64,000 nucleotides of DNA from a virus. The translations under genes and the position numbers were made by a program. The notes under the pieces were generated by a model. It saw only the letters and a list, made by a program, of their open reading frames with translations. It ran no database searches and was not told where the DNA came from. This document shows positions 1 to 64,000 of this stretch, in pieces. Location of the stretch: positions 21,826-85,825 of the IMG/VR virus record IMGVR_UViG_3300042301_002266; one strand, written 5' to 3'. Position 1 is the stretch's first letter, and the number at the start of each line of letters is the position of its first letter.

Positions 1-3000
1 GCTGGTAAAAGAGCTAGTGGCTTAGAAGCCATTAAGGGAACTGGTGCAGCTGGTAAATCTGCTGGAGTTGTTGGTCGTGGTGCTCAAATGGCAAGTGGTG
101 TAGGTAGGCTTGCAATGGGTGCCCTAATGTCTGGACCTGGAATAGCAGTAGCAGCAGGAGTAGCCCTTGCAGCAGCAGCGTGGGTTAAATATAAAAAAGA
201 AGTTAATGAAGCAAAAAAGGCTACTCAGGAAGCCTACTCAGTTGGTCAAAAAACAGCACAAGCTTACGGATACGAACTAACTCAAATTAGTGATAAAATT
301 AAAGAAAATGCACAGCTTACAAAAGATCTTGGAATTGGTTTTACTCAAACAACCAATACTGCTGTTTCTGAAGAAAAGAAAGCTGCTATTAAAGAAGATA
401 ACGCAAACTTAATTGCAGATCTTACAGAAAATGAAAAAAGACTAGTTGAGTCTTCTGCAGGAAATGATTATTTTGATAAAAATGCAACTAAGGTAAAGAG
501 TCAATTAATTACTAAGTATGCAACTTTAAGACAGCAGGGTGTAAGTGTTGAAGATGCAGATGAAATTATTACAACAATTGCAAGAGAAACTGGAGATGAA
601 ACTCTAAGCATTCTTAGCAACTTGAGACCACAACTTGAACAAATGAATAGTGATAATGTTAATGAAGTTTTTCAAGCTGCTCAACAAGCACAACTAAATG
701 CATTAAAAGCACAAAACGAGTTTGGTCTGGGTGGTCCTGCAGGTGCTGATGCAGCATTTAAAGAAGCAATGAAAGGATCTATGGCTGTAATTCAGTATGC
801 ACCACCAGAAGATCAGCTTTCTGCATTAAATAATTTAATTAATAACATGAGAGACTTTAGTGCTGATCAGGTTGTTAGAGGAGCAGAAGCATTAAAAGAA
901 GCAGCAGCAGCAGCCTATGGAACTCAAAGTGGAATGGGTGCCACCTTAGAACAACTATTTGGTACTACAACAGAAGATGGATATACAAAAACTGAAGATC
1001 AACAACAACAAGACTTAGTTCTTGGAACAAGAATTATGAATGCAGAACAGCAAGGAATTATTAACGAGTCTCAGCAAAGAATTATTAGTGTTGCTCTTGC
1101 AGAAGGAGACATAGAAAAAGTCAATTCAATTCTTGATGAGGTAGAAAGAAATAGAGATGTTAAAATAAACATTGATATTCAAAATAAGGAAGCAGCAGAA
1201 GCTGCACTCAAGGATCTTGACAAACAAATAACGGCACAACAAGCAAAATTTGATAGTGAAATAATTGCTAATGAAAATGCAGTTGAGGCTGAAAATAAAA
1301 GATATGAAAATGCTCAAAAAGCATCTGCAAAATTTATTAAGCAAAAGCAAGATGAAATTGAAGCAATTGATAAGAGTGCTGATGCTTACATTAAGGCTCT
1401 TCAAGATGAACAAAGGGCAGATGATTTTGCACAACAACAAAGAGACACCGCAGTTGGCGGTTTAAAGTCTCTTGCAAGTGGAGATGTATTTGGTTTTGTT
1501 CAGTCTCAACAAGAGATGGCTGGTGCAGCACAACAGTTTGGTTTTGAGTCTGAAATTAAAGCAATTGATGAAAGACGACAAGCAGCAATAGACGCAAAGC
1601 AAGAAGAAATAAAGAAAGAACAAGAACTTGCTGCACTAGCAGATGAACGTCATCAAAAGAGATTAGACGCAATTCAGGCTCAAAGAGATGCCTTAGTAGC
1701 AGCAAATGCTGCTGAAATGAAATCTTTGCAAGACCAACAAGGTGCCTGGAGCTCATTAAGTACAATGTCTGGTGGAGCATTTGACACAATGATGGGTGGA
1801 TATAGCAAGGCAGCATCAGAAGCTGGAAAGGTTGTAGCCGTTCAAATTGCAATTGCTGAATTAGCCAAGGGAAAAACTATTGAAGAAGCAATAGCTGCTG
1901 GTCAAGCATACATGAAGCAAACCTATGGAGTTCAAAACTCTGCTGGAGGAGAAGGATCTTCTGCTTACACCACAACAGGAACAACTGCAGGAAATACTGG
2001 ATCAGGAGTTAGCCCTACATCTGGAGGAGAGTCAAAGGGTGGGTATGCTATGGGTGGATACATCTCAGGTGCAGGTGGTCCAAAATCTGATTTGATTCCT
2101 GCTCGCCTATCTAATGGAGAATATGTTGTGCAAGCATCTGCAGTAGATCAATATGGCGTTGGAATGATGAATGCAATTAATGAGCAAAAATTTGCTGATG
2201 GAGGATTAGTAGAACTTAATCCAAATAAACCAGGAAAGCTTGGAGATCCTAGCACAAAAAGAAAAATTAAAATTGCTGAACAAGAGTGGGGACAAAGTTT
2301 TAATATTGTTAAGGGGGGGTATCTAAAATCTGATAAGTATTCTGGTTCTACACATACTGGAGGTGGAGTATTTGATGCCTACTATAGTGGAGGGTCTAAG
2401 CTTTTCCCTGTTGAAGCGGTAAAAGCTCTTAGAAAAGCAGGTTTTGCAGCATGGAATAGATGGCAGTTTGGAAATAACAATAAGCACATTCATGCTATTG
2501 AAATTGGTAATTCAAAGCTAAGTAAGTCAGCAGCATCACAAGTTAGATCATACTTGCGTGGAGAAGACGGATTAGGTGGAAAAGATACCTTGTCTAATGA
2601 TTATAAAATAGACACTACACCAACTTCACCAGATAGTGCATCTATTCCAGATGAGGTTGCTCCTAATCTTGATAAAATTGCAACAGCAATGGGAACTACA
2701 GCAGCTACATACAATAAAGTTATGAACGAGGGAGTCGCATCTCTAGTTGGTCGTCAATTTGGTGGATCAATGACAATGAACAAGCCTTATATGGTTGGTG
2801 AAAATGGTCCTGAAATCGTAATGCCTTATGGTTCAGGTGGAAAAGTTGTTCCTATTAAATATAATGTTCCAGCGATGGCTAGTGGTGGTATAATAAATGG
2901 TAGCATGGCTTCATCATCACCACAGATTAATGTTACTGTAAATGGTGTTAATGATCCTAAACAGGCAGCAGATAGAGCAGCCCAATTAATTAATTCAGAA

Positions 3001-3036
3001 ATGAATAGAAGAAAGTTTAGCAGGAGCATAGGATAA
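1..3036 (+). CDS. tape measure protein, C-terminal part (5'-truncated by the window), with an embedded putative Zn peptidase domain
   Basis: The frame is open from base 1. Ala/Gln/Glu-rich helical sequence, TMP-type GGY.SGAGGPKSDLIPARLSNGEYVV and GGSM...YMVGENGPE motifs, and an H-x6-D...HIH segment. Lies upstream of tail-tip genes. Confidence 0.85.
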   Translation, partial: AGKRASGLEAIKGTGAAGKSAGVVGRGAQMASGVGRLAMGALMSGPGIAVAAGVALAAAAWVKYKKEVNEAKKATQEAYSVGQKTAQAYGYELTQISDKIKENAQLTKDLGIGFTQTTNTAVSEEKKAAIKEDNANLIADLTENEKRLVESSAGNDYFDKNATKVKSQLITKYATLRQQGVSVEDADEIITTIARETGDETLSILSNLRPQLEQMNSDNVNEVFQAAQQAQLNALKAQNEFGLGGPAGADAAFKEAMKGSMAVIQYAPPEDQLSALNNLINNMRDFSADQVVRGAEALKEAAAAAYGTQSGMGATLEQLFGTTTEDGYTKTEDQQQQDLVLGTRIMNAEQQGIINESQQRIISVALAEGDIEKVNSILDEVERNRDVKINIDIQNKEAAEAALKDLDKQITAQQAKFDSEIIANENAVEAENKRYENAQKASAKFIKQKQDEIEAIDKSADAYIKALQDEQRADDFAQQQRDTAVGGLKSLASGDVFGFVQSQQEMAGAAQQFGFESEIKAIDERRQAAIDAKQEEIKKEQELAALADERHQKRLDAIQAQRDALVAANAAEMKSLQDQQGAWSSLSTMSGGAFDTMMGGYSKAASEAGKVVAVQIAIAELAKGKTIEEAIAAGQAYMKQTYGVQNSAGGEGSSAYTTTGTTAGNTGSGVSPTSGGESKGGYAMGGYISGAGGPKSDLIPARLSNGEYVVQASAVDQYGVGMMNAINEQKFADGGLVELNPNKPGKLGDPSTKRKIKIAEQEWGQSFNIVKGGYLKSDKYSGSTHTGGGVFDAYYSGGSKLFPVEAVKALRKAGFAAWNRWQFGNNNKHIHAIEIGNSKLSKSAASQVRSYLRGEDGLGGKDTLSNDYKIDTTPTSPDSASIPDEVAPNLDKIATAMGTTAATYNKVMNEGVASLVGRQFGGSMTMNKPYMVGENGPEIVMPYGSGGKVVPIKYNVPAMASGGIINGSMASSSPQINVTVNGVNDPKQAADRAAQLINSEMNRRKFSRSIG

Positions 3037-3557
3037 TGGCAACATATAGTTCATTAGATAAGGTTTGGAGAAGACCCTCCCTAATTGTTTTTTCTACAGT
3101 AGAGCCAGAAGAAGGCATTGGAATAAATGCAAATAAGTGGGATTTCAAAGGTGGAACTACTTTATATTTAACAGATGACAATAGGGCTCCTTTGCAAATT
3201 AACCCAGAAAGAATTGAATATAAAAGAAGAATGATTGATGGCACCATGCGTTCATACCATGTTGCAGATAAGAAAACATTCTCTACATCTTGGTCGGATA
3301 TTCCATCAAGAAAATTAAATGGTTCAGAATCACTAACCTCAGACACATTTGGTGCAGGTCTGGACATTAAAAATTGGCATGAAACAAATACTGGAGATTT
3401 CTGGATGCTGCTTGTATATGATACAGATGAATCAGACAATGTAGACGTTTCCGCAGAAATGTATCATGTCTTCTTCCAGTCTTTTGATTATTCCGTGTCT
3501 AGAAGAGGGCACTACAACGATCTTTGGAATGTAAATATTTCTTTGGTGGAGGTCTAG
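3036..3557 (+). CDS. putative distal tail / minor tail protein
   Basis: Directly after the TMP with a TAATG overlap. RMIDGTMRSY...K..FS.SW pattern; ends WNVNISLVEV. Confidence 0.65.
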   Translation: MATYSSLDKVWRRPSLIVFSTVEPEEGIGINANKWDFKGGTTLYLTDDNRAPLQINPERIEYKRRMIDGTMRSYHVADKKTFSTSWSDIPSRKLNGSESLTSDTFGAGLDIKNWHETNTGDFWMLLVYDTDESDNVDVSAEMYHVFFQSFDYSVSRRGHYNDLWNVNISLVEV

Positions 3558-6500
3558 TGAAAACCACAGGAAGTAGTTTTGTAGATTTATTGTTTGATAG
3601 AGAGGCATCTCTTAAATCATCTCATGTTGTAGTTGCTGAGTTCAATATGAATTCATACTATGAAATTGCAAAGCTTGGATGCTACACTGGTGCACCCTCA
3701 GCTGTTCCACAAACCTACACGGCAAGTGGATGGGATAATGGAAATGATAAAAATGCATTTGGTTCAGATGACATAGGTAATATCTATACTGATAACGATG
3801 ATAGATTAAAGGTAAGTCCATTAAGAGAATGCTTTAAGCCAAATAGACCAGATGCTGGTCTTATTCATGGAATAGCAATTAATGGATATCAAAAAAGAAT
3901 AATCTCTAGTAATGAGTATATAAAGCAATCAGGTTTTTCAAATTCAGAGACCAGGCTTTACCCAGTATCTTCAGACTCATCTTTTAAGTATTGGAACTCT
4001 TACAGAAGTTTAAATAAAACACAGGTTGGTTTATCTAACGGTTCTTTAAATATATCAAATGCTAATCCTTTTGTTGTTTATTCAAATAGCTTTAAGGCTA
4101 ACAAGATAACAATTAAAACTCAAAAAGATAAAGGATATCCAAATAAGTTTAAAATTCAATATTTAAATACAAGTAATAACTGGGTAACAGCAATTGATAG
4201 ATCATCATCTGCAAGTACTGCTGGTATTAATGGAAAGATTGAGATATCTTATGATGGAACAAGTTGGTACTTTGTAAACTCATCAAATGCTCAGTCTTAT
4301 TTAGATCAGTTTTCTGAGAACACAACACAGGCTGTAACAATGAAGGGTATAAGACTTCTTGTTTATGGAATGTCAAGACAGTATACCCCACTAGAACTTA
4401 TTGAAATTTCACCAAGGTTGGTTGTAAATATGACAAACCATGTTATGTCTTTTTCCATAAGTTCAAGCATTGGAGATAGTCAGTATGGATTGCCTTTAGG
4501 ATCGCTTGTAAGCTCTAATGGAAGCATGGTCTTGTCAAATGAAACTAGAATATTTGACAAAATGAATCCAGATTCTATTTTTACATATGTAAAAGATTCT
4601 AGTGTAGAAAATTATGAACTAGAAACAATGCTAAGGGCAAATGTTAAGTTTGTATTTTATCAAATACTTATAAATGATTTAAATGAGTATGCCGTTCCAA
4701 TTAAAACTATGTATTCAACACAATGGTCTCAGGCTTCAGAATTTACTACATCAGTAAACCTAGAAGACTATATTAAATTCTTTAGAGAAACTCAGGCACC
4801 AAACTTACTTATTGGATACAAGAATCCACTAAAGTCATCACTAGCTATTAGAATGCTATTGGATAACATTGGATATAATAAGTTTTCTTTTGAAACAAAA
4901 GATAGTATTGATCCAGAAATGAATTTCTTTTATTCCTCAAATGATTTTACAGTTGCAGAAGCACTTAATGATATTGCAACTTCGGTACAACTATCAATGT
5001 TTATGGATGCAGATAATAACTTTGTAGTTATGACAAAAGATAGAATATCTTCTAGAACTGCATTTGATATAAACTCCGCAGAAATAGAGGGAAAGAATTA
5101 CTGGTTTATTGGAAACCAACCCGTTTCTAGTGATGCTGAATATTCTTATATTCAGGATAAGTTTTCTAACATTGAGTCAATTAGTGAAACATCTATTCCT
5201 CCAGTTACCGATGGTACCGTTCAATATAAAATTATTAATATTAAAAAGGAGCCAACAGCACTTGCAGAAGAATTTGATCCAGTAAAAAGACAAGAGCTTA
5301 TTGATAAAGCATCCACTAGCCCAACTACAGTTTTAACAGAGCTTTCTTTTGTTCCAGGAATTCTTTGGGAAGCAACTCAATCAGATAGTTCTCAATCAGT
5401 TTTGATTTCAGCAATCTTAGAAAAAAGTATGTCAAAAGATGGCAGACCATTAAAAGCACTATCTGGAAAAGTAATCCCTGCCATAAATGAAGAAGATGCC
5501 ATAAGGAAAGCTTTTAGTGCCACATATCAAAATCCTGGATATACAGATGCTGATCTTTTAATTAATATTGACAACGACTCAGCATATCTATTTTTACAAT
5601 CAAATAAATATGAAGGATATGTTTACATTAATAATGAAGTTATTAAATATAACGGAATCCTTGTTAGCGTTACAGAGCCTACAAAATCATATTCTAGATT
5701 TATTTTTAATCAAGATGAGCTTGAATCCCTTAGAGGAACTATCCCTAGCGGATCAAAAGTATTGCCAAAAGCCTTAATAGTTTATATGAACTTTAAGTTT
5801 GTTGGAAAGCCAACTCTTTCAGATAATAGTTTTAGATATACTATTCAAAGCGATGGAAGAGCTCAAAATGGTACTAGTGCTCAAAAACATGTTGCAAGGT
5901 CCTCATCAGATTTTAACGATGACTGGAAAAAAATGTCAACAATTATTGCTGATAAGAAATTAGATGGACTAGGAAACAGAGAAGCTTCCTTATCTTACAC
6001 ACTTAATGGAAATCAATCAGGATATGCTAGGCTTTCAGGACCATCAAGTTTAAAGAAAGAAAATCAAAAACCAGGTGCATCAGTAAAGAACTTACAAATA
6101 GATGATTACGGTCAAAGATTTATTCATGGATATTCAAACAACTTAGAGGCTATTCCAGAAGCAGTTGGAACAAGAATGAGACTTGTAATGACTGACGGTG
6201 ATCCTAAAAAAGATACCTCGTCTCATATTGCAGGAATAGCAATGCACCTAACGGACTCTGGAATAGTTGGCGATGGCAAATATATGAGTGGATACTTTCT
6301 TGAAGTTGCACCATCAAGAGACGGAGAAGCAACTGGAAACATAAGACTTTACAGAATGACAACTACCTCTAATACAACTGAATGCTTTGTTTTAGGAACT
6401 GCTAGAGCCAATATAAGTACAACTAATTTTGTTGGAAGTGTGTCTGAAAACTCAAAATCCTTAAAGGATGGAGTTACTGCTACAATCTTTGAATTAGATT

Positions 6501-7435
6501 TAAAGTGTAAAGTAGTAAATAAAAAGGGATCCAAATTTGATTTAGAATTCAGCGTCCACTGGCAAGGTGAAAGATTGTTTAAGATTATTGACAAAAACGC
6601 ATCAAGACTGCCAAGAACAAACAGAATTGGAATGTTTGTTAGAGATGATAGTCAAGCAATATATGATCACATTTATGCTTATTCTGATGCAGAAAATAAA
6701 ATTACATCATCCTTTGAGGACTCACTTGGGTACCGCAAGATGAGCGTGGGTAAAGCAGTAAAGATGGCTGCTATAGGATCACAGAATAATAAAAAGGTTT
6801 ACTTTGAAGACTTTGCTACAATGGCTAGAGAAATTAAAAAGTTTGATGTTAAGTTTGATGCACCAACATTTACTTCATCTATGATAGATTTTTCATCAGT
6901 AAGTTCAGATTACCTTGTTAAAAACTACTATCCAAATGCCTTTGGTGCTAAGTTTTGGGTATACAACACATCAAACTCTACAATAACTCTTGGAGAAGAT
7001 TCCCTAACACCACTATTTATTAGTGGGATTAAATTAGATTATGTTGCAGACGGAGAAATAAGTCTAAAGAAATATATTGAAGATCTTGAAGATAATAACG
7101 AATACGATATTTTACAGAATAGGTTGTATCAAAATAAACAAATGTATGGTGATGTTTCTGTAGGTATTGCATCTGAGTATATTGCAACAGAAAGACAGGC
7201 AGAAAAAATGATGCAATGGATTGTTAAGAATGCATCTCAAGAAAGAAAAGAATTAAATATTTCAGCTTTTTGCAATCCCCTACTAGAACTAGGTGACAAG
7301 GTAGGAGTATTTTACTCAGATGCAGGTTACTCAGTAGATGATATTGGAAACAAGACCTATGTTGTTGCTGAAATTAACAGGGAAGTAAACGAAGCTGGTC
7401 CAACAACTTCTATCGTTATTAGGGAGTGTCCATAA
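3557..7435 (+). CDS. large minor tail / baseplate hub protein
   Basis: About 1290 aa. GTG start overlaps the previous TAG, with GGAGG upstream. C-terminal NPLLELGDKV motif typical of tail hub proteins; position in the tail module. Confidence 0.7.
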   Translation: MKTTGSSFVDLLFDREASLKSSHVVVAEFNMNSYYEIAKLGCYTGAPSAVPQTYTASGWDNGNDKNAFGSDDIGNIYTDNDDRLKVSPLRECFKPNRPDAGLIHGIAINGYQKRIISSNEYIKQSGFSNSETRLYPVSSDSSFKYWNSYRSLNKTQVGLSNGSLNISNANPFVVYSNSFKANKITIKTQKDKGYPNKFKIQYLNTSNNWVTAIDRSSSASTAGINGKIEISYDGTSWYFVNSSNAQSYLDQFSENTTQAVTMKGIRLLVYGMSRQYTPLELIEISPRLVVNMTNHVMSFSISSSIGDSQYGLPLGSLVSSNGSMVLSNETRIFDKMNPDSIFTYVKDSSVENYELETMLRANVKFVFYQILINDLNEYAVPIKTMYSTQWSQASEFTTSVNLEDYIKFFRETQAPNLLIGYKNPLKSSLAIRMLLDNIGYNKFSFETKDSIDPEMNFFYSSNDFTVAEALNDIATSVQLSMFMDADNNFVVMTKDRISSRTAFDINSAEIEGKNYWFIGNQPVSSDAEYSYIQDKFSNIESISETSIPPVTDGTVQYKIINIKKEPTALAEEFDPVKRQELIDKASTSPTTVLTELSFVPGILWEATQSDSSQSVLISAILEKSMSKDGRPLKALSGKVIPAINEEDAIRKAFSATYQNPGYTDADLLINIDNDSAYLFLQSNKYEGYVYINNEVIKYNGILVSVTEPTKSYSRFIFNQDELESLRGTIPSGSKVLPKALIVYMNFKFVGKPTLSDNSFRYTIQSDGRAQNGTSAQKHVARSSSDFNDDWKKMSTIIADKKLDGLGNREASLSYTLNGNQSGYARLSGPSSLKKENQKPGASVKNLQIDDYGQRFIHGYSNNLEAIPEAVGTRMRLVMTDGDPKKDTSSHIAGIAMHLTDSGIVGDGKYMSGYFLEVAPSRDGEATGNIRLYRMTTTSNTTECFVLGTARANISTTNFVGSVSENSKSLKDGVTATIFELDLKCKVVNKKGSKFDLEFSVHWQGERLFKIIDKNASRLPRTNRIGMFVRDDSQAIYDHIYAYSDAENKITSSFEDSLGYRKMSVGKAVKMAAIGSQNNKKVYFEDFATMAREIKKFDVKFDAPTFTSSMIDFSSVSSDYLVKNYYPNAFGAKFWVYNTSNSTITLGEDSLTPLFISGIKLDYVADGEISLKKYIEDLEDNNEYDILQNRLYQNKQMYGDVSVGIASEYIATERQAEKMMQWIVKNASQERKELNISAFCNPLLELGDKVGVFYSDAGYSVDDIGNKTYVVAEINREVNEAGPTTSIVIRECP

Positions 7436-7971
7436 TGGCATCTAAATACTTTACATCAAGAGCTAAAGCTTCAAAGAAGATAACTCCTGCAGGATCAAGC
7501 AAGGTTTTTAATGATCCAAATGTTGATGAAAAATACAAAGAAGTTATTAATCAATTTCAAATGTCTCTTATAAAAAGCGGTGAAGGGTTATTAAATACAT
7601 TTACTGCTAGTACTGTAAACTCTATTCCAGAATCAATTATTCCAGCGAATGATAGTATAACTAGGCTAAATGATAGAACTATTCCACAGGCATTTGCAGC
7701 AGCAACTGCACAGGTTAGTATAACTAAAAACCAATACCTTGAAAAAATAAATATAATCACAAGGTCTATAGAATCATTGGTAAAGTTTGGTAAAAGTAAT
7801 AAGGCTTCCCTGATTGACTATTTTGGTAAGATAGATACAGCTTCGGGAACCTTTTACCCAACAATTATAAAATATGATGCTGAGGGTAATCCTGTGTACG
7901 ATATGAGGGTATCTATTGGCAATACCATAGGTGAAATAGAAGCTGAAGTTAGGACAGAACATGTATCCTAA
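7435..7971 (+). CDS. hypothetical tail-module protein
   Basis: TAATG-coupled to the upstream gene; about 178 aa. Confidence 0.6.
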   Translation: MASKYFTSRAKASKKITPAGSSKVFNDPNVDEKYKEVINQFQMSLIKSGEGLLNTFTASTVNSIPESIIPANDSITRLNDRTIPQAFAAATAQVSITKNQYLEKINIITRSIESLVKFGKSNKASLIDYFGKIDTASGTFYPTIIKYDAEGNPVYDMRVSIGNTIGEIEAEVRTEHVS

Positions 7972-7993
7972 TAAGGTGGTAAAATAGTATATT

Positions 7994-8932
7994 ATGAGAG
8001 GTTTTTATAGAATTTATAAGGGAGACACTCTTGTATGTGAACAAGATAATGCTTTAACAGTAGTTGGAAGATCCCTTATCCTTAAAAGTTTGCTAGGTCT
8101 TATTCCTTCAGTGGGAGGATCTATTGCTATTGGAGTTGACAGTCAAGCAAATCCAGCACTAAATGCCAATAAGTTAATTGACCTAAATACAATGGGGTTT
8201 TCAATTGGTCAATCCCCAGTACAACTTGCAACATTAAATAGAACAGATAATGTTGATGCCTTAATTTTTAAAACAACAATTAACGACCCGTTAAAATACA
8301 CAATCTATGAGGTTGGTCTTTATCCAGAAGCTATACAAAATCAGATTATTCAATTTTCAGATTTACTTTTATTTAATGGAGAAAGCGATGATGGCTGGAC
8401 GGAGGGAGTAGAAGAACTATCATCAAAAACAACTGGATCAAGAATGATTTCAGAAAACATTGCCAATGGCACATACAGGATTGGAAACGAAGCAGTATAC
8501 ATAGATGCTGGATCAACAGTCTTTAGTACCGTATTTTCTAAAAACTTTACAGACTTTAGCGATAAAGATTTACTTAAACTAGCAGTTGACCCAACAGGTA
8601 CAAGTGGAACTTTATTAATTAAGTTTGAAACAAATGATACAAACTTTTATTCAAAAACTTTTACAATAGCCTCTGGAGGATATCAAATATTAAATTGTGC
8701 AAAAGATGAAATCCTGGCAACTGGAGCACCTTCATGGGCAAACATAAATAAGATATCAATCACAATGACATCAACTGGATTGGTTCTTGATGGAATTAAA
8801 TTTGATGATACAGATAACGTAGATGTAAACTACGGATTAATTTCTAGAACAGCACTTGCAACACCTATTCAAAAATCAGCAGGAGAGCCTATTACAATTG
8901 AATATTACTTAGTTTTAGGATTTAATGAATAA
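7994..8932 (+). CDS. putative tail/baseplate structural protein
   Basis: N.LTVVG...IAIG...IYEVGLY N-terminal pattern as in tail-fibre/baseplate proteins, followed by a beta-sandwich-like region. Confidence 0.6.
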   Translation: MRGFYRIYKGDTLVCEQDNALTVVGRSLILKSLLGLIPSVGGSIAIGVDSQANPALNANKLIDLNTMGFSIGQSPVQLATLNRTDNVDALIFKTTINDPLKYTIYEVGLYPEAIQNQIIQFSDLLLFNGESDDGWTEGVEELSSKTTGSRMISENIANGTYRIGNEAVYIDAGSTVFSTVFSKNFTDFSDKDLLKLAVDPTGTSGTLLIKFETNDTNFYSKTFTIASGGYQILNCAKDEILATGAPSWANINKISITMTSTGLVLDGIKFDDTDNVDVNYGLISRTALATPIQKSAGEPITIEYYLVLGFNE

Positions 8933-9768
8933 TGGATATTACAATACCAAACTTAAAACCAGGAAAACATAGAGTTCTTTTAAAATACTCTGATCCATTT
9001 TCTGTAACAGATTCTTCATTTAGTAGAGCTTTGTTTATTGAAACACCAAAAGCTCCACCACTTATTTCTAATCCAGAATTTGCACCTATAGTGACAAAAA
9101 AAGTTGTAAAGAAACAAATAACACGAACATACAATGATACTGTTAGATATAGACAAAGATCAAAAAATGTAGTTACTTTATGGACTACCGCAAATCACGG
9201 TCTTAAAAAAGGAAACAGGATAACTGTATCTGGAATGAATGGAACCGCAGCAGCAAACTTAAATGCAAGTCATGTAGTTACAACCGTACCAAATTCAAAA
9301 ATGATTAAGTTTAATAGAAAAGGTACAACTTTTGCTAAAGCTGCAGACACTGGCACCATATCTTTATCTGAAACACTAAGTGTTCCAGACTATTTTATAA
9401 TTAAAACATTTCTTCCAAATAATCTTAAAAATACTTTAGAGTGGACCTCTACTTTAAGAGATGTCGTTTTCTTTTTATGGGAAGAAGATGACAACCCTGG
9501 AGAGCTTTATTATTTAGATTCAGACATATCAAATGGATCAACAGAATTTACCACGACACCCCCAGCATATCCTGTAGGCATAACTAGAAAAAGAGCCAAT
9601 GCTGAAACTAGAATTGAGTCTGGAAATTATAAGTTTAGATATGTTATAGTTAGATACTATAAAAATTCTTCAGGATCTTGGGTTGGATATTTTCCAATGC
9701 TTTTAGGAGATTCTGTAAGTGTATCATCAATTGACGATATTATAGTATCAGCAGCAGGAGTAGCATAA
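8932..9768 (+). CDS. putative virion structural protein
   Basis: TAATG-coupled. Contains the T.NHGL..G..ITVSG beta module also found in the fibre proteins. Confidence 0.55.
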   Translation: MDITIPNLKPGKHRVLLKYSDPFSVTDSSFSRALFIETPKAPPLISNPEFAPIVTKKVVKKQITRTYNDTVRYRQRSKNVVTLWTTANHGLKKGNRITVSGMNGTAAANLNASHVVTTVPNSKMIKFNRKGTTFAKAADTGTISLSETLSVPDYFIIKTFLPNNLKNTLEWTSTLRDVVFFLWEEDDNPGELYYLDSDISNGSTEFTTTPPAYPVGITRKRANAETRIESGNYKFRYVIVRYYKNSSGSWVGYFPMLLGDSVSVSSIDDIIVSAAGVA

Positions 9769-12700
9769 TGACTAATCAAACACAGGACTCTTTAAGCTCT
9801 CCACAATCTAGCTACTTAGAAGCAATTTTTGACCCTTTTGATGGATCATCCAAATTACTTTCAACAATTTCTTCTGCAAACTTTAACGGGGCAATCCCAG
9901 ACTTAGTTATACAATATCCAGATGCCGTAACAGATGACTTAATTCCAGGAAGATTTTTCTTAATAACAGATACCTATTATTTAATTACTAGGGTTGATGA
10001 AAATATTGATCCCATAACAACTGATACCATATCTTATAATGTTTGGTATACAGCAGGTGGAGTAGAAAGATATAAAACTATTTTAAACGGTGTAAAGATA
10101 TTTACAGACGGAACTGAGCTTCAAATTAGAAAAGATGATTGGGACAATAAATCCATAGGCTCTTCTGGATGGACAATAACTACAGAAGGAAACTCGGTAT
10201 TTTCAAATGTTGCTGTAAGAGGAACCATTGAAGCAACAGATGGTTACTTTGATGGGTTTTTAGTAATTGGTGATCCAAATGATCCAGAATTCCCAGGATC
10301 TATGAAAATTGGAACAAACGTAAATAGTACAAATGATGGTATTTATATTAATGCAAACAACTACTGGTATGATAATGGATTGTTCAAGGTTGGTAATGCT
10401 ACAAAGAATGTTACCTGGAACAATAATGACTTATCAGTAACTGGAGACATAAATGCTACTGGTGGAGTTTTCCAAGGAAAAATTCAAATAGGTAGCATGT
10501 TTCTTGGAGTAGATGCTTCGCCAACATTAGAAAATGGTATCTATATCGATGGAACAAATTATTGGTATGACGATGGAAACTTTTCGCTGGGAACGGGAAC
10601 AAACACTATTTCCTTTAATGGGTCTAATATTGTTGTAGGAACTGGTGTTAACATTGCTGGTGAAATTAGTGCTAACTCATTGCTTCTTACAAATGGTAGC
10701 TTTAGTATGTCTATTAAATCAAACCATACTCCAATCACATCTTCTATAAGAAATATAACAAAAGTAATTTTATCTGGAACATCTCCTCAATTAGCAGAGT
10801 TTACAACATCATCATCTCATCCTTTTGTAGAAGGAGACTTTATTTATGTTTCGGGTTTAAGTAATAGTGGTGGTGGACTGGGATCATTAAACAAAGTTTT
10901 TCAGGTATCTAGTGTAAGCTCAAATACGATAAATGTAAATGCAAGTAGTTCAACAAAAGTGGTAACTGTTAATGCGGATATTACAGATACAACACTATCT
11001 GTAATATCTTCAACTGGAGTTTTTGCAGGTATGGCTGTGTCTGGAACTGGAATACCACCTGGCACTACAGTAGTAAGTACAACCGCAACAGTAATAACAA
11101 TATCGAATGATACAACACAAGCATTGTCTGATGCTCCAATTACTTTTTCTCCAATAAATGGTACATATGATTCTACTGATACAGGATGGACCAATGGACA
11201 AGCAGAATTATCTTATGATGGAATTTATGTAAATCAACACAACTACTGGTATAGCAATGGTTTATTTGGAATTGGTGATGGAACCAAAGGACTAACTTGG
11301 AATGGATCAGCACTAAACGTAACTGGAGTTATTAACGCCTCAGCTGGTGGAACTATGGCAGGATGGGAAATTGGAACAGATGAAATCTTTAAAGGAACTG
11401 GATCATCAAAGATTGCATTAAATGCAGGTGCAAACCCTAAAATATATATAGGTTCAGGATTTCACTCTAGTGCAGGTACAGGATTCTATGTAGATTCAAC
11501 AGGTAAGTTTTCATTGTCAAACCTACTTACTTTTAGTCCAAGTGTTGATATTCCAGAAGCTACTACTACAGGAACATTTAATAGTGGAACAAATACAATA
11601 ACTGTGACTAGTGCATCTGGAATTGTAAGAGGCATGACGGTTCTTGGAACTGGCATAGCATCAAACTCAACAGTAACTAATATATCTGGAACAACAATTA
11701 CTACTAGCAATAATGCAATTGCAAATGGTACAGGAGTTTCTTTAACATTTATTCTTGATGATTTCTCAGAACTTCAAGTAAATGGAAGAATTAAGGGCGT
11801 TTTAGAATCAACAAGCTCAATTGTAACACCAAGGCTTGCTACCACCGCAACCTCTGTGGTAGTTTCAGGATCTGTAGGATCTCAAATTGCAACAATAACA
11901 ACAACAGGTCATGCATTTATTACAGGTGAAAAGATATTAATTGAAAATCTTCCAGCAACTAATGGATTAAATAATCTTAACAGAGAGTTTGCTATTTTAT
12001 CAATTACTGATAGTATAACACTTGTAATAAGTTTATCAGGTATAACTGGAGTAACTAGCTCAACAAATACCAGCCTAACAGGATCAATAACTTTAAGAGA
12101 ACTCACAATGGGTCTTCATCCCGCTCAAGGCACAGAATCGTATGCACATAACGCTGGAACAGGAATTAGGCTCGATAAGTTTAACTGGTGGTTTACAAAT
12201 AATCAATTTAGAGTTGGCTCAGTAGATTCATATATTAAATGGACAACAGATCCTACCCCACTCCTTGACGTGGTTGGTCAAATTAGGGCTACCTCAGGGT
12301 ATTTAGGTGGGACTGAAGATGGATGGTTAATAGAAACTGGTGTTATTAAGTCTAGTGGTTCTGGAAGTCCAGACTCTCAAGTGCACCTAGAATCTGGAAA
12401 CAATGATAACAATCCAAAAATTTATATTGGACCAGACGGTGGTCAGTGGAATGATATAGATACTCCATTTTATGTAAATTCACAAGGAGAATTTTCGGTT
12501 GGTTCTGGAGACTCTTCTTTAACTTATGAGCCAGGAATTGGTGGTAAAGGTTTAATTACGGTAACTGGTAAAGTTCAGGCATCTGCTGGATATATTGGAG
12601 GCAAGGCTCTTGGATGGCAGTTTGGAAGCAACGGAATTCTACAAACTGGAGAAGGAGCAGGAAGACTGGCTCTAGCATCATCCGTAACACAGTTTTCTGG

Positions 12701-14483
12701 TGGATTGGCATCGATTAATATTCAAAGAATTATTGTTGATGATGAGTTTGAAGACTATGAAGAAAATTTTGCTTCTCTTTACGTTACGGTAGCAACATCA
12801 GGTTTTTCTGCAGGGCTGCAAGCACAATTGCCAGATATATTATTTGACACAATTATGAAATTTGATTTTCAGTTACTTCCAACAAGCAACTTAAAAACAC
12901 TTTTGGATGGAAAGAGCATCCCAGTTACTGATGTTCTTGAACAACAAAGAGTATTTTTTGTAAAAGAAATAGATAATTATGATCCAGATGGTGGTTTTCC
13001 AGAAATAAGTTCGCCACAAGCTGCTGTAGATATTTATCCAGTATATGGATCTGCAACAACAACCCAGCTTTTCTTATATTTTACAGAAATATTTACAGAT
13101 GATGAGTTTACAACTTCTACTGGAGGTTTAGCAGTAGGTAATACCGTTGTGCTTGAATCAGGGGTGCTTCCTGGAGTAGCAGCTGGAAACTATGTAATTG
13201 CAGGAATTGGAACACAAGACCTTGATGAAGGAGTAATTTTATATGGAGAGCCTGATGAGTACAATGCAAGATTTGGAAGGCTTACCTTAACAAGAAGTGG
13301 AAGTGCAATATCTTTACAGGAAACGGGTGAAGGGGGTCTTACCCTGTTAGATACTCCTGGATACTATACGCTAGTGTTTTACCCAGAAGACTCTGGCATT
13401 ATTGTTCACGATTCAGGCACAGAAGGATTTTATTCTTACACCACAACAAAGCCAAAATTATCATTTTATGATGAATTGGCAGAAGTTCTTACATCAGATG
13501 GATACTATTACATGTGGGCAGGTGCAGATGATCCAGATCTAGCTTCATTTGCAATTAAAAAGTCCAATGCCGTGGGAGCAGATAATCTTACAATTCAGAA
13601 TAAATCTTTGGGTCAAAGTTACGCATCCCAAGCATTAGAAACAACATTTGCTCCGTTTACAGCAAAAGCAACTGGAATATCAGGATCTAGTTTTGTTCCA
13701 ATGGTAAAATCAAGAGTAGGTGGTGCAACAAAAACAAGAATATCTGTTTTAGGACAAATACATAACACAGATAACACAATTCATACAGTATTACATAATT
13801 TAAATAGCAGTGGAACAGAAGATCATAAATTCTATTTTAGAAATGATGGAATTTTACAAGCACCAGAATTTTTAGGAAAGGGTGCTGTTCCAGTAGGATC
13901 TATTGTTATGTGGTATACAGCAACACCACCTACAGGATGGTTATTGTGTAATGGTCAAGCAGTTGATTCAGGATTGTATCCATCACTTCGTGCAATAATG
14001 GCAACAACACCAGACCTAAGAGGAAGATTCCCAGTAGGATCTGGTGGAACTACGGGGGAGGTTGTAGCCAATCTTGGAACGATAGGTGGTGCTGTTAGTG
14101 CAACATACACAACTGTAACAGCACACTCACATACACTTAATGCATTTAACGTAAGCATTACAGAAGGAACAATTGCTACTAATAATACAAACCACAGCCA
14201 CGGCGTAGTTGGTAACTCTTCTATTGCAGGAAATACCGATGCTGGCTCAAGAGGAATTAGCGGAACAACTATTTTAACTCCTACTGTTAACCACGCTCAC
14301 GGAGACGGAAACTATGGAACAACTTCTGCAGGTGGAACAGATGACACAGATCATAGCCATGGCATTAATGCATTTACTGGTTCTATTACAGAGGGAACAA
14401 ACGATAATAATACGGCAGCAACATCTACAGTTGCAACAGTTCCACCATATGTTGCTGTAAACTTTATTATTTATGCAGGATAG
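9768..14483 (+). CDS. long tail fibre / receptor-binding protein with C-terminal tail-collar domain and His-x-His tip
   Basis: 1571 aa, Gly/Thr/Ser-rich, repeated GIYI..NYWY modules. C-terminal PVGSIVMW...PTGWLLCNGQ...PDLRGRFPVG collar, four HxH motifs, ends PPYVAVNFII. Confidence 0.85.
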   Translation: MTNQTQDSLSSPQSSYLEAIFDPFDGSSKLLSTISSANFNGAIPDLVIQYPDAVTDDLIPGRFFLITDTYYLITRVDENIDPITTDTISYNVWYTAGGVERYKTILNGVKIFTDGTELQIRKDDWDNKSIGSSGWTITTEGNSVFSNVAVRGTIEATDGYFDGFLVIGDPNDPEFPGSMKIGTNVNSTNDGIYINANNYWYDNGLFKVGNATKNVTWNNNDLSVTGDINATGGVFQGKIQIGSMFLGVDASPTLENGIYIDGTNYWYDDGNFSLGTGTNTISFNGSNIVVGTGVNIAGEISANSLLLTNGSFSMSIKSNHTPITSSIRNITKVILSGTSPQLAEFTTSSSHPFVEGDFIYVSGLSNSGGGLGSLNKVFQVSSVSSNTINVNASSSTKVVTVNADITDTTLSVISSTGVFAGMAVSGTGIPPGTTVVSTTATVITISNDTTQALSDAPITFSPINGTYDSTDTGWTNGQAELSYDGIYVNQHNYWYSNGLFGIGDGTKGLTWNGSALNVTGVINASAGGTMAGWEIGTDEIFKGTGSSKIALNAGANPKIYIGSGFHSSAGTGFYVDSTGKFSLSNLLTFSPSVDIPEATTTGTFNSGTNTITVTSASGIVRGMTVLGTGIASNSTVTNISGTTITTSNNAIANGTGVSLTFILDDFSELQVNGRIKGVLESTSSIVTPRLATTATSVVVSGSVGSQIATITTTGHAFITGEKILIENLPATNGLNNLNREFAILSITDSITLVISLSGITGVTSSTNTSLTGSITLRELTMGLHPAQGTESYAHNAGTGIRLDKFNWWFTNNQFRVGSVDSYIKWTTDPTPLLDVVGQIRATSGYLGGTEDGWLIETGVIKSSGSGSPDSQVHLESGNNDNNPKIYIGPDGGQWNDIDTPFYVNSQGEFSVGSGDSSLTYEPGIGGKGLITVTGKVQASAGYIGGKALGWQFGSNGILQTGEGAGRLALASSVTQFSGGLASINIQRIIVDDEFEDYEENFASLYVTVATSGFSAGLQAQLPDILFDTIMKFDFQLLPTSNLKTLLDGKSIPVTDVLEQQRVFFVKEIDNYDPDGGFPEISSPQAAVDIYPVYGSATTTQLFLYFTEIFTDDEFTTSTGGLAVGNTVVLESGVLPGVAAGNYVIAGIGTQDLDEGVILYGEPDEYNARFGRLTLTRSGSAISLQETGEGGLTLLDTPGYYTLVFYPEDSGIIVHDSGTEGFYSYTTTKPKLSFYDELAEVLTSDGYYYMWAGADDPDLASFAIKKSNAVGADNLTIQNKSLGQSYASQALETTFAPFTAKATGISGSSFVPMVKSRVGGATKTRISVLGQIHNTDNTIHTVLHNLNSSGTEDHKFYFRNDGILQAPEFLGKGAVPVGSIVMWYTATPPTGWLLCNGQAVDSGLYPSLRAIMATTPDLRGRFPVGSGGTTGEVVANLGTIGGAVSATYTTVTAHSHTLNAFNVSITEGTIATNNTNHSHGVVGNSSIAGNTDAGSRGISGTTILTPTVNHAHGDGNYGTTSAGGTDDTDHSHGINAFTGSITEGTNDNNTAATSTVATVPPYVAVNFIIYAG

Positions 14484-14492
14484 GAGGAAAAA

Positions 14493-14717
14493 ATGAATAA
14501 AGAAGATAAGTTATTATTTTTAAACAAACAGTTAGAATTTAATAATTCAGAAAAAGAAACTTACTACGGTATTTTTAATTATTTTGAAGGAGTACCACAT
14601 GAAGATATTCCATGGTTTTATCTTGACTTTAACCAAGTAAAGGATCAAATAATTGAATCTTTAGAGTCAAAACACGTTTGGCTACAAGAAAGAATTCAAG
14701 AAATAGAAGCAGAATAA
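14493..14717 (+). CDS. small hypothetical protein (possible fibre chaperone)
   Basis: Strong AGGAGG RBS; directly follows the fibre gene. Confidence 0.6.
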   Translation: MNKEDKLLFLNKQLEFNNSEKETYYGIFNYFEGVPHEDIPWFYLDFNQVKDQIIESLESKHVWLQERIQEIEAE

Positions 14718-14721
14718 AGGG

Positions 14722-14750
14722 TTGCAGAAACACTTTATAAATGATATAAT
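14722..14750 (+). promoter_or_regulatory. sigma70/SigA-type promoter
   Basis: TTGCAG-17 nt-TATAAT with extended TG. Confidence 0.7.
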
Positions 14751-14774
14751 GTACAAGAGACAAAGGAGACAGTA

Positions 14775-14939
14775 ATGTCAAAAACACTGGAACTAGTAGT
14801 ACAAGAACTGCAAAGCAGAATTGGACAAATGACTAGTAATTATGAAACACAAATGGCTGTGCTTAAGGCACAAGCAACAGAGGCACTTGAGGCAAAGGAT
14901 GCAGAAATTGCAAGTCTCAAGGAATCTAAAGGAGAATAA
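14775..14939 (+). CDS. small coiled-coil protein (54 aa, missing from the ORF track)
   Basis: AAGGAG RBS; MSKTLELVVQELQSRIGQMTSNYETQMAVLKAQATEALEAKDAEIASLKESKGE*. Confidence 0.75.
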   Translation: MSKTLELVVQELQSRIGQMTSNYETQMAVLKAQATEALEAKDAEIASLKESKGE

Positions 14940-14944
14940 ATTTA

Positions 14945-15403
14945 ATGGCAGCACAACTAAGTGACGGACAACCAATTACTTTTGAGTGGTTGAATAGTCT
15001 TGTGTCTGAAATTAATACCTTGCAATCACAACTTGCAGCTAACACTAAAGCAGATGCAGAGAACAGGGCAAGACCAATTACATATGCTGGAGATGCAATA
15101 GCCTCTGCAGGTAAAATTAAAGTAATTGCTGATCAACAAAAAATTGGTGATGCTAGAAAATCTAAAGCAGCATTTAATGCATACGTTGACTTCCCTGGAA
15201 ATGGTTTTAAAGATGCAAGTGTAATTGTTGTTGCTACTGCAGATATGCGTAAGAACAAAACATCAGCAGAGCAACTTGCTGTATCAGTAGCTAATGTTAC
15301 AAAAAATGGTTTTACATGTACAGTTACTCCAATTGACGGTGAATCGCTAAAAGCAGGACAGGATGTAATTATTAATTACATTGCGGTTGGGGATGCTCCA
15401 TAA
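14945..15403 (+). CDS. putative virion protein with an H-type-lectin-like C-terminal domain
   Basis: VDFP..GF....VIVVAT...VSVANVTKNGFT...INYIAVG pattern after an N-terminal helix. Confidence 0.5.
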   Translation: MAAQLSDGQPITFEWLNSLVSEINTLQSQLAANTKADAENRARPITYAGDAIASAGKIKVIADQQKIGDARKSKAAFNAYVDFPGNGFKDASVIVVATADMRKNKTSAEQLAVSVANVTKNGFTCTVTPIDGESLKAGQDVIINYIAVGDAP

Positions 15404-15869
15404 AATACTAAATGGTTATGTTTTGGTAAAAGAGCCAAAACATCCAAAAGCCTTGCATGGAGGCTGGTATTTTGAGCACGTTATAAATATAGAAAAAGAA
15501 CTTGGAAGATACTTAAAAGAGTATGAATCCGTTCACCATATAAATGAAATAAAAACAGATAACAGAACAGATAATCTTTTTGTTTGTCATAGGGAAGAGC
15601 ATGATAAAGCTCACGGAATGAAAAATGTATCCTTATACAGAATGCATGAAACTTGGGTTGGAAAACAATGTGAGTCCTGTGGCAAAACATTTTATGGCAC
15701 ACCAAGTGTTATGAAAAAAAGAAAAAGATGTAACTCTATGTGCAAATCTAAAAAAACTATTGATAAAATTTGCTCACACTGTTACACTAGTTACACTATA
15801 CCTGCATCTGCAGATAAGCACTACAAGTATTGCTCTAAGGTTTGTCGCCTTAGAGCCAAAGCTGCGTAA
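15393..15869 (+). CDS. HNH homing endonuclease with C-terminal Zn fingers
   Basis: FEH....EKELGRYL..YESVHHINEIKTDNRTDNL, followed by CxxC and YCS..C motifs. Confidence 0.85.
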   Translation: MLHKILNGYVLVKEPKHPKALHGGWYFEHVINIEKELGRYLKEYESVHHINEIKTDNRTDNLFVCHREEHDKAHGMKNVSLYRMHETWVGKQCESCGKTFYGTPSVMKKRKRCNSMCKSKKTIDKICSHCYTSYTIPASADKHYKYCSKVCRLRAKAA

Positions 15870-15884
15870 ACAGAAAGGTTTACA

Positions 15885-16694
15885 ATGACAAACGATTTAA
15901 AGTGGATGATATCATCCGATCAGCAATTCCCATATCAAGATGATAAAATGATTGAGTTATGGTTTAAGGTAATGAGATGGTTTAAGCCAGACGTTGTTGA
16001 TTACTTAGGTGATACTGACGATCAGGCTTGCTATAGCAAGTACACAGAAGGACGGTCAGCAGAGTTTTTAAAGATGCACAAGGATAACAATGGCGATGCT
16101 ATTGTTCCTCTTATGAAGCATGAAGCAAAACTAGCAAGAGATTTCTACACTAAGACACGCAAGGTTGCTAAAAATGCACAGCTATTTTCTGCACTTGGAA
16201 ATCATGATATTCGTGTGTTTGATTATGTAGATGCAAAGTTACCAGATTATATTGAAGTAACTACACCAGAAAGTTTGTGGAACCTGGATAGTCTTGGATA
16301 TGATTACATCTATTACAACCAACCACCTGCTCATAGGTTTGGAGATATTCACGTTCATCATGGTAACGCTATTTCACAAAATGCAGGTGAGTCAGTTCGT
16401 AAAGATGTAGATAACTTTGGCGTATCTTTAATTCGTGGACACTCTCATCGTGCAGGTGTATACTTTAATACCTATGAACTTAGAAACGGTGGTAAGGGTG
16501 AAACCTTACGAGGTTATGAGATTGGTCATATGTGTGATGAAAAATCTACAGGAATGATGTATACAAATAATCATAACTGGCAGAAAGCATTTGCTATTGC
16601 TCACATTGAAAATGGTAATTATCCACACATTCAACTAGTTCATGTATCACCAGACTACTCTTGTATCGTTGATGGAAAGATGTTTAAAGTATAA
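15885..16694 (+). CDS. calcineurin-like metallophosphoesterase
   Basis: SDQQ, LGD..D, GNHD, HHG and GHSH motifs. Confidence 0.85.
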   Translation: MTNDLKWMISSDQQFPYQDDKMIELWFKVMRWFKPDVVDYLGDTDDQACYSKYTEGRSAEFLKMHKDNNGDAIVPLMKHEAKLARDFYTKTRKVAKNAQLFSALGNHDIRVFDYVDAKLPDYIEVTTPESLWNLDSLGYDYIYYNQPPAHRFGDIHVHHGNAISQNAGESVRKDVDNFGVSLIRGHSHRAGVYFNTYELRNGGKGETLRGYEIGHMCDEKSTGMMYTNNHNWQKAFAIAHIENGNYPHIQLVHVSPDYSCIVDGKMFKV

Positions 16695-16714
16695 CTTTAC
16701 GCTATAATTTAACA

Positions 16715-16927
16715 ATGTGGTGTAAAGTATGCAATGGCAGGGTGCTTGTTGATAGAGTTTTTAGTTCTGAAACACATATAGAATTATATTGTTTTACATG
16801 TGGAAAAAGATGGATCTTTAATCACCCCCAAAATAGAGGAAGTTTTGCAGTATGGATATGGAAAAAAGAAAGAGAAGTCCTAAAGCTTTCAGCGATGGGC
16901 AGTTGGTCAAGAAAAACCACAATTTAA
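16715..16927 (+). CDS. Zn-ribbon protein
   Basis: CKVC...CFTCG; -10 TATAAT 6 nt upstream. Confidence 0.65.
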   Translation: MWCKVCNGRVLVDRVFSSETHIELYCFTCGKRWIFNHPQNRGSFAVWIWKKEREVLKLSAMGSWSRKTTI

Positions 16928-17394
16928 TATTCTTTCTTAATGGAGAATTACATAGGGTTGTTAGGACTAATGCCTCTGCAAACATTTGCCACGCACTTAA
17001 CTATAATCAAAACAAGATAGTTAAATATACTTACAGTGACTACAAGAAGTTTAGAAAGCCAGCATTTAGAATCGGTGAGGTAGCCAGTATTCTAAAAAGA
17101 CATGAAGATAGAATTAGAAGAGCCATTTGGAACCTAGATGTTTCCAGACCATTTATTGTAGAGTATGAAAATAGAAGTGGCGTATATTACTTTTCTGAAG
17201 AAAACATTTATGAGTTAAGAGAATTCTTTGCAAATGTTCATCGTGGCAGACCAAGAAAAGATGGCATAGTTGTATCAAAGAATGTCCCAACGGTATCTGA
17301 GATAGATGCTGTACTGGGCAAGAAACCAATTTTATATATGAGAACGAAAGAAGGAAACTTTGTTCCAGTTTGGAGTGCTGAAGAATATGAGTAA
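16852..17394 (+). CDS. MerR-like HTH DNA-binding protein with AT-hook-like motif
   Basis: FRIGEVASILKRH..RIR...YYFSEENI, then RGRPRK. Confidence 0.6.
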   Translation: MDMEKRKRSPKAFSDGQLVKKNHNLIFFLNGELHRVVRTNASANICHALNYNQNKIVKYTYSDYKKFRKPAFRIGEVASILKRHEDRIRRAIWNLDVSRPFIVEYENRSGVYYFSEENIYELREFFANVHRGRPRKDGIVVSKNVPTVSEIDAVLGKKPILYMRTKEGNFVPVWSAEEYE

Positions 17395-17707
17395 ACATAA
17401 GAAGAAAAACAAAGACAAAGAAGAAGTGTTGACAATAACTCAAGACTATGCAATAATTAACGCAGCAAGCTCTTTACTATACGCTGAGGAACTAGCAAGA
17501 CTAAATGCAGATACTGAAATGCTATTAGCAATATCAGATAGATGGCTTAATGTCTCTAAGGTTCTTGTACTTGAAGAAGAGTTTTCTAGGAACAAAGCAT
17601 TTGGCTTTGTTGGATCAATGGAAGAAAGTGAATTAAATGGAGAAATCGGTACAGAAAGATCTGACACGGGTAAAGGTAGATCTAAAGTTCGTAAAAAATC
17701 TAGGTAA
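17387..17707 (+). CDS. hypothetical protein
   Basis: Coupled ORF; likely start at MSKHKKK. Confidence 0.55.
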   Translation: MSKHKKKNKDKEEVLTITQDYAIINAASSLLYAEELARLNADTEMLLAISDRWLNVSKVLVLEEEFSRNKAFGFVGSMEESELNGEIGTERSDTGKGRSKVRKKSR

Positions 17708-17858
17708 CTATGAAAGCATTCACATTGACATTGGTGTAGATGATTTCGTTCGTGACATTGATGCTAACACAGATGCTGCAGTAGATCGTATCTATGAATT
17801 TGTTTCATCAAAGCTTGTAGAAAAAGTTCAAGAAATTGAAAAGGATCTTGGTAAGTGA
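17637..17858 (+). CDS. hypothetical protein
   Basis: VKNLGNYESIHIDIGV motif of a type common in phage replication modules. Confidence 0.6.
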   Translation: MEKSVQKDLTRVKVDLKFVKNLGNYESIHIDIGVDDFVRDIDANTDAAVDRIYEFVSSKLVEKVQEIEKDLGK

Positions 17859-18190
17859 CAAAAGAATCGGTAGGTGCTGCTTTTGGCATCCTTGCTCATT
17901 ATGAAAAGTGTTACGAGAATAAGTATGGCAAGAAACCATCTTTAAATAAGTACAAAGAAAAGTGGGGAGCCATATCTTTGTTAGATGACTATGGCAAAGA
18001 AAAAGTAACTAAGGGTATTGAATATTACTTTAAGTTAAATAAAGATGGTCATCCTTTAGGTTGGCTATTCAATAATTTTGATGTAGTGTATAATTCTTAT
18101 GAATCAAACATTAGAGATGAACAATTAAGAGCAGAACGTAGAGCACAAACAGCAAAGTTGAAGCAGGAGTTTTTTAATGGGAATGCGTGA
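17855..18190 (+). CDS. hypothetical protein upstream of the helicase
   Basis: GTGA-coupled, 111 aa. Confidence 0.6.
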   Translation: MTKESVGAAFGILAHYEKCYENKYGKKPSLNKYKEKWGAISLLDDYGKEKVTKGIEYYFKLNKDGHPLGWLFNNFDVVYNSYESNIRDEQLRAERRAQTAKLKQEFFNGNA

Positions 18191-19397
18191 AGAAGTAGAA
18201 GTAATTTCTGCAGTATGTAAGAATAAAGATATTCATGTTTTGTATGAAAACAATATTGACTCAATGCTTAAAAGCTGTGCAGATGTATGGGATTTTGTTA
18301 AAGAATATTACAACGAAACAAAGCAGATTCCAGATAAGGATTTACTTGCAACTAGGTTTCGTGACTTTGAACCAGTAGATGCTGGACCAACCATTTATCA
18401 TGTGAATAGACTAAAAGAAACATTTCTTGATGACTCATTAAGAAGTGCTGTTAAGAAAGCTGCTCAACTACTTCAAGATAATCAATCTTCTAACGCATTG
18501 AGTTCTTTAAACTTTGATATTTCTTCTATCTCTAGACTTACTGCAAAGGTAAGAGACATTGATGTAACTGATGTTGATGATGCACTTGCACACTTTGAAA
18601 AGACTCGTCAGGCTGCAAAGAATGGTGACGTAGGAATTAAAACTGGAATTGCTGCTTTTGATATTTGTTTGCCAATGGGAATATCAAAGGGACAACTAGG
18701 TATCCTCCTTGCATACCCTGCTATTGGTAAGTCATGGATGGCTATGTACCTTGCTGTGAAGGCATGGGAAAATGGTCGTGTGCCAATGATCTTGTCTCTT
18801 GAAATGACAGAGCAAGAAGTTCGTAATCGTATTTTTACAATTGCAGGTGATGGAAAGTTTAGCCATCGTGCAATTAGTGCTGGTCGTATAGATGAGCAAG
18901 AGTTCAAAGACTGGGCAGATAAAAACGTTGTAGGAAAACAGCCATTTAAGATTATTTCAAATGATGGTGGTAGTGAAGTAACGCCAAACGTTATTAGAGC
19001 AAAGATTGATCAGTATAAGCCTGATATTGTATTTATTGATTACTTACAGTTGATGCAAGACAATGCAGGTACAAGTCAAAACGAGACTGTTAAGATTAAG
19101 AATCTATCTAGAGAGCTTAAACTTTTAGCCATATCTGAACAAGTACCTATCATTGCAATTGCCTCTGCGACCCCTGACGATGCCTCAGACCTTGAATCTG
19201 TGCCACAGTTAGGTCAGGTAGCATGGTCTAGACAAATTGCTTATGATGCTGACTGGGTTCTTGCTATGGGTAGAAAACAAAATTCTGATGCACTTGAATG
19301 TGCATTTAGAAAGAATCGCCACGGATTCCTTGGTGACTTTATTATGTTTGCTGATTTTGATAAAGGAAAGTTTGAGGAAATTGACGATCCTTCATAG
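18177..19397 (+). CDS. dnaB: DnaB-like replicative helicase
   Basis: Walker A AYPAIGKS, LSLEM, FIDYLQLM, SRELKLLA, IAYDAD, KNRHG. Confidence 0.95.
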   Translation: MGMREEVEVISAVCKNKDIHVLYENNIDSMLKSCADVWDFVKEYYNETKQIPDKDLLATRFRDFEPVDAGPTIYHVNRLKETFLDDSLRSAVKKAAQLLQDNQSSNALSSLNFDISSISRLTAKVRDIDVTDVDDALAHFEKTRQAAKNGDVGIKTGIAAFDICLPMGISKGQLGILLAYPAIGKSWMAMYLAVKAWENGRVPMILSLEMTEQEVRNRIFTIAGDGKFSHRAISAGRIDEQEFKDWADKNVVGKQPFKIISNDGGSEVTPNVIRAKIDQYKPDIVFIDYLQLMQDNAGTSQNETVKIKNLSRELKLLAISEQVPIIAIASATPDDASDLESVPQLGQVAWSRQIAYDADWVLAMGRKQNSDALECAFRKNRHGFLGDFIMFADFDKGKFEEIDDPS

Positions 19398-19421
19398 TCT
19401 TTAGTACAATATAATGGATAT

Positions 19422-19757
19422 ATGGAGTTCGCAGGACACAGGAAAATTAAAGACTTTTCAATAGATGGACAGATCTATGATGATGCTGATTTTCCAAGAC
19501 TTAGAGCTCAATATGAAATAATTGTTGAAGAATATATGAGAATTAAGGGTTATGTTCCTCATCTTGATTTAGATCCAGCATTTAGTACAAGTTACAATGG
19601 ACATTCGTTCGAATTTAAGATAACATGGTACGGTATATATCTAGGAAAGGTAAAAGCTAAATGTTACAAAGGAGTAGTTGGAAACAAGCTAGTTCCAATG
19701 AGTCCTACGACCCAGACCAAATCAGAGAAATCCTCAAAGTCTGTGGAATCGAAGTAG
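19422..19757 (+). CDS. hypothetical protein
   Basis: Has its own promoter; 111 aa. Confidence 0.65.
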   Translation: MEFAGHRKIKDFSIDGQIYDDADFPRLRAQYEIIVEEYMRIKGYVPHLDLDPAFSTSYNGHSFEFKITWYGIYLGKVKAKCYKGVVGNKLVPMSPTTQTKSEKSSKSVESK

Positions 19758-20611
19758 GAACAGAGTTAGACTCTGACTATCTAGTATTCTGCCCATTTCA
19801 CTATAATAAAAATACACCAGCGTGTGAAGTAAGCAAAGAAAAAGGTTTGTTTGTATGCTTCTCTTGTGGTGAGCGTGGAAACCTATTAGATCTTGTTATG
19901 AGAACTACTAATAGAAATTATTTTGAAGCAAGTAGAATTATTTCTTCAGCAGAAAGAAGCATTGACTTCTCTTCTGTTATTGAAAAAGATATTGAAGTTA
20001 AAGAAGAGTTTCAGGAGTTTGACCCTGGAACTGTAACAAGATTACATTCATCCTTAATGCAAGACGAAAGGGCACTAAGTTATTTTAATCGTAGAAACAT
20101 TCTTTCAGATGCAATGAAACACTTTAGGCTTGGATACTCAGAAAAGCAAGATATGGTAACTGTTCCAGTTTATTCTCACACAAACATATGTGTTGGATTC
20201 GTTGGTCGTTCAATTGAAGGAAAGTCTTTTAAGAATTCTACAGGTCTGCCAAGAAACAAAGTTTTGTTTAATCTAAACAATTGCAAGTTTAAAGATATTG
20301 TTATTGTAGAGTCATCTTTTGATGCAATTAGATTATGGCAACTTAACATCCCTGCTGTAGCAACTCTCGGTGCAAATTTAGGAAAGAATCAGATTAAGCT
20401 TTTAAACAAGTATGCAGTTAGAGTTATACTTGCTATGGATCAAGATGAAGCAGGAATGAAGTTAATGACCAACTTAAACAATAACTTAACTGTACCAGTC
20501 CTGGCAATGGACTTCCCAGATGAAGTAAAAGATATTGGAGATATGACAGATGAGCAAATTTTATCTTCATACAAACAAATTAAATCACTTGACTTAGCAT
20601 TGTCAATCTGA
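19661..20611 (+). CDS. dnaG: DNA primase (CHC2 Zn finger + TOPRIM)
   Basis: CPFH...CFSC, GFVGR, IVESSFDA, MDQDEAG, KDIGD. Confidence 0.92.
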   Translation: MLQRSSWKQASSNESYDPDQIREILKVCGIEVGTELDSDYLVFCPFHYNKNTPACEVSKEKGLFVCFSCGERGNLLDLVMRTTNRNYFEASRIISSAERSIDFSSVIEKDIEVKEEFQEFDPGTVTRLHSSLMQDERALSYFNRRNILSDAMKHFRLGYSEKQDMVTVPVYSHTNICVGFVGRSIEGKSFKNSTGLPRNKVLFNLNNCKFKDIVIVESSFDAIRLWQLNIPAVATLGANLGKNQIKLLNKYAVRVILAMDQDEAGMKLMTNLNNNLTVPVLAMDFPDEVKDIGDMTDEQILSSYKQIKSLDLALSI

Positions 20612-20617
20612 TACAAT
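20589..20617 (+). promoter_or_regulatory. sigma70-type promoter of ssb
   Basis: TTGACT-17-TACAAT with extended TG. Confidence 0.75.
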
Positions 20618-20665
20618 GTTTAGACAGGTTCACTTACCGAACCAACTATTAAGGAGAAATATATT

Positions 20666-21322
20666 ATGGCAAGTATTACAGGTTTAGCAAATATTAAAAA
20701 CCTAATTGATCGCCCAAGAAGCGAAAGTGGTCCAAAGGCTCGCTGGCTAAAGCTAGAAGATGGACAGTCCGTTAAGATTCGTTTTCTTAACGAAGTAGAT
20801 GCAGATTCAAAAAATTACAATACAGAACGTGGTTTAGCAATTGTATGTGCAGAACATACAAACCCTAAGGACTATCGCCGTAAGTGTGTATGCACTATGG
20901 ACGAAGAAGGTCGCTGTTATGGTTGTGAGATGAACCGCCGTGATCCAAAAGCAGGATGGAAAGCTCGTCTTCGCTACTACACAAACGTGTTGGTAGACGA
21001 GGGTACTGATGAACCATACGTTGCTATTTGGTCTCAAGGCGTTGGTCCAAAGTCACCAACAACAACAACAATTGTTGAATATGCTGGTGATACAGGGTCA
21101 ATCACAAATGTCATTTGGAGATTAAAGCGAACAGGAACTGGAACACAAACCAGTTACTCCCTATTCCCACTAACTACAGATGAGTCACCATTTGATTTTA
21201 AGGGTCTTGACCTTTACAATCTTGATGAAACTGCTGTACGTCAAGTAAAGTATTCAGACCAAGAAGCATTCTTCATGGGTCTTGATGCAGACGTAAATGC
21301 AAGTGCATCAGTTGACTGGTAA
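20666..21322 (+). CDS. ssb: single-stranded DNA-binding protein (gp32-like, Zn-binding)
   Basis: WLKLEDGQSVKIRFL, H...C...C..C, LKRTGTGTQTSY, acidic ...VDW tail; between primase and polymerase. Confidence 0.75.
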   Translation: MASITGLANIKNLIDRPRSESGPKARWLKLEDGQSVKIRFLNEVDADSKNYNTERGLAIVCAEHTNPKDYRRKCVCTMDEEGRCYGCEMNRRDPKAGWKARLRYYTNVLVDEGTDEPYVAIWSQGVGPKSPTTTTIVEYAGDTGSITNVIWRLKRTGTGTQTSYSLFPLTTDESPFDFKGLDLYNLDETAVRQVKYSDQEAFFMGLDADVNASASVDW

Positions 21323-21329
21323 AAGTTAG

Positions 21330-21359
21330 TTGACAATCGTGAGGGTGATGGGCTATAAT
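21330..21359 (+). promoter_or_regulatory. sigma70-type promoter of dnaE
   Basis: TTGACA-18-TATAAT. Confidence 0.75.
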
Positions 21360-21375
21360 TGCTTGTCACCCTCAC
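21339..21375 (+). terminator. 15-bp hairpin after ssb, overlapping the dnaE promoter
   Basis: GTGAGGGTGATGGGC-TATAATT-GCTTGTCACCCTCAC (10 Watson-Crick pairs plus 5 pairs with G-U wobbles). No clear U-tract. Confidence 0.5.
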
Positions 21376-21394
21376 TCATTATTATTGGAGAAAA

Positions 21395-24300
21395 ATGTAT
21401 CACAATCACCACTCGCACTCATACTATAGTTTGCTAGATGGTTTCTCCTCACCAGAAGAACTTCTGAAACGTGCAGAAGAGGTGGGGATGACAGCCCTAT
21501 CGCTCACAGACCACGGAACACTTAGTGGTCATAGAGACTTTCTTATTGCTGCCAAAGACACAAAGGTAAAACCAATTCTTGGTCTTGAGGCATACTTTAC
21601 ACCTGACCGTTTAGACAAAAGAGCAAAGAAAGATCGTGGAGCAGAAGATCAAATCTATAACCACTTAATTGTTCTTGCACAAAATGAAAATGGTTTACAG
21701 AACTTATCTAAGCTATCTGAAATTGGTTGGAACGAAGGCTTCTTTTCTAAGCCTAGAATTGACTTTGATGTCCTAGAAAAGTATTCATCAGACTTGGTAA
21801 TTGTCTCTGGATGTATGAATGGTATTATTGCTAAGGCAATTCAAAATGGCAACATGGAGATGGCTAAGAAGCACACAGCGTGGTTTAAAGAGGTGTTTGG
21901 AGATAACTTCTACATGGAGTTGCAGCCTCATAATCCTGCAGAACTAAATCATCAAATGTTAGAACTAGCAGACAACATGGGTATCAAGAGTACAGTAACA
22001 CTTGATTGCCACTATGCTTCTCCAGAGGATCGGATAGCAGAAGAAATTATGCTTATCCTTGGAACACACCCAAACATTCGCAAAGAAGCAAAGTTTGAAG
22101 ATAGCCGTAAGATTAAAGACCTTATTGAAAGATTAGATTATCTTTATGGAGATCGCTTTATGTCATTCAAGGACTTAGACATTTTCCTTATGGGTCATAA
22201 AGATGTTAAAGACTTAATGATTGATCAAGGAATTGATCGTGATGATTTATATGAAAACTCAGTTGAGATTTCTGAAAAGATTGGCTCCTATGACTTTAAA
22301 GAAAATCTTGATTTGCTTCCTGCTGAATACAAAGATCCAGATTACGAACTTGAGCAGTTAGCACTTACAGGTCTTGCCAAGCGTGGGTTTGCAGACAATG
22401 AAGAATACCTTGCAAGACTAAATGAAGAATTAGATATTATTAAGTCAAAGAACTTCTCATCTTACTTTATTGTTGTAGGCAATATGATTAACTGGTCAAA
22501 AGATAATAACATCTTAGTTGGTCCAGGTCGTGGATCAGCAGCAGGTTCTTTAGTTTGTTATGCACTAGGAATTACAGAAGTAGACCCAATTAAGTATGGC
22601 TTACTATTCTTCCGTTTTATTAATCCAGAACGTAATGACTTTCCAGATATTGATACAGACTATGAAGATCGTAAGCGTGGTCAAGTTAAAGAATATCTTT
22701 CTGACCAATACACTCACGTTGCATCTATCGCAACATTCTTAACATTCAAAGATAAGGGTGTTGTAAGAGACGTTGCTAGAGCTTTTCACGTTCCTTTGCC
22801 TGAGGTTAACAAGGCACTTAAAGGTGTTGAAACTTGGGATGAGTTTATGACAGCATCAGCATGTAAAGAGTTCCGTGAAAAATATCCAGAGGTCGTAAAG
22901 TATGCTGAAAGACTTCGTGGTCGTATTCGTGGAACAGGAATGCATGCAGCTGGTATTGTAGCCTCTAAGGATGAAATCTGGCGTTATGCTCCAATGGAAA
23001 CTCGTAAAGATACTCAGTCTGATGAAAGAGTACAGGTAGTTGCTGTTGATATGGAACAGGCTGCAGATATTGGTTTGATTAAAATTGATGCACTTGGTCT
23101 AAAAACTTTAACAGTAATTCACGATACATTAGATATTATTGTAGAGCGTAAAAAGAAGAAAGTTAATTTGCGTGAAATTCCTCTTGATGATAAAGAAGTT
23201 TATGCAGACCTAACAGCAGGGTTTACTCAGGGTGTATTCCAAGCAGAAGCAGTACCATATACAAACCTTTTGATTAAGATGGGTGTCTATAACTTTGACG
23301 AACTTGCTGCATCTAACGCACTAGTTAGACCAGGTGCCATGAATACTATTGGTGCAGAATACATTAAGCGTAAAAAGGGTAAGGCTCCAGTTAACTATGT
23401 ACACGAAATTGTAAAAGACTTTACAAAGGATACCTATGGCTGTATCTTATATCAGGAACAAGTCATGCTTGCCTGTGTGCATCTTGGTGGCATGTCTATG
23501 GCAGAAGCTGACAAGGTAAGAAAGATTATTGGTAAGAAAAAAGATGCTCGTGAGTTTGATCAGTACAAGGAACAGTTCGTTACTGGTGCCTCAAAGCATA
23601 TTGAAAAGAAGCAAGCAGAAAAGTTATGGCATGACTTTGAAGCACACGCAGGATACTCATTTAATAAATCACATGCTGTGGCTTACTCAATGTTATCTTA
23701 CTGGACGGCTTGGTTAAAGAAATATTATCCACACGAATTTATGTATTCTCTTCTTAAGAATGAAAAGGATAAGGATACTCGTACAGACTACCTGATTGAA
23801 GCAAAGCGTATGGGTATATCTATTAGACTTCCACATATTAACGAGTCTGACATTGACTTTTCCCTGGACGGAGATGCTATACGATTTGGACTTGGCAACA
23901 TTAAGTTTATTTCAGAAAACATTGGTAGCAAGATTATCGCTGAAAGACCATTTAGCAGTTATCAACAGTTTAAGGAATTTGTAACGGCTAAAGGTTCTGG
24001 AGTAAACAACAGAGCAGTAGAATCATTAAATAAGGTTGGTGCTGCAGCGTTTACGGATAATCCAAGAATTGGTGATGAGAAGGATAACTATTATGAGTAC
24101 CTTAACATTCCTGAGTTTACTAGTGACATGCCAAGATGGGTTGAAGCTTATGCAAGACCACTTGAAGAATACTCAGAAGAGGGTTCCTTCCTTGTAATGG
24201 CTATGGTAAAATCTATTAAGCGTGGTGACGGCTGGAGCAGAATTGAGATTGTAGACAAAACAGGTTCGGTTGGTATCTTTGATAGATCAGATACAGTAAT

Positions 24301-24655
24301 TGAACCAGGAAAGATCTACATATTCTTAGTTGCAGATAATCGAATTGGAGCATATGCAACTGCAGAAAACATGAAGGACCTAAGTGATCCATTTATTAAA
24401 TATATACAGGCTAAGACAATGACTCTTGCTGACAATGAGCTATACACAATTAGTTTTATTCCAAGAAAAACAAAGAGTGGTCAGAAAATGGCTAATGCAG
24501 TATTAGCAGATAGAGATAAAGAGTTATATTCTCTTGTAATTTTCCCTAATATGTATGCAACTGCATTAATTAATATGAAGCCAGGTACACATTGCAAGCC
24601 AGTATTACAAACAACAACATCAGGAAGCGTAACAGTAAAGGAGTTTGAAAGATGA
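21395..24655 (+). CDS. dnaE: DNA polymerase III alpha subunit (DnaE)
   Basis: PHP HSHSYYSLLDG and TDHG, GPGRGSAAGSLV, FPDIDTD, GLIKIDALGL, YSFNKSH. GGAG RBS before the ATG at 21395. Confidence 0.97.
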   Translation: MYHNHHSHSYYSLLDGFSSPEELLKRAEEVGMTALSLTDHGTLSGHRDFLIAAKDTKVKPILGLEAYFTPDRLDKRAKKDRGAEDQIYNHLIVLAQNENGLQNLSKLSEIGWNEGFFSKPRIDFDVLEKYSSDLVIVSGCMNGIIAKAIQNGNMEMAKKHTAWFKEVFGDNFYMELQPHNPAELNHQMLELADNMGIKSTVTLDCHYASPEDRIAEEIMLILGTHPNIRKEAKFEDSRKIKDLIERLDYLYGDRFMSFKDLDIFLMGHKDVKDLMIDQGIDRDDLYENSVEISEKIGSYDFKENLDLLPAEYKDPDYELEQLALTGLAKRGFADNEEYLARLNEELDIIKSKNFSSYFIVVGNMINWSKDNNILVGPGRGSAAGSLVCYALGITEVDPIKYGLLFFRFINPERNDFPDIDTDYEDRKRGQVKEYLSDQYTHVASIATFLTFKDKGVVRDVARAFHVPLPEVNKALKGVETWDEFMTASACKEFREKYPEVVKYAERLRGRIRGTGMHAAGIVASKDEIWRYAPMETRKDTQSDERVQVVAVDMEQAADIGLIKIDALGLKTLTVIHDTLDIIVERKKKKVNLREIPLDDKEVYADLTAGFTQGVFQAEAVPYTNLLIKMGVYNFDELAASNALVRPGAMNTIGAEYIKRKKGKAPVNYVHEIVKDFTKDTYGCILYQEQVMLACVHLGGMSMAEADKVRKIIGKKKDAREFDQYKEQFVTGASKHIEKKQAEKLWHDFEAHAGYSFNKSHAVAYSMLSYWTAWLKKYYPHEFMYSLLKNEKDKDTRTDYLIEAKRMGISIRLPHINESDIDFSLDGDAIRFGLGNIKFISENIGSKIIAERPFSSYQQFKEFVTAKGSGVNNRAVESLNKVGAAAFTDNPRIGDEKDNYYEYLNIPEFTSDMPRWVEAYARPLEEYSEEGSFLVMAMVKSIKRGDGWSRIEIVDKTGSVGIFDRSDTVIEPGKIYIFLVADNRIGAYATAENMKDLSDPFIKYIQAKTMTLADNELYTISFIPRKTKSGQKMANAVLADRDKELYSLVIFPNMYATALINMKPGTHCKPVLQTTTSGSVTVKEFER

Positions 24656-24996
24656 ATCTAGATAATTTAGCAAAAGAAATTCATAAGAATGCAACAGAAA
24701 AAGGTTTTTGGGACTACATGTACTCAAATGCTGAACCAGTAGGAGATACATTTATCTTTTTTGGAAAGCAACTTGCAATGATTCATTCTGAAGTTACAGA
24801 AGTGCTTGAGGCTCTTCGTAAGCAAAAAGGTGAGCAAGAGGTAGTTGAAGAACTTGCTGACATTTTAATCCGTGTTCTTGATCTTTATGAGGGACTAAGA
24901 ATGCATGGAGATGTAAAGGACTCTCTAGAAGATACTTTAATGAAGAAGATTAATATTAATACAGAACGCCCAAAAATGCATGGCGTACTGGGATGA
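24652..24996 (+). CDS. MazG-like nucleotide pyrophosphohydrolase
   Basis: LAMIHSEVTEVLEA...EELADILIR...K..IN..RP. Confidence 0.85.
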   Translation: MNLDNLAKEIHKNATEKGFWDYMYSNAEPVGDTFIFFGKQLAMIHSEVTEVLEALRKQKGEQEVVEELADILIRVLDLYEGLRMHGDVKDSLEDTLMKKININTERPKMHGVLG

Positions 24997-25008
24997 TATA
25001 ATAGACAG

Positions 25009-25287
25009 ATGAAAATAAGAGGATATCTTCTAGAAGGAGTAAATGAAGAATTACTACTTGTAATTAGAGGATACGATGAAGAGCAAATGTATTCTATTAT
25101 TAAAAAATTAGAATCTATGCGTGATCAAGAAGTAAAAGAATTAGCGGAAGTATTGGAGAATCATTTAAATGACCGAATTAGCAATGGAAGAAATTCTGTC
25201 AAAGCTAGACCCCAAAACAAGAAAAAGGGTTCAGGCAGCAACAGAAGTAGAAATAGAAAAACAATCAACACCAAGCCTCAGTCTTAA
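25009..25287 (+). CDS. hypothetical protein
   Basis: TGATATAAT 6 nt upstream; C-terminus overlaps recA. Confidence 0.55.
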   Translation: MKIRGYLLEGVNEELLLVIRGYDEEQMYSIIKKLESMRDQEVKELAEVLENHLNDRISNGRNSVKARPQNKKKGSGSNRSRNRKTINTKPQS

Positions 25288-26176
25288 CGTTGGACTAAAG
25301 GGTGGTTTTGGATATGGACGGCAGATCCTAGTATGGGGAAACAAGTCTGCTGGTAAATCATCTTTTTGTTTACAGATGATTGGTGAAGCACAAAAAGCTG
25401 GAAAGACATGTGCGTGGATTGACTCTGAAGCATCATACTCTCCAGAGTGGGCAGAAAAACTAGGAGTAGATTCTAGCAAGTTAATTTACTCTTCTGCTAA
25501 AACAATTAATGACATGGTAGACGTTTCAGTAGACTTAATGAAAGCTGGAGTAGACATTCTTGTTGTTGATTCAATTTCTGCATTACTTCCTGCTATCTAT
25601 TTTGAAAAAGATGGTAACGAACTAAAAGACTTGCAGGATACTAAGCAAATTGGTGCAGAAGCAAAAGATATGACTCACGCAGTCAAAATGCTTAACTATG
25701 TAAATGAAAATACCTTGCTTGTTTTAATTTCACAGCAACGTAATAGTTTTGGTGGAATGCATGCAACTCACATCCCCACTGGTGGTATGGCTGTAAAGTT
25801 CTTTTCATCAACAATTGTAAAATTATGGTCATCAGAATCCGAAGCAAGTTCTATCAAAGACAAAGTATCTGTTGGAGATAGACTAATTGAACAGCGTGTT
25901 GGTCGTCCAGTAAATTGGACAATTGATTACAATAAGACAGGACCACAATTTATTAGTGGATCGTATGACTTCTATTTCCAGGGAGACCATGTTGGTGTAG
26001 ATAAGGTTGCAGACCTTGTTGATACAGCAGAGCTTATGGGAATCATTGAACGTGGTGGTGCTTGGTATACCGTACTAGACCAGAGACTGCAGGGTCGTGC
26101 AAAGGTTGTTGAGTATGTAAGAGAAAACCAAGAAGTGTTTGATACTTTAGAGTCACAGGTATATTCAAAGCTATGA
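25169..26176 (+). CDS. recA: RecA/UvsX-like recombinase
   Basis: GNKSAGKS, WIDSE, LVVDSISAL, TGG.AVKFFSS, GGAWY. Confidence 0.95.
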   Translation: MTELAMEEILSKLDPKTRKRVQAATEVEIEKQSTPSLSLNVGLKGGFGYGRQILVWGNKSAGKSSFCLQMIGEAQKAGKTCAWIDSEASYSPEWAEKLGVDSSKLIYSSAKTINDMVDVSVDLMKAGVDILVVDSISALLPAIYFEKDGNELKDLQDTKQIGAEAKDMTHAVKMLNYVNENTLLVLISQQRNSFGGMHATHIPTGGMAVKFFSSTIVKLWSSESEASSIKDKVSVGDRLIEQRVGRPVNWTIDYNKTGPQFISGSYDFYFQGDHVGVDKVADLVDTAELMGIIERGGAWYTVLDQRLQGRAKVVEYVRENQEVFDTLESQVYSKL

Positions 26177-26358
26177 GTATAAATCCAGAAGACTTTATTA
26201 AGTTAAAAAAGAATGATGAATCAGAAGGACTAAAGGTAACTGGAACATTTGTTTGCCAAATCTGCATGGAGTCAATTGGATTTGCTGTTCTTAATGAAGA
26301 TGAAATGGTTCTTAAGTATACTTGTGCTGCAGGTCATAACAATGAGGCAAAGCTATGA
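26173..26358 (+). CDS. small Zn-binding protein
   Basis: CQIC...C..GH. Confidence 0.6.
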   Translation: MSINPEDFIKLKKNDESEGLKVTGTFVCQICMESIGFAVLNEDEMVLKYTCAAGHNNEAKL

Positions 26359-26660
26359 GTGAAGCAGGAGAACTAAAAAGAATAGGTGCTAAAGCACACA
26401 AGAACTCTGGTCGTGGTCAGTATCAAAAAGGTGATGGGTCATGGGAAGAGTTTATTGTAGATGTAAAAGAGGCAGGTAAAAGCTTTACACTGAATGAAAA
26501 TGTCTGGTCTAAGATTGTTACAGATACCTTAAGAACAGATATGAATAAATCACCAGCGTTACTCTTATCAATTGGTGAGAAAAGAAAGATAAGATTAGCA
26601 GTCATTGAATGGGCTGCTCTAGAAGATTTAATGGAGAGAGCAAATGGAATCAACACTTGA
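26355..26660 (+). CDS. PD-(D/E)XK Holliday-junction-resolvase-like nuclease
   Basis: NSGRG...KGDG....FIVDVK. Confidence 0.7.
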   Translation: MSEAGELKRIGAKAHKNSGRGQYQKGDGSWEEFIVDVKEAGKSFTLNENVWSKIVTDTLRTDMNKSPALLLSIGEKRKIRLAVIEWAALEDLMERANGINT

Positions 26661-26979
26661 TTATATTAACCAAGTAACAGAGTTTAATGACATTCATGAG
26701 TTTATGAATGATCCAGAACTTGATGAAGCAATGGCAATTATTGTTAAGATTATGATGAAGCCAGATATTCCATCTGTTCAGGCAGTAGCCCTAATTGGCA
26801 AACTACAAGCAATGAGTGTTAAGTTTGCTGTACTTGCAACATACTATACAACGGTAGCAAAAGGTCCATCTGGAAGCATTAATAACACAAAGAAAAACGT
26901 TTACTATACAATGAAAGATAGTCTTGATAAAATGGTAGATGCATTGAAGTATGTAGCAAGATATAACTTAGGAGCATAA
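26644..26979 (+). CDS. hypothetical helical protein
   Basis: Coupled ORF in the recombination module. Confidence 0.6.
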   Translation: MESTLDYINQVTEFNDIHEFMNDPELDEAMAIIVKIMMKPDIPSVQAVALIGKLQAMSVKFAVLATYYTTVAKGPSGSINNTKKNVYYTMKDSLDKMVDALKYVARYNLGA

Positions 26980-27755
26980 TGGCAAAGAATTTAATTAAAA
27001 CACTAACAACAAAACCAAGAAACACAAAGGTAGATGCTAAAAAGCTTCGTCTTGCAATCGGTAAGTCTTATCTACAGGGTAAGAATGGAACAGATTTTAA
27101 GAAAAAGAAAACCTTCTCACCATCCACAGTTGGTTATGGGTATGGTACTTGTGCCAGATACTGGAGCCTAGCGTTTACTGGAACTGAATTTAAAGATAGT
27201 TTTAATGCTCAGGGTATGGCTGCAATGAATGCAGGTACACAGGCTCATGAGCGTATTCAGGGTGCAATGGAAAAGGCTGGACTAGTTAAAGAACTAGAAC
27301 GTGAAATTAAGTCAGTCAATCCACCAATTCGTGGGTTTGCAGATATTATCATGGAAATAGATGGCGAAGAAGTTGTAGGAGAGATTAAAACAATAAAGGC
27401 AGAAAGTTTTGATATTCGTAAAGACACATCAACTGGAGCAGACAGCCACGTTGTACAGCTTTTAATTTATATGAAAGTTCTAGGATTGGAAGAAGGATTC
27501 TTCTTGTATGAGAATAAGAATTCACATGAGATTGCAGTAATTCCAATTGTAATGTCTGAAGAAAATAAAGTTTATGCTGATTACATCTTTGACTGGATGA
27601 AAGAAGTATATCAGGCTTGGGTAGATGGTAAAAACATTAAAAGACCATTTAAAGAAAATGCATTCCCTTGCACATACTGCCCAATCAAGGATTCTTGCTG
27701 GTCAAAACCAGATGGTAGAACTAAAATTGATTCATTAAAGGTACGCAGTCAATGA
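26979..27755 (+). CDS. Cas4-like PD-(D/E)XK exonuclease
   Basis: C.R, GT..H, G.AD, EIKT, QL..YM, C..CP....C cluster. Confidence 0.85.
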   Translation: MAKNLIKTLTTKPRNTKVDAKKLRLAIGKSYLQGKNGTDFKKKKTFSPSTVGYGYGTCARYWSLAFTGTEFKDSFNAQGMAAMNAGTQAHERIQGAMEKAGLVKELEREIKSVNPPIRGFADIIMEIDGEEVVGEIKTIKAESFDIRKDTSTGADSHVVQLLIYMKVLGLEEGFFLYENKNSHEIAVIPIVMSEENKVYADYIFDWMKEVYQAWVDGKNIKRPFKENAFPCTYCPIKDSCWSKPDGRTKIDSLKVRSQ

Positions 27756-28054
27756 TCAAAGCTTGTATTGAATGTGGAAATGATTTTGAGTTTAAGACTC
27801 ATAATCAAAAGTATTGTTCTCAAACATGCTGCAGAATTTCTACAAACAAAAGAATTATGGAAAAGTATTATGCAAAAAAGGAAAGGCTTGCAGGTAAGCA
27901 AAGACTTTGTTCCTGTGGATCAACCCTAAGTATGCATAATCCAGATTCTATATGTGTTCTTTGCCAAAATAAAAAGAAAAGAGAAAGAGCAAATACCGCT
28001 AAGGAGGCAATAAAGAATGCAATTGTCAAAACTTCTAAAACAAAAAGCAGATAG
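27752..28054 (+). CDS. Zn-finger protein
   Basis: CIEC...YCSQTC...C.C...CVLC. Confidence 0.65.
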   Translation: MIKACIECGNDFEFKTHNQKYCSQTCCRISTNKRIMEKYYAKKERLAGKQRLCSCGSTLSMHNPDSICVLCQNKKKRERANTAKEAIKNAIVKTSKTKSR

Positions 28055-28586
28055 AGTACTTGGAATAGATGCCTCAACTGCCTCTGTTGCATTTTGTTTG
28101 TTTGAAGATGGAGTGCCAACTAAGATGGGCAAGCTTCCAATAGTCGGAACAGATATCTATGAAAAGATTAAAGATGCCAATAATAAGGCAAAAGCAATCC
28201 ATAAGCTTTGTAATCCTGAGTATGTCGCTGTTGAGTCTGCTATAATGGTCAGATCTGCAGATGCAGGTCTAAAGATTGCTATGATTGTAGGTGCTATCTT
28301 GTCTGTAATTCTAAAGCCACAGACTAAAGTGGTCACAGTTGCACCCATTTCTTGGCAGTCCCATATTGGCAATAAAAACTTTACTAATGCAGAAAAGATG
28401 CAGGTACAAAAAGATTTCCCTGGAAAGTCAGCATCTTGGTATAAGAATAAGATCAGAGAAATAAGAAAACAAAGAACAATGGATTTCTTCAATGATAAGT
28501 TTGGTACATCAATTTCAGACAATGATGTGGGAGATGCTACAGGAATAGCCTATTATGCATATAAAACGCTTACGGAGCGTCTGTGA
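28017..28586 (+). CDS. ruvC: RuvC-like Holliday junction resolvase
   Basis: VLGIDAS, VAVE, DNDVGDA. Confidence 0.8.
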   Translation: MQLSKLLKQKADRVLGIDASTASVAFCLFEDGVPTKMGKLPIVGTDIYEKIKDANNKAKAIHKLCNPEYVAVESAIMVRSADAGLKIAMIVGAILSVILKPQTKVVTVAPISWQSHIGNKNFTNAEKMQVQKDFPGKSASWYKNKIREIRKQRTMDFFNDKFGTSISDNDVGDATGIAYYAYKTLTERL

Positions 28587-28747
28587 AGCTTTATAAGTCA
28601 AAATCATGGCTTACCAAGAGGTACGTTTTAGATAAAAAGACAATAGAAGAGATTGCAAAAGAATGCGAAACTAGTCACCAAACGATATACAGACATCTGG
28701 TAGAATATGGTTTAATCAAAAATCAAAGAACATGGAAAAAAAGATGA
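28583..28747 (+). CDS. small HTH DNA-binding protein (54 aa, missing from the ORF track)
   Basis: GTG start coupled to the ruvC stop; WLTKRY..DKKTIEEIAKECETSHQTIYRHL. Confidence 0.75.
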   Translation: MKLYKSKSWLTKRYVLDKKTIEEIAKECETSHQTIYRHLVEYGLIKNQRTWKKR

Positions 28748-29769
28748 AGTTAAATTTAACAGGAGTAAACCTTCATAAGGGATTTAAGAATCAGGATATG
28801 GGATATCCAACTGCTGCTGCAAACATGGCTCAGGGCTTTGTTGATAATGGATTTAAGATATCTAATTTTGATTTAAATTCTAAAGTTAATATCTCGTTTG
28901 CCACACCAAATCAACACATAATGTTTTCTGGAGCGTATAATATTTTATATTCTTCTCACGAAACAACAGAGATATCAGATTACTGGGCTGAGTGTTTGAA
29001 TAAGGGTGACGAAGTTTGGGCAGCATCAACATGGACTGCAGATGTATTCAGGAAAAAGGTTGATAAGCCAATCAATGTTTATCCTCATGGTGTGTCTGGA
29101 AAGTTTGTCCCAGCAAAAAGAAAACTAAGAGAAGATAAATTTTTCTTTTTACATACTGGAGAGCCTTATGTTCGTAAAGGTGGACAGGTAGCAGTTGAAG
29201 CTTTCTTAGAAGAGTTTGCAGACAACGAAGATGTAATTATGATTATCAAAGCCTATGATCGTGGTCATACAATTCTTGTTGATGATGGAACAGGAAAAAA
29301 AGTTGCACCAGAAGTAGCTTATAAGAATGTTAAAACAATTAAACAGTCTTTAGGATTTAATGACTATCTTAAGATGTTGCATAACACACATTGCCTTGTG
29401 TATCCGTCATGGGGTGAGGGGTTTGGAATGATGCCACTAGAAGCAATGGCAACGGGTCTACCAACAATTACAACTTGGGAATGGGCAGAATATAAAGACC
29501 TAATTGATTATAAGATTGATAGCACATTGTCTGATGTACCAGATGGCTTACCAGAATACCTTACAGACACTTATCTGGGAAAAATCTATCTTCCAGATAT
29601 TAACTCTATAAGATATAATATGAAACAGGTTTATGAAAACAAGGAAGAAGAGTTTAAGAAATCTTTTGACAAGTCTATTGAAGTACACAAACAATGGAAC
29701 TGGGAAGATATAACTGCTAAACATGCGGTACCAAGAATTAAAGAAATATATGGAGAGTTAAATGTTTGA
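28744..29769 (+). CDS. GT-B (family 4-like) glycosyltransferase
   Basis: PHGV, RKGG, YPSWGEGFGMMPLEAMATGLP. Confidence 0.9.
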   Translation: MKLNLTGVNLHKGFKNQDMGYPTAAANMAQGFVDNGFKISNFDLNSKVNISFATPNQHIMFSGAYNILYSSHETTEISDYWAECLNKGDEVWAASTWTADVFRKKVDKPINVYPHGVSGKFVPAKRKLREDKFFFLHTGEPYVRKGGQVAVEAFLEEFADNEDVIMIIKAYDRGHTILVDDGTGKKVAPEVAYKNVKTIKQSLGFNDYLKMLHNTHCLVYPSWGEGFGMMPLEAMATGLPTITTWEWAEYKDLIDYKIDSTLSDVPDGLPEYLTDTYLGKIYLPDINSIRYNMKQVYENKEEEFKKSFDKSIEVHKQWNWEDITAKHAVPRIKEIYGELNV

Positions 29770-30025
29770 ATATAAAGATAAAGAAAAGTTTCACATTGAA
29801 GTAGATCAGGTAAATCATCCTGAGCATTATACATCTGATCCGTCTGGGGTAGAGTGTATTCAGATTACAAGACACAGAAACTTTAATATTGGAAATGCCT
29901 TTAAGTACCTATGGAGAGCTGGCATTAAAGATGATAGAAAGCAAATAGAAGACTTGCAGAAAGCAATCTTTTATATCAATGATGAAATTAATAGACTAGA
30001 AGGAAAATACAATGCCAACGTATGA
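29762..30025 (+). CDS. DUF3310-family protein
   Basis: VNHPEHY...ECI...FNIGNAFKYLWRAG.K....EDL.KA.FYI. Confidence 0.85.
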   Translation: MFEYKDKEKFHIEVDQVNHPEHYTSDPSGVECIQITRHRNFNIGNAFKYLWRAGIKDDRKQIEDLQKAIFYINDEINRLEGKYNANV

Positions 30026-30185
30026 GTATACCTGTATTGAATGTGATAAGACTATTACAAAGTCAAATGTTAGGGTAGATGACAGAGATCATCAGCAATG
30101 TGGAGAATGTGAAAATGTTCTTACAAGAAGTTGGACAGTTGGACACGTTTCTGTTTGGGCTCCAACATCTGGTGGATATCGTTAA
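30012..30185 (+). CDS. FmdB-like Zn-ribbon protein (57 aa, missing from the ORF track)
   Basis: MPTYEYTCIECD...CGECE. Confidence 0.8.
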   Translation: MPTYEYTCIECDKTITKSNVRVDDRDHQQCGECENVLTRSWTVGHVSVWAPTSGGYR

Positions 30186-30454
30186 TGTCAAAAAGAAAGG
30201 TACAGTTAAAGTATAATCCTAATTGGGATGTTAAGTTTGAATACCAGCATGGAAAAGATACTATTGTGCCAGGAACATTAGTTAAAATAAAGAATGTTCG
30301 TGGGGAATTTAAGTTTGAAAAGTATGTCAAAAATATAGAATCAGGTATGGAATGGATTGATGTTATTGGCAATACAGGATACAGATCCTTTTATTTGCAC
30401 GACTTTAAGGGTATAATTAAACCTAAGAAGAAAAGGATTAAAAAAGATGTCTGA
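30185..30454 (+). CDS. hypothetical protein
   Basis: TAATG-coupled start at MSKRKV. Confidence 0.65.
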   Translation: MSKRKVQLKYNPNWDVKFEYQHGKDTIVPGTLVKIKNVRGEFKFEKYVKNIESGMEWIDVIGNTGYRSFYLHDFKGIIKPKKKRIKKDV

Positions 30455-30962
30455 AATTGAACTAGCTAATCGCTGGGAAAACATTAACAGAGTTGCAGAA
30501 GAGTTTTTGAGGGGAAATACAAACCCTACAGTTATTGCTAAAGCAACAGGCTTTAAAAGGGCTGAGGTTATTGAGTACCTTGATGAATGGCGTATGGTTA
30601 TTCGTAGCGATAGACAAGTTCAAGTTCGTGCTCGTGAAGCACTAGCAGGAGCAGACCAACACTACTCAATGCTTATCAAAGAAGCATGGGAAGTTATTGA
30701 AGAAGCCAAGAGGCAGGGTCAACTTCCTCAACAGACTGCAGCATTAAAGCTAGTAGCAGATGTTCAGCAAAAGCAAATTGATATGTTACAAAAAGCAGGT
30801 ATGCTTGACAACAATGAGATGGCAGAAAAGATTGTAGAAACAGAAGAAAAACAACACGTTCTTGTAGAAATTATTCGTGATGTTGTTTCAGGCTGTGAAA
30901 GATGTAAGCCAATTGTGTTTGGAAAACTTAGCAAAGTAACAGGTCAAGCAGAGGAAATTTAA
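30447..30962 (+). CDS. putative terminase small subunit
   Basis: N-terminal HTH-like region, helical, coupled to terL. Confidence 0.6.
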   Translation: MSEIELANRWENINRVAEEFLRGNTNPTVIAKATGFKRAEVIEYLDEWRMVIRSDRQVQVRAREALAGADQHYSMLIKEAWEVIEEAKRQGQLPQQTAALKLVADVQQKQIDMLQKAGMLDNNEMAEKIVETEEKQHVLVEIIRDVVSGCERCKPIVFGKLSKVTGQAEEI

Positions 30963-32743
30963 TGTTTGAAGATATTATTGATCTTCTTGGTGGCGAAGAG
31001 TTTGAAGAAAAGCCAGTTCAGCTAGAAGAATTTGTTACATCTGAAGACTTCTTAGGTCTACCACCTCTTTCCAAGTATCAATATGATGCTATTAAAGCAA
31101 TGAGTCAAATTTATAAAAAACAAACTTTAATAAACTTGTATGGAGAACAAATAGGAACAAAGATATGGAATCAAACATGTAATGAAGTTATCTTACAGTT
31201 AGGTAAGGGATCTGGTAAAGATTATATGTCAACAATTGCTGTATCCTATATGGTTTATTTACTACTGTGTTTAAAAGATCCTGCAAAGTACTTTGGTAAA
31301 CCTCCAGGTGACTCTATTGATATTCTTAATATTGCTATTAACTCTGAACAGGCAAAGAATGTTTTCTTTAAAGGATTTAAAACAAGACTAGATAAGTCAC
31401 CCTGGTTTCAAGGAAGGTACACCCCAACTGCTGGTTCTGTTACTTTTGATAAAGGCATTACCTGTCATTCAGGTCACTCTGAAAGAGAATCATTTGAAGG
31501 ATACAACGTACTGTGTGTAATTCTTGATGAGATTTCAGGCTTTGCAACAGAATCAACTTCTGGCTCTGATCAGGCAAAAACTGCTTCTGCTATTTATGAA
31601 ATGTATCGTGCATCTGTTGACTCTCGTTTTCCAGACTTTGGAAAGGTGGTTTTACTTTCTTTTCCTAGATATAAAAATGATTACATACAAACAAGATACG
31701 AATCTGTTATTGCAGATAAAACTGTTGAGATAAAAGAGCATACATTTAAGCTTGATGAAACAATAGATGATGGAGTTTCTTCTAATGAGTTTACTGTTGA
31801 ATGGGAAGAAGATAAAATTAATGCTTACAAGTTTCCAAAGGTATTTGCATTACGCAGACCAACGTGGGAGATTAATCCTACAAGAAGCATAGATGATTTT
31901 AAGATTGCATTCTATAAAAATTCAATTGATGCCTTGTCTCGTTTTGCTTGTATGCCACCTGATGCTGTTGATGCCTTTTTCCGTTCAAGAGAAAAGATTG
32001 AAACTTGTTTTAGTGGAACTAATGGTGTAGATTCAACAGGAAGATTCTTTGAGTCATTTAAACCACAAGAAGATAAAGAATACTATGTTCACGTTGACCT
32101 TGCACAAAAGCATGACCACTGTGCGGTAGCACTTGCACACGTTGATAAGTGGGTAACTCTTAGTACCTTTAATGATCATGAAGTAATTAATCCATTTGTG
32201 GTTGTAGATGCAGTTAGATGGTGGACTCCAACAGCAGATAAGACAGTAGAGTTTAAAGATGTAAAGAATTATATTCTTGAGTTAAGATCACGAGGGTTTA
32301 GAATTAAAAAGGTAACATTTGATAGATGGAACTCATTTGACATCATGAATGAACTTAAATCCCTTGGAATGAATTCAGAAACATTGTCTGTAGCAAAGAA
32401 GCATTATGAAGATATGCAAATGCTTGTAGCAGAGGAAAGAATCTATGGACCAAGAATTGATTTGCTTGTAGATGAACTATTGCAATTACGCATTATTCGT
32501 GATAAAGTTGATCACCCAAGAAAAGGTTCTAAGGATCTAGCAGATGCTGTTTGTGGTGCGATATACAACTCAATTCTAAACACTTCTCGTGGAACTAGAG
32601 AAATTGAAGTTCATACTTTTAGAGACTCAAGAGACACAAGCCATAAAGAAAAAGCAGATACTTTTTATCAAGAACCAAAGAAAAGCATGAAGGACATGCC
32701 AAATGATATATCAGATTTCCTAAGTGGAATTGGTTTTATTTAG
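30962..32743 (+). CDS. terL: terminase large subunit
   Basis: Walker A GKGSGKD, Walker B VILDE, nuclease HVDLA, TFDRWNS, DHP..GSKDLADA. Confidence 0.92.
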   Translation: MFEDIIDLLGGEEFEEKPVQLEEFVTSEDFLGLPPLSKYQYDAIKAMSQIYKKQTLINLYGEQIGTKIWNQTCNEVILQLGKGSGKDYMSTIAVSYMVYLLLCLKDPAKYFGKPPGDSIDILNIAINSEQAKNVFFKGFKTRLDKSPWFQGRYTPTAGSVTFDKGITCHSGHSERESFEGYNVLCVILDEISGFATESTSGSDQAKTASAIYEMYRASVDSRFPDFGKVVLLSFPRYKNDYIQTRYESVIADKTVEIKEHTFKLDETIDDGVSSNEFTVEWEEDKINAYKFPKVFALRRPTWEINPTRSIDDFKIAFYKNSIDALSRFACMPPDAVDAFFRSREKIETCFSGTNGVDSTGRFFESFKPQEDKEYYVHVDLAQKHDHCAVALAHVDKWVTLSTFNDHEVINPFVVVDAVRWWTPTADKTVEFKDVKNYILELRSRGFRIKKVTFDRWNSFDIMNELKSLGMNSETLSVAKKHYEDMQMLVAEERIYGPRIDLLVDELLQLRIIRDKVDHPRKGSKDLADAVCGAIYNSILNTSRGTREIEVHTFRDSRDTSHKEKADTFYQEPKKSMKDMPNDISDFLSGIGFI

Positions 32744-32769
32744 TTGTATACTATTAGTATGGAGGTATT

Positions 32770-33141
32770 ATGTTTGACGAATTAAACAGCTTTGATGAAG
32801 AAGAATTTGATGAAGAAGAAATGTTTACCTACATGATTGAAAATGGTTACATAGAGATTGCTGGTATAGATCCAGATGGTGACTTTGTTTATAAAATGAC
32901 TAGAAAGATGGGAGAGCATTTTCCTGAAGTTTTTGAAGAGCATTTGGCTATTACTAATGCCCTGGTTTTTGATGTTTGGCAAAAGGGACTCCTTGAAGTT
33001 GTAATGAATCCTAATGGCACTTGGACCATTCAAGAAAACGAAAAAACAAGGAAGTTTGAAGATTATGAAAATGATCTTACTAAAGAAGAATGGCTTTTAA
33101 TGGCTGAAGTCAACGCTATGATTGACGAAAATAGTATATAA
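32770..33141 (+). CDS. hypothetical acidic protein
   Basis: GGAGG RBS; 123 aa. Confidence 0.65.
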   Translation: MFDELNSFDEEEFDEEEMFTYMIENGYIEIAGIDPDGDFVYKMTRKMGEHFPEVFEEHLAITNALVFDVWQKGLLEVVMNPNGTWTIQENEKTRKFEDYENDLTKEEWLLMAEVNAMIDENSI

Positions 33142-33148
33142 TATTATT

Positions 33149-34105
33149 ATGAATGAATTAGAAAACCTACTAACACCTGACGAAAAAGCCTTGCATGACG
33201 CATTAGTAGAAATTGCCCAACAATACGGAAAGTTTGATGAAGACGGTTCTGGAATTTGGGCAGGTTATGAATCTGCTGAAGAAAATGATGAAAAAGAAAT
33301 TGGAGTCAAGTGCTCAAACTGTGCATTATATGCAGGTGGAAACGTCTGTGAGATTATTGCTTTTGAAGTAGAAGCTGAGGGCAAATGCAGACTAGCAGTA
33401 ATCCCTGATGGCTATGTAAACATGTCTGGTCAAATGGATGATGACATGGACGATGATATGTCTAAAGCAGATATTAGTTTAACACCAACAGATGGAATGA
33501 AGTCAGCAGCCAGAAGAGCATTGGAATGGAAAAAAGAAGGTAGGCGTGGTGGAACCAGAGTTGGTTTAGCCAGAGCAAATCAAATTGTAAATGGAACAGA
33601 GCTATCAGAGTCTACTGTTGCTCGCATGTACTCATTCTTTTCACGTCACGAAGTTGATAAGAAAGCCACTGGATTTAGTTCTGGTGAAGAGGGGTTTCCA
33701 AGTCCAGGAAGAGTTGCATGGGATCTTTGGGGTGGAGATGCAGGATACTCATGGTCAACTGCTAAGTGGAACAGTATTAAAAACAGAAGAGAAAACAAAT
33801 CTGATACAATTGTAACCACGGAGGCAGACGCAGTACAAAAAAGAGATTACTCCCCTAAGCAACGCAGAGCAATGGCAGCAAGAGGTCAGGCAATGGCAGA
33901 TGGATCTTTCCCAATTGCAGACAGAGCAGACCTATCAAACGCAATTCAATCGGTAGGTCGTGCTTCAAGTTATGAAGCAGCAAAGAGACACATTATTCGT
34001 AGAGCTCGTGCATTAGGTCTTACAGAGATGCTCCCAGAAGACTGGAAGAAGTCCATGAGCAAGTCAGCAAATTATTCCGATTCAAGATTTATGAAGTATA
34101 TGTAG
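33149..34105 (+). CDS. modular protein: Cys-cluster domain plus two head-morphogenesis-associated modules
   Basis: CSNC..Y....C...GKC; GGT.VG.ARA...RM.SFF.RH...AW.LWGG; GSFPIAD..DL.NAI. Likely leaderless start at 33149. Confidence 0.6.
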   Translation: MNELENLLTPDEKALHDALVEIAQQYGKFDEDGSGIWAGYESAEENDEKEIGVKCSNCALYAGGNVCEIIAFEVEAEGKCRLAVIPDGYVNMSGQMDDDMDDDMSKADISLTPTDGMKSAARRALEWKKEGRRGGTRVGLARANQIVNGTELSESTVARMYSFFSRHEVDKKATGFSSGEEGFPSPGRVAWDLWGGDAGYSWSTAKWNSIKNRRENKSDTIVTTEADAVQKRDYSPKQRRAMAARGQAMADGSFPIADRADLSNAIQSVGRASSYEAAKRHIIRRARALGLTEMLPEDWKKSMSKSANYSDSRFMKYM

Positions 34106-34107
34106 TT

Positions 34108-34683
34108 ATGGAATGGAAACTATTTAAAGATAGTTCTGAATACATTACTGCTGAATGGTACGAAGATCGTGATGCAGCACATCACCTAGAGCAACCAGGA
34201 CATCGTGAAAGACTATTAGCTGCACATCAATTTGTATTAGATGCAATTGAAATGGGAGCAAAAACAGTTGTTGATTTAGGTTGTGGTGATGGCGGTATGC
34301 TATCTCTACTTAAAGAAAGCAACATTAAATCTTGGGGATATGACCTAGCACCCAATAATATTAAACATGCAACTGAGGTTCGCAAAGTAGATGCTAGGTA
34401 TACAGATTTTAATAATGACTCTACTATTGAGTATGCAGACATTGCAATTATGACAGAGGTTCTTGAGCATCTTGAAGACCCACATGGTGTTGTAAGAGAC
34501 CTACCCTCAAAGTATTTAATTGCATCTAGTCCATATCACGAAACTGATAAAAATTATTACGAATTTCACTTGTGGGCTTGGGATGTTGTAGGGTATAATA
34601 ATCTACTAGAAGACAACGGATACAAAGTTTTAAAAACAGAACTTATTGACGGTTCGCAAGTATTATTAGGAGTTAGGAAATGA
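34108..34683 (+). CDS. class I SAM-dependent methyltransferase
   Basis: VVDLGCGDG, GYD, EVLEHLEDP. Confidence 0.9.
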   Translation: MEWKLFKDSSEYITAEWYEDRDAAHHLEQPGHRERLLAAHQFVLDAIEMGAKTVVDLGCGDGGMLSLLKESNIKSWGYDLAPNNIKHATEVRKVDARYTDFNNDSTIEYADIAIMTEVLEHLEDPHGVVRDLPSKYLIASSPYHETDKNYYEFHLWAWDVVGYNNLLEDNGYKVLKTELIDGSQVLLGVRK

Positions 34684-34892
34684 TGACAGAATCAAAAGAA
34701 CGACAACTACAAATTGCAGATCGTTGTGACAGATGTGCAGCACAAGCCTTTGTTTTAGTTAAAGGTGTAACTGGAGAACTATATTTTTGCGGTCATCACT
34801 TTAAGAAAAATGAAGAAGCCTTAACTAAGTTTGCTTTTGAAATTGTTGATGAAAGAGATTTTATTAACGATCATTCTGCTTCTTCCGTATAG
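34680..34892 (+). CDS. small Zn-finger protein of actinobacterial type
   Basis: DRCDRCAAQA...GELYFCGHH. Confidence 0.75.
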   Translation: MMTESKERQLQIADRCDRCAAQAFVLVKGVTGELYFCGHHFKKNEEALTKFAFEIVDERDFINDHSASSV

Positions 34893-34896
34893 CAAA

Positions 34897-34977
34897 GGTA
34901 GAGTTGGGCAGGTGGTGAGCCCCATTGACTGTAAATCAATCGCTTTAGCTGTGTAGGTTCGATTCCTATCTCTACCA
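34897..34977 (+). tRNA. tRNA-Tyr(GUA)
   Basis: Acceptor GGTAGAG/CTCTACC, anticodon arm ATTGA-CTGTAAA-TCAAT, long variable arm, T-loop TTCGATT. No encoded CCA. Confidence 0.9.
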
Positions 34978-34996
34978 CGATATAATTAAATATCAT

Positions 34997-35069
34997 TCCC
35001 CAATAGCTCAATTGGCAGAGCGTTAAACTGTTAATTTAAATGTTCCTGGTTCAAGTCCAGGTTGGGGAG
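34997..35069 (+). tRNA. tRNA-Asn(GUU)
   Basis: TCCCCAA/TTGGGGA, TTAAA-CTGTTAA-TTTAA, T-loop TTCAAGT. Confidence 0.9.
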
Positions 35070-35073
35070 CAAG

Positions 35074-35146
35074 CCCTTCGTAGCTCAGTGGATAGAGCAA
35101 TAGGTTTCTACCCTACAGGTCGGGAGTTCGAATCTCTCCGAAGGGA
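35074..35146 (+). tRNA. tRNA-Arg(UCU)
   Basis: CCCTTCG/CGAAGGG, ATAGG-TTTCTAC-CCTAC, T-loop TTCGAAT. Confidence 0.85.
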
Positions 35147-35226
35147 CAATGTATAACTAAATAATCAGTCTTTTAACTTTCTTTATGCTAGGATAGATAT
35201 ATAGCATTTTAAGGGGAGAAAAAAAA

Positions 35227-35733
35227 ATGAATATTTATAAAACAATTGTTGCATTTATTATTGCTTTTGCACTAATTTTGTCAACATCAGTTACTGCAAA
35301 TGCAGAAGAATCTGTTAGAAAAAAGGCTGACTTTAACCAATCTATTAAAAAAGATAGATGGGTAACTCTTAAGTTTAAAGGTAATAGCCACTTAAAAGGT
35401 AATGGAAATAGGTCTCTATTTTGCTACCAATCATCAATAAAAATGAAAGGCAAAAAGAAGCCTAAATATGTTAAGCTAAGACTGGTTAGGCTTAAGGGTG
35501 GTAATAATGATTCAACAGCCACCAATACATACTATGTGGGATCAAAGCCAAAAAGCACTTTAGTATTTTCAAATTGTTGGGTAATTGAAACAAATTCCCC
35601 AGTAGTTGTACAAATTAGAATTACTGGTGGGAGCAAGTCTTATACTTCAGATATGAGACAGTTTAAAATGTGGACTCCAGGGGCTGATTATCCTGCAGAT
35701 TTTTCTGACTTTATTCCAGAGGGTACACTTTAG
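35227..35733 (+). CDS. secreted basic beta-rich protein
   Basis: Sec signal peptide ending ANA-E; similar to 36237..36626. Confidence 0.7.
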   Translation: MNIYKTIVAFIIAFALILSTSVTANAEESVRKKADFNQSIKKDRWVTLKFKGNSHLKGNGNRSLFCYQSSIKMKGKKKPKYVKLRLVRLKGGNNDSTATNTYYVGSKPKSTLVFSNCWVIETNSPVVVQIRITGGSKSYTSDMRQFKMWTPGADYPADFSDFIPEGTL

Positions 35734-35788
35734 GATATAATAAAGGTGGGAATTAATCCCTAATTTATTATGAAAAGAGTGGTTCTAA

Positions 35789-36178
35789 ATGGGTTTACCT
35801 ATTAAGGGTGGTAAGGTTACAACACCTTACAAGAAGCTTGGAAAGATGTGGTCCAAGGGCTACCACACAGGAGTAGATTTTGCAGTTCCAACTGGAACAG
35901 ACATCATTGCTGTTGCGGATGGCAAGATTGAAAATGCATCCTGGGGTGCCAGCTACGGCACACAGTTGGTACAAAAAGTTGAAGGTGGATGGGTAATCTA
36001 TGCACACCTTTCAAAGGCTCTAGTCAAGGCTGGAGATAAAGTAAAGAAGGGTCAGCACATTGGTGAGTCTGGTAATACAGGCAACTCCTCTGGTCCACAT
36101 CTTCACTTTGAAATGAGAGATAACATTAGATGGAGTGCAGGTAAGGACATTGATCCTGCCAAGATTCTTGCATCTTAA
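35789..36178 (+). CDS. M23 family peptidase (stand-alone endolysin catalytic domain)
   Basis: HTGVD, YAHL, GNTGNSSGPHLHFE. Confidence 0.92.
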   Translation: MGLPIKGGKVTTPYKKLGKMWSKGYHTGVDFAVPTGTDIIAVADGKIENASWGASYGTQLVQKVEGGWVIYAHLSKALVKAGDKVKKGQHIGESGNTGNSSGPHLHFEMRDNIRWSAGKDIDPAKILAS

Positions 36179-36190
36179 TTAAATAGTTTT

Positions 36191-36229
36191 AGCCCCTGAC
36201 TTGATTTTGTCAGGGGCTTCTGCTATACT
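36191..36229 (+). promoter_or_regulatory. 10-bp hairpin overlapping a TTGATT-17-TATACT promoter
   Basis: AGCCCCTGAC-TTGATTTT-GTCAGGGGCT; ATG 7 nt after the -10. Confidence 0.65.
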
Positions 36230-36236
36230 GTTACAC

Positions 36237-36626
36237 ATGAGTGAATATGTATCATGGAAAGCTGGAGATCCAAAAATAAAACCAGCACCCCAGAAAATTC
36301 GTCCTAAGACATGGACGCAGTTAGATTTTGGAGCACAAGATTCTATTGTTCCAAAAACCACAGGAATTGCAAACTGGGCTTTTTACATTAATGTATCAGA
36401 GCTTGGTGGAGCAACCGATATGAAGATTCGTTTTACTAGAAATATTGGAACTAAAGAAGCAGACTTTACAGGTCAAAGAATGCTTGATCTAAAGCTAGAC
36501 AATATCCACAGTGGAACATGGTTTTTCAAAGCAAATAAAGGACAGCCAGTAGGTCTTGAAGTTTATCACGCAGGTAAAACAGATATGACAGTTATTACCC
36601 GTGAATTTAAAATGTGGATTCCTTAA
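36237..36626 (+). CDS. hypothetical beta-rich protein, paralog of 35227..35733
   Basis: Shares Q.I....W..L.F and R.FKMW.P motifs with 35227..35733. Confidence 0.7.
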   Translation: MSEYVSWKAGDPKIKPAPQKIRPKTWTQLDFGAQDSIVPKTTGIANWAFYINVSELGGATDMKIRFTRNIGTKEADFTGQRMLDLKLDNIHSGTWFFKANKGQPVGLEVYHAGKTDMTVITREFKMWIP

Positions 36627-36630
36627 ACTA

Positions 36631-36659
36631 TTGACATTAATTTATTGTTATGATAACAT
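36631..36659 (+). promoter_or_regulatory. sigma70-type promoter
   Basis: TTGACA-17-TAACAT with extended TG. Confidence 0.65.
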
Positions 36660-36689
36660 TTACTATAACAACACTTAATAAGGATTTTA

Positions 36690-36842
36690 ATGGATAAAGG
36701 ATTTCAATACGACTTCTTTGCACAAGAATGGTCACACGTTTGTGGTGCCTGTAAAACTGAACTATATGCTCCAACCAAAAAACACATGGAAGGCAACTTC
36801 TGGTTACACACCCACTCAAATGATTGTTTGGGTGGCTGGTAA
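36690..36842 (+). CDS. small Zn-binding protein (50 aa, missing from the ORF track)
   Basis: AAGGA RBS; CGAC...HTH...C; TAATG-coupled to the next gene. Confidence 0.65.
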   Translation: MDKGFQYDFFAQEWSHVCGACKTELYAPTKKHMEGNFWLHTHSNDCLGGW

Positions 36843-37090
36843 TGGCAGCAGGTAGTGCATCAGATATTCCAGATTCCAAGTCTGATTACTGTCCTTGCAA
36901 TAGATGTACTCTAGCTCGTAAACAAGGCAGACAAGAAATTATTAGACTTGTTCGTGAATTACACACACCAGTAACTGATGGTGGCTGCGGTGATCCTGAG
37001 TGTTGTTCTTCAAGTGATTCTGAAGAATTTTGTAGCGAGTGTAACAACTATGATTATCCCTGCTCAACTATTAAAGCATTAGAAGGATAG
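36842..37090 (+). CDS. Cys-rich hypothetical protein
   Basis: CPCNRC, H.P, CSEC...YPC.T. Confidence 0.65.
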   Translation: MAAGSASDIPDSKSDYCPCNRCTLARKQGRQEIIRLVRELHTPVTDGGCGDPECCSSSDSEEFCSECNNYDYPCSTIKALEG

Positions 37091-37092
37091 AA

Positions 37093-37371
37093 ATGAATAA
37101 AACAGAATTAGAAAGCTTAATTTATTACGAAACAGATGAAGAGATTATGCTCATGGACGGATTTGAAGAAGCATTTATTGGTTTCTCTAGACGTTGTGGT
37201 CAACCTACGTTAGCAACTTATTCTTTTGACAAGATGATTCAGGTACTTGTTGAGCGTGATGACATGGACGTAATAGAAGCTGAAGAATATATTTCTTACA
37301 ACTGTGCTGGTGCCTGGATGGGTGAACTAACCCCAGTTATTTTATATGAACATGGAGAGTATAATGGTTAA
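37093..37371 (+). CDS. conserved-type phage hypothetical protein
   Basis: DGFEEAFIG...Y...KMI..L...EA.EY..YN..GAW.GE.TP pattern. Confidence 0.7.
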   Translation: MNKTELESLIYYETDEEIMLMDGFEEAFIGFSRRCGQPTLATYSFDKMIQVLVERDDMDVIEAEEYISYNCAGAWMGELTPVILYEHGEYNG

Positions 37372-37567
37372 GGAAACACCAAGAAAAAGTTATTTTATTA
37401 AGTCAACAGATGAACTAACTGATATTTATATAAATGGTCTAAGAACCTATGTTAAAAATCGTTTAGGTGAAACTGAGATGCACATGGAAGACTTTGCGGT
37501 AGAAGCAGCAAACTTTGCAGAATGTTTTTATGCAACAATGACTGCTCTGCCAAGGGACAATGCGTGA
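37364..37567 (+). CDS. hypothetical protein
   Basis: GGAG RBS; coupled. Confidence 0.55.
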   Translation: MVKETPRKSYFIKSTDELTDIYINGLRTYVKNRLGETEMHMEDFAVEAANFAECFYATMTALPRDNA

Positions 37568-37677
37568 AGCTTTCACACTCAGTTGCTGAGTTATTAATTT
37601 TAACCTTTGTAGCATTAAACTGCTATGTAAATGTAAGAAGATATGTATGGGATAGGAGGAAGCGTAATGGAATTTGA
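37564..37677 (+). CDS. small membrane protein (37 aa)
   Basis: GTGA-coupled; hydrophobic stretch and basic tail. Confidence 0.45.
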   Translation: MKLSHSVAELLILTFVALNCYVNVRRYVWDRRKRNGI

Positions 37678-37909
37678 GCTTCACCACGAAAAAGATGCTG
37701 GTCCAGTAGTCCGTTGGTTTGCAACAAAACTATTAAGTATTATGCACAAAATAGAAAAGCCCCTATATGACTATGCAGATATGTACACAGCAGTATGGGA
37801 TGACTATGAAGATGAAGATAGCCTTTCTGTGCCACACAATCAAATGGGAATATTTGACAACTTAGAAACTTTACCACAATTTGAACAACTAACAGAGGAC
37901 TTAATTTAA
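37667..37909 (+). CDS. hypothetical protein
   Basis: AGGAGG RBS before the ATG at 37667. Confidence 0.6.
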   Translation: MEFELHHEKDAGPVVRWFATKLLSIMHKIEKPLYDYADMYTAVWDDYEDEDSLSVPHNQMGIFDNLETLPQFEQLTEDLI

Positions 37910-38079
37910 TGTCTGAAAATGAATATTATTACAGAGATCAAATGCGTGAACTGCAAAATGTAAATATGTTTGTAAGAGTAAATACTTTAAGAAGTGTTTT
38001 GAATAAACTTGAATGGATTAAAGAAAATGATGGAAGCATAGATCATGCTATTGAATTTATTAAATCGGAGTTAAAGTGA
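37909..38079 (+). CDS. hypothetical protein (56 aa)
   Basis: TAATG-coupled; MSENEYYYRDQ... Confidence 0.55.
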   Translation: MSENEYYYRDQMRELQNVNMFVRVNTLRSVLNKLEWIKENDGSIDHAIEFIKSELK

Positions 38080-38213
38080 TACAAAAAGTTTTAAGGTATG
38101 CAGAACATTTAGGTTTAGATAAAGAAGAGTTATTAGAAATGACAATGTTAGAAGCAATGTTATTAATTGAACAAACAAAAGATATGTGGAAGGAAGTAAA
38201 ACAAATTGGGTAA
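38076..38213 (+). CDS. hypothetical protein (45 aa)
   Basis: GGAG RBS; GTGA-coupled. Confidence 0.5.
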   Translation: MIQKVLRYAEHLGLDKEELLEMTMLEAMLLIEQTKDMWKEVKQIG

Positions 38214-38334
38214 GCATCACGATAAAGTTGCAAGAGCATTAGAAATTAGAATTAAAAATGTTCCTAATAGAAGCGGATATAATACTCCTGGATCAATGAA
38301 TAAAAGAAAAACTGGATACAGTAAATCAAGATAA
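38206..38334 (+). CDS. small basic protein (42 aa)
   Basis: TTG start; MGKHHDKVARALEIRIKNVPNRSGYNTPGSMNKRKTGYSKSR*. Confidence 0.45.
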   Translation: MGKHHDKVARALEIRIKNVPNRSGYNTPGSMNKRKTGYSKSR

Positions 38335-38335
38335 C

Positions 38336-38365
38336 TTGACATTCTATTATTAACTATGTTAAGAT
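38336..38365 (+). promoter_or_regulatory. sigma70-type promoter, leaderless start
   Basis: TTGACA-18-TAAGAT, ATG 6 nt downstream. Confidence 0.7.
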
Positions 38366-38371
38366 AGAATA

Positions 38372-38875
38372 ATGCGATTCAAAACCTTGGTTTTGATTCC
38401 CGTTATTGCGGTTCTTGCAACATTTGTTGTATCCCTACCAGTAACCCAGAATCAAACCAGTGCTAATGAGGCACCGCAAAAAATAAAGTTAGTTGTAAGA
38501 ACAACTGACACAGATAGAACAAGGCAAGTTGCAGCATCAAGATCTGCACAAAGATTTGCCTTCGGAACCCCAGCATATAATAAACAGTTCGCTGCTTTTT
38601 ATATGAAAGATAAATATAAGTGGGGTAACAAAGAACATTCCTGTTTAGTAAAGCTCTGGAACCGTGAAAGCGGTTGGCGACAAAACGCACATAATAAGAG
38701 CTCTGGAGCACATGGAATACCTCAGTCCCTGCCAGGTAAGAAGATGGCATCAATGGGTTCTGATTGGAAAACAAATCCTGAAACACAAATAAAATGGGGT
38801 TTGAAATATATAAAGGGGAGATATAAAACACCATGTAATGCTTTAGGGCATTCTAATAAACACAACTGGTACTAA
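38372..38875 (+). CDS. secreted or membrane-anchored lytic transglycosylase (SLT-like)
   Basis: N-terminal hydrophobic segment; CL..LW.RESGW...A.N.SSGA.GIPQ...NP.TQI.WGL.YI..RY. Confidence 0.88.
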   Translation: MRFKTLVLIPVIAVLATFVVSLPVTQNQTSANEAPQKIKLVVRTTDTDRTRQVAASRSAQRFAFGTPAYNKQFAAFYMKDKYKWGNKEHSCLVKLWNRESGWRQNAHNKSSGAHGIPQSLPGKKMASMGSDWKTNPETQIKWGLKYIKGRYKTPCNALGHSNKHNWY

Positions 38876-38879
38876 CCAG

Positions 38880-38909
38880 ATGTCCTGAGCAAAGACATTA
38901 AACTGCTCA
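38880..38909 (+). ncRNA. candidate compact H-type pseudoknot
   Basis: P1 ATGTC/GACAT, P2 TGAGCA/TGCTCA, linker TAAAC. Confidence 0.5.
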
Positions 38910-38916
38910 CCATCTA

Positions 38917-38990
38917 GGGGTGTTAGCTTAGTTGGTTAAAGCCCTGAACTCATAATTCAGTAATCGTTGGTTCAAGTCCAACACACCCTA
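38917..38990 (+). tRNA. tRNA with CAU anticodon (Ile2 or elongator Met)
   Basis: GGGGTGT/ACACCCT, CTGAA-CTCATAA-TTCAG, TTCAAGT. Lacks the initiator GGG/CCC anticodon stem. Confidence 0.88.
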
Positions 38991-39016
38991 CGTTAATGTA
39001 GTATAATTTAATACAC

Positions 39017-39088
39017 GCCTCTTTAGCTCAGTGGTAGAGCAACGCTCTTGTAAAGCGTAGGTCTTCAGTTCAAGTCTGAAAAGGGGCT
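39017..39088 (+). tRNA. tRNA-Thr(UGU)
   Basis: GCCTCTT/AAGGGGC, ACGCT-CTTGTAA-AGCGT, TTCAAGT. Confidence 0.9.
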
Positions 39089-39091
39089 CTA

Positions 39092-39189
39092 GGTGGCAGG
39101 AAGTCGTCCTTAGTGATGGTTGATAGTTACAGTTACGAGTCCAGAGAGACACGTTTGCCAGTGTAGGTAAATAAGGTCTTCCTGTCACC
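39092..39189 (+). ncRNA. candidate structured RNA of about 98 nt, family unknown
   Basis: 12-bp closing stem GGTGGCAGGAAG/CTTCCTGTCACC enclosing further helices. Confidence 0.55.
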
Positions 39190-39210
39190 GTTTATTTAAA
39201 AGGAGAAAGT

Positions 39211-39504
39211 ATGAATATCGAAGAGTTTAATGAATTAGTTAAAGAAGGAACTACAATTGTAGATTTCTGGGCAGAGTGGTGTGGTCCATGTAAAATGGTT
39301 TCACCAGTACTAGATGAAATTGCACAAGAAACTGGATCAAAGCTAATTAAGATTGATGTAGACAATGAGCCAGAGTTAGCAAAAGAGTTTGGAATTTCTG
39401 GAATTCCAGCAATTATGATATATAATGATGGAGTAAGAACAAAATCAATTGTTGGTGCAAAACCAAAACCAGCTTTAAAGAAAGTACTATTTGACAATGT
39501 TTAA
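39211..39504 (+). CDS. trxA: thioredoxin
   Basis: DFWAEWCGPCK, GIP; AAGGAG RBS. Confidence 0.95.
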   Translation: MNIEEFNELVKEGTTIVDFWAEWCGPCKMVSPVLDEIAQETGSKLIKIDVDNEPELAKEFGISGIPAIMIYNDGVRTKSIVGAKPKPALKKVLFDNV

Positions 39505-39769
39505 GAAAAAAAAGCAAGATATCATGTTGGTAGAAGAGTATCAGTATCGTGCAGTAATTACTTACATGGCACAGAAGCAAGTGTATAGAGCATCCGTACA
39601 ACGTAGAATTGGTATTAATGAATGGGTAAAAGTACAATGCGGTCTTAAAGGTGTTAACTTTGCATCTAAAGAACAAGCAGAAGGTGCTGCAAAACATAAA
39701 ATTAGAGTACAAAAAAGTCTTGATGATCAAGTTAAGAGTCCTATTTCTTATATCATCTATGACGATTAA
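39497..39769 (+). CDS. hypothetical protein
   Basis: Coupled to the thioredoxin gene. Confidence 0.6.
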   Translation: MFKKKKQDIMLVEEYQYRAVITYMAQKQVYRASVQRRIGINEWVKVQCGLKGVNFASKEQAEGAAKHKIRVQKSLDDQVKSPISYIIYDD

Positions 39770-39786
39770 ATGGTAAAATAGGTATT

Positions 39787-42700
39787 ATGGCTTCTAAGCA
39801 ATTTAAGGTACCAATTAATTTAGTTAATTTAACTTCTGATCCCTCAGGAGCAATAGAGGGTGACATTTACTGGAACTCTGCAGACAATAAACTTAGAATA
39901 TATTATGATTCAGCATGGAATGACGTATCCTCTGGTGGGGGTGGTGAAGGTGTAGCATCTGATAGCTTTAAAACTATATCAGTAACTGGTCAATCTAATG
40001 TTGTAGCAGACTCATCTACAGATACTTTAAGCCTTGTAGCAGGTACAAACGTATCTATTACAACAGATGCTATCAATGACTCCATAACCATTAACTCTAC
40101 TGCAGCACTTACATCTGTTGATTCTATTACATATCCAGATTATATTACATTTGATACCACCCCAGAAACCGTTCCAACTGCAACAGGCTCTATTTTTTGG
40201 GACGATGGAGACGGTCTTTTAGCAACAGTTTTAAATGCAAATGTAACTATTGGATTAGGACAAGAACAGGTAGCCTTAGTTAAAAATGCTACAGGTGCAT
40301 CTATTGCTAAGGGTAAAGTTGTATACATAAATGGTGCTGCTGGTCAAAGACCAACGATTGCACTATCTGATGCTGATACAGAAGCAACATCTTCTAAAAC
40401 ATTTGGCTTAACAGCAGAAGCGATTGCAGACGGTGCAGAAGGATTTGTAGCAACCTTTGGGGTTTTGCGTGGAGTTAATACTCTTGGATTAACTGCAGGT
40501 GCTGCTTTGTGGCTATCTTCAACCGCAGGTTCATATACAACAACGGTACCAGCAGAGCCAGCACACTCTGTATTTCTTGGATATGTAGTTAAGGCTCATC
40601 AAACAGCAGGTGAAATTTTTGTAAACATTCAAAATGGCTATGAGCTAACAGAACTTCATGGTGTAGTAATTGAAGCAGATGAAAGTTTAACAGACAATGA
40701 GGTTCTTGCTTATGATACAACATCAGGACTATGGAAAAATCAAACAGCAGTAGAAGCAGGACTTTTAGATACTTCTGCAACAGAACAAACAAAGGCTGGT
40801 AATTTAATCCTTAGTGGAGACCTTACCGTAGCAACTGACATTTTTTCAACAGGATTAAATCTTGTTATATCAAATGATGAAGTTGTTTCATTTAGTACAT
40901 TAAATAATAATGCAGGTATTTCAGAAGATACTGGATTTACTATTACAACAAATGGAATTGCAACTTCAAAAGTCTGGATATTTGACAATAGCGGAAATCT
41001 TACATTTCCAGATGCTTCAAATCAGACCACCGCATTCCTGGGAATGTCTGCTTATAGCACAACAAACCTATCTGAAGGAACCAATCTTTATTACACGGAC
41101 GAAAGAGCACAAGATGCAGTTGGAAATAATCTTGGAACTGGATTGTCCTACAACGACAGCACAGGAGCAATATCCAATTCTGGAGTCCTTGACCTAACTG
41201 GCACAGCAAATGAAATTGTTGTAAGTGCTTCAACTGGTAGTATTACAATTGGAATCCCAGACTCCCCAATTTTTGTTACCCCAACCATTGGTGTTGCAAC
41301 AGCAACATCTATAAATGGAACAACCATTCCATCCTCAAAAACTTTAGTTGTAACAACTGATATTGGTTCATCTGTTCAAGCATATAGTGCTGTTCTAGCA
41401 GGAATAAATACTCTTGGAGCAGGAACTGGTTTCTTAAAAAATACTGGAGGTACATGGTCATATGATAATTCAACATACGCACCTCTGGCTTCCCCAACAT
41501 TCACTGGTACAGTAACAATTCCTGCAGGTGCAGATATTTCTGGGTACCTAACAACATCTTCTGCTGCCTCTACATATGCAACAACAGCATCTCTGTCTAA
41601 CTACCAAACATTAGATGGAGATCTTAGTGCGATTGGAGCGATATCAAGTGGGGTAGGTTTATTAAAAAGAGTTGCTCAAGACACATGGACTATTGATACA
41701 AACACATATATAACAGCAAGCTCTCCAACCATAAATACGTCAATAATTTCAGGAACATCTACCTTTAACTTAATAAACACAACTGCAACTACAGTAAACT
41801 TTGCAGGTGCTGCAACAGCACTAACCATTGGATCAAATGATGCTGCAGCAATATTAACATTAAAGGCTCCAACAATTGTAGGAACAGCAACATCTCAGGA
41901 TATATTTAATACTGTTGCAACTACCGTTAATATTGCAGGTGCCACAACTACCCTTGTGATCGGTGGCACTCCAACAGGGGCTGTTTCAGCAACTTTATTT
42001 GGTAACACAACATCAAGTGGAAATACTAAAACTATAAACATAGGAACTGGCGGTGCATCAGGATCTGTTACTAACATAAACATTGGATCTTCAACATCAG
42101 GTGCAACTGGAACAGTAAGCGTTTATCCAACAACAACATTTAGTGGAGTTGTAAATGTGCCTTACCCAACAAGTGCTAACCATGCAACAACAAAATCTTA
42201 TGTTGATACTGTTGCTGCAGGAATTAACATAAAAACTCAAGTTGTTTATGTATCACAATCAAATGTAGCAGGTACATATACTGCAGGAACATCTGACTCC
42301 TCAGGAGGAACTGGAGTAGGTGCATATATTACATCTAATATAAGCGGAGCTTTAATTCTAGATGGTCCAGAAGTAGAAATAAATCAAAGAGTTCTTCTAA
42401 AAAATCAGACAGAAGAAAGACACAATGGTATATATATTGTAACTGATCCTGGAGATGGAGATAGTCCATACATTCTTACAAGAGCAGCAGATTTTAATGG
42501 TGAAACAACAACCAATGGTTTAATTAAACCAGGAGACTATATCTTTGTAACTTCTGGAACTATATCTGCTAATGATTCTTATGTAGTCTCACAAGTAGGA
42601 ACTTCAACTAGCCCAAATGGGGCAATAAAAATTGGAACAGATGATATTTTACTTGCACAGTACTCTGGTGTACCGTCAAATATCAGCACACTTGGATATG

Positions 42701-43218
42701 TAACAACTGGTACATGGGCTGCTTCTCCAATTGATAAAGACTTTATTGATGTTGAAATTGCTAGAACAGATGACCCAGTATTTACTGGTCATGTTACAGT
42801 TCCATCACCTACAGACGATACGGATGCAGCAAATAAAGAATATGTAGATGATTTAATATTTGCAAGTCTTCCATTCCTACCAGACATTATTCCACTAGAT
42901 GATATGAGATATGAATTTGATGGAATAAAGAGCAGATTTATGCCAAAGTTTGAGGGGCAAATGGTAAATATTTACAATCCCCTTAAACTATTGCTAACAA
43001 TTAATGGTATAATACAAACAGTGGACTTTCCAGAATATGTCTGGCAATCTATGCTACCAAGAGAAGGTTTCATGGTAGATTCAGATGGATACATTGCATA
43101 TTCAGAAGTTCCACCACCAGGATCTACATTTGATGCTAGAGTAATGTTAGGTCCAAACGTCAATACAAAAAAGAAAGGATATCCATTCAAAGCGGTGGAT
43201 ATATTATTAGGAGCATAA
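39787..43218 (+). CDS. long fibre-like virion structural protein
   Basis: 1143 aa, Thr/Gly/Ser-rich. GDIYWNS, TTNLSEGTNLYYTDERA, APLASPTFTG, ATTKSYVD and RVLLKNQT...NGIY modules typical of phage fibres. Confidence 0.8.
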   Translation: MASKQFKVPINLVNLTSDPSGAIEGDIYWNSADNKLRIYYDSAWNDVSSGGGGEGVASDSFKTISVTGQSNVVADSSTDTLSLVAGTNVSITTDAINDSITINSTAALTSVDSITYPDYITFDTTPETVPTATGSIFWDDGDGLLATVLNANVTIGLGQEQVALVKNATGASIAKGKVVYINGAAGQRPTIALSDADTEATSSKTFGLTAEAIADGAEGFVATFGVLRGVNTLGLTAGAALWLSSTAGSYTTTVPAEPAHSVFLGYVVKAHQTAGEIFVNIQNGYELTELHGVVIEADESLTDNEVLAYDTTSGLWKNQTAVEAGLLDTSATEQTKAGNLILSGDLTVATDIFSTGLNLVISNDEVVSFSTLNNNAGISEDTGFTITTNGIATSKVWIFDNSGNLTFPDASNQTTAFLGMSAYSTTNLSEGTNLYYTDERAQDAVGNNLGTGLSYNDSTGAISNSGVLDLTGTANEIVVSASTGSITIGIPDSPIFVTPTIGVATATSINGTTIPSSKTLVVTTDIGSSVQAYSAVLAGINTLGAGTGFLKNTGGTWSYDNSTYAPLASPTFTGTVTIPAGADISGYLTTSSAASTYATTASLSNYQTLDGDLSAIGAISSGVGLLKRVAQDTWTIDTNTYITASSPTINTSIISGTSTFNLINTTATTVNFAGAATALTIGSNDAAAILTLKAPTIVGTATSQDIFNTVATTVNIAGATTTLVIGGTPTGAVSATLFGNTTSSGNTKTINIGTGGASGSVTNINIGSSTSGATGTVSVYPTTTFSGVVNVPYPTSANHATTKSYVDTVAAGINIKTQVVYVSQSNVAGTYTAGTSDSSGGTGVGAYITSNISGALILDGPEVEINQRVLLKNQTEERHNGIYIVTDPGDGDSPYILTRAADFNGETTTNGLIKPGDYIFVTSGTISANDSYVVSQVGTSTSPNGAIKIGTDDILLAQYSGVPSNISTLGYVTTGTWAASPIDKDFIDVEIARTDDPVFTGHVTVPSPTDDTDAANKEYVDDLIFASLPFLPDIIPLDDMRYEFDGIKSRFMPKFEGQMVNIYNPLKLLLTINGIIQTVDFPEYVWQSMLPREGFMVDSDGYIAYSEVPPPGSTFDARVMLGPNVNTKKKGYPFKAVDILLGA

Positions 43219-43222
43219 AAAT

Positions 43223-46162
43223 ATGGCTAGAAAAATTTTATTTGAGACAGGTTATACATTTGACCCATCTACACGAACAGTAGTAATTCCAGATCACATT
43301 CCAAGAGAGCGTTTGCTTCTTATTACAAATGTAACAGATAACCAGGTTATCTATAACTTCTCTGACCCTAGCCTAAAGGCAACATCCTATATAGCACAAA
43401 TTGATTCTGACAACGTAGCTACTACTACTGTTGTTCTTAACTACAATACTTCTGCAATGGATTCCACAGACAAGCTTCAAATTACTGTAGACGAATACGC
43501 AGAAAGTTTCCAACCAGATGAGTCCTTTATGGATCCTGTTGGAAAAATGCGTGTATCCCTACCACAATCTCTTATTGACACAGACTTTGAATATGGAACT
43601 CAGCCTACAAAATGGGAAGTTCTTTCATTAACAAATAATAAGCCAAGTTGCTACTATGATGTTCAGACACCAGTTGCACAACCATCTGGTGGAGCTAGAA
43701 ACTTTGTATCTATTGCAGGAACAGGATCAACAAGAGTTGTAACAGTTGTTACAAGTATTGCACACGGACTCTCAGCTGGAAGTAGATTCTTTATTCAGGA
43801 TACTTTAGATGTAAATGCTGATGGATGGTATTTAGTAGCATCTGTATCAACAACAACTGTTCCTAACGATACATTTACTTACATTGCAAGAGCAAATGTT
43901 ACAAATGGATCGGTTCTTGACACTACAAAAACTTTTGCTTATAGGGCATTTAATTATTCAGGATCTACTATTCCTGTATCTGTTTCTTCAGGTGCAGCAT
44001 TCACCAACTCTGGAACTACAGTAACTTGTACAACAACAAATGCACACGGACTAGGTTGTGGAGACTTAATCTATGTAACTGGAACTACTGCAGCAACTTC
44101 TAATCCACCAAATGGTGCGTGGGAAGTTAAGACAACTCCAACTACAAATACATTTACTTTTGACGTAGTAACTGCCCCAGTAGGTGCGATCACTGCAGCA
44201 GCTACCTCTCTTACGGGAAGACCAGGAAGTCTTTCCATCCACCGCCCATTCGATGGCGGAGTCAGGTTCACTACTGGATCTTCAGCCCCTGGTACAAAAA
44301 TTGTTCGTCAAACTCGTAGATACTTCCGTTACCAATCAGGTAAAGGCATCCAGTTCTCAACTGGATCAATGCTAAAGCCTGTAATGGCAGTTGATTTAGT
44401 ATCATCCTCATCAACTACTGTAACAGTTAAAACAAGATACGAGCACTTCCTTGGAGTTGGAGCACAGGTAAAAGTTTCTGGTGCTGATCAAACAGCATAC
44501 AATGGAACATTTACTGTAACTGGAATTACAAGTGCTAAAGAGTTTACATATACTGCAAATGAAGTTCCTTCTGCAACACCTGCAACAGGATTTCCTATTG
44601 AAGTTGCCCCAACCTCATGGTTTGGTGGTCAAACAAGACTTGGTATGTTCGATGAGCAAAATGGTTTCTTCTTTGAATTTGACGGTCAAGATTTGTGGGC
44701 TGTAAGACGATCAAGTACAGATCAAATTTCAGGAATTATTGCTGCAACAAATGGATCTCCAACTATTACTGGAACAGATACAAGGTTTGCAGAACAACTT
44801 GATCCAGGTGATAAGATTGCTATTCGTGGAGCAACATATGTTGTTCAGTCAATTACAAGTAATACTCAAATGTTTGTTTTCCCAGAATATCGTGGACAAA
44901 GTATCACCTCTGGTGGTATTGTAAGCAAGGTTGTAGACTTTAAGGTAAATCAAGAAGACTGGAACATTGACACAATGGATGGAAATGGTCCGTCAGGAGT
45001 AAACTTAGACCTTGCCAAAATGCAGATGTTCTATATTGACTACGCCTGGTATGGTGCAGGAGCAATTAGATTTGGATTTAAGGATGAGCGTGGAGAAGTA
45101 ATTTACTGTCATAGAATGACACATGCAAATGTTAAAACTGAAGCATATATGAGAACTGGAAACTTACCTGCACGTTATGAAGCATCTTCAGATCCTGCAA
45201 TCACAAAGCTTTCGGCTACTCTTTCTAATGTTGCAACTTCAATGAGTGTTAGCTCAACTGTAGGATTCCCAACCACTGGAACACTTGTTGTTACCAAGTC
45301 TGGAAATACATCACAGGAAATTGAGTATATAACATATACAGGAAAGACTGCAACATCATTTACGGGTCTTACAAGAGCTATCACAAATACAATAGTTAAT
45401 CCAGTTTCAGGTGCAACTGGTGGTGGAAATGGAACAGCTCAATCGTTTACATATTCTGCTACAGCACCAGTAAAGGTTGAACTATATACAAGACAGTATG
45501 CAACAGGAACCAGTCACTGGGGATCATCGGTAATTATGGATGGTAGATATGATGATGATAAATCATTTATTTTCCAAGGTGGTATGTTAACTACAATTGC
45601 CATTCCTAGAAGCTCTTCAACAAGATATGCTTTGCTAAGTCTAAGACTTGCACCATCTGTAGATAATGGAGTCGTTGGAATTTTTGGAGAAAGAGAACTA
45701 ATTAACAGAATGCAGTTAACTCTAAGACAAATGGATATCCTTGCTCAGTCAACAGCGTCTTCATCAAATAACCCTGGAGTATTCCTTGTTGAGCTAATTC
45801 TTAATGGTAGAGTAAATACTACTGATGGAAATAACTGGACAAATGTTGGTGGATCTAGTTTATCCCAAATTGCATACCATGCATCAGAGACAACATTTAC
45901 AGGTGGAGAGCCAATCTTCTCATTCTTTGTAAGTACAGTAACTAATGAAGCATCTGTTATTCAACAAGACCTAAACCTTGTTAGAGATCTTGGAAATAGC
46001 ATTATGGGTGGTGGATTAGTTAATACTTCACCAACTACAGAAGCAAATGTTTATCCAGATGGACCAGATGTTGTTACCGTTGTTGTTAGAAATCTTAGCA
46101 GTGCAAGCGTAACCTCTGGAAGAATAAATGCTAGAATGTCATGGACGGAAGCACAAGCTTAA
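43223..46162 (+). CDS. virion structural protein with repeated beta modules
   Basis: YTFDP.T..V N-terminus, three T...HGL/HFL..G modules, RQTRRYFRYQSGKG, WYGAG.IRFG. Confidence 0.75.
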   Translation: MARKILFETGYTFDPSTRTVVIPDHIPRERLLLITNVTDNQVIYNFSDPSLKATSYIAQIDSDNVATTTVVLNYNTSAMDSTDKLQITVDEYAESFQPDESFMDPVGKMRVSLPQSLIDTDFEYGTQPTKWEVLSLTNNKPSCYYDVQTPVAQPSGGARNFVSIAGTGSTRVVTVVTSIAHGLSAGSRFFIQDTLDVNADGWYLVASVSTTTVPNDTFTYIARANVTNGSVLDTTKTFAYRAFNYSGSTIPVSVSSGAAFTNSGTTVTCTTTNAHGLGCGDLIYVTGTTAATSNPPNGAWEVKTTPTTNTFTFDVVTAPVGAITAAATSLTGRPGSLSIHRPFDGGVRFTTGSSAPGTKIVRQTRRYFRYQSGKGIQFSTGSMLKPVMAVDLVSSSSTTVTVKTRYEHFLGVGAQVKVSGADQTAYNGTFTVTGITSAKEFTYTANEVPSATPATGFPIEVAPTSWFGGQTRLGMFDEQNGFFFEFDGQDLWAVRRSSTDQISGIIAATNGSPTITGTDTRFAEQLDPGDKIAIRGATYVVQSITSNTQMFVFPEYRGQSITSGGIVSKVVDFKVNQEDWNIDTMDGNGPSGVNLDLAKMQMFYIDYAWYGAGAIRFGFKDERGEVIYCHRMTHANVKTEAYMRTGNLPARYEASSDPAITKLSATLSNVATSMSVSSTVGFPTTGTLVVTKSGNTSQEIEYITYTGKTATSFTGLTRAITNTIVNPVSGATGGGNGTAQSFTYSATAPVKVELYTRQYATGTSHWGSSVIMDGRYDDDKSFIFQGGMLTTIAIPRSSSTRYALLSLRLAPSVDNGVVGIFGERELINRMQLTLRQMDILAQSTASSSNNPGVFLVELILNGRVNTTDGNNWTNVGGSSLSQIAYHASETTFTGGEPIFSFFVSTVTNEASVIQQDLNLVRDLGNSIMGGGLVNTSPTTEANVYPDGPDVVTVVVRNLSSASVTSGRINARMSWTEAQA

Positions 46163-46175
46163 GGAGGCGTAATAA

Positions 46176-46742
46176 ATGGGGTTAAATAAACTAAACCACA
46201 TCTATACTACTGAACCTTTAACAGTAGAGTCTTTACTGGCTACTAATGATATAGGAATTTTAGACAACATCTTATTAGATGGTCAACTTGGTGATGCAAA
46301 TCAAGTAATTGCTATAAATTCTCAAGGAAATGGAATTGAATGGGCAACATTAGATGCTTTGCCTTCCCAGTCAGGAAACTCTGGAAAGTATCTTACTACT
46401 AATGGAACAGTAGCATCCTGGTCAGATCTTCCAACCGAAGTATTTAATGCAATTGGTACTGGCTCTGCACAAAATATTGATACCGCTATTGATGAAACCC
46501 TTAATGTAGGAGCAGAATATGCAGTTGCAGTTAAAACTGCAACGGGAAGATATGTCTCAAAAGTATTATTAATTTGTGATGGAACAAATGCTGTAAAAAT
46601 TACAGAGTATGGAATTTTAACAATTGGAACTGCCCCATCTGTTACAGTGGCAGCAGGAGGTAGTGCGTCAGCACCCAGATTATCTGTAAATGCTCCATTA
46701 AATGCAACAATAACATTAGTTAGAACATTGTTGGAGATCTAA
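46176..46742 (+). CDS. putative fibre adaptor / structural protein
   Basis: AGGAGG RBS; LPSQSGNSGKYLTTNGT fibre repeat; TEYG module. Confidence 0.65.
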   Translation: MGLNKLNHIYTTEPLTVESLLATNDIGILDNILLDGQLGDANQVIAINSQGNGIEWATLDALPSQSGNSGKYLTTNGTVASWSDLPTEVFNAIGTGSAQNIDTAIDETLNVGAEYAVAVKTATGRYVSKVLLICDGTNAVKITEYGILTIGTAPSVTVAAGGSASAPRLSVNAPLNATITLVRTLLEI

Positions 46743-47470
46743 TGGCTAATTTAACAATCAAAGAGGGTGTAACACTTTCTGGAATTGATTCACAAACCAG
46801 AGAGGTATTAAATTCATTTGCTCAAATAGGAATGGTATTACCATTTTTAGGTCCAGTTACTCAAACCTCATCATCAGGTGTGATAACAACAACAGCACCA
46901 CCTGGATGGCTACTATGCAATGGCAATGCTTTTTTAAATACAGTTTATCCTAGACTTGCAGCAGTTCTACAAACAACATTTTTACCAGACTTAAGATCAA
47001 AATACATTATTGGTACAACCAACAATACCTTTATTGGTGGTCCACTTGGAAACAATACACATACTCACACTTCTTCATATGGAACATCTACAGTAAGCAG
47101 TGTTGCAATTTCTTCACATGAATCAGCAGCTGGGACAGTATCATCTGGTGCTTCTGCAACAAATCATGCTCACGCAAATAATGTTGGGGCTAATATTGAT
47201 TATTTATCAGGACAAACATTTGTTAATTATGTGGCTGGAAATCAGGCTAATATTCATTTAAGAACACATCAGCATAACCTTAACGTAGCAACCAACTCTG
47301 GAGCAACAAATGATAATCATGCACATACAATTACCAGAGCAGCCTCTGGTATTACACAAGGAGCTGCTTCTACTCATACACATGCTCCAAGCTATTCAAG
47401 TACTATAAGTAGTCCATCAAGTGCAATACCTACAGTATATGTTAATTATATAATTAAGGCAGATAAATAA
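46742..47470 (+). CDS. tail-collar domain protein 1 with His-x-His repeats
   Basis: IGMVLPF...PPGWLLCNG...YPRL...LPDLR; about 5 HxH motifs; ends VNYIIKA. Confidence 0.85.
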   Translation: MANLTIKEGVTLSGIDSQTREVLNSFAQIGMVLPFLGPVTQTSSSGVITTTAPPGWLLCNGNAFLNTVYPRLAAVLQTTFLPDLRSKYIIGTTNNTFIGGPLGNNTHTHTSSYGTSTVSSVAISSHESAAGTVSSGASATNHAHANNVGANIDYLSGQTFVNYVAGNQANIHLRTHQHNLNVATNSGATNDNHAHTITRAASGITQGAASTHTHAPSYSSTISSPSSAIPTVYVNYIIKADK

Positions 47471-48189
47471 TGGCTAACTTTAAGCTATCTGCGGATAACA
47501 TTCTTGATAAAAACGGTAAAATACAAAATTTTCCTATAGGCTCAATAGTACCATTCTTTGGAACAACAGTTCCAGACGGGTGGCTTTTATGTAATGGTCA
47601 ATCCCTATCAACTACTGGAGATTATAAAGACTTATATGATGTAATTGGAACTACATACGGATCTGGATCGGGTACATTTTTAGTACCAAATATAAATCTT
47701 AGTTACCCAGCATCAAGCAATATTGACAATGCAACTAACTATCCAACAACTCATTCACATAGTGGAAACATGTCTCACGTTGCTACTTCTACTTCACATT
47801 CCATAACTCATAATCATACAGGAGGAACTGTTGGAATAGATGCAGCATCAGCAAGCCATAATCATGATGCTAATGCTAACAGTGTTAATGGTGGAGTAAC
47901 TCCAGCAGCAAATACAAATTCTGTTGCAAATAGAGCAATTAATCCAGGTCCAGCAAATAACTCACCACAGGCTGCCTGGGTAAGTCATACACACAACGCA
48001 GGAACTGGAACAACAAATGTTGGAAATAGTCCGTATAATCATAATCATAATGTTATGAACATAGCAGCTTCTTTTGATACTACTGCATCAGCAGCTGCCC
48101 ACGTTGTTGGTAGCAATACATTTACTCTTTCAACAGAATCACTATTTCGCCCTGAGGGGGTGATGGCGTACTTTATTATAAAGTATTAA
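47470..48189 (+). CDS. tail-collar domain protein 2 with His-x-His repeats
   Basis: PIGSIVPF...PDGWLLCNGQ...Y.DLY.VIGTTYG...F.VP; about 5 HxH motifs; ends FIIKY. Confidence 0.88.
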   Translation: MANFKLSADNILDKNGKIQNFPIGSIVPFFGTTVPDGWLLCNGQSLSTTGDYKDLYDVIGTTYGSGSGTFLVPNINLSYPASSNIDNATNYPTTHSHSGNMSHVATSTSHSITHNHTGGTVGIDAASASHNHDANANSVNGGVTPAANTNSVANRAINPGPANNSPQAAWVSHTHNAGTGTTNVGNSPYNHNHNVMNIAASFDTTASAAAHVVGSNTFTLSTESLFRPEGVMAYFIIKY

Positions 48190-48195
48190 ATAAAA

Positions 48196-48978
48196 ATGGC
48201 AGACTTTAAATCAGATAAAATAGATATCATACTAGATACATATCAAAACCTTTATGCAGGGATACCCACTGGAGCACTTGTACCCATAGCAGGTCCAGTC
48301 TCTTTATACTCAGCACCCTCTGTACAATACTACATAGATTTAGGTCTTCTTCCATGCAATGGTACTCAATGGAGCATATCAACATATCAAGAACTTTATA
48401 ATATAATTACACAAAATGGATCCGTTTTTCCATTTGGAACAAACACAAATGGATCAGGTGCTGCAGGATCTACACATTTTATTTTACCTAATATGTATAC
48501 TACAAAATATTTTCTATCTGGAACAGCCTCAAATATTTCAGTATCTAATACAGTTGGTCACTCACATACACATACTGTTACTACAAACCTATCAGCAAAT
48601 AATGCAGCATGGAATCATTATCATAATTTTTCTGCTAGTTCTAATGACGTTGCTATGAATTCTCATAACCATAACTATCCTGCAGGAAATGCTTCAACTG
48701 CTGGAAATGGTGGATCAATTATATCAAAAGCTGATGCATCTGGACCAACTGCATCATCTACAAGTCATAGTCATGGAGCACTTAATATGAATGCCTCAGC
48801 CTCAGAAAATCAAAATGCTGGAAACCACTCACATACTGGAAATACAGCTACCTCTAGTGAAGTAAGTGGTGGATCTCATTCACATATTGGACAAATAACA
48901 ACAACTCCAACATTCAATAGCAATTCTGTAGCTGTATACCCATCATTTGTAAATATGCTTTACTTTATTAAGTCTTAA
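48196..48978 (+). CDS. tail-collar domain protein 3 with His-x-His repeats
   Basis: PTGALVP...LLPCNG....TYQELY...F.LP; about 6 HxH motifs; ends YFIKS. Confidence 0.82.
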   Translation: MADFKSDKIDIILDTYQNLYAGIPTGALVPIAGPVSLYSAPSVQYYIDLGLLPCNGTQWSISTYQELYNIITQNGSVFPFGTNTNGSGAAGSTHFILPNMYTTKYFLSGTASNISVSNTVGHSHTHTVTTNLSANNAAWNHYHNFSASSNDVAMNSHNHNYPAGNASTAGNGGSIISKADASGPTASSTSHSHGALNMNASASENQNAGNHSHTGNTATSSEVSGGSHSHIGQITTTPTFNSNSVAVYPSFVNMLYFIKS

Positions 48979-49010
48979 TGATATAATACTTCTAATAGAA
49001 AGAATAGGAA

Positions 49011-49736
49011 ATGTTTAACAAAACAAACAAACAAGTAATAAAATTTAAAGCAATAGATCAAAACGTTTTTAATGTTTTTGAGCCACCTGTACCTGCAAAA
49101 AAAATGATACCAGAATGGTATAAAAGACAGGACAAGCTAACAACTCCAGGACGCTTTTCAATTGGAGAAAATGGTAATCCAAATCATACAATTAAAGCTT
49201 GTATGCCAATTTTTGATGTGATTACTGCTGGATATATTTTTAAGCTTTCTGCTGATATACATTTTATTAATGATCATAATGGAAGCATCACGTCCCAATG
49301 GAGTACAAACAACCTTAGACCTATTGAATCTCATCCAACCACCCAATATCAAGAGTATAAGGTTCCAGATGGCTATCATCATACTGCATTTAAGTTCATT
49401 CAACCTTGGGTAGTTGAAACACCACCAGGATACTCTTGTTTATTTATGCAACCAGCAATGAGAGACGATCTTCCATTTCAAATTATTCCAGCAATTGTAG
49501 ATACTGATAAGCATCCCATTAAAGTAAACTTCCCATTCTTTATTAAAGAGCATTTTGAGGGAACTCTTGAAATGGGTACACCAATTATGCAAATAATTCC
49601 ATTTAAAAGAGAAGAATGGAGCCATGAAGTACTTGAAGACTTAACTCAAGTTAATAATAAAAAGTGGCTTTCAGCAGAAGGTAAAATTGGAAATAGATAT
49701 AAATCATTCTTTAGAACAATAAAGAAGTGGGACTAA
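49011..49736 (+). CDS. DUF6065-related protein
   Basis: P.PA...IPEWYK, TIKACMP..D....GY, KF..PW...TPPGYS.LF..P, IVDTD, GTP..QIIPFKR. Confidence 0.65.
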   Translation: MFNKTNKQVIKFKAIDQNVFNVFEPPVPAKKMIPEWYKRQDKLTTPGRFSIGENGNPNHTIKACMPIFDVITAGYIFKLSADIHFINDHNGSITSQWSTNNLRPIESHPTTQYQEYKVPDGYHHTAFKFIQPWVVETPPGYSCLFMQPAMRDDLPFQIIPAIVDTDKHPIKVNFPFFIKEHFEGTLEMGTPIMQIIPFKREEWSHEVLEDLTQVNNKKWLSAEGKIGNRYKSFFRTIKKWD

Positions 49737-50245
49737 TAATGGGTATGACATATGAAGAAAAGTATTTTGAGTACGACAAATATATTAAACTTGTTGTAGA
49801 TCATGAACATGGACATAAGACTATTCCAGAAATTGAAAACATAGACTATAGCCTTGCCAAAGAAGAACTTTCTGAAAATGAATTTAAAATTTTTATTATC
49901 TATTCATGTTTTAAAAAAGCAATGAATGGAGACGGTGCAGAAATTATTGACATCGCTGAGGACACATTAAAAGAACTTAAAAATGCAAGTCTAGACTTGC
50001 CACTATCTGCAGAATTTATAAATTCTTTATTTAGTTTTGATTCAGTATATAAAGTAATGTATGACCTTCTGCAATTGGCTGTTGACGGTGAATATAGAGG
50101 GATTAAAAAATCAAAAGACTACATTGATGGAGTAATAGATTCTATTATTGTTCTTAAGAAATTTCAAAGACACAACGGTTTTGGAGATTTTGAATGGACA
50201 GTAAGATGGAATAATGCTATTGATTACAACCCAAAAGATACCTAA
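49727..50245 (+). CDS. hypothetical helical protein
   Basis: Coupled between the two DUF6065-like genes; start may be the ATG at 49739. Confidence 0.6.
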   Translation: MGLIMGMTYEEKYFEYDKYIKLVVDHEHGHKTIPEIENIDYSLAKEELSENEFKIFIIYSCFKKAMNGDGAEIIDIAEDTLKELKNASLDLPLSAEFINSLFSFDSVYKVMYDLLQLAVDGEYRGIKKSKDYIDGVIDSIIVLKKFQRHNGFGDFEWTVRWNNAIDYNPKDT

Positions 50246-50982
50246 TGTCAAAAAATTTTATAGAAAAAATAAATTTGTATGATACAAATATTTACGACAT
50301 TGTTCCATCTAAAGTAAAAAAAACGTTATTAGATCAAGAAGATAATAACTCATACAAATGTAAACCACTCAATGTAGCAAATACTTACGGATGGGACGTG
50401 CTATGTCCTTTTACTTTTACAGCACATTGGAACGGTGGTAATAGGCAGCAAGATATAACTATTGAATGTTATGATGAATCTATTTGTGTTGACTGCTCTC
50501 CAATGGTATCCCACTTTGGATTTGGTACTTTAACATTTAATATGGATTTTATTATCAGAACAAATGAAAATATTTCTTTGTATGTAAGGTCTCCAATTAA
50601 TACTTATATTGAAGGAGTCCAGCCACTAGATGCAATAGTTGAAACAGATTGGCTTCCATATACCTTTACATATAATTTTAAGTTTCCAAAGCCTGGTAAG
50701 GCAAGTTTTGTAAAAGGAGATCCACTTTATACCTTTTTCCCTATTGAAAGAGGTTTTATAGAAAGCTTTGATTTAAAATCATCAAACATTAATATGTATC
50801 CAGAATTACAAAATGAATTTGAACATTATAATGATACTAGAATTATATCAAATTCTAAAGACGTAGACAATAAACCAAACAATGTCAGAGGATTCTATAC
50901 TCGTGGAGAAAATTCAATGGGAAAAAAATATAATATAAAAAATCATGTAAAAACTACAATATTAGGGTATTTTAAAAAATAA
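50245..50982 (+). CDS. DUF6065-family protein
   Basis: YKC.PL..AN..GW...CP, SHFG.G.LTF, P.N, VETDWLPYTFT.N, GDP...FFP. Confidence 0.75.
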   Translation: MSKNFIEKINLYDTNIYDIVPSKVKKTLLDQEDNNSYKCKPLNVANTYGWDVLCPFTFTAHWNGGNRQQDITIECYDESICVDCSPMVSHFGFGTLTFNMDFIIRTNENISLYVRSPINTYIEGVQPLDAIVETDWLPYTFTYNFKFPKPGKASFVKGDPLYTFFPIERGFIESFDLKSSNINMYPELQNEFEHYNDTRIISNSKDVDNKPNNVRGFYTRGENSMGKKYNIKNHVKTTILGYFKK

Positions 50983-51047
50983 AAATACTTTACTATATTG
51001 TGTAAATTTGATATAATAGAGTCCTAATTAAATTAAGGAAATAAATA

Positions 51048-51413
51048 ATGAAAATTTTAGTATATGGTACAGATACCTTTGATGACTATTCAACATTTAT
51101 GCGTGGTCTTATAGTTGCTATTGATGAAAATGCAAAGGGATCAGACGGTAAGATTGAGGTTTTTACCGCAGGTCCTAGAAAGATCAATAGTTATACTGCT
51201 GAGTTTATTAATAAGACTGAAGGATTCTTTAGACAAAAGAAAATTAGAACAAGATTTCGTAGAATACCTCGCTCAGAAGCTATTGAAAACTTTGAGTCCT
51301 ATGGGTTTGATCATGTATTATCATTTAACAATAAAAAAGATCCCAAATTCTTTGATGTTTTGATGGATAAGGCTGAAATTCTTAACATTAATTCGTCTTA
51401 CTACAAATATTAG
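51048..51413 (+). CDS. YspA/SLOG-like protein
   Basis: MKILVYG...FDDY..F N-terminus. Confidence 0.5.
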   Translation: MKILVYGTDTFDDYSTFMRGLIVAIDENAKGSDGKIEVFTAGPRKINSYTAEFINKTEGFFRQKKIRTRFRRIPRSEAIENFESYGFDHVLSFNNKKDPKFFDVLMDKAEILNINSSYYKY

Positions 51414-51427
51414 GATATAATATACTT

Positions 51428-51790
51428 ATGGCTAATCTAGTTTTTACACCAGCAGAGGTAAATGTTTCCATGACTAAAGGAGATTCTCTTAGCATGAATA
51501 TTACCCTACAAAATGATGACGGCACTGCCTATGGATTACCTGCTGGAACATTAACTTTTACATCTTCAATTAAAAAGGTTAGTGATAGTACGTCTGCAGG
51601 AACATTTACCTGCACACAGGTTGGTACAACCAATGTTATTACGATGTATATGAGCCCTACAATAAGTGCTGCCCTAGTTCCAGGTACACAATATAAGTAT
51701 GATCTACAAATGGCTGCAGGTAATGACTCAACAGGAACAAAGAAAACTTTTATTAAAGGAACTATTGATGTGGAAAGTGATGTTACATAA
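51428..51790 (+). CDS. BppU-like Ig-fold structural protein
   Basis: KGDS.....TL...YKYDLQ...T..KGTI.V..DVT. Confidence 0.6.
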   Translation: MANLVFTPAEVNVSMTKGDSLSMNITLQNDDGTAYGLPAGTLTFTSSIKKVSDSTSAGTFTCTQVGTTNVITMYMSPTISAALVPGTQYKYDLQMAAGNDSTGTKKTFIKGTIDVESDVT

Positions 51791-52776
51791 TGTCTAATGC
51801 AAATGTTGTTGTTAATGTAGATGATGGTATTGTTACCAGTGCGTCTAGTATTTTAGCCCCTAAGGTAAACCCAGTATTTCAAGGTACTGTATTCCTTGAT
51901 GAGGATGCAGTTCTTGTTTTTGAAGGTAGTACGCCAAATAATTTTGAAACAACCTTAACTGCTGTAGATCCTACTGCAGATAGAACAATTAACCTACCAA
52001 ATCTTAGTGGAACACTTGTTGTTTCAGAGTCTGCAACATTTACTTCAAATGCTACTTTTAATGGAAATATTATTTTTGAAGGTGCAGTACCAGATAATTT
52101 TGAAACAACACTTACCGTTGCAGAACCTACGGAAGACAGAGTAATTACACTTCCGAATGCCACAACCACAGTAGTTGGAACAGATGTTGTACAAACTCTT
52201 ACAAACAAAACTTTAACAAGCCCAACAATTTCAACACCAACAGTTTCTGGACTATACCTATCAGACTCTTCAATTACTTTTGAAGGTGCAAGTGCAAATG
52301 AACATGAAACAATCCTTACAGTAGCTGATCCAACTTCTGCTGATGTTACAATTACTCTTCCAGCAACTACAGGAACTGTTGCTTTAACAAGCCAGCTTGC
52401 TTCCTATCAGCCACTTGATGCAGACTTAACAGCCATTGGTGCACTTTCTGGAACGTCAGGACTGCTAAAAAAGACTGCAGCAAATACATATGAGTTAGAT
52501 ACCACTACATATGTAAGTGCCTCTGATGTAAGATCAGGAACAACAACAGTAACCCTATCCTCTGGATATGGAACGGCAACTGTAAATGGTTTCCTTTCAA
52601 CTCAAAATGTTGTTGCAAGCTACAAGCCAGCAGCAGGTGCTTATACTTCGTCTTCAAACACTTACTCTATTGCAGTAGAAACTCCAACAGATACGACAAC
52701 TAGAAAGTTTCACGTTAAAAGTTCTAGTGGATCAGAGTCTGGATCAATAGTTTTAAACTATCTTGCAATAGTATAG
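51790..52776 (+). CDS. short fibre-like structural protein
   Basis: Three FEG...(N/E).FETTLT..DPT.DR.I.LP repeats, QTLTNKTLTSP, QPLDADLTAI. Confidence 0.75.
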   Translation: MSNANVVVNVDDGIVTSASSILAPKVNPVFQGTVFLDEDAVLVFEGSTPNNFETTLTAVDPTADRTINLPNLSGTLVVSESATFTSNATFNGNIIFEGAVPDNFETTLTVAEPTEDRVITLPNATTTVVGTDVVQTLTNKTLTSPTISTPTVSGLYLSDSSITFEGASANEHETILTVADPTSADVTITLPATTGTVALTSQLASYQPLDADLTAIGALSGTSGLLKKTAANTYELDTTTYVSASDVRSGTTTVTLSSGYGTATVNGFLSTQNVVASYKPAAGAYTSSSNTYSIAVETPTDTTTRKFHVKSSSGSESGSIVLNYLAIV

Positions 52777-52778
52777 TG

Positions 52779-52807
52779 TTGACATCTCAATTAAACAATG
52801 ATATTAT
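52779..52807 (+). promoter_or_regulatory. sigma70-type promoter of the whiB/glycosylation operon
   Basis: TTGACA-17-TATTAT with extended TG. Confidence 0.75.
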
Positions 52808-52840
52808 TGTCTAATAATATCCCAAACAATTAGGAAAAAT

Positions 52841-53071
52841 ATGTTAGTTACAAGTTATGAGTACGCCCATCAAATTGTGGACTCAAATAAGAATCTTCTA
52901 TGGGATGGATGGAATATTTTAGAAGCTAAAGAAAGCTTGGGTGCAGAATATAAGCCTGACGGTAAACTTATCAACGGTAAATGGCACTATGTAAAGTCAT
53001 TTAATTTAACAGAAAATGGTTGGGAGGTTCCAACAAAGTATGTTAGATCACGAATGGATAGTAAAAGCTAA
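52841..53071 (+). CDS. hypothetical protein
   Basis: First gene after the promoter; L.WDGW motif. Confidence 0.65.
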   Translation: MLVTSYEYAHQIVDSNKNLLWDGWNILEAKESLGAEYKPDGKLINGKWHYVKSFNLTENGWEVPTKYVRSRMDSKS

Positions 53072-53312
53072 GTGTAGGTCTATGGATCGTGAGTTATTTT
53101 TTGATAAGTACGAAGAAGATCAAGACTTAGCTAAGGTTGTGGATAACATTTGTCTAACCTGTCCAGTAATATCTGAATGCTTTACTCATGGAACAACCAA
53201 TGAGGAATGGGGAGTATGGGGTGGAGTTTATCTTGTGGACGGAGAAATTAGTCCATCCAAAAACTTCCACAAGACACCTGAAATTTGGACAGAGATTCTA
53301 GGAGCAGTTTAA
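53040..53312 (+). CDS. whiB: WhiB-family Fe-S transcription factor
   Basis: W...AKC...D.ELFF...C..CPV..EC...GVWGG. Confidence 0.92.
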   Translation: MLDHEWIVKAKCRSMDRELFFDKYEEDQDLAKVVDNICLTCPVISECFTHGTTNEEWGVWGGVYLVDGEISPSKNFHKTPEIWTEILGAV

Positions 53313-53576
53313 GTGCCTAAGTTTACTAAAGAAATGTCAATGGCTGTACATAGATTAAAGCCACCATATAAAGGATTAATCATTGACTTTGTGGAACATA
53401 AAGATTATGTAGGTATCCGTATTTATGAGAATCAAATCATGGCTATGAATGAAACTCAAAAAGTGAGTATAATGGAGTATCTGCAATTACTTAGAATAAC
53501 TATTGAGTCATTCGGTGTAAAAGCAAATTTTGACGGAGCAAAAGGAGACCCTCCAAGAGGTACATATGTTTCATAG
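53313..53576 (+). CDS. hypothetical protein
   Basis: GTG start adjacent to the whiB stop. Confidence 0.6.
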   Translation: MPKFTKEMSMAVHRLKPPYKGLIIDFVEHKDYVGIRIYENQIMAMNETQKVSIMEYLQLLRITIESFGVKANFDGAKGDPPRGTYVS

Positions 53577-53757
53577 ATTAGTTTGGATGATTGAAGAGCA
53601 GGTAACTGCTGAATTAGTATCTTTTGGTGCTCACTCATCCCGTGTTAAGTATAATCTTAATGGAATTATATTTGACGAAATAGTTATGAACGAAGACTTT
53701 ATTCCTTATGATGAACTTGGAATCGCATACGAAACATTTGGAGACGATGATGCGTAA
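53566..53757 (+). CDS. hypothetical protein
   Basis: GAGG RBS; coupled. Confidence 0.55.
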   Translation: MFHRLVWMIEEQVTAELVSFGAHSSRVKYNLNGIIFDEIVMNEDFIPYDELGIAYETFGDDDA

Positions 53758-54490
53758 AGCTGTTGTCTTTACATCATATAATAGATCAGATTATCTTAAA
53801 GAAACATTAAGGTCCTGGAGAGATGTTGCAAATAAAAATGGATATGATTTCTTTTTTAAATTAGAACCATCTCCCATGCAAAAAAATATGGAAAAGAAAA
53901 TGATTAACTTTTTAAGTGAGCAAAAATTATATGGAGATGTAATAAATAATCCAGAAAGATGCGGTGTTCTCCTTAATCCCTGGGAAGGTCTCAACACTAT
54001 GTTTGAACAAGGATATGACTTTGTAGTATTAGCAGAAGATGACATTGAGGTATCAGATGACATATTACATTTCTTTGACGATCTATCTGAAAGACACCTA
54101 AGAGATGAAGAACTATTAGCAATTTGTGCAAGTAATTTATGGTCAATAGAGGTAGATAATGCTGACCCTACAACATATTTTAAGCGTTCTTATTTCTCAC
54201 CATTGATTTGGGGAACTTGGAAAGATAGATGGAGTAGTTATTTAAGAGATACATGGGATAAAGATTACTCATCTGGAGGTTCAGAAAACTCTGGATGGGA
54301 TTGGAATATTGCATTAAGAGTTATTCCAGAAAATAATTTAAAGTGTATTTTCCCTGAGAAATCAAGGTCAAGACATATAGGAAAAAAGGGTGTTCATATG
54401 AGAGAAGAAGACTATCACACAAGTGTTGCCCAAAGTTTTTCTTATCATAATGATTATTTAGGATATAAGGAGATACCAAGTGCTTGGTAA
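53747..54490 (+). CDS. GT-A glycosyltransferase
   Basis: SYNR..YL..TL, LAEDDI, WGTWKDRW, WDW, SRSRHIG..G.H. Confidence 0.85.
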   Translation: MMRKAVVFTSYNRSDYLKETLRSWRDVANKNGYDFFFKLEPSPMQKNMEKKMINFLSEQKLYGDVINNPERCGVLLNPWEGLNTMFEQGYDFVVLAEDDIEVSDDILHFFDDLSERHLRDEELLAICASNLWSIEVDNADPTTYFKRSYFSPLIWGTWKDRWSSYLRDTWDKDYSSGGSENSGWDWNIALRVIPENNLKCIFPEKSRSRHIGKKGVHMREEDYHTSVAQSFSYHNDYLGYKEIPSAW

Positions 54491-55148
54491 AGATGTATTA
54501 GTAATTGTTCCAACAAGAGGGAGACCAGATGCTTCAGTAGAATTTCATAAAGAGTTTTTACAAAAGTCAATGATCAGTGATTTAGTGTTTGCAATTGATG
54601 AAGACGATGCAGATAGCTACCCACGCATTGACGGTGTATTTTATGAAGTAAACCCTAGAATGGGTATGAATGGTACGTTAAATTATGTTGCAAATAAGTA
54701 TGCTAATAGTTATAAGTATATTGTATTTATGGGAGATGACCACAGGGTCAGAACCTTTGGATGGGATTTAGTTATGGCTGAAAAGATTGGTAGTCTTGGG
54801 GTTGCTTATGGTAATGATTTAATTCAGGGACAGGCATTACCAACAGCAGTAATGATGTCCTCTAAGATTATTAAGGCTATTGGATACATGGCTCCACCCA
54901 AGCAAAAACATATGTACTTGGATAACTTCTGGCTAGATCTTGGTACAAGATTAAATGCTATCCATTATCTAGAAGATGTAATTATTGAACACTTACATTT
55001 CAGCGTAGGAAAATCTGATATAGATTCAAGCTATCAAGAAACAAATGACTCTGCTATATACAATGCAGATAAAGTGGCTTATGATGAATACCTTTTAACA
55101 CAGATGGATATTGATTTAGATAAGATATTAAGATGCGTAAACGACTAA
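54480..55148 (+). CDS. GT-A (family 2-like) glycosyltransferase
   Basis: VIVPTRGRP, IDEDD, MGDDH, H.YLDN, IEHLH. Confidence 0.85.
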   Translation: MLGKDVLVIVPTRGRPDASVEFHKEFLQKSMISDLVFAIDEDDADSYPRIDGVFYEVNPRMGMNGTLNYVANKYANSYKYIVFMGDDHRVRTFGWDLVMAEKIGSLGVAYGNDLIQGQALPTAVMMSSKIIKAIGYMAPPKQKHMYLDNFWLDLGTRLNAIHYLEDVIIEHLHFSVGKSDIDSSYQETNDSAIYNADKVAYDEYLLTQMDIDLDKILRCVND

Positions 55149-55678
55149 GAAAAAAGTATACTGACAAAGAACTAAAACTAGTATATGCAAAACCTCACGA
55201 ACACCATCATTGGGAAGACCATAAGATTCGTGTTGAATATACCATAGAGGTCGCCAAACAAATACAGGGAGTAGAAAGTGTAGCAGACCTATCTGCAGGT
55301 GATGCCACAATTATAAACGCCTTAAATGTATCTAACAAGTTTATCGGTGATTTTGCACCTAAGTATGAGTTTGAAGGTGCTATTGAAGAAACAATAGATT
55401 TAATACCTAAGGTAGATTTGTTTATTTTATCAGAGACCTTAGAGCATATTGATGATCCTGAATATGTCTTAAAAAAGATTAGAGAAAAGACCAGCAAGCT
55501 TTTGCTTACAACCCCAGAGGGTAAGTTTGATGATACCAACCCAGAGCACTACTGGGCATGGGATAATGAAGCAATAAGAAAACTTTTAATTTCCACTGGA
55601 TTTATACCAGTAAGGTATGATAAACTTGAACTCGCTCAAAAATATTACTACGACTATCAGATATGGGTATGTGAATGA
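55133..55678 (+). CDS. SAM-dependent methyltransferase-like protein
   Basis: VADLSAGD, SETLEHIDDP, LLTTP, HYWAWD; similar to 34108..34683. Confidence 0.8.
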   Translation: MRKRLRKKYTDKELKLVYAKPHEHHHWEDHKIRVEYTIEVAKQIQGVESVADLSAGDATIINALNVSNKFIGDFAPKYEFEGAIEETIDLIPKVDLFILSETLEHIDDPEYVLKKIREKTSKLLLTTPEGKFDDTNPEHYWAWDNEAIRKLLISTGFIPVRYDKLELAQKYYYDYQIWVCE

Positions 55679-56541
55679 GAATTTTAATTACGGGTCATAA
55701 AGGCTTTGTTGGTGGATACTTTATGCGTAAGTATAAAGACCACGATATTGTAGGTATTGATATCAAAGAAGGCAATGATTGCCGTGACTTCTTTAAAGAG
55801 GATGACTCATACTTTGATATGGTAATTCACCTTGCTGCAATTGTTGGGGGTAGAGTAACTATTGAAGGTAATCCCCTTTCTGTGGCAACAGACCTATCAA
55901 TTGATGCAGAGATGTTTAACTGGGCTATGCGTACAAGACCAGGCAGGGTTGTTTATTTTAGTTCTTCTGCTGCATATCCAACCAAGTTCCAAACTGGTGC
56001 AAATCCATTAAAGCTTTCAGAACAAATGCTAGACTTATATGCTGTATCAAACCCAGACTTAACTTATGGATGGGCAAAGCTTACAGGAGAATATCTTGCT
56101 AGGTTTGCACAAGAGGCAGGTATTCGCACACATATATTCCGTCCATTCTCAGGGTACGGTACAGACCAAGACCTTGACTATCCATTCCCATCTTATATTA
56201 CAAGAGCATTAAGACAAGATAACCCATTTGATATTTGGGGTGATGGACATCAGGTAAGAGACTTTATCCATATGCAAGACATTGTAGATGCAGTAGATAA
56301 AGCTATTGAATTAGATATTCCTGGTCCAGTTAATCTTGGTTCAGGAGAAGCAACATCATTTAGAGACTTAGCTAAACTTGTTTGTAAATTACAGGGCTAC
56401 TCTCCAGAATATAATTTTATTGAAACAGCACCAGTAGGTGTTACATATCGTGTTTCAGATCCAAGAAAAATGTTAAGTTTTTATAAGCCAAAGATTAGCC
56501 TTACTCAAGGAATTGTTAAGGCACTAGAAGGAAATATTTAA
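55675..56541 (+). CDS. NAD-dependent sugar epimerase/dehydratase
   Basis: ITGHKGFVG, HLAA, SSSAAY, YGWAK, RDFIH. Confidence 0.92.
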   Translation: MRILITGHKGFVGGYFMRKYKDHDIVGIDIKEGNDCRDFFKEDDSYFDMVIHLAAIVGGRVTIEGNPLSVATDLSIDAEMFNWAMRTRPGRVVYFSSSAAYPTKFQTGANPLKLSEQMLDLYAVSNPDLTYGWAKLTGEYLARFAQEAGIRTHIFRPFSGYGTDQDLDYPFPSYITRALRQDNPFDIWGDGHQVRDFIHMQDIVDAVDKAIELDIPGPVNLGSGEATSFRDLAKLVCKLQGYSPEYNFIETAPVGVTYRVSDPRKMLSFYKPKISLTQGIVKALEGNI

Positions 56542-57572
56542 TGATAAAATTTAAAGATTCAAAACAGTTATGTTTTGATGACATACTTATGGTGCCACAG
56601 CACTCAGATATTGAAAGCAGAAAAGACGTAAGTCTCTCAATGATTATTGGGAATGATATTATTTTAGGTTTTCCAGTAATTGCTTCTCCAATGGACACTG
56701 TATGTGAATTAGACATGGCAGTTGCAATAGGAAAAAGTAGTGGCTTAGGAATCATTCATAGATTTATGGCAATAGAAGAGCAAGTAAAACAGGTTAAATC
56801 TGCTGCCACTGAACACAAAGTAATTGTTGGTGCTGCAGTTGGTGCAAAAGGATCTTACTTGCACGATGCAGAAAGACTTGTAGAGGCAGGGGCATCTGTA
56901 ATTCTTGTTGATACAGCAAATGGTCATAGTCAATATGCTATTGATGCAGTAAAAAACTTAAAAAAACTATTTAAAGATATCCACATTATGGCTGGAAACG
57001 TTTCTACTTATGAAGGCTTTAAAGCACTAGCAAAAGCAGGAGCTAATTCTATTCGTGTTGGAATTGGTGGTGGTTCTGTATGTACAACAAGACTGGTATC
57101 TGGTCATGGTATACCTACCCTTTCCTCAATTCTAGATATTGTTGAAATGAGAAACAAATCTAAGTATTCAAATGTAGCCATTATTGCTGATGGTGGTATC
57201 AAAACATCAGGTGACATGATTAAAGCCTTCTCAGCAGGTGCTGATGCCGTTATGTTAGGATCTATGCTTGCTGGTACAGATGAGTCTCCAGGTAGCGTAT
57301 TTATTGATGCAACTGGAAAGTACAAATCTTTTAGAGGTATGGCTAGTTTAGAAGCAAATCAGGGTAAAGATATTGCTGTATCTGAAGGGGTTTCAACAAG
57401 GGTTCCTTACAAAGGTTCTGTCTATAACATTATTAATGATATCAAGGGTGGCATGGGGTCTGGATGTTCTTATTCTGGAGTTCGTAATCTTTGTGAACTA
57501 TATGATAATGCAATGTATATTGAAGTTTCAAGCCTCTCGGTAAGTGAAAGCAAGCCACACGCTATTAAGTAG
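56541..57572 (+). CDS. IMP dehydrogenase / GMP reductase family enzyme (no CBS domains)
   Basis: [48 protein letters not shown]. Confidence 0.92.
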
Positions 57573-57639
57573 TCTTGTTATTCTCCTAATGATATAATAG
57601 ATTTGTTAGTCTTTATAAGACTAACGGGGAGAATAAAAA

Positions 57640-59595
57640 TTGAAAAAGATTTTTTCATACATACTATTGATGCCAATTTTAGCATCACTTACAACGCTAT
57701 TAGTATTACCTGCAAATGCAGTTATACAAGAGCAGCCATGTAATACATACTCATGGTCTGGTGAAGATGACACTGCCCATCAAATGATTTTAACAAATCC
57801 CCTAACTCTTGGGGATACAACATATAATACTACATATGTAACTACTAATGGAACACTTACCTTTGGCACTCCAGATGCTAACTTTAGTTCATACCCAAAC
57901 ACTCCGTCTATTTCTCTAGCAGGATATGACTGGGTAACATTTGGTGAAGGGGCTAGTCTAAGTTATGGCTCTACAAGTACAGGATTTTGTGTTGAATGGA
58001 GAGTAAGACCATTCCCACAAAGCACTGGTGATCTTACAATTATTAAACTAACTGTTGATACTTCAAAGCTACCCTCATGGTCTGGTATTATTGAAACTAC
58101 TGGTTGGCTTCCAACAGATCTTAGAAGAGGAATCAGGTTCGCACCTGGACAAGATGTGGTTACTATATCAGAAGCTTTTTCAATTAATGGTGGGGTTCCA
58201 GTAGAGATGCAAACCTGTTGGGATGGATCTATTATTCCTCTTTCATCAACTTGTCCTGCAGAACCACCACCAGGTCAGTGCTGGGATGGCTCAACTATTC
58301 CTTGGAATGGAACCTGTCCCCCAATACCTCCAGACACACAATGTTGGGATGGGTCTTGGGTAACTTGGAGTCAAACTTGTCCACCTCAACCGCCCCCAGT
58401 AACTTGTTGGGACGGTTCAGTAATTCCCCATAATCAAACCTGTCCACCAACTCCTCCAGATATTACCTGTTGGAATGGAGAGGTAATTAGTTGGAATGAG
58501 ACCTGTCCACAAATGCCACCTATGGTTGAATGTTGGGATGGTTCAGAAGTTAACTGGAATGAACAATGTCCACCAGAACCACCGCCAACCATTGTTTATC
58601 CAGAGGGTGCAGTATATATTACAGTTGACGAAAACGGTCAGATTGATTATTCTGCCCCTACTGGTATGAAAATTAATCAAATATTATTTGCATCATACGG
58701 TACACCTGAAAACTATCAATATGGTTCATGTCATTCTAATAATTCTTTAAGCTTAGTACAGGCTGCAATTAACAATAACCAAATTGTTATTGATACCAAC
58801 AATGATGTCTTTGGAGATCCTTGTGGTGGAACTGGAAAACGTCTTTCTATAGTTATTACTATTGAAGTTGACCCAACTTATGTTGCTCCAAGTCCTACTC
58901 CTACTGCCAGCCCTGAACCACAGCCAACAGTATCACCAGAGCCAACAGTAACACCGTCACCCCAGCCAACAGAGCCAAGCCCAGAGCCAACGCCAACTTC
59001 TGAGCCAACCTTAGAACCTTCACCAACTTCAACACCTACACCTACTCCAAGTCCTTCAAAATCTGAATCAGTGGCTCCAGTACCTCAGCCAACTCCAAGT
59101 CAATCTCCTGAGCCAGAGCCTTCAAGTCCATCAGAACCAACTCCAGATCCAACTGTGAGTCCAACTCCAGATCCAAGTCCTTCATCCACTGATCTTCCAT
59201 CTGATAATAATATCACAGATGGCTTGACCGCAGAAGAAGCAATAGCACTAGAAGAATTGCTTACAGAGTATGGTCCAACGGATCCAATATCCTTTGAATC
59301 CTTTGAAGAATCGGGTCTTGACTATGAAAATTTGCCACCAGATCAGCCAGTTATGTTAGAGAATGGAGTTATTCTTACAGCAGAAGTTGCAGATGCAATT
59401 GAAATATTTGAAAATCCATCAGAATTACTACTAACAGTCTTTACTGATCCAGGTAAGGCATTAAAAGCTTTTGCTAATGTTGGTGCAGATATGACACCAG
59501 AACAACGCAAAGAAACACAAGCAGTAGTTGTTGCGTCCATTATTGTTGGACAATTAATAGCATCAACTAACTTAATTACAGGGAGGATAAGATAA
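57640..59595 (+). CDS. secreted/surface protein: signal peptide, NIDO-like region, six CWDGS repeats, SUEL-type lectin domain, Pro/Thr linker, C-terminal hydrophobic segment
   Basis: ANA-V signal; YVTTNGTLTFG; ASYG...CHS...N.VFGDPC.GT.KRL; (PT/PS/PE)n linker. Confidence 0.75.
   Translation: MKKIFSYILLMPILASLTTLLVLPANAVIQEQPCNTYSWSGEDDTAHQMILTNPLTLGDTTYNTTYVTTNGTLTFGTPDANFSSYPNTPSISLAGYDWVTFGEGASLSYGSTSTGFCVEWRVRPFPQSTGDLTIIKLTVDTSKLPSWSGIIETTGWLPTDLRRGIRFAPGQDVVTISEAFSINGGVPVEMQTCWDGSIIPLSSTCPAEPPPGQCWDGSTIPWNGTCPPIPPDTQCWDGSWVTWSQTCPPQPPPVTCWDGSVIPHNQTCPPTPPDITCWNGEVISWNETCPQMPPMVECWDGSEVNWNEQCPPEPPPTIVYPEGAVYITVDENGQIDYSAPTGMKINQILFASYGTPENYQYGSCHSNNSLSLVQAAINNNQIVIDTNNDVFGDPCGGTGKRLSIVITIEVDPTYVAPSPTPTASPEPQPTVSPEPTVTPSPQPTEPSPEPTPTSEPTLEPSPTSTPTPTPSPSKSESVAPVPQPTPSQSPEPEPSSPSEPTPDPTVSPTPDPSPSSTDLPSDNNITDGLTAEEAIALEELLTEYGPTDPISFESFEESGLDYENLPPDQPVMLENGVILTAEVADAIEIFENPSELLLTVFTDPGKALKAFANVGADMTPEQRKETQAVVVASIIVGQLIASTNLITGRIR
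58213..58590 (+). repeat. six tandem 63-nt coding repeats (xCWDGS-x7-CP-x2-PP)
   Basis: Visible at DNA (tgttgggatgg) and protein level. Confidence 0.9.
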
Positions 59596-59786
59596 TGAAG
59601 AAATGGTTAACAGATAAGTTTCGTGAAACACTAAACCAAACATTCACCCTTCTTGGTATGTTCGTAGCATGGGCAGTCCTTGACGGGTCTGCTAAAACAG
59701 TAGTAGGGTGGGCAGTTTTAATTTGCACAGCAGTATGGTTGTTTTCAATGAAATTCAGGGAAGGAGAAGAAGATGGCAAAGAATAA
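59595..59786 (+). CDS. small two-TM membrane protein
   Basis: TAATG-coupled; two hydrophobic segments. Confidence 0.7.
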   Translation: MKKWLTDKFRETLNQTFTLLGMFVAWAVLDGSAKTVVGWAVLICTAVWLFSMKFREGEEDGKE

Positions 59787-60084
59787 AGTAGACGTTACAG
59801 TTAAAGACCCTGAAACAGGGGAAGAAGTAATTGGTTCTGCTGCAGCTACAAATGTCTGGAATATATTTTTCAGAATTGTTGCAGTATTTGCAGCATCGGG
59901 ACTATCAATTATTGGTGCAGGTTCCCTTGTTGGAATTGACACACTAACTGCTGTTATTATGGCAGGTACTCTTGGTGTTGCTACAGTTGTTGAGAAGCTT
60001 GCAAGAGCATTCCTTGATGATGGTAAGCTAAGTGCTAGTGAAATCAATTCAGCCTTTAGTTCAGTAGACAAAAAAGCAGAATAG
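59773..60084 (+). CDS. membrane protein (holin-like) with DDGKLS..EI motif
   Basis: Two TM segments; AAGGAG RBS. Confidence 0.65.
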   Translation: MAKNKVDVTVKDPETGEEVIGSAAATNVWNIFFRIVAVFAASGLSIIGAGSLVGIDTLTAVIMAGTLGVATVVEKLARAFLDDGKLSASEINSAFSSVDKKAE

Positions 60085-60103
60085 TATATAATAAAACTAA
60101 GTT

Positions 60104-60141
60104 AGACCAGAGTGATTTTCACGACTACTCTGGTCTTTCTT
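60104..60141. terminator. hairpin at the convergence of the two transcription directions
   Basis: AGACCAGAGT...ACTCTGGTCT followed by TTCTT. Confidence 0.7.
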
Positions 60142-60361
60142 ATTCTTCTTCATTATATTTTGCTTCTCCATTAATATAGTTTTTCATTAGTGTTGCAGTT
60201 GCCAGTGCTTCATAACACAATGCAGCACTTCTAATATTTGGAGATTCACTATCCATAGTCTTTTGAATATGTTTAATTTCAGAATCAATAAATTGATTTA
60301 AAAATACAATAAATAGCTCTTTGTCTTTAGATTGCTGAACCAAATTAATAGCATTATTCAT
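60140..60361 (-). CDS. hypothetical protein
   Basis: AAAGG RBS; 73 aa. Confidence 0.6.
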   Translation of the reverse strand: MNNAINLVQQSKDKELFIVFLNQFIDSEIKHIQKTMDSESPNIRSAALCYEALATATLMKNYINGEAKYNEEE

Positions 60362-60381
60362 TTAATTACCTTTCTAGTAAT

Positions 60382-60900
60382 TTATATAACAAGAGTATCT
60401 ATTGGACCCTTGCACGATGGAGACAGTTCTATAGCAGCACTAACTGCTGTGATAGCTCTCTTTTCAGGAGACTTCCATGATGCGGTAGTGTATAAAGAAC
60501 CTAAGGCAATAGATGATCCAGATCCAATAGACATATAATCACATCTGATTACCTGCCAATCTGAGGTATCAACAGCAAACAATAAACCATTTACACCAAT
60601 TAGTAGTGATGCGTGAGCAGAATCTTTTAAATCCACCCCAGACTCGTTCAGAGCCTTTCTAAGGGCAGAAACGAAGGTAGTCCTCATGAATTTATCAAGG
60701 TTTCTGTTAGGAGGCGTAGGGAGCGTTAAATATTGTACCAATTGACCAGTGCCAGGTGAGTCAGAGTATCCAATTAGATACGGTCCATTTAGGGCAATCT
60801 TAGGTACACTCATAGAGGTAATAATATCATCATCTGAGATACCTCTATCTGCACACATATAGACATTATCACCATCTGCAATTGCTACAATACAGGTCAT
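60382..60900 (-). CDS. HslV/proteasome-beta-like Ntn peptidase
   Basis: N-terminal M-T-C-I-V, ADR, K, SIGSGS.IALG.L, AAI. Confidence 0.75.
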   Translation of the reverse strand: MTCIVAIADGDNVYMCADRGISDDDIITSMSVPKIALNGPYLIGYSDSPGTGQLVQYLTLPTPPNRNLDKFMRTTFVSALRKALNESGVDLKDSAHASLLIGVNGLLFAVDTSDWQVIRCDYMSIGSGSSIALGSLYTTASWKSPEKRAITAVSAAIELSPSCKGPIDTLVI

Positions 60901-61241
60901 TCTTCTATTCTCCCATAATCATCTTCTAGTCTTACGATATCATCTTCGCCAAGGTAGTCACCAATTTGAACCTCAATGATAACAACTCTATCGCCAGGTG
61001 CAGAGATTCTATGTACTTCATTCTTCTCTACAATAACTACAGTTCCTGGACTACCTACAAACTTTTCATCTTCTACTTCAATTAGGGGAGTACCTTCAAT
61101 GACAAACCAAATCTCCCTACGATGTTCATGCTTTTGCAATGATAATCTAGAGTTAGGATTTACTACAATCTGTTTAGTTTGTAAATCATTCTTTGCACCA
61201 ATTACGGTATAGCTTCCCCAAGGACGGTCAACCTGTTCCAT
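60897..61241 (-). CDS. cupin protein, type II mannose-6-phosphate isomerase-like
   Basis: RPWGSY, LSLQKHEHRREIW, HRI, IEVQ.G.YLGEDDIVRLEDDYGR. Confidence 0.9.
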   Translation of the reverse strand: MEQVDRPWGSYTVIGAKNDLQTKQIVVNPNSRLSLQKHEHRREIWFVIEGTPLIEVEDEKFVGSPGTVVIVEKNEVHRISAPGDRVVIIEVQIGDYLGEDDIVRLEDDYGRIEE

Positions 61242-61252
61242 TACATACTCTC

Positions 61253-61471
61253 CTAATGTTCAATTCCGTGTTCAATATCAATCTCTTTATGGATATCTCT
61301 GCGAAGCTTAGGCAATAAAATCTTTTTAAATACAATTCCATAAAGCACTCCAATAATCAATAGGTCTTGAATTATTGTCCAACCTAGTTCAGCCATGATA
61401 TGTGCTGGATCAGTAAAGATTGACCAAGCCTCTTGAAGCACACTCATTTCTTCGTGATGTTCGTGTTCCAT
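61253..61471 (-). CDS. small His-rich membrane protein
   Basis: One TM segment; HEHHEE N-terminus and H..IDIEHG.EH C-terminus. Confidence 0.65.
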   Translation of the reverse strand: MEHEHHEEMSVLQEAWSIFTDPAHIMAELGWTIIQDLLIIGVLYGIVFKKILLPKLRRDIHKEIDIEHGIEH

Positions 61472-61662
61472 TACTTATTCTCCTCATAATCTTTAATATC
61501 AAATACTCTATCTCTAGTAACTATCTTTGCCTTATCATACTTTAAGGTCTTAAACATTGTCTTAAACATTTTTTTGTCAGCATTGTTATTAACTACAACA
61601 ATACATGATTCCTTACCCTTTGCTATATGTTGAGCAAATCTATATGCTTTTCCTGGTCCCAT
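61471..61662 (-). CDS. hypothetical protein
   Basis: TAATG-coupled. Confidence 0.6.
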   Translation of the reverse strand: MGPGKAYRFAQHIAKGKESCIVVVNNNADKKMFKTMFKTLKYDKAKIVTRDRVFDIKDYEENK

Positions 61663-61793
61663 TATTTCTTACCCCTTTCAGGTACGTCTTTTAAGAAGCA
61701 TTTATCACACAATGCTCTACCATTTGTCTTTGATTCAAACCAAATATTTAACTTTTTAACATTACAATCACTGCAGGTCATTTGATACGTCAT
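61662..61793 (-). CDS. small Zn-finger protein (43 aa)
   Basis: CSDC...LCDKC; coupled. Confidence 0.55.
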   Translation of the reverse strand: MTYQMTCSDCNVKKLNIWFESKTNGRALCDKCFLKDVPERGKK

Positions 61794-61911
61794 TTCTATT
61801 AGATTTAACTAATGTCCATAGTGCTGCTAATAGCACAACAACTAATAAGATTGGTAAAACAAATAAGAATACCATAAACAGAGTGAAGCACAATACAAAT
61901 AGGAACTCCAC
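61768..61911 (-). CDS. very hydrophobic small membrane protein (47 aa)
   Basis: GTG start overlapping the upstream TAG; MEFLFVLCFTLFMVFLFVLPILLVVVLLAALW... Confidence 0.5.
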   Translation of the reverse strand: MEFLFVLCFTLFMVFLFVLPILLVVVLLAALWTLVKSNRNDVSNDLQ

Positions 61912-62096
61912 TATGCATCTTCCTTCAAAAATACGGGTGGAATGATCATAAACTCGTTACTCTCAACACTATTCCACTTATTAATAGCACCTACAAGAAA
62001 CTCCCTTTTCTGTTGGAGGGTAAATGGCTGACCTGATACCTCTTCTTGTTTAGCTATAACATCTTTGATAACATCTATCATATTGTTTACATTCAT
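61911..62096 (-). CDS. hypothetical protein
   Basis: TAATG-coupled start at MNVNNMID. Confidence 0.55.
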   Translation of the reverse strand: MNVNNMIDVIKDVIAKQEEVSGQPFTLQQKREFLVGAINKWNSVESNEFMIIPPVFLKEDA

Positions 62097-62428
62097 TACT
62101 GTCCTTCGGCGTTTCGGCGAAATGGAGAACCACAATCACATTCAAGTGCATTTGATGGCTGTCCCATCATAGTTGCACACCACGGTGAATGACTTGTATT
62201 ACTTTCCCACTGGCTTAAATCTTCATCTTCAAAGAGTGCTTTAATAGCATCTAAACTAATAGGTGATAATTCAATACGGGAGGGGTGGTGATAAAAGGCA
62301 TCTCTGTACTTTGCCTCATAATAGTCATTAAGAATGAATAGGGTATTATATTCACCATGTTGTTGGAAGATTGTATCCAATGCTTCTAATGCTTCATTTA
62401 GGATATTTGTATCACAATTAACGCACAT
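62096..62428 (-). CDS. hypothetical protein with Cys/His motifs
   Basis: CVNC; H..WC...CDC. Confidence 0.6.
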   Translation of the reverse strand: MCVNCDTNILNEALEALDTIFQQHGEYNTLFILNDYYEAKYRDAFYHHPSRIELSPISLDAIKALFEDEDLSQWESNTSHSPWCATMMGQPSNALECDCGSPFRRNAEGQ

Positions 62429-62588
62429 AAGACTTACCTTTACTTTCTACTTTTTTGGGTTTGATATGGCTGTCCATATAGTACATGTAGTACTTGACAA
62501 AGAGTTCTTCATATTCTTTATCAGTCATGTCTGGGTTATCTTCTAACTCAACAGCCATAGCTTCTTTGATCTTTGCTACTAAACTCAT
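62418..62588 (-). CDS. hypothetical protein
   Basis: ATGA-coupled start at MSLVAKIK. Confidence 0.55.
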   Translation of the reverse strand: MSLVAKIKEAMAVELEDNPDMTDKEYEELFVKYYMYYMDSHIKPKKVESKGKSYVR

Positions 62589-62731
62589 GTGTTTATACAT
62601 CCATATTCTATTACGCATTTATTAGGAATTAATTTTTCGGGGGTAGAAGGAATATCCCTTAATGACATATACATAGTAAAGATAAAGAACAATACATATA
62701 TACATATAGCCAAGAGAGCATATTTCTTCAC
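62585..62731 (-). CDS. small membrane/secreted protein (48 aa, leaderless GTG)
   Basis: MKKYALLAICIYVLFFIF...; GTG 6 nt after the -10. Confidence 0.5.
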   Translation of the reverse strand: MKKYALLAICIYVLFFIFTMYMSLRDIPSTPEKLIPNKCVIEYGCINT

Positions 62732-62737
62732 TTGACA

Positions 62738-62766
62738 ATGATATCAACAATTTATCCAGAAGTCAA
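62738..62766 (-). promoter_or_regulatory. sigma70-type promoter of the minus-strand operon
   Basis: TTGACT-17-TATCAT with extended TG. Confidence 0.7.
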
Positions 62767-62799
62767 TGCCTATTGGTGTTAACTTCCGTCCCTTTTGTC

Positions 62800-63552
62800 T
62801 AGTTGCATAATACACAACAATATATGAATAAAATATGCATAAAGTGTTGCGTAATACACAACAATTATTGGTAATACACATGTCTATTTGAATATAACAC
62901 TATTGATATTATATATTGATTTTATATGTGTAATTGTGACATTGTTACATAATCGTAATCTAATTTACCTTGACATGATATTTCCCTTTATTTGCAGTGA
63001 TTTTTACCTCTGGTTCGTAATATATTTGCTCCATAATCTGCTAAAATAATGATACATTTCTTGCATAAAACATGCATAAACTATGTATAAATGAATAGAA
63101 AATGCATAAAAGTAATTGAATTTTGAACTATTTTTAAACATATTTATCCAGGCTTAACTGTGGGGTATGCATAATACATATAGCTACATCTCTTACAGTC
63201 TATATATGTATATTGGGTATATGGACAATCAGATACCCGTCCCATTGTATGTCCTAATATATGACAAACTAATTTATTAAACATTGTGTCAAACTTCCTG
63301 TGATTTTTTTGATTCGTTCGTAATGTATTTTTTTCAAATTTATTTCTCGGGGGTAGTCAGAAGCTTTCTAATAGCTTCCTCTATATATCTAATAGGAACA
63401 TCATATATACCTACTAGCTTATACTTATCTAAGACTTCAAGGCATTCCATAATACCATCTTCATATGTTTTTGTCAAGATTTTCTCCAAATTCCTGTGAT
63501 TTATTTCATTGGTTCGTAATATGTGATTTTAAATTATTTACTCGGGCTAGTC
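62800..63552. repeat. AT-rich region with dispersed direct repeats
   Basis: GTGA-N13/14-TCGTAAT x4, TAATACACA x3, TGCATAA x6 or more, and two degenerate copies of about 65-70 bp. Confidence 0.75.
63340..63477 (-). CDS. small hypothetical protein (45 aa) between two repeat copies
   Basis: GGAG RBS, TTG start; MTKTYEDGIMECLEVLDKYK...TTPEK*. Confidence 0.5.
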   Translation of the reverse strand: MTKTYEDGIMECLEVLDKYKLVGIYDVPIRYIEEAIRKLLTTPEK

Positions 63553-63589
63553 CCCCACACCTAGACAGGGGAGGTATCTAGGTATGGGG
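63553..63589 (-). terminator. hairpin downstream of 63598..63783
   Basis: CCCCATACCTAGA...TCTAGGTGTGGGG on the minus strand (one G-U pair). Confidence 0.55.
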
Positions 63590-63597
63590 AAGTCTAA

Positions 63598-63783
63598 TTA
63601 ACTTATCAAAGATAAGTATGCTTCACTAGCCACATTCTTTTCAAAGTTTGGCATAAGCATTAAGCCCTTAGAGGCAAGCATATCCAAAATGTTTAGGGTA
63701 TTGATTTCATACCCATTGTCAATAAACTCATCTGCAAGATCATTAGCAAAGATTACTTGTAGGCTTGGATCATTCTTATTCAA
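63598..63783 (-). CDS. hypothetical protein
   Basis: TTG start with GAGG RBS. Confidence 0.6.
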   Translation of the reverse strand: MNKNDPSLQVIFANDLADEFIDNGYEINTLNILDMLASKGLMLMPNFEKNVASEAYLSLIS

Positions 63784-64000
63784 CTGATACCTCTGCCTTC
63801 TTCTTTGGGGCTGCCTTCTTCTTGGCTACGGGTTTTTCAACCTCTATCTTTTCTAGTTCAACTGGGAAATCAAAGATAGCATTTAGTACCTTGTATGATT
63901 CCTCAATCCAACCTCTTGCTTCATCAGATTTGATTTCTACATCTCCACCGAGAACTGCTAGAGCAATAGCACCTGCAAGGTCTTGGGAATCAAAAATCTT
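63776..64000 (-). CDS. hypothetical protein, 3' part (truncated by the window) with AKKKAAPKKKA tail
   Basis: Frame is open from 64000 to the TAA at 63776. Confidence 0.6.
   Translation of the reverse strand, partial: KIFDSQDLAGAIALAVLGGDVEIKSDEARGWIEESYKVLNAIFDFPVELEKIEVEKPVAKKKAAPKKKAEVSVE

Follow-up and report, generated by a model that had tools for sequence, protein, structure and literature searches.

What is the 98-nt sequence that separates a tRNA-Thr gene from a thioredoxin gene in a viral genome, and which function could account for its elaborate and hardly varying structure? We examined this question in a window of 64,000 nt (GC content 36%) taken from an 85.8-kb IMG/VR virus record (IMGVR_UViG_3300042301_002266). 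Among the ~110 open reading frames of the record, Pfam searches recognized genes for WhiB, DNA polymerase III alpha, RecA, DnaB, primase and class II ribonucleotide reductase, along with genes for sugar-modifying enzymes and for lysis, replication, recombination and tail or other structural functions. Judging by this gene content (WhiB, replication and tail genes), the record is that of a large tailed phage, and its host is probably a freshwater actinobacterium. Searches with the phage WhiB matched contigs that looked like phage themselves and had been assigned to MAGs from unrelated taxa, and no host could be assigned from WhiB.

All five tRNA genes in the window are on the plus strand (ARAGORN, and Rfam at the gathering threshold) and all five encode C74 but no CCA. 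The two that precede the element are tRNA-Met(CAU) at 38917–38991 (ARAGORN; Rfam RF00005, 69.2 bits) and tRNA-Thr(UGU) at 39017–39089 (ARAGORN and Rfam). The stop codon of a gene encoding an SLT domain is separated from tRNA-Met by a small plus strand hairpin (38878–38915; the fold of 38874–38916 has −10.9 kcal/mol and z −3.7). The discriminator of tRNA-Thr is U39088, and C74 (39089) together with the spacer UA (39090–39091; UU in one lineage) makes three unpaired bases between the discriminator and the first helix of the element. The element itself occupies 39092–39189 on the plus strand, starting with G39092, and an earlier note made from the sequence had placed it correctly, 3 nt past the discriminator. 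It is followed by a G and a variable A/U-rich spacer with the thioredoxin ribosome-binding site (39190–39210; AAGGAG at 39200–39205), and then by the gene for a 97-aa thioredoxin with a WCGPC motif (39211–39504; Pfam PF00085, E = 5.5e-27), whose start codon in the window is 21 nt past the end of the element.

The only good promoter-like site in this region (38336–38365) lies before the SLT gene. A terminator scan detected no terminator-like sites between that site and the tail genes, and we found neither a promoter nor a terminator separating the element from the tRNAs. The element is located inside a long late operon, upstream of genes encoding proteins of 1143 aa and 979 aa, and a single plus strand transcript probably covers the SLT gene, tRNA-Met, tRNA-Thr, the element, the thioredoxin gene and the tail genes. 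The element is covered by Logan contigs of four metatranscriptome runs from fresh water, including a 125-nt contig that spans 39075–39190; such contigs carry no transcription, end or abundance information. Small differences in Logan depth track sequence conservation and were counted as evidence neither way. The element is richer in GC than its surroundings (48% versus 36% for the genome), as had been noticed. The statement that it contains no ORF was almost correct, as it has an ATG frame of 16 codons whose reading frame and length change between variants, and a peptide product was rejected because this frame is not conserved.

The plus strand of the element folds with an MFE of −33.9 kcal/mol (z −4.1), and none of 200 shuffled sequences folded as well; the minus strand reaches −24.9 kcal/mol (z −2.5). 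In the consensus of 13 variants, a 12-bp closing helix (P1) is followed by a 4 × 1 internal loop, a second helix (P2) and a four-way junction with three hairpins (A, B and C). P1 joins 39092–39103 (GGUGGCAGGAAG) to 39178–39189 (CUUCCUGUCACC) with one G·U pair and is present in both the MFE and the centroid folds, as the earlier note had proposed. Its 5′ strand is invariant except for a change of G5 to A in variant L106, and its 3′ strand except for a change of U94 to C in variant L127. P1 is exactly 12 bp long in 13 of 13 variants. In 48 copies the five bases preceding it read CTCTA, in four CTCTT, and the base directly after it is G in all 50 copies with a correctly located P1 end; with A or U before and G after, the helix cannot extend.

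Inside P1, the invariant UCGU (39104–39107) lies opposite a single bulged U, which is contiguous with the invariant 3′ strand of P2, AAGG (both within 39173–39177). The 5′ strand of P2, CCUU, which with A21 takes up 39108–39112, forms four conserved pairs with 39173–39176, with C17 changed to A in one variant (L132). Hairpin A (39113–39130; GUGAU, loop GGUUGAUA, GUUAC) comprises 5 bp, two of them wobble pairs, and is invariant in all 13 variants. Its pairing probability is divided between two GUUAC repeats (0.49 for the first and 0.41 for the second), of which the second, as AGUUAC, is part of the linker that precedes hairpin B (linker and hairpin, 39131–39152; core stem GUC/GAC). In the loop of hairpin B, a variable middle is flanked by a constant CA on the 5′ side and a constant GA on the 3′ side, and the outer ACG/CGU stem of this hairpin has both sides deleted together in L090 and L132. 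Hairpin C (39153–39172; GUUUGCC/GGUAAAU, 7 bp, variable loop) is kept in these two variants in a shifted register. The inner helices that had been read from the single sequence, namely CCUU/AAGG, GUGAU/GUUAC, GUC/GAC and (G)UUUGCC/GGUAAA(U), are thus all part of the consensus fold. The additional ACAC/GUGU pairing that had been considered possible is not conserved, since variants with the hairpin C loop UUGCA have no GUGU. Two further pairings were rejected, a pseudoknot between UCGU (nt 13–16) and ACGA (nt 44–47), which would be perfect in most variants but loses ACGA to the deletion in L090 and L132, and a contact between the hairpin A loop and UAUCGA in the thioredoxin start region, which the variants do not keep. 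The fold does not change when the flanks are included, and the ribosome-binding site of the thioredoxin gene then stays unpaired. On the plus strand, the element forms an RNA domain of its own that folds independently.

Relatives of the element were collected in several ways. A pattern for the pair of P1 arms retrieved 15 IMG/VR contigs, two internal 18–19-mers retrieved the same set and one more, and the hairpin A 18-mer retrieved 37 metagenome contigs, ~20 of which had the element, the remainder being chance matches in coding DNA. Altogether, the element occurs in ~17 IMG/VR phage contigs and ~20 lake metagenome contigs, in 13 distinct variants of 89–100 nt, and the runs holding the stretch are mostly labelled as lake or fresh water. 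The tRNA-Thr(tgt) gene ends at an identical distance from the element in 50 of the 50 locus copies with enough upstream sequence, and a WCGPC thioredoxin is encoded within 400 nt downstream in 44 of the 47 copies with enough sequence, both sets including many overlapping fetches of the same contigs. There is a single copy per genome, with no partial copies and one genomic context throughout. A blastn search of the INPHARED phage genomes with the element gave no match, a longer query matching tRNAs only, and a degenerate IMG/VR pattern in which P2 and the hairpin A stem were left free returned the same family plus three chance matches in coding regions. An exact 28-mer was found in none of 185,579 species-representative bacterial and archaeal genomes. 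Covariance model R1 had no matches in two MAGs or in 151 actinobacterial genomes from the class to which an Aquiluna MAG belongs. When 201 genomes of this class, four of them unpublished, were searched with the element by BLAST, only chance matches of 14–17 nt appeared, mostly to the GC-rich first 20 bases of the element. Among 75 sources, element-less relatives included, the same model recovered the window's own copy only. The element is confined to one group of freshwater actinophages.

Comparison of the variants revealed an uneven pattern of divergence. Mean pairwise identity is 98.6% for nt 1–43 of the element and 98.2% for its last 17 nt, as against 80% for its middle, 81% for the adjacent tRNA-Thr (minimum 64%, with many compensatory changes), 75% for the spacer to the ribosome-binding site and 77% for the thioredoxin gene, and conservation starts and stops exactly at P1. 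The alleles of the variable loops are found in several combinations among the variants; therefore the copies are not recent clones, and the freezing of ~60 nt reflects selection, not recent spread. Judging from this alignment, ~60 nt of the element are under very strong purifying selection. Both of the changes in P1 keep pairing, as the G·U pair becomes A-U in L106 and G-C in L127. In hairpin C, a U-A pair is replaced by U·G in four variants, and the pair at the base alternates between G·U (six variants) and G-C (five). As such wobble pairs work only in plus strand RNA, they argue for the plus strand RNA reading. Covariation is weak (one pair changed on both sides; covariation term +0.14) because the sequence hardly varies. 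Taken with the better plus strand fold, the plus-strand-only wobbles, the lack of an intervening promoter or terminator and the sharp edges of conservation, these data bear out the initial view of a functional, co-transcribed plus strand RNA.

Close relatives of the phage do without this RNA. In related phages that lack the element (L004–L008, L012, L014, L016 and L049), the same tRNA-Thr is followed directly by the thioredoxin ribosome-binding site, and the covariance model revealed no diverged copy of the element in them. On the thioredoxin gene tree, the distribution of the element requires four changes, at least three of which are forced by well-supported branches; a locus with the element (L117) and one without it (L008) are sisters on this tree. 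The flanking genes are mosaic, and in the table of local gene presence and absence no gene tracks the presence of the element. Because close relatives pass directly from tRNA-Thr to thioredoxin, the element is a dispensable accessory with a history of repeated gain, loss or exchange.

The element does not belong to any catalogued class. Scans of a 451-nt region and of a 110-nt segment against the 4227 families of Rfam 15 gave no match on the element even at E ≤ 10, the one exception being a nematode snoRNA family that the minus strand matched by chance, at 12 bits. At the gathering threshold, the whole window yielded the five tRNAs and no other Rfam family. A tRNA was rejected, as ARAGORN called no genes in its default, intron-allowing and relaxed (ps80) modes and there was no RF00005 match at E ≤ 10. 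In the mitochondrial mode ARAGORN gave one meaningless match, on the opposite strand of the element. The earlier description of the element as not a cloverleaf is correct to this extent, although its interior is still a four-way junction, and of the proposed tRNA likeness only the closing helix, which resembles an acceptor/T-stem stack, has held up. An intrinsic terminator was rejected, because none was called by the terminator scan and the 'loop' would be 74 nt long; the tail after the element is GUUUAUUU in the window and GAAUAUUU or GCUAUAUU in variants, with no conserved U tract. A MITE or IS200-IS605-derived element is not supported, on account of the one copy per genome, the one context and the lack of copies in element-less relatives, and a repeated promoter or operator was rejected on finding no second copy of any 14-mer (≤2 mismatches) beyond chance.

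The closest analogues are the small stable RNAs of phage tRNA operons, namely species 1 and species 2 of T4 (rnaC/rnaD). These are structured RNAs other than tRNAs that are encoded within a phage tRNA cluster or at its end, co-transcribed with tRNAs, released by tRNA-processing enzymes and dispensable, and their function is unexplained. Extra small RNAs in phage tRNA clusters have long been known, their roles being unsolved. By description, the element is likewise a structured non-tRNA in a phage tRNA transcription unit, on the same strand; it differs from the T4 RNAs in being shorter (89–100 nt) and in lying between a tRNA and a protein gene instead of at the end of a pure RNA operon. The element defines a genuine new family of phage RNAs, absent from Rfam and under unusual constraint, and its nearest counterparts in kind are these unexplained stable RNAs.

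Two better-known groups of RNAs share some of its features. The YrlA RNAs carry a GNCGAA(N)G Ro-binding motif in their closing stem and have T and D arms, and in M. smegmatis RNase P cleaves YrlA, which is not a tRNA but has an acceptor-like stem of 7 bp, and CCA is added to it (Chen et al., 2014; PMC4201824). Like the element, YrlA and Y RNAs bear a multi-hairpin module on a long helix formed by their ends, and some of them are encoded by phages. The element, in contrast, has no GNCGAA(N)G motif in P1 and no tRNA-like T and D arms. The TROVE domain (PF05731) was absent at E ≤ 1 from the 85.8-kb record (estimated to be 80% complete), control genomes being positive. The match to RF02553 (YrlA) in the 451-nt region falls on the two tRNAs (38939–39068, E 1.5) and there was none when the element was scanned alone. 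The suggestion of a Y-like decoy, for which a Ro60/TROVE gene would be expected, has accordingly been dropped. HDV-like theta ribozymes are found behind phage tRNAs in Caudoviricetes and have been proposed to trim the 3′ trailers of tRNAs (Kienbeck et al., 2024; PMC10879173). Like the element, they are structured RNAs of comparable length that follow a phage tRNA within a few bases. Their fold is a double pseudoknot and they occur in gut phages with recoding, whereas the element has a nested closing helix and a four-way junction and occurs in lake actinophages. An HDV-like theta ribozyme is not supported, as bases 1–12 pair with the 3′-terminal 12, bases 1–7 have no internal complement and there was no match to an HDV family. 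Hammerhead, twister, twister-sister, hatchet and pistol ribozymes are not supported, for lack of a match at E ≤ 10, and the element contains no CUGANGA...GAAA core.

We tentatively favour the view that the element is an accessory RNA module that would be freed by tRNA-processing enzymes and bind a conserved factor through its invariant core. Excision of tRNA-Thr would necessarily leave an RNA end no more than 3 nt from P1, the 5′ side of the element being set free by RNase Z or trimming past the discriminator, by RNase P cutting before G39092, or by both. The RNase P cut could occur because the 12 bp of P1 equal the length of a stacked acceptor and T stem, which is the length that RNase P measures (PMC4919913). 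The product would have its 5′ end locked in a stable helix, with at most three unpaired bases, and might be either a free small RNA of ~100 nt, its 3′ end perhaps also set by tRNA enzymes, or the domain with which the thioredoxin-tail mRNA begins; in either form we would expect it to be stable. P1, UCGU, P2, hairpin A and the CA and GA ends of the hairpin B loop would then be bound, with specificity for their sequence, by a conserved partner from the cell or the phage. No RNA-binding or RNA-processing protein family was recognized by Pfam among the ~110 ORFs of the 85.8-kb record. When proteins recognize RNA, it is unusual for both strands of a 12-bp A-form helix to be held invariant in sequence, and this model does not account for it.

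The outer part of P1 has a specific likeness to tRNA-His. The 5′ GGUGG and 3′ UCACC of the element, that is, its first and last five bases, equal G-1 GUGG...UCAC C73 of the tRNA-His genes in five actinobacterial genomes, and the outer five pairs (G:C, G:C, U:A, G:C, G·U) are identical to G-1:C73 through G4·U69, the wobble included. The G-1:C73 pair is the main identity mark for HisRS (PMC4357726; PMC3064791). The probability of such an acceptor match by chance is ~1–2%, in an after-the-fact estimate that allows for ~45 tRNA species. In addition, bases 19–26 (UUAGUGAU, with a GUG triplet) resemble a His anticodon loop with one extra A, and an alternative arm that displays UUAGUGAU is 3.9 kcal/mol worse than the MFE fold. 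P1 thus resembles the acceptor arm or minihelix of tRNA-His in its G-1:C73-type top and in the length of the acceptor/T-stem stack; unlike tRNA-His, the element has no D arm, T loop or cloverleaf and encodes neither C74 nor CCA. The base that follows the element is G, whereas all five tRNA genes of the phage, which likewise lack CCA, encode C74, and this counts against the accessory RNA module favoured above. It is quite improbable that the element acts as a tRNA-His-type minihelix, in which RNase P would leave G-1:C73, 3′ trimming and CCA addition would follow, and HisRS-like recognition, perhaps even histidylation, would result. We saw no tRNA-His in the related phages, which carry tRNA-Tyr, tRNA-Asn and tRNA-Asp. 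A minihelix of this kind would be the 'His' member of a phage set otherwise made up of tRNA-Tyr, tRNA-Asn and tRNA-Asp, and might, for example, act as a decoy or replacement where a host factor attacks tRNAs with GUN anticodons (the queuosine family).

The main rivals of the accessory RNA module place its function in the transcript itself. P1, located 3 nt from a 5′ monophosphate end, might shield the thioredoxin-tail mRNA from 5′-end-dependent RNase E and RNase J with no trans partner at all. The element does lie exactly between tRNA and mRNA, three unpaired bases lead into a very stable helix, the thioredoxin ribosome-binding site is free, and dispensability fits a tuning device; the small hairpin before tRNA-Met could likewise cap the 3′ end of the upstream mRNA, a possible role that it might assume after RNase P cleavage. 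Stem-loops at the 5′ terminus stabilize mRNAs of the ompA/papA type (Emory, Bouvet & Belasco, 1992; Bouvet & Belasco, 1992; cited in PMC3997798), and the element would similarly present a stable helix a few bases from a 5′ end if cleavage follows the discriminator. However, the ompA/papA stabilizers are simple hairpins with no sequence constraint, and any stable hairpin would serve, which leaves ~60 invariant bases, the hairpin A loop, the UCGU bulge and the four-way junction unexplained; moreover, the other tRNA cluster of the window, which ends at 35147, has no comparable structure after it (z −0.8). A protective role for the downstream mRNA is plausible, whereas protection as the whole explanation is unlikely. 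Still less likely is a cis element acting in the nascent transcript of the thioredoxin-tail operon, either as a ligand- or protein-binding leader or as a polymerase-modifying RNA of the processive antitermination (HK022 put-like) kind. Its position just ahead of the thioredoxin gene, in the window as in 44 of the 47 copies, and in a long late operon ahead of the two very long genes would suit such a role, and the invariance would fit binding to a conserved machine, e.g. RNA polymerase or the ribosome. Nevertheless, conservation does not reach beyond P1, the spacer before the ribosome-binding site varies freely, there are no downstream terminator-like sites that would need override, and the relatives express the same operon without the element. 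A cis switch on the thioredoxin ribosome-binding site, one form that the cis element of the earlier note could take, is unlikely, as that site is not sequestered, no alternative pairing with P1 is evident and an invariant 12-bp helix is not switch-like.

A ribozyme was also among the original suggestions, and with the known classes unsupported (no Rfam match, topology unlike HDV) it survives as a new self-cleaving class that would cleave the RNA at its own 5′ terminus or immediately ahead of it and trim the tRNA-Thr 3′ trailer in the manner of the theta ribozymes. This analogy draws on the fixed distance of a few bases behind a phage tRNA, which is the theta ribozyme context (PMC10879173), on the many invariant unpaired bases around a multi-helix junction and on a size typical of small ribozymes. 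We nevertheless regard it as very doubtful, given that the search at E ≤ 10 covered HDV-like, hatchet, twister, twister-sister, pistol and hammerhead families, that the closing helix is nested and not an HDV double pseudoknot, that the hammerhead core is missing and that relatives mature the same tRNA without the element. The least probable reading, which we consider highly unlikely, puts the function in the DNA, where the 12-bp arms would be the terminal inverted repeats of a miniature mobile element, or the sequence would serve as a site of protein binding or recombination, the RNA fold being incidental. The patchy presence among close relatives (at least three forced changes, with L117 and L008 as sisters) and the sharp boundaries would agree with this, and so would the inverted repeat, as sequence invariance of both arms is more typical of DNA recognition and the two P1 variants make the repeat perfect. 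Against it, all copies share a single genomic context, there is one copy per genome with no partial copies, the flanks show no target-site duplication, the exact 28-mer is absent from the bacterial and archaeal genomes searched, and hairpins A and C conserve G·U and U·G pairs that are possible only in plus strand RNA.

So strong a constraint implies that the element has a specific molecular partner, either in the abundant Actinobacteria of fresh water or in their phages. The element is a clean study case, being short, with fixed spacing, natural presence and absence, and ~60 frozen bases beside drifting neighbours. If enzymes that act on tRNA (RNase P, RNase Z, the CCA-adding enzyme or HisRS) recognize its helix, it would mean that phages reuse tRNA maturation for non-tRNA effectors or, alternatively, for the punctuation and protection of phage mRNA.

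A tandem direct repeat, AGTTAC AGTTAC, is found at positions 39125–39136 of the window and allows hairpin A of the folded element (39113–39130, with a GUGAU/GUUAC stem) to pair in either of two registers, whose probabilities are almost the same (0.49 and 0.41). One of the two repeat units has been lost in the 89-nt variants of the element (loci L090 and L132).

In all five tRNA genes of the phage (34897–35147 and 38917–39089) the discriminator is followed by an encoded C74, and none of the five encodes the CCA. The tRNA sets vary among the related phages (the IMG/VR relatives G203 and G207, loci L158 and L160, as well as loci L004, L021, L027 and L164); tRNAs for Tyr(GUA), Asn(GUU) and Asp(GUC) occur among them, and a His(GUG) tRNA in none. 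The alleles of tRNA-Thr diverge by up to 36% between phages. Within the 25-nt spacer that separates tRNA-Met from tRNA-Thr there is a perfect TATAAT hexamer (39002–39007), some 9 nt upstream of the tRNA-Thr 5′ end; it has no good −35 hexamer to accompany it and was not called in the promoter scan.

The M23 peptidase gene lies between the genes for two paralogous proteins (35227–35733 and 36201–36626), which only some of the relatives carry (L002, L003, L023, L088, L092 and L093). These paralogues are missing from all loci that lack the element behind tRNA-Thr and also from several loci that have it. Close relatives of the phage WhiB protein are encoded on short genome contigs (L138, L139 and L140–L143) that have been assigned to MAGs with the labels Arenimonas, Aquiluna, Acidimicrobiaceae and Chitinophagaceae. 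The contigs probably belong to phages and ended up in these bins by accident of binning, and the MAG labels therefore cannot be used to name the host.

The 41-nt spacer between the stop codon of the SLT-domain gene and tRNA-Met (segment 38874–38916) is the site of a small hairpin, with a computed folding energy of −10.9 kcal/mol (z = −3.7; 0 of 200 shuffled sequences folded equally well). Once RNase P has cut, this hairpin could cap the upstream mRNA.

Follow-up and report, generated by a model that had tools for sequence, protein, structure and literature searches.

Positions 46176 to 50982 of the window, by which we mean the whole 64,000-nt stretch of DNA analyzed here, from a phage of freshwater origin, are occupied by genes that all lie on one strand. 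They begin with the short gene g188, continue with three tail-collar genes, colA, colB and colC, and end, behind a promoter-like site, with E1, HEL and E2 (Table 1).

Table 1. Features of the locus and the fourth collar paralogue elsewhere in the window
Feature	Position	Strand	Length	Description
g188	46176..46742	+	188 aa	short shaft/adaptor protein
colA	46742..47470	+	242 aa	position-1 collar and HxH needle protein
colB	47470..48189	+	239 aa	position-2 collar and HxH needle protein
colC	48196..48978	+	260 aa	position-3 collar and HxH needle protein
Promoter-like site	48959..48987	+		TTTACT-17-(TG)ATATAAT, between colC and E1
E1	49011..49736	+		phrog_7084 protein, predicted dUTPase-like fold, constant triplet partner
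HEL	49739..50245	+	168 aa (ATG 49739) or 172 aa (GTG 49727)	acidic helical protein
E2	50245..50982	+		canonical DUF6065 protein, predicted dUTPase-like fold, distant E1 paralogue
Tip of 1571-aa fibre	13785..14483	+		C-terminal, fused to long shaft; fourth collar and HxH paralogue

A gp37-like needle and its proposed adaptor

The initial annotation had described three tandem, coupled tail-collar genes, and the open reading frames, junctions and domain matches all agree with that description, except that the start it gave is that of g188, a fourth gene that is not a collar gene. As read from the sequence, TAATG overlaps join g188 to colA and colA to colB, and a 6-nt spacer separates colB from colC. 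Against the Pfam Collar profile PF07484 (cut-off 24 bits), colB scored 62.1 bits (4.9e-17) and colA 34.3 bits (2.3e-08); colC alone stayed below the cut-off (20.7 bits, 3.9e-04) and reached 25.2 bits with its neighbours in frame. HxH motifs are found at residues 107, 142, 176, 193 and 212 of colA (5 motifs), at 95, 114, 130, 173 and 191 of colB (5 motifs), and at 122/124, 141, 157, 191, 211 and 228 of colC (7 motifs). When the residues were shuffled (n = 5000), the fractions of shuffles that reached these counts were 0.0002 for colA, 0.0002 for colB and 0 for colC. The expected (Y/F)(I/F)IK ending is present in all three proteins (YIIKADK, FIIKY and YFIKS, respectively). Across 17 cassettes the HxH motifs follow a 3+3 template with steps of 16-20 aa and a central gap of 32-43 aa, and the number of HxH levels varies little from cassette to cassette.

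When compared with the PDB, the position-3 profile had a single match, the T4 gp37 tip (2XGF, E 1.9e-5), with the HxH columns aligned. The Collar matches, the HxH enrichment, the 3+3 template and this profile match all agree with the original reading of the proteins as a fibre tip and, judged by these sequence features, the colA/colB/colC triplet is a gp37-type needle tip. In T4 gp37, as in the present proteins, a collar leads into a needle along which HxH motifs recur. In T4, however, the tip is the C-terminus of a single long chain with seven HxH levels, whereas here it is free-standing, with six levels, and is encoded by three genes of about 240-260 aa. Each chain would run from the collar through three ascending HxH levels to a variable apex, and through three descending levels to a C-terminal strand back at the collar. 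The three proteins would be position-specific paralogues, of ancient origin, of the receptor-binding gp37 needle. A fourth paralogue, the tip of the phage's own 1571-aa fibre, is 25-30% identical to colA, colB and colC, with invariant HxH columns, an IIYA end and a Collar match.

Residues 105-188 of g188 align with the extreme C-terminus of the proteins upstream of the triplets in relatives (155-1379 aa; loci L180, L093, L183, L185, L007, L008 and others), and these C-terminal ~80 aa are the conserved end of every shaft protein that precedes a triplet there. We propose that g188 is a gp36-like docking piece, a short shaft or adaptor whose conserved C-terminal domain would receive the tip. The order of a small shaft piece, a tip and an accessory gene directly downstream is also that of T4 genes 36-37-38. 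The locus may be viewed as the distal portion of a second fibre system in an actinophage-like siphovirus.

Subunit composition of the needle

Triplet cassettes always contain three collar genes, tightly coupled and in a single fixed order. About a dozen cassettes with identities of 24-40% retain gene order and positional orthology. The position-1 proteins, which include colA, form a clade (support 94/92), as do the position-3 proteins, which include colC (support 95/90), and colB groups with the position-2 proteins of L007 and L094 (support 89/94). None of 200 label shuffles was as clustered by position as the observed tree. A comparable gene set has been studied in the virophage DSLV2, where three collar proteins with the same positional conservation co-purify as a heterotrimer (PMC12724248, J Virol 2025). 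The three collar genes sufficed for assembly of this heterotrimer in E. coli, and the authors note relatives of its collar proteins in phages (PMC12724248). The two systems share three consecutive same-strand collar genes of ~200-250 aa, a gp37-like structure and position-specific clades, a likeness to the DSLV2 proteins QIG59353-5 that concerns gene layout and published description rather than a sequence comparison. In the tailed phage, in contrast, an adaptor gene lies upstream and an E1/HEL/E2 unit downstream, partners that the DSLV2 paper does not describe.

The initial annotation had offered two options, one needle built from all three chains or three interchangeable tips. Because of the fixed gene order, the positional clades and the experimental precedent in DSLV2, the heterotrimeric needle is the better supported of the two. 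Most likely, colA, colB and colC would co-assemble 1:1:1 into a single metal-stapled needle. We consider it possible, though doubtful, that the three proteins instead form separate homotrimeric tips, all docking on g188, that act as alternative receptor binders and widen or switch the host range. T4 gp37, gp12 and the 1571-aa fibre tip are single-gene forms of the same fold and therefore presumably homotrimers. The collar genes also evolve fastest in the block (73-86% identity versus 91-95% for their neighbours in L002), as expected for receptor binders, and the chains differ in length and in HxH count; the unequal counts (5, 5 and 7) speak against a heterotrimer. Interchangeable tips should, however, vary in number and order, whereas exactly three genes in fixed order with positional clades were always found. 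Moreover, the tight translational coupling suggests equimolar synthesis of the chains, and a heterotrimer of this kind exists in DSLV2 (PMC12724248). The 2025 paper therefore makes the heterotrimeric needle plausible, yet not new. The earlier designation of the locus as an undescribed system is weakened accordingly for the triplet and still holds for its E1/E2 partners, since the literature searched contained no mention of DUF6065.

The E1-HEL-E2 unit and its synteny

The stretch between colC and E1 contains a promoter-like site, in keeping with the new promoter that had been predicted there, and no terminator-like site was found in it. Within the TTTACT-17-TATAAT arrangement, TGATATAAT occupies positions 48979-48987. 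This 9-mer has 7 copies in the window versus 1.5 expected, a number reached in 0/100 shuffles, and a second TTTACT-17-TGATATAAT copy is located at 50989-51017. The downstream genes are coupled through a 2-nt gap between E1 and HEL (if the ATG at 49739 is used) and a TAATG overlap between HEL and E2, and would form an accessory unit that is translationally coupled and has a promoter of its own. HEL had no match in Pfam, PHROG or NCBIfam and gave only 14 representatives among 1.84 billion proteins; it directly follows E1 in most triplet cassettes and is a lineage-restricted companion of E1.

Both flanking proteins had been called DUF6065-like. This is correct for E2, which matches Pfam DUF6065 (PF19541) over its full length (189 bits, 1.2e-55, cut-off 26.6 bits). 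E1, on the other hand, is a distant homologue that had no Pfam match and belongs with phrog_7084 (3e-46). The two were aligned by hhalign over 134 columns (probability 95.7%, E 1e-8), and the motifs C-x-P, G(Y/W) and V(D/E)TD, which had been noted as common to both, fall in register. The E1 family overlaps weakly with DUF6065: in the nearest Atlas clusters, 12-23% of the members carry PF19541. On these profile comparisons E1 is a sister family of DUF6065 and not a member, because the link consists only of the hhalign match and a weak phrog_7084 cross-match.

The fold search that had been suggested for both proteins returned a consistent picture. The E1 model (pLDDT 93.6) is closest to the P. 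falciparum dUTPase (VIA Z 9.4, 124 residues of 3T60 aligned), and rows 1-22 of its search are all dUTPase, dCTP deaminase or herpesvirus dUTPase-related proteins, the next unrelated row having a Z of 2.7. The E2 model (pLDDT 83.4) is closest to the EIAV dUTPase (VIA Z 10.3, 119/120 residues of 1DUN aligned), and its rows 1-22 all belong to the dUTPase/dCTP deaminase superfamily, with the next unrelated row at Z 4.0. BFVD agrees with a dUTPase-like fold. E1 and E2 thus model as trimeric-dUTPase/dCTP-deaminase folds, superposing on whole chains of the superfamily (119-133 aligned residues, Z 8-10), and because of this fold they are presumably trimeric. The redeployed, non-enzymatic herpesvirus proteins HCMV pp71 and MHV-68 ORF10 were also recovered with these models. 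Nevertheless, E1 and E2 differ from dUTPases in having ~100 extra residues, no Pfam dUTPase match, no glycine-rich C-terminal arm and other invariant residues (Cys-x-Pro and (D/E)-T-D), and in being set among fibre genes instead of genes for nucleotide metabolism. The invariant residues of E1 are Cys, His, Asp-Thr-Asp, Gln and Arg, and they resemble an active site more than a chaperone surface.

Triplet loci were collected with the collar profile alone, without E1 as a query. E1 was located within about 1.1 kb downstream of the triplet in 20/20 loci, which do not amount to 20 independent events since many come from related phages. In L007, g188 through HEL stand at 29-58% identity, between flanks at 87-99%. 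E2 is absent from L007, and in other cassettes a second E1 copy takes its place. Outside the triplets, tail-fibre PHROGs adjoin E1 in podophage-like loci, fibre-cluster ORFs make up 20-24% of the ORFs 2-4 genes from E1 versus 6% at a distance of at least 6 genes, and homologues in haloarchaeal viruses border the fibre region. Of the 75 non-triplet E1 loci, 72 lack any ORF with at least 4 HxH motifs, and no HxH motifs were found in the haloviral fibres. The anticipated enrichment of DUF6065 next to collar genes was not observed: no collar neighbour was found at 80 bacterial DUF6065 loci, and 5 DUF6065 genomes had no Collar domain at all. The proposed functional link between the triplet and its downstream genes is consequently supported for E1 and not for DUF6065 proper. 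PF19541 is mainly alphaproteobacterial, and its bacterial genes stand alone, with neither conserved neighbours nor collar genes, whereas phage members form a multi-copy branch located inside fibre regions.

Possible roles of E1 and E2

Since E1 is linked to the triplets and has relatives beside fibres without HxH motifs, we infer that E1 and E2 are accessory factors of the fibre module in the position of T4 gp38, and not dedicated metal loaders. E1 is encoded directly downstream of the receptor-binding fibre genes, a position expected of known fibre chaperones (T4 gp38/gp57A, lambda Tfa and similar). However, E1, HEL and E2 have no sequence similarity to these chaperone families and matched no tail-fibre assembly family in Pfam, PHROG or NCBIfam; unlike the gene in the gp38 position of T4, the gene downstream of the triplet has a predicted dUTPase-like fold. 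E1 and E2, which would have kept a conserved polar pocket, may act in fibre maturation rather than on the nucleotide pool. They could serve as a chaperone or scaffold for assembly or, alternatively, as an enzyme with a nucleotide-like ligand. More broadly, and only tentatively, phrog_7084 and DUF6065 might represent an unrecognized branch of the dUTPase fold that was redeployed for tail-fibre maturation in bacterial sipho- and podoviruses and haloarchaeal myoviruses, as a 3-fold scaffold or as an enzyme with a nucleotide-like substrate. Such a scaffold would set the register of the fibre chains, here three different ones.

It seems unlikely that E1 and E2 have nothing to do with the fibre and are enzymes acting on nucleotides (divergent dUTPase/dCTP-deaminase-type nucleotide metabolism, DNA modification or defence-signal hydrolases) that merely travel with a variable fibre cassette. 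For such enzymes speak the dUTPase/dCTP deaminase fold, the sole one found for both proteins, the absence of a canonical dUTPase from the phage record (PF00692 had no match anywhere in it, E1 and E2 included), and the conserved PPGYS, VDTD and GTPIMQ of E1, which by eye seem to be laid out like dUTPase motifs II-IV. Homologues are also found after thymidylate synthase and DNA polymerase (HSTV-2 gp40), near ribonucleotide reductase (Serpecor1) and in an auxiliary-gene island (a cyanophage). Yet the E1/E2 profiles showed no similarity to 34 real dUTPases (hhalign probability <1%), nor is a glycine-rich motif V seen at the C-terminus. The collar-triplet linkage is perfect across diverged cassettes, and fibre clusters accompany E1 in other phage types; in both halovirus lineages the fibre end is the constant neighbour, and the neighbour from nucleotide metabolism is a different one in each. 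Bacteria that carry DUF6065, moreover, retain their own dut.

The initial proposal that E1 and E2 modify or metal-load the HxH needle specifically found no direct support, and we regard it as improbable. It would fit the strict adjacency of E1 to HxH triplets, the invariant Cys, His and Asp of E1, which could bind metal, the clustering of E1 with 2OG-Fe(II) oxygenases, PF11397-type glycosyltransferases and carbamoyltransferases in other aquatic phages, and the glycosyltransferase/epimerase operon just downstream in the window. The rarity of HxH-rich ORFs at non-triplet E1 loci and the haloviral fibres argue against it, as the E1 family is not confined to fibres with HxH motifs, and among known metallochaperones and protein-modifying enzymes the fold has no counterpart. 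T4 gp37 is not known to require such a factor. The DSLV2 trimer is likewise not known to need one (PMC12724248) and assembled without a helper, so that an E1-like helper is not generally needed.

Starting from the gene anatomy, the domain and fold assignments, and the synteny and its conservation, all of which the present data show, we consider it on balance probable that the locus encodes a gp37-like tip split over colA, colB and colC, a probable heterotrimer, with E1-HEL-E2 as its accessory unit. Receptor-binding fibre tips determine phage host range. A tip of three different chains would have an asymmetric apex and could offer more varied receptor-binding surfaces than a homotrimer and, if true, would extend the virophage-type heterotrimer to tailed phages. 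The phrog_7084/DUF6065 family, with >1300 protein clusters and >590 IMG/VR loci, is a large family of unknown function that gains a predicted dUTPase-like fold and a consistent fibre-module setting, so that its function becomes directly testable. The family may add a new class of fibre helpers, which the expression of such fibres in the laboratory would require.

Gene organization and genomic setting of the collar triplet

All features described for this region in the initial annotation were recovered, namely the three tandem collar genes with their His-x-His (HxH) motifs, C-termini and translational coupling, the 9-mer TGATATAAT and the E1/HEL/E2 unit that follows them. The leading 567 bases of the span delineated there (46176-50982) correspond to a fourth, non-collar gene that encodes 188 residues (g188). 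The products of colA, colB and colC contain 5, 5 and 7 HxH motifs, respectively, far above residue-shuffle counts, and they end in YIIKADK, FIIKY and YFIKS. The g188/colA and colA/colB junctions both read TAATG, while colB and colC are separated by a 6-nt spacer. The 32-nt spacer after colC contains TTTACT-17-TGATATAAT, which is common to two sites in full. The 9-mer itself is more frequent in the window than expected (7 copies compared to 1.5), and its plus-strand copies are listed in the table. These sites are probably a recurring phage promoter. E1, the helical ORF HEL and E2 are translationally coupled to one another, and the profiles of E1 and E2 match with 95.7% probability over 134 columns (hhalign).

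Features of the source contig region discussed in the text
Feature	Position	Strand	Remarks
Tape-measure protein, minor tail protein, 1571-aa fibre	window start		followed by DnaB-like helicase, large DNA polymerase (phrog_405) and large terminase
Second block of fibre-like genes	39787-52776		
colA	46742-47470		Pfam tail-collar domain
colB	47470-48189		Pfam tail-collar domain
colC	48196-48978		Pfam tail-collar domain
TGATATAAT copies	14742, 24994, 48979, 51009, 57590	+	5/5 shortly upstream of gene starts
TTTACT-17-TGATATAAT	48959-48987, 50989-51017		
E1	49011-49736		matches phrog_7084
HEL	from ATG 49739		helical ORF
E2	50245-50982		full-length DUF6065 protein (PF19541)
LtfC-like beta-sandwich protein	51428-51790		PF23926, slightly below cut-off
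328-aa fibre protein	51790-52776		phrog_38058
WhiB	53016-53312		PF02467, 3e-13; leads operon
Operon	53016-57572		after WhiB: GNT-I-family glycosyltransferase, NAD-dependent epimerase, IMPDH/GMP-reductase-family gene

The source contig (85.8 kb, an IMG/VR virus) has an estimated completeness of ~80%, and the window covers its bases 21826-85825. The WhiB gene suggests that the phage has an actinobacterial host. Among the isolated phages of the collection searched, megablast detected no DNA-level relative of the region and tblastn no match to E2.

The triplet as a gp37-type needle tip

Aligned with one another and with the last 230 residues of the 1571-aa fibre, the three collar proteins are 25-30% identical and have HxH columns in common. 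When the profile of the position-3 proteins was compared to the PDB, the sole match was the receptor-binding tip of T4 gp37 (2XGF, E 1.9e-5), and the alignment follows the histidine-rich needle. One template describes every chain in 17 cassettes, a cassette being the triplet with its neighbours: three HxH levels (motif steps along the needle), a gap of 32-43 residues and three further levels, with the levels spaced 16-20 residues apart. The gp37 chain ascends the needle, makes the head and comes back to the collar, which its final residues join again. This collar comprises residues 811-860 plus 1016-1026 (PMC12724248). By analogy with this chain path, the central gap of the triplet chains would correspond to the apex that binds the receptor, and the conserved (Y/F)(I/F)IK end would be the collar strand on its return. 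Where the window and its closest relative differ, the changes are distributed along the collar proteins, with no concentration at the apex.

The initial annotation had proposed that the three chains form either one heterotrimeric needle or three interchangeable tips. An IMG/VR search with the position-3 collar profile alone retrieved 21 loci, and in all of them (21/21) the short collar genes number exactly three and follow one order. A tree was built from seven cassettes, which are only 24-40% identical to each other; in it the position-1 and position-3 proteins formed clades with supports of 94/92 and 95/90, respectively, and the clustering by position was equalled in 0/200 shuffles. This fixed order, together with positional clades at such low identity, indicates that the triplication is old and that the gene order has been maintained. 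The same positional pattern has been reported for the collar genes of the virophage DSLV2, where three consecutive collar proteins resemble gp37, AlphaFold3 scores the heterotrimer higher, and the proteins co-purify via one tagged subunit and are seen as 16-nm fibres (PMC12724248). The comparative evidence thus favours a single heterotrimer of colA, colB and colC, which we regard as the somewhat more probable arrangement; three separate homotrimers, one from each gene, seem possible with appreciably lower probability. The number of HxH levels hardly covaries between the three chains, because six levels are kept in all cassettes; a weak negative correlation (rho −0.56) was seen for positions 1 and 2 only. 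The heterotrimer idea is therefore reasonable yet no longer new, since the pattern was reported for DSLV2 in 2025, and the triplet adds a phage example to that type, rather than being the undescribed system for which it had been a candidate.

The last ~80 residues of g188 match the extreme C-terminus of the protein that precedes the triplet in other cassettes, whatever its length (155-1379 aa). Because its C-terminus matches the ends of such varied proteins, g188 is likely a minimal shaft of which the conserved end is the putative tip socket. It would hold the triplet tip as T4 gp36 holds gp37, and the assembly could sit on the tail or at another site on the virion.

Linkage of the downstream unit to fibre modules

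E1 lies within ~1.1 kb downstream of the triplet in 20/20 loci that were found without an E1 query and have downstream DNA present, although these represent roughly a dozen distinct cassettes and such synteny counts are not phylogenetically independent. Next to E1 usually comes HEL, another paralogue of the E1 or E2 type, or both. The proposed association of the triplet with its downstream genes is consequently supported for E1 and not supported for DUF6065 proper, which has no collar neighbour in 80 bacterial loci. In the related locus L007 the flanks are 87-99% identical to the window genes, whereas the cassette itself (L007:120-4413 compared to 46176-50982 in the window) has diverged: identity is 59% for E1, 46% for HEL, 46% for g188 (within its last 100 residues) and 29-35% for the collar proteins, and E2 is missing. 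Because near-identical flanks enclose diverged or missing genes, the block looks like a single exchangeable cassette, suggesting modular exchange of the entire fibre-tip unit. The LtfC-like and 328-aa fibre proteins are kept at 87-98% even where the triplet cassette has been exchanged.

Some relatives carry additional genes. In the closest ones (L002:8731-9408 and L003:8731-9408), E2 is separated from the following gene by an additional ORF of 225 aa that has no Pfam or NCBIfam match; the corresponding spacer in the window measures only 66 nt (50983-51047). A second conserved downstream set in several triplet-bearing relatives, absent from the window, consists of two ORFs (~125 and ~194 aa) and a collar protein of 400-470 aa (L008:10604-12810, L094:~6300-8765, L176, L180 and L183), and would be a further collar-type fibre.

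Beyond the triplet, the E1 family comprises 1305 clusters and occurs in >594 IMG/VR loci, often in tandem E1-E1(-E2) arrays among genes that match tail-fibre and fibre-assembly PHROGs. ORFs of fibre clusters are 3-4 times more frequent 2-4 genes from E1 than at least 6 genes away. In haloarchaeal myoviruses, homologues border the fibre region on its outer side (Serpecor1 HrrSp1_185, L200; HSTV-2 gp40, L172), and the region beside HrrSp1_185 has been linked to host range (PMC7230728). By its gene neighbourhood, E1 is tied to the fibre. Of the phage-collection matches to E1, 49/52 are in haloarchaeal myoviruses, at ~30% identity, and these homologues retain the CMP, VD-x-D and GTPI-x-Q-x-IPFKR motifs. 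Longer, fused forms of E1 were not found, which is weak evidence.

Fold and possible role of E1 and E2

Structural models of E2 (53 sequences, pLDDT 83.4) and E1 (54 sequences, pLDDT 93.6) were searched against representative structures. For both, rows 1-22 consist of trimeric dUTPases, dCTP deaminases and the herpesvirus proteins pp71 and ORF10, which derive from dUTPases, with top Z-scores of 10.3 (E2) and 9.4 (E1) and nearly the entire dUTPase chain aligned. The next unrelated rows drop sharply to Z 4.0 (E2) and 2.7 (E1). The Foldseek comparison that had been suggested, run against PDB and BFVD, agrees with a dUTPase fold at weak E-values. A cupin or 2OG-oxygenase-like fold was rejected, cupin rows scoring only Z 2.2-2.8, well short of those for dUTPases. 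At the level of sequence, the E1 profile gave only chance matches in the PDB (titin, E ~0.3), the E1, E2 and merged profiles gave no signal in hhalign comparisons to a set of 5 canonical dUTPases and later to 34 (probability <1% in the latter case), and PF00692 is absent from the whole phage record. Judged by eye only, the E1 segments PPGYS...R, VDTD and GTPIMQ resemble dUTPase motifs II, III and IV in layout and spacing, and the glycine-rich motif V is not present. On the basis of the models we describe E1 and E2 as predicted dUTPase-fold proteins and do not class them as dUTPases.

The unit lies directly behind the receptor-binding genes, in the position at which phages encode fibre chaperones and adhesins. 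A role of E1 and E2 in fibre maturation, of either an enzymatic or a scaffold kind, is the reading that we consider probable. HEL, which is acidic and helical and of which 1.84 billion representatives include only 14 relatives, fits a cassette-specific helper; it has no match in Atlas, Pfam, PHROG or NCBIfam. In favour of an enzyme we count the invariant residues of E1 (among them Cys64, His108, Asp164-Thr165-Asp166, Gln194 and Arg200), which look like those of a pocket; the presence of E1 genes alongside 2OG-Fe(II) oxygenases, PF11397-type glycosyltransferases and carbamoyltransferases in other aquatic phages; and the glycosyltransferase/epimerase operon 2.7 kb downstream in the window. In favour of a scaffold is the repeated redeployment of the dUTPase fold by viruses as a non-catalytic protein binder, as illustrated by pp71 and ORF10. 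In ten aquatic-phage loci (L112, L114, L116, L124, L142, L148, L149, L154, L167 and L169) tandem E1-E1 genes belong to a cluster of constant composition, together with two 2OG-Fe(II) oxygenases, one PF11397-type (GlcNAc) glycosyltransferase and one NodU/CmcH-type carbamoyltransferase; it resembles a cluster for the modification of glycans or proteins. That E1 and E2 are unrelated nucleotide-directed enzymes travelling with the cassette is unlikely; haloviral E1 homologues near thymidylate synthase and ribonucleotide reductase, and a cyanophage homologue in an auxiliary-gene context, speak for it.

The initial annotation had also suggested that E1 and E2 modify the HxH needle or load it with metal. 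Of the non-triplet E1 loci, 72/75 are without an ORF of at least 4 HxH motifs, and none was found in the haloviral fibre genes. The 80 bacterial DUF6065 loci have no recurrent neighbour of any kind, and five bacterial DUF6065 genomes have no collar domain at all and keep a normal dut gene. Apparent clusters beside bacterial DUF6065 were rejected as antisense ORFs and generic ABC ATPases. Moreover, the DSLV2 trimer assembled in E. coli without helpers (PMC12724248). Since the E1 family is not tied to HxH needles, DUF6065 lacks collar neighbours and the DSLV2 trimer is helper-free, dedicated metal loading of the needle by E1 and E2 is improbable.

In the literature searched, DUF6065 is not mentioned and no paper joins 'dUTPase-like' with 'tail fiber'. 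The undescribed status proposed for the system as a whole would accordingly hold for the E1/E2-type partners of the triplet and their fold: a dUTPase fold for DUF6065 and phrog_7084, and their constant partnership with a collar triplet, appear to be undescribed.
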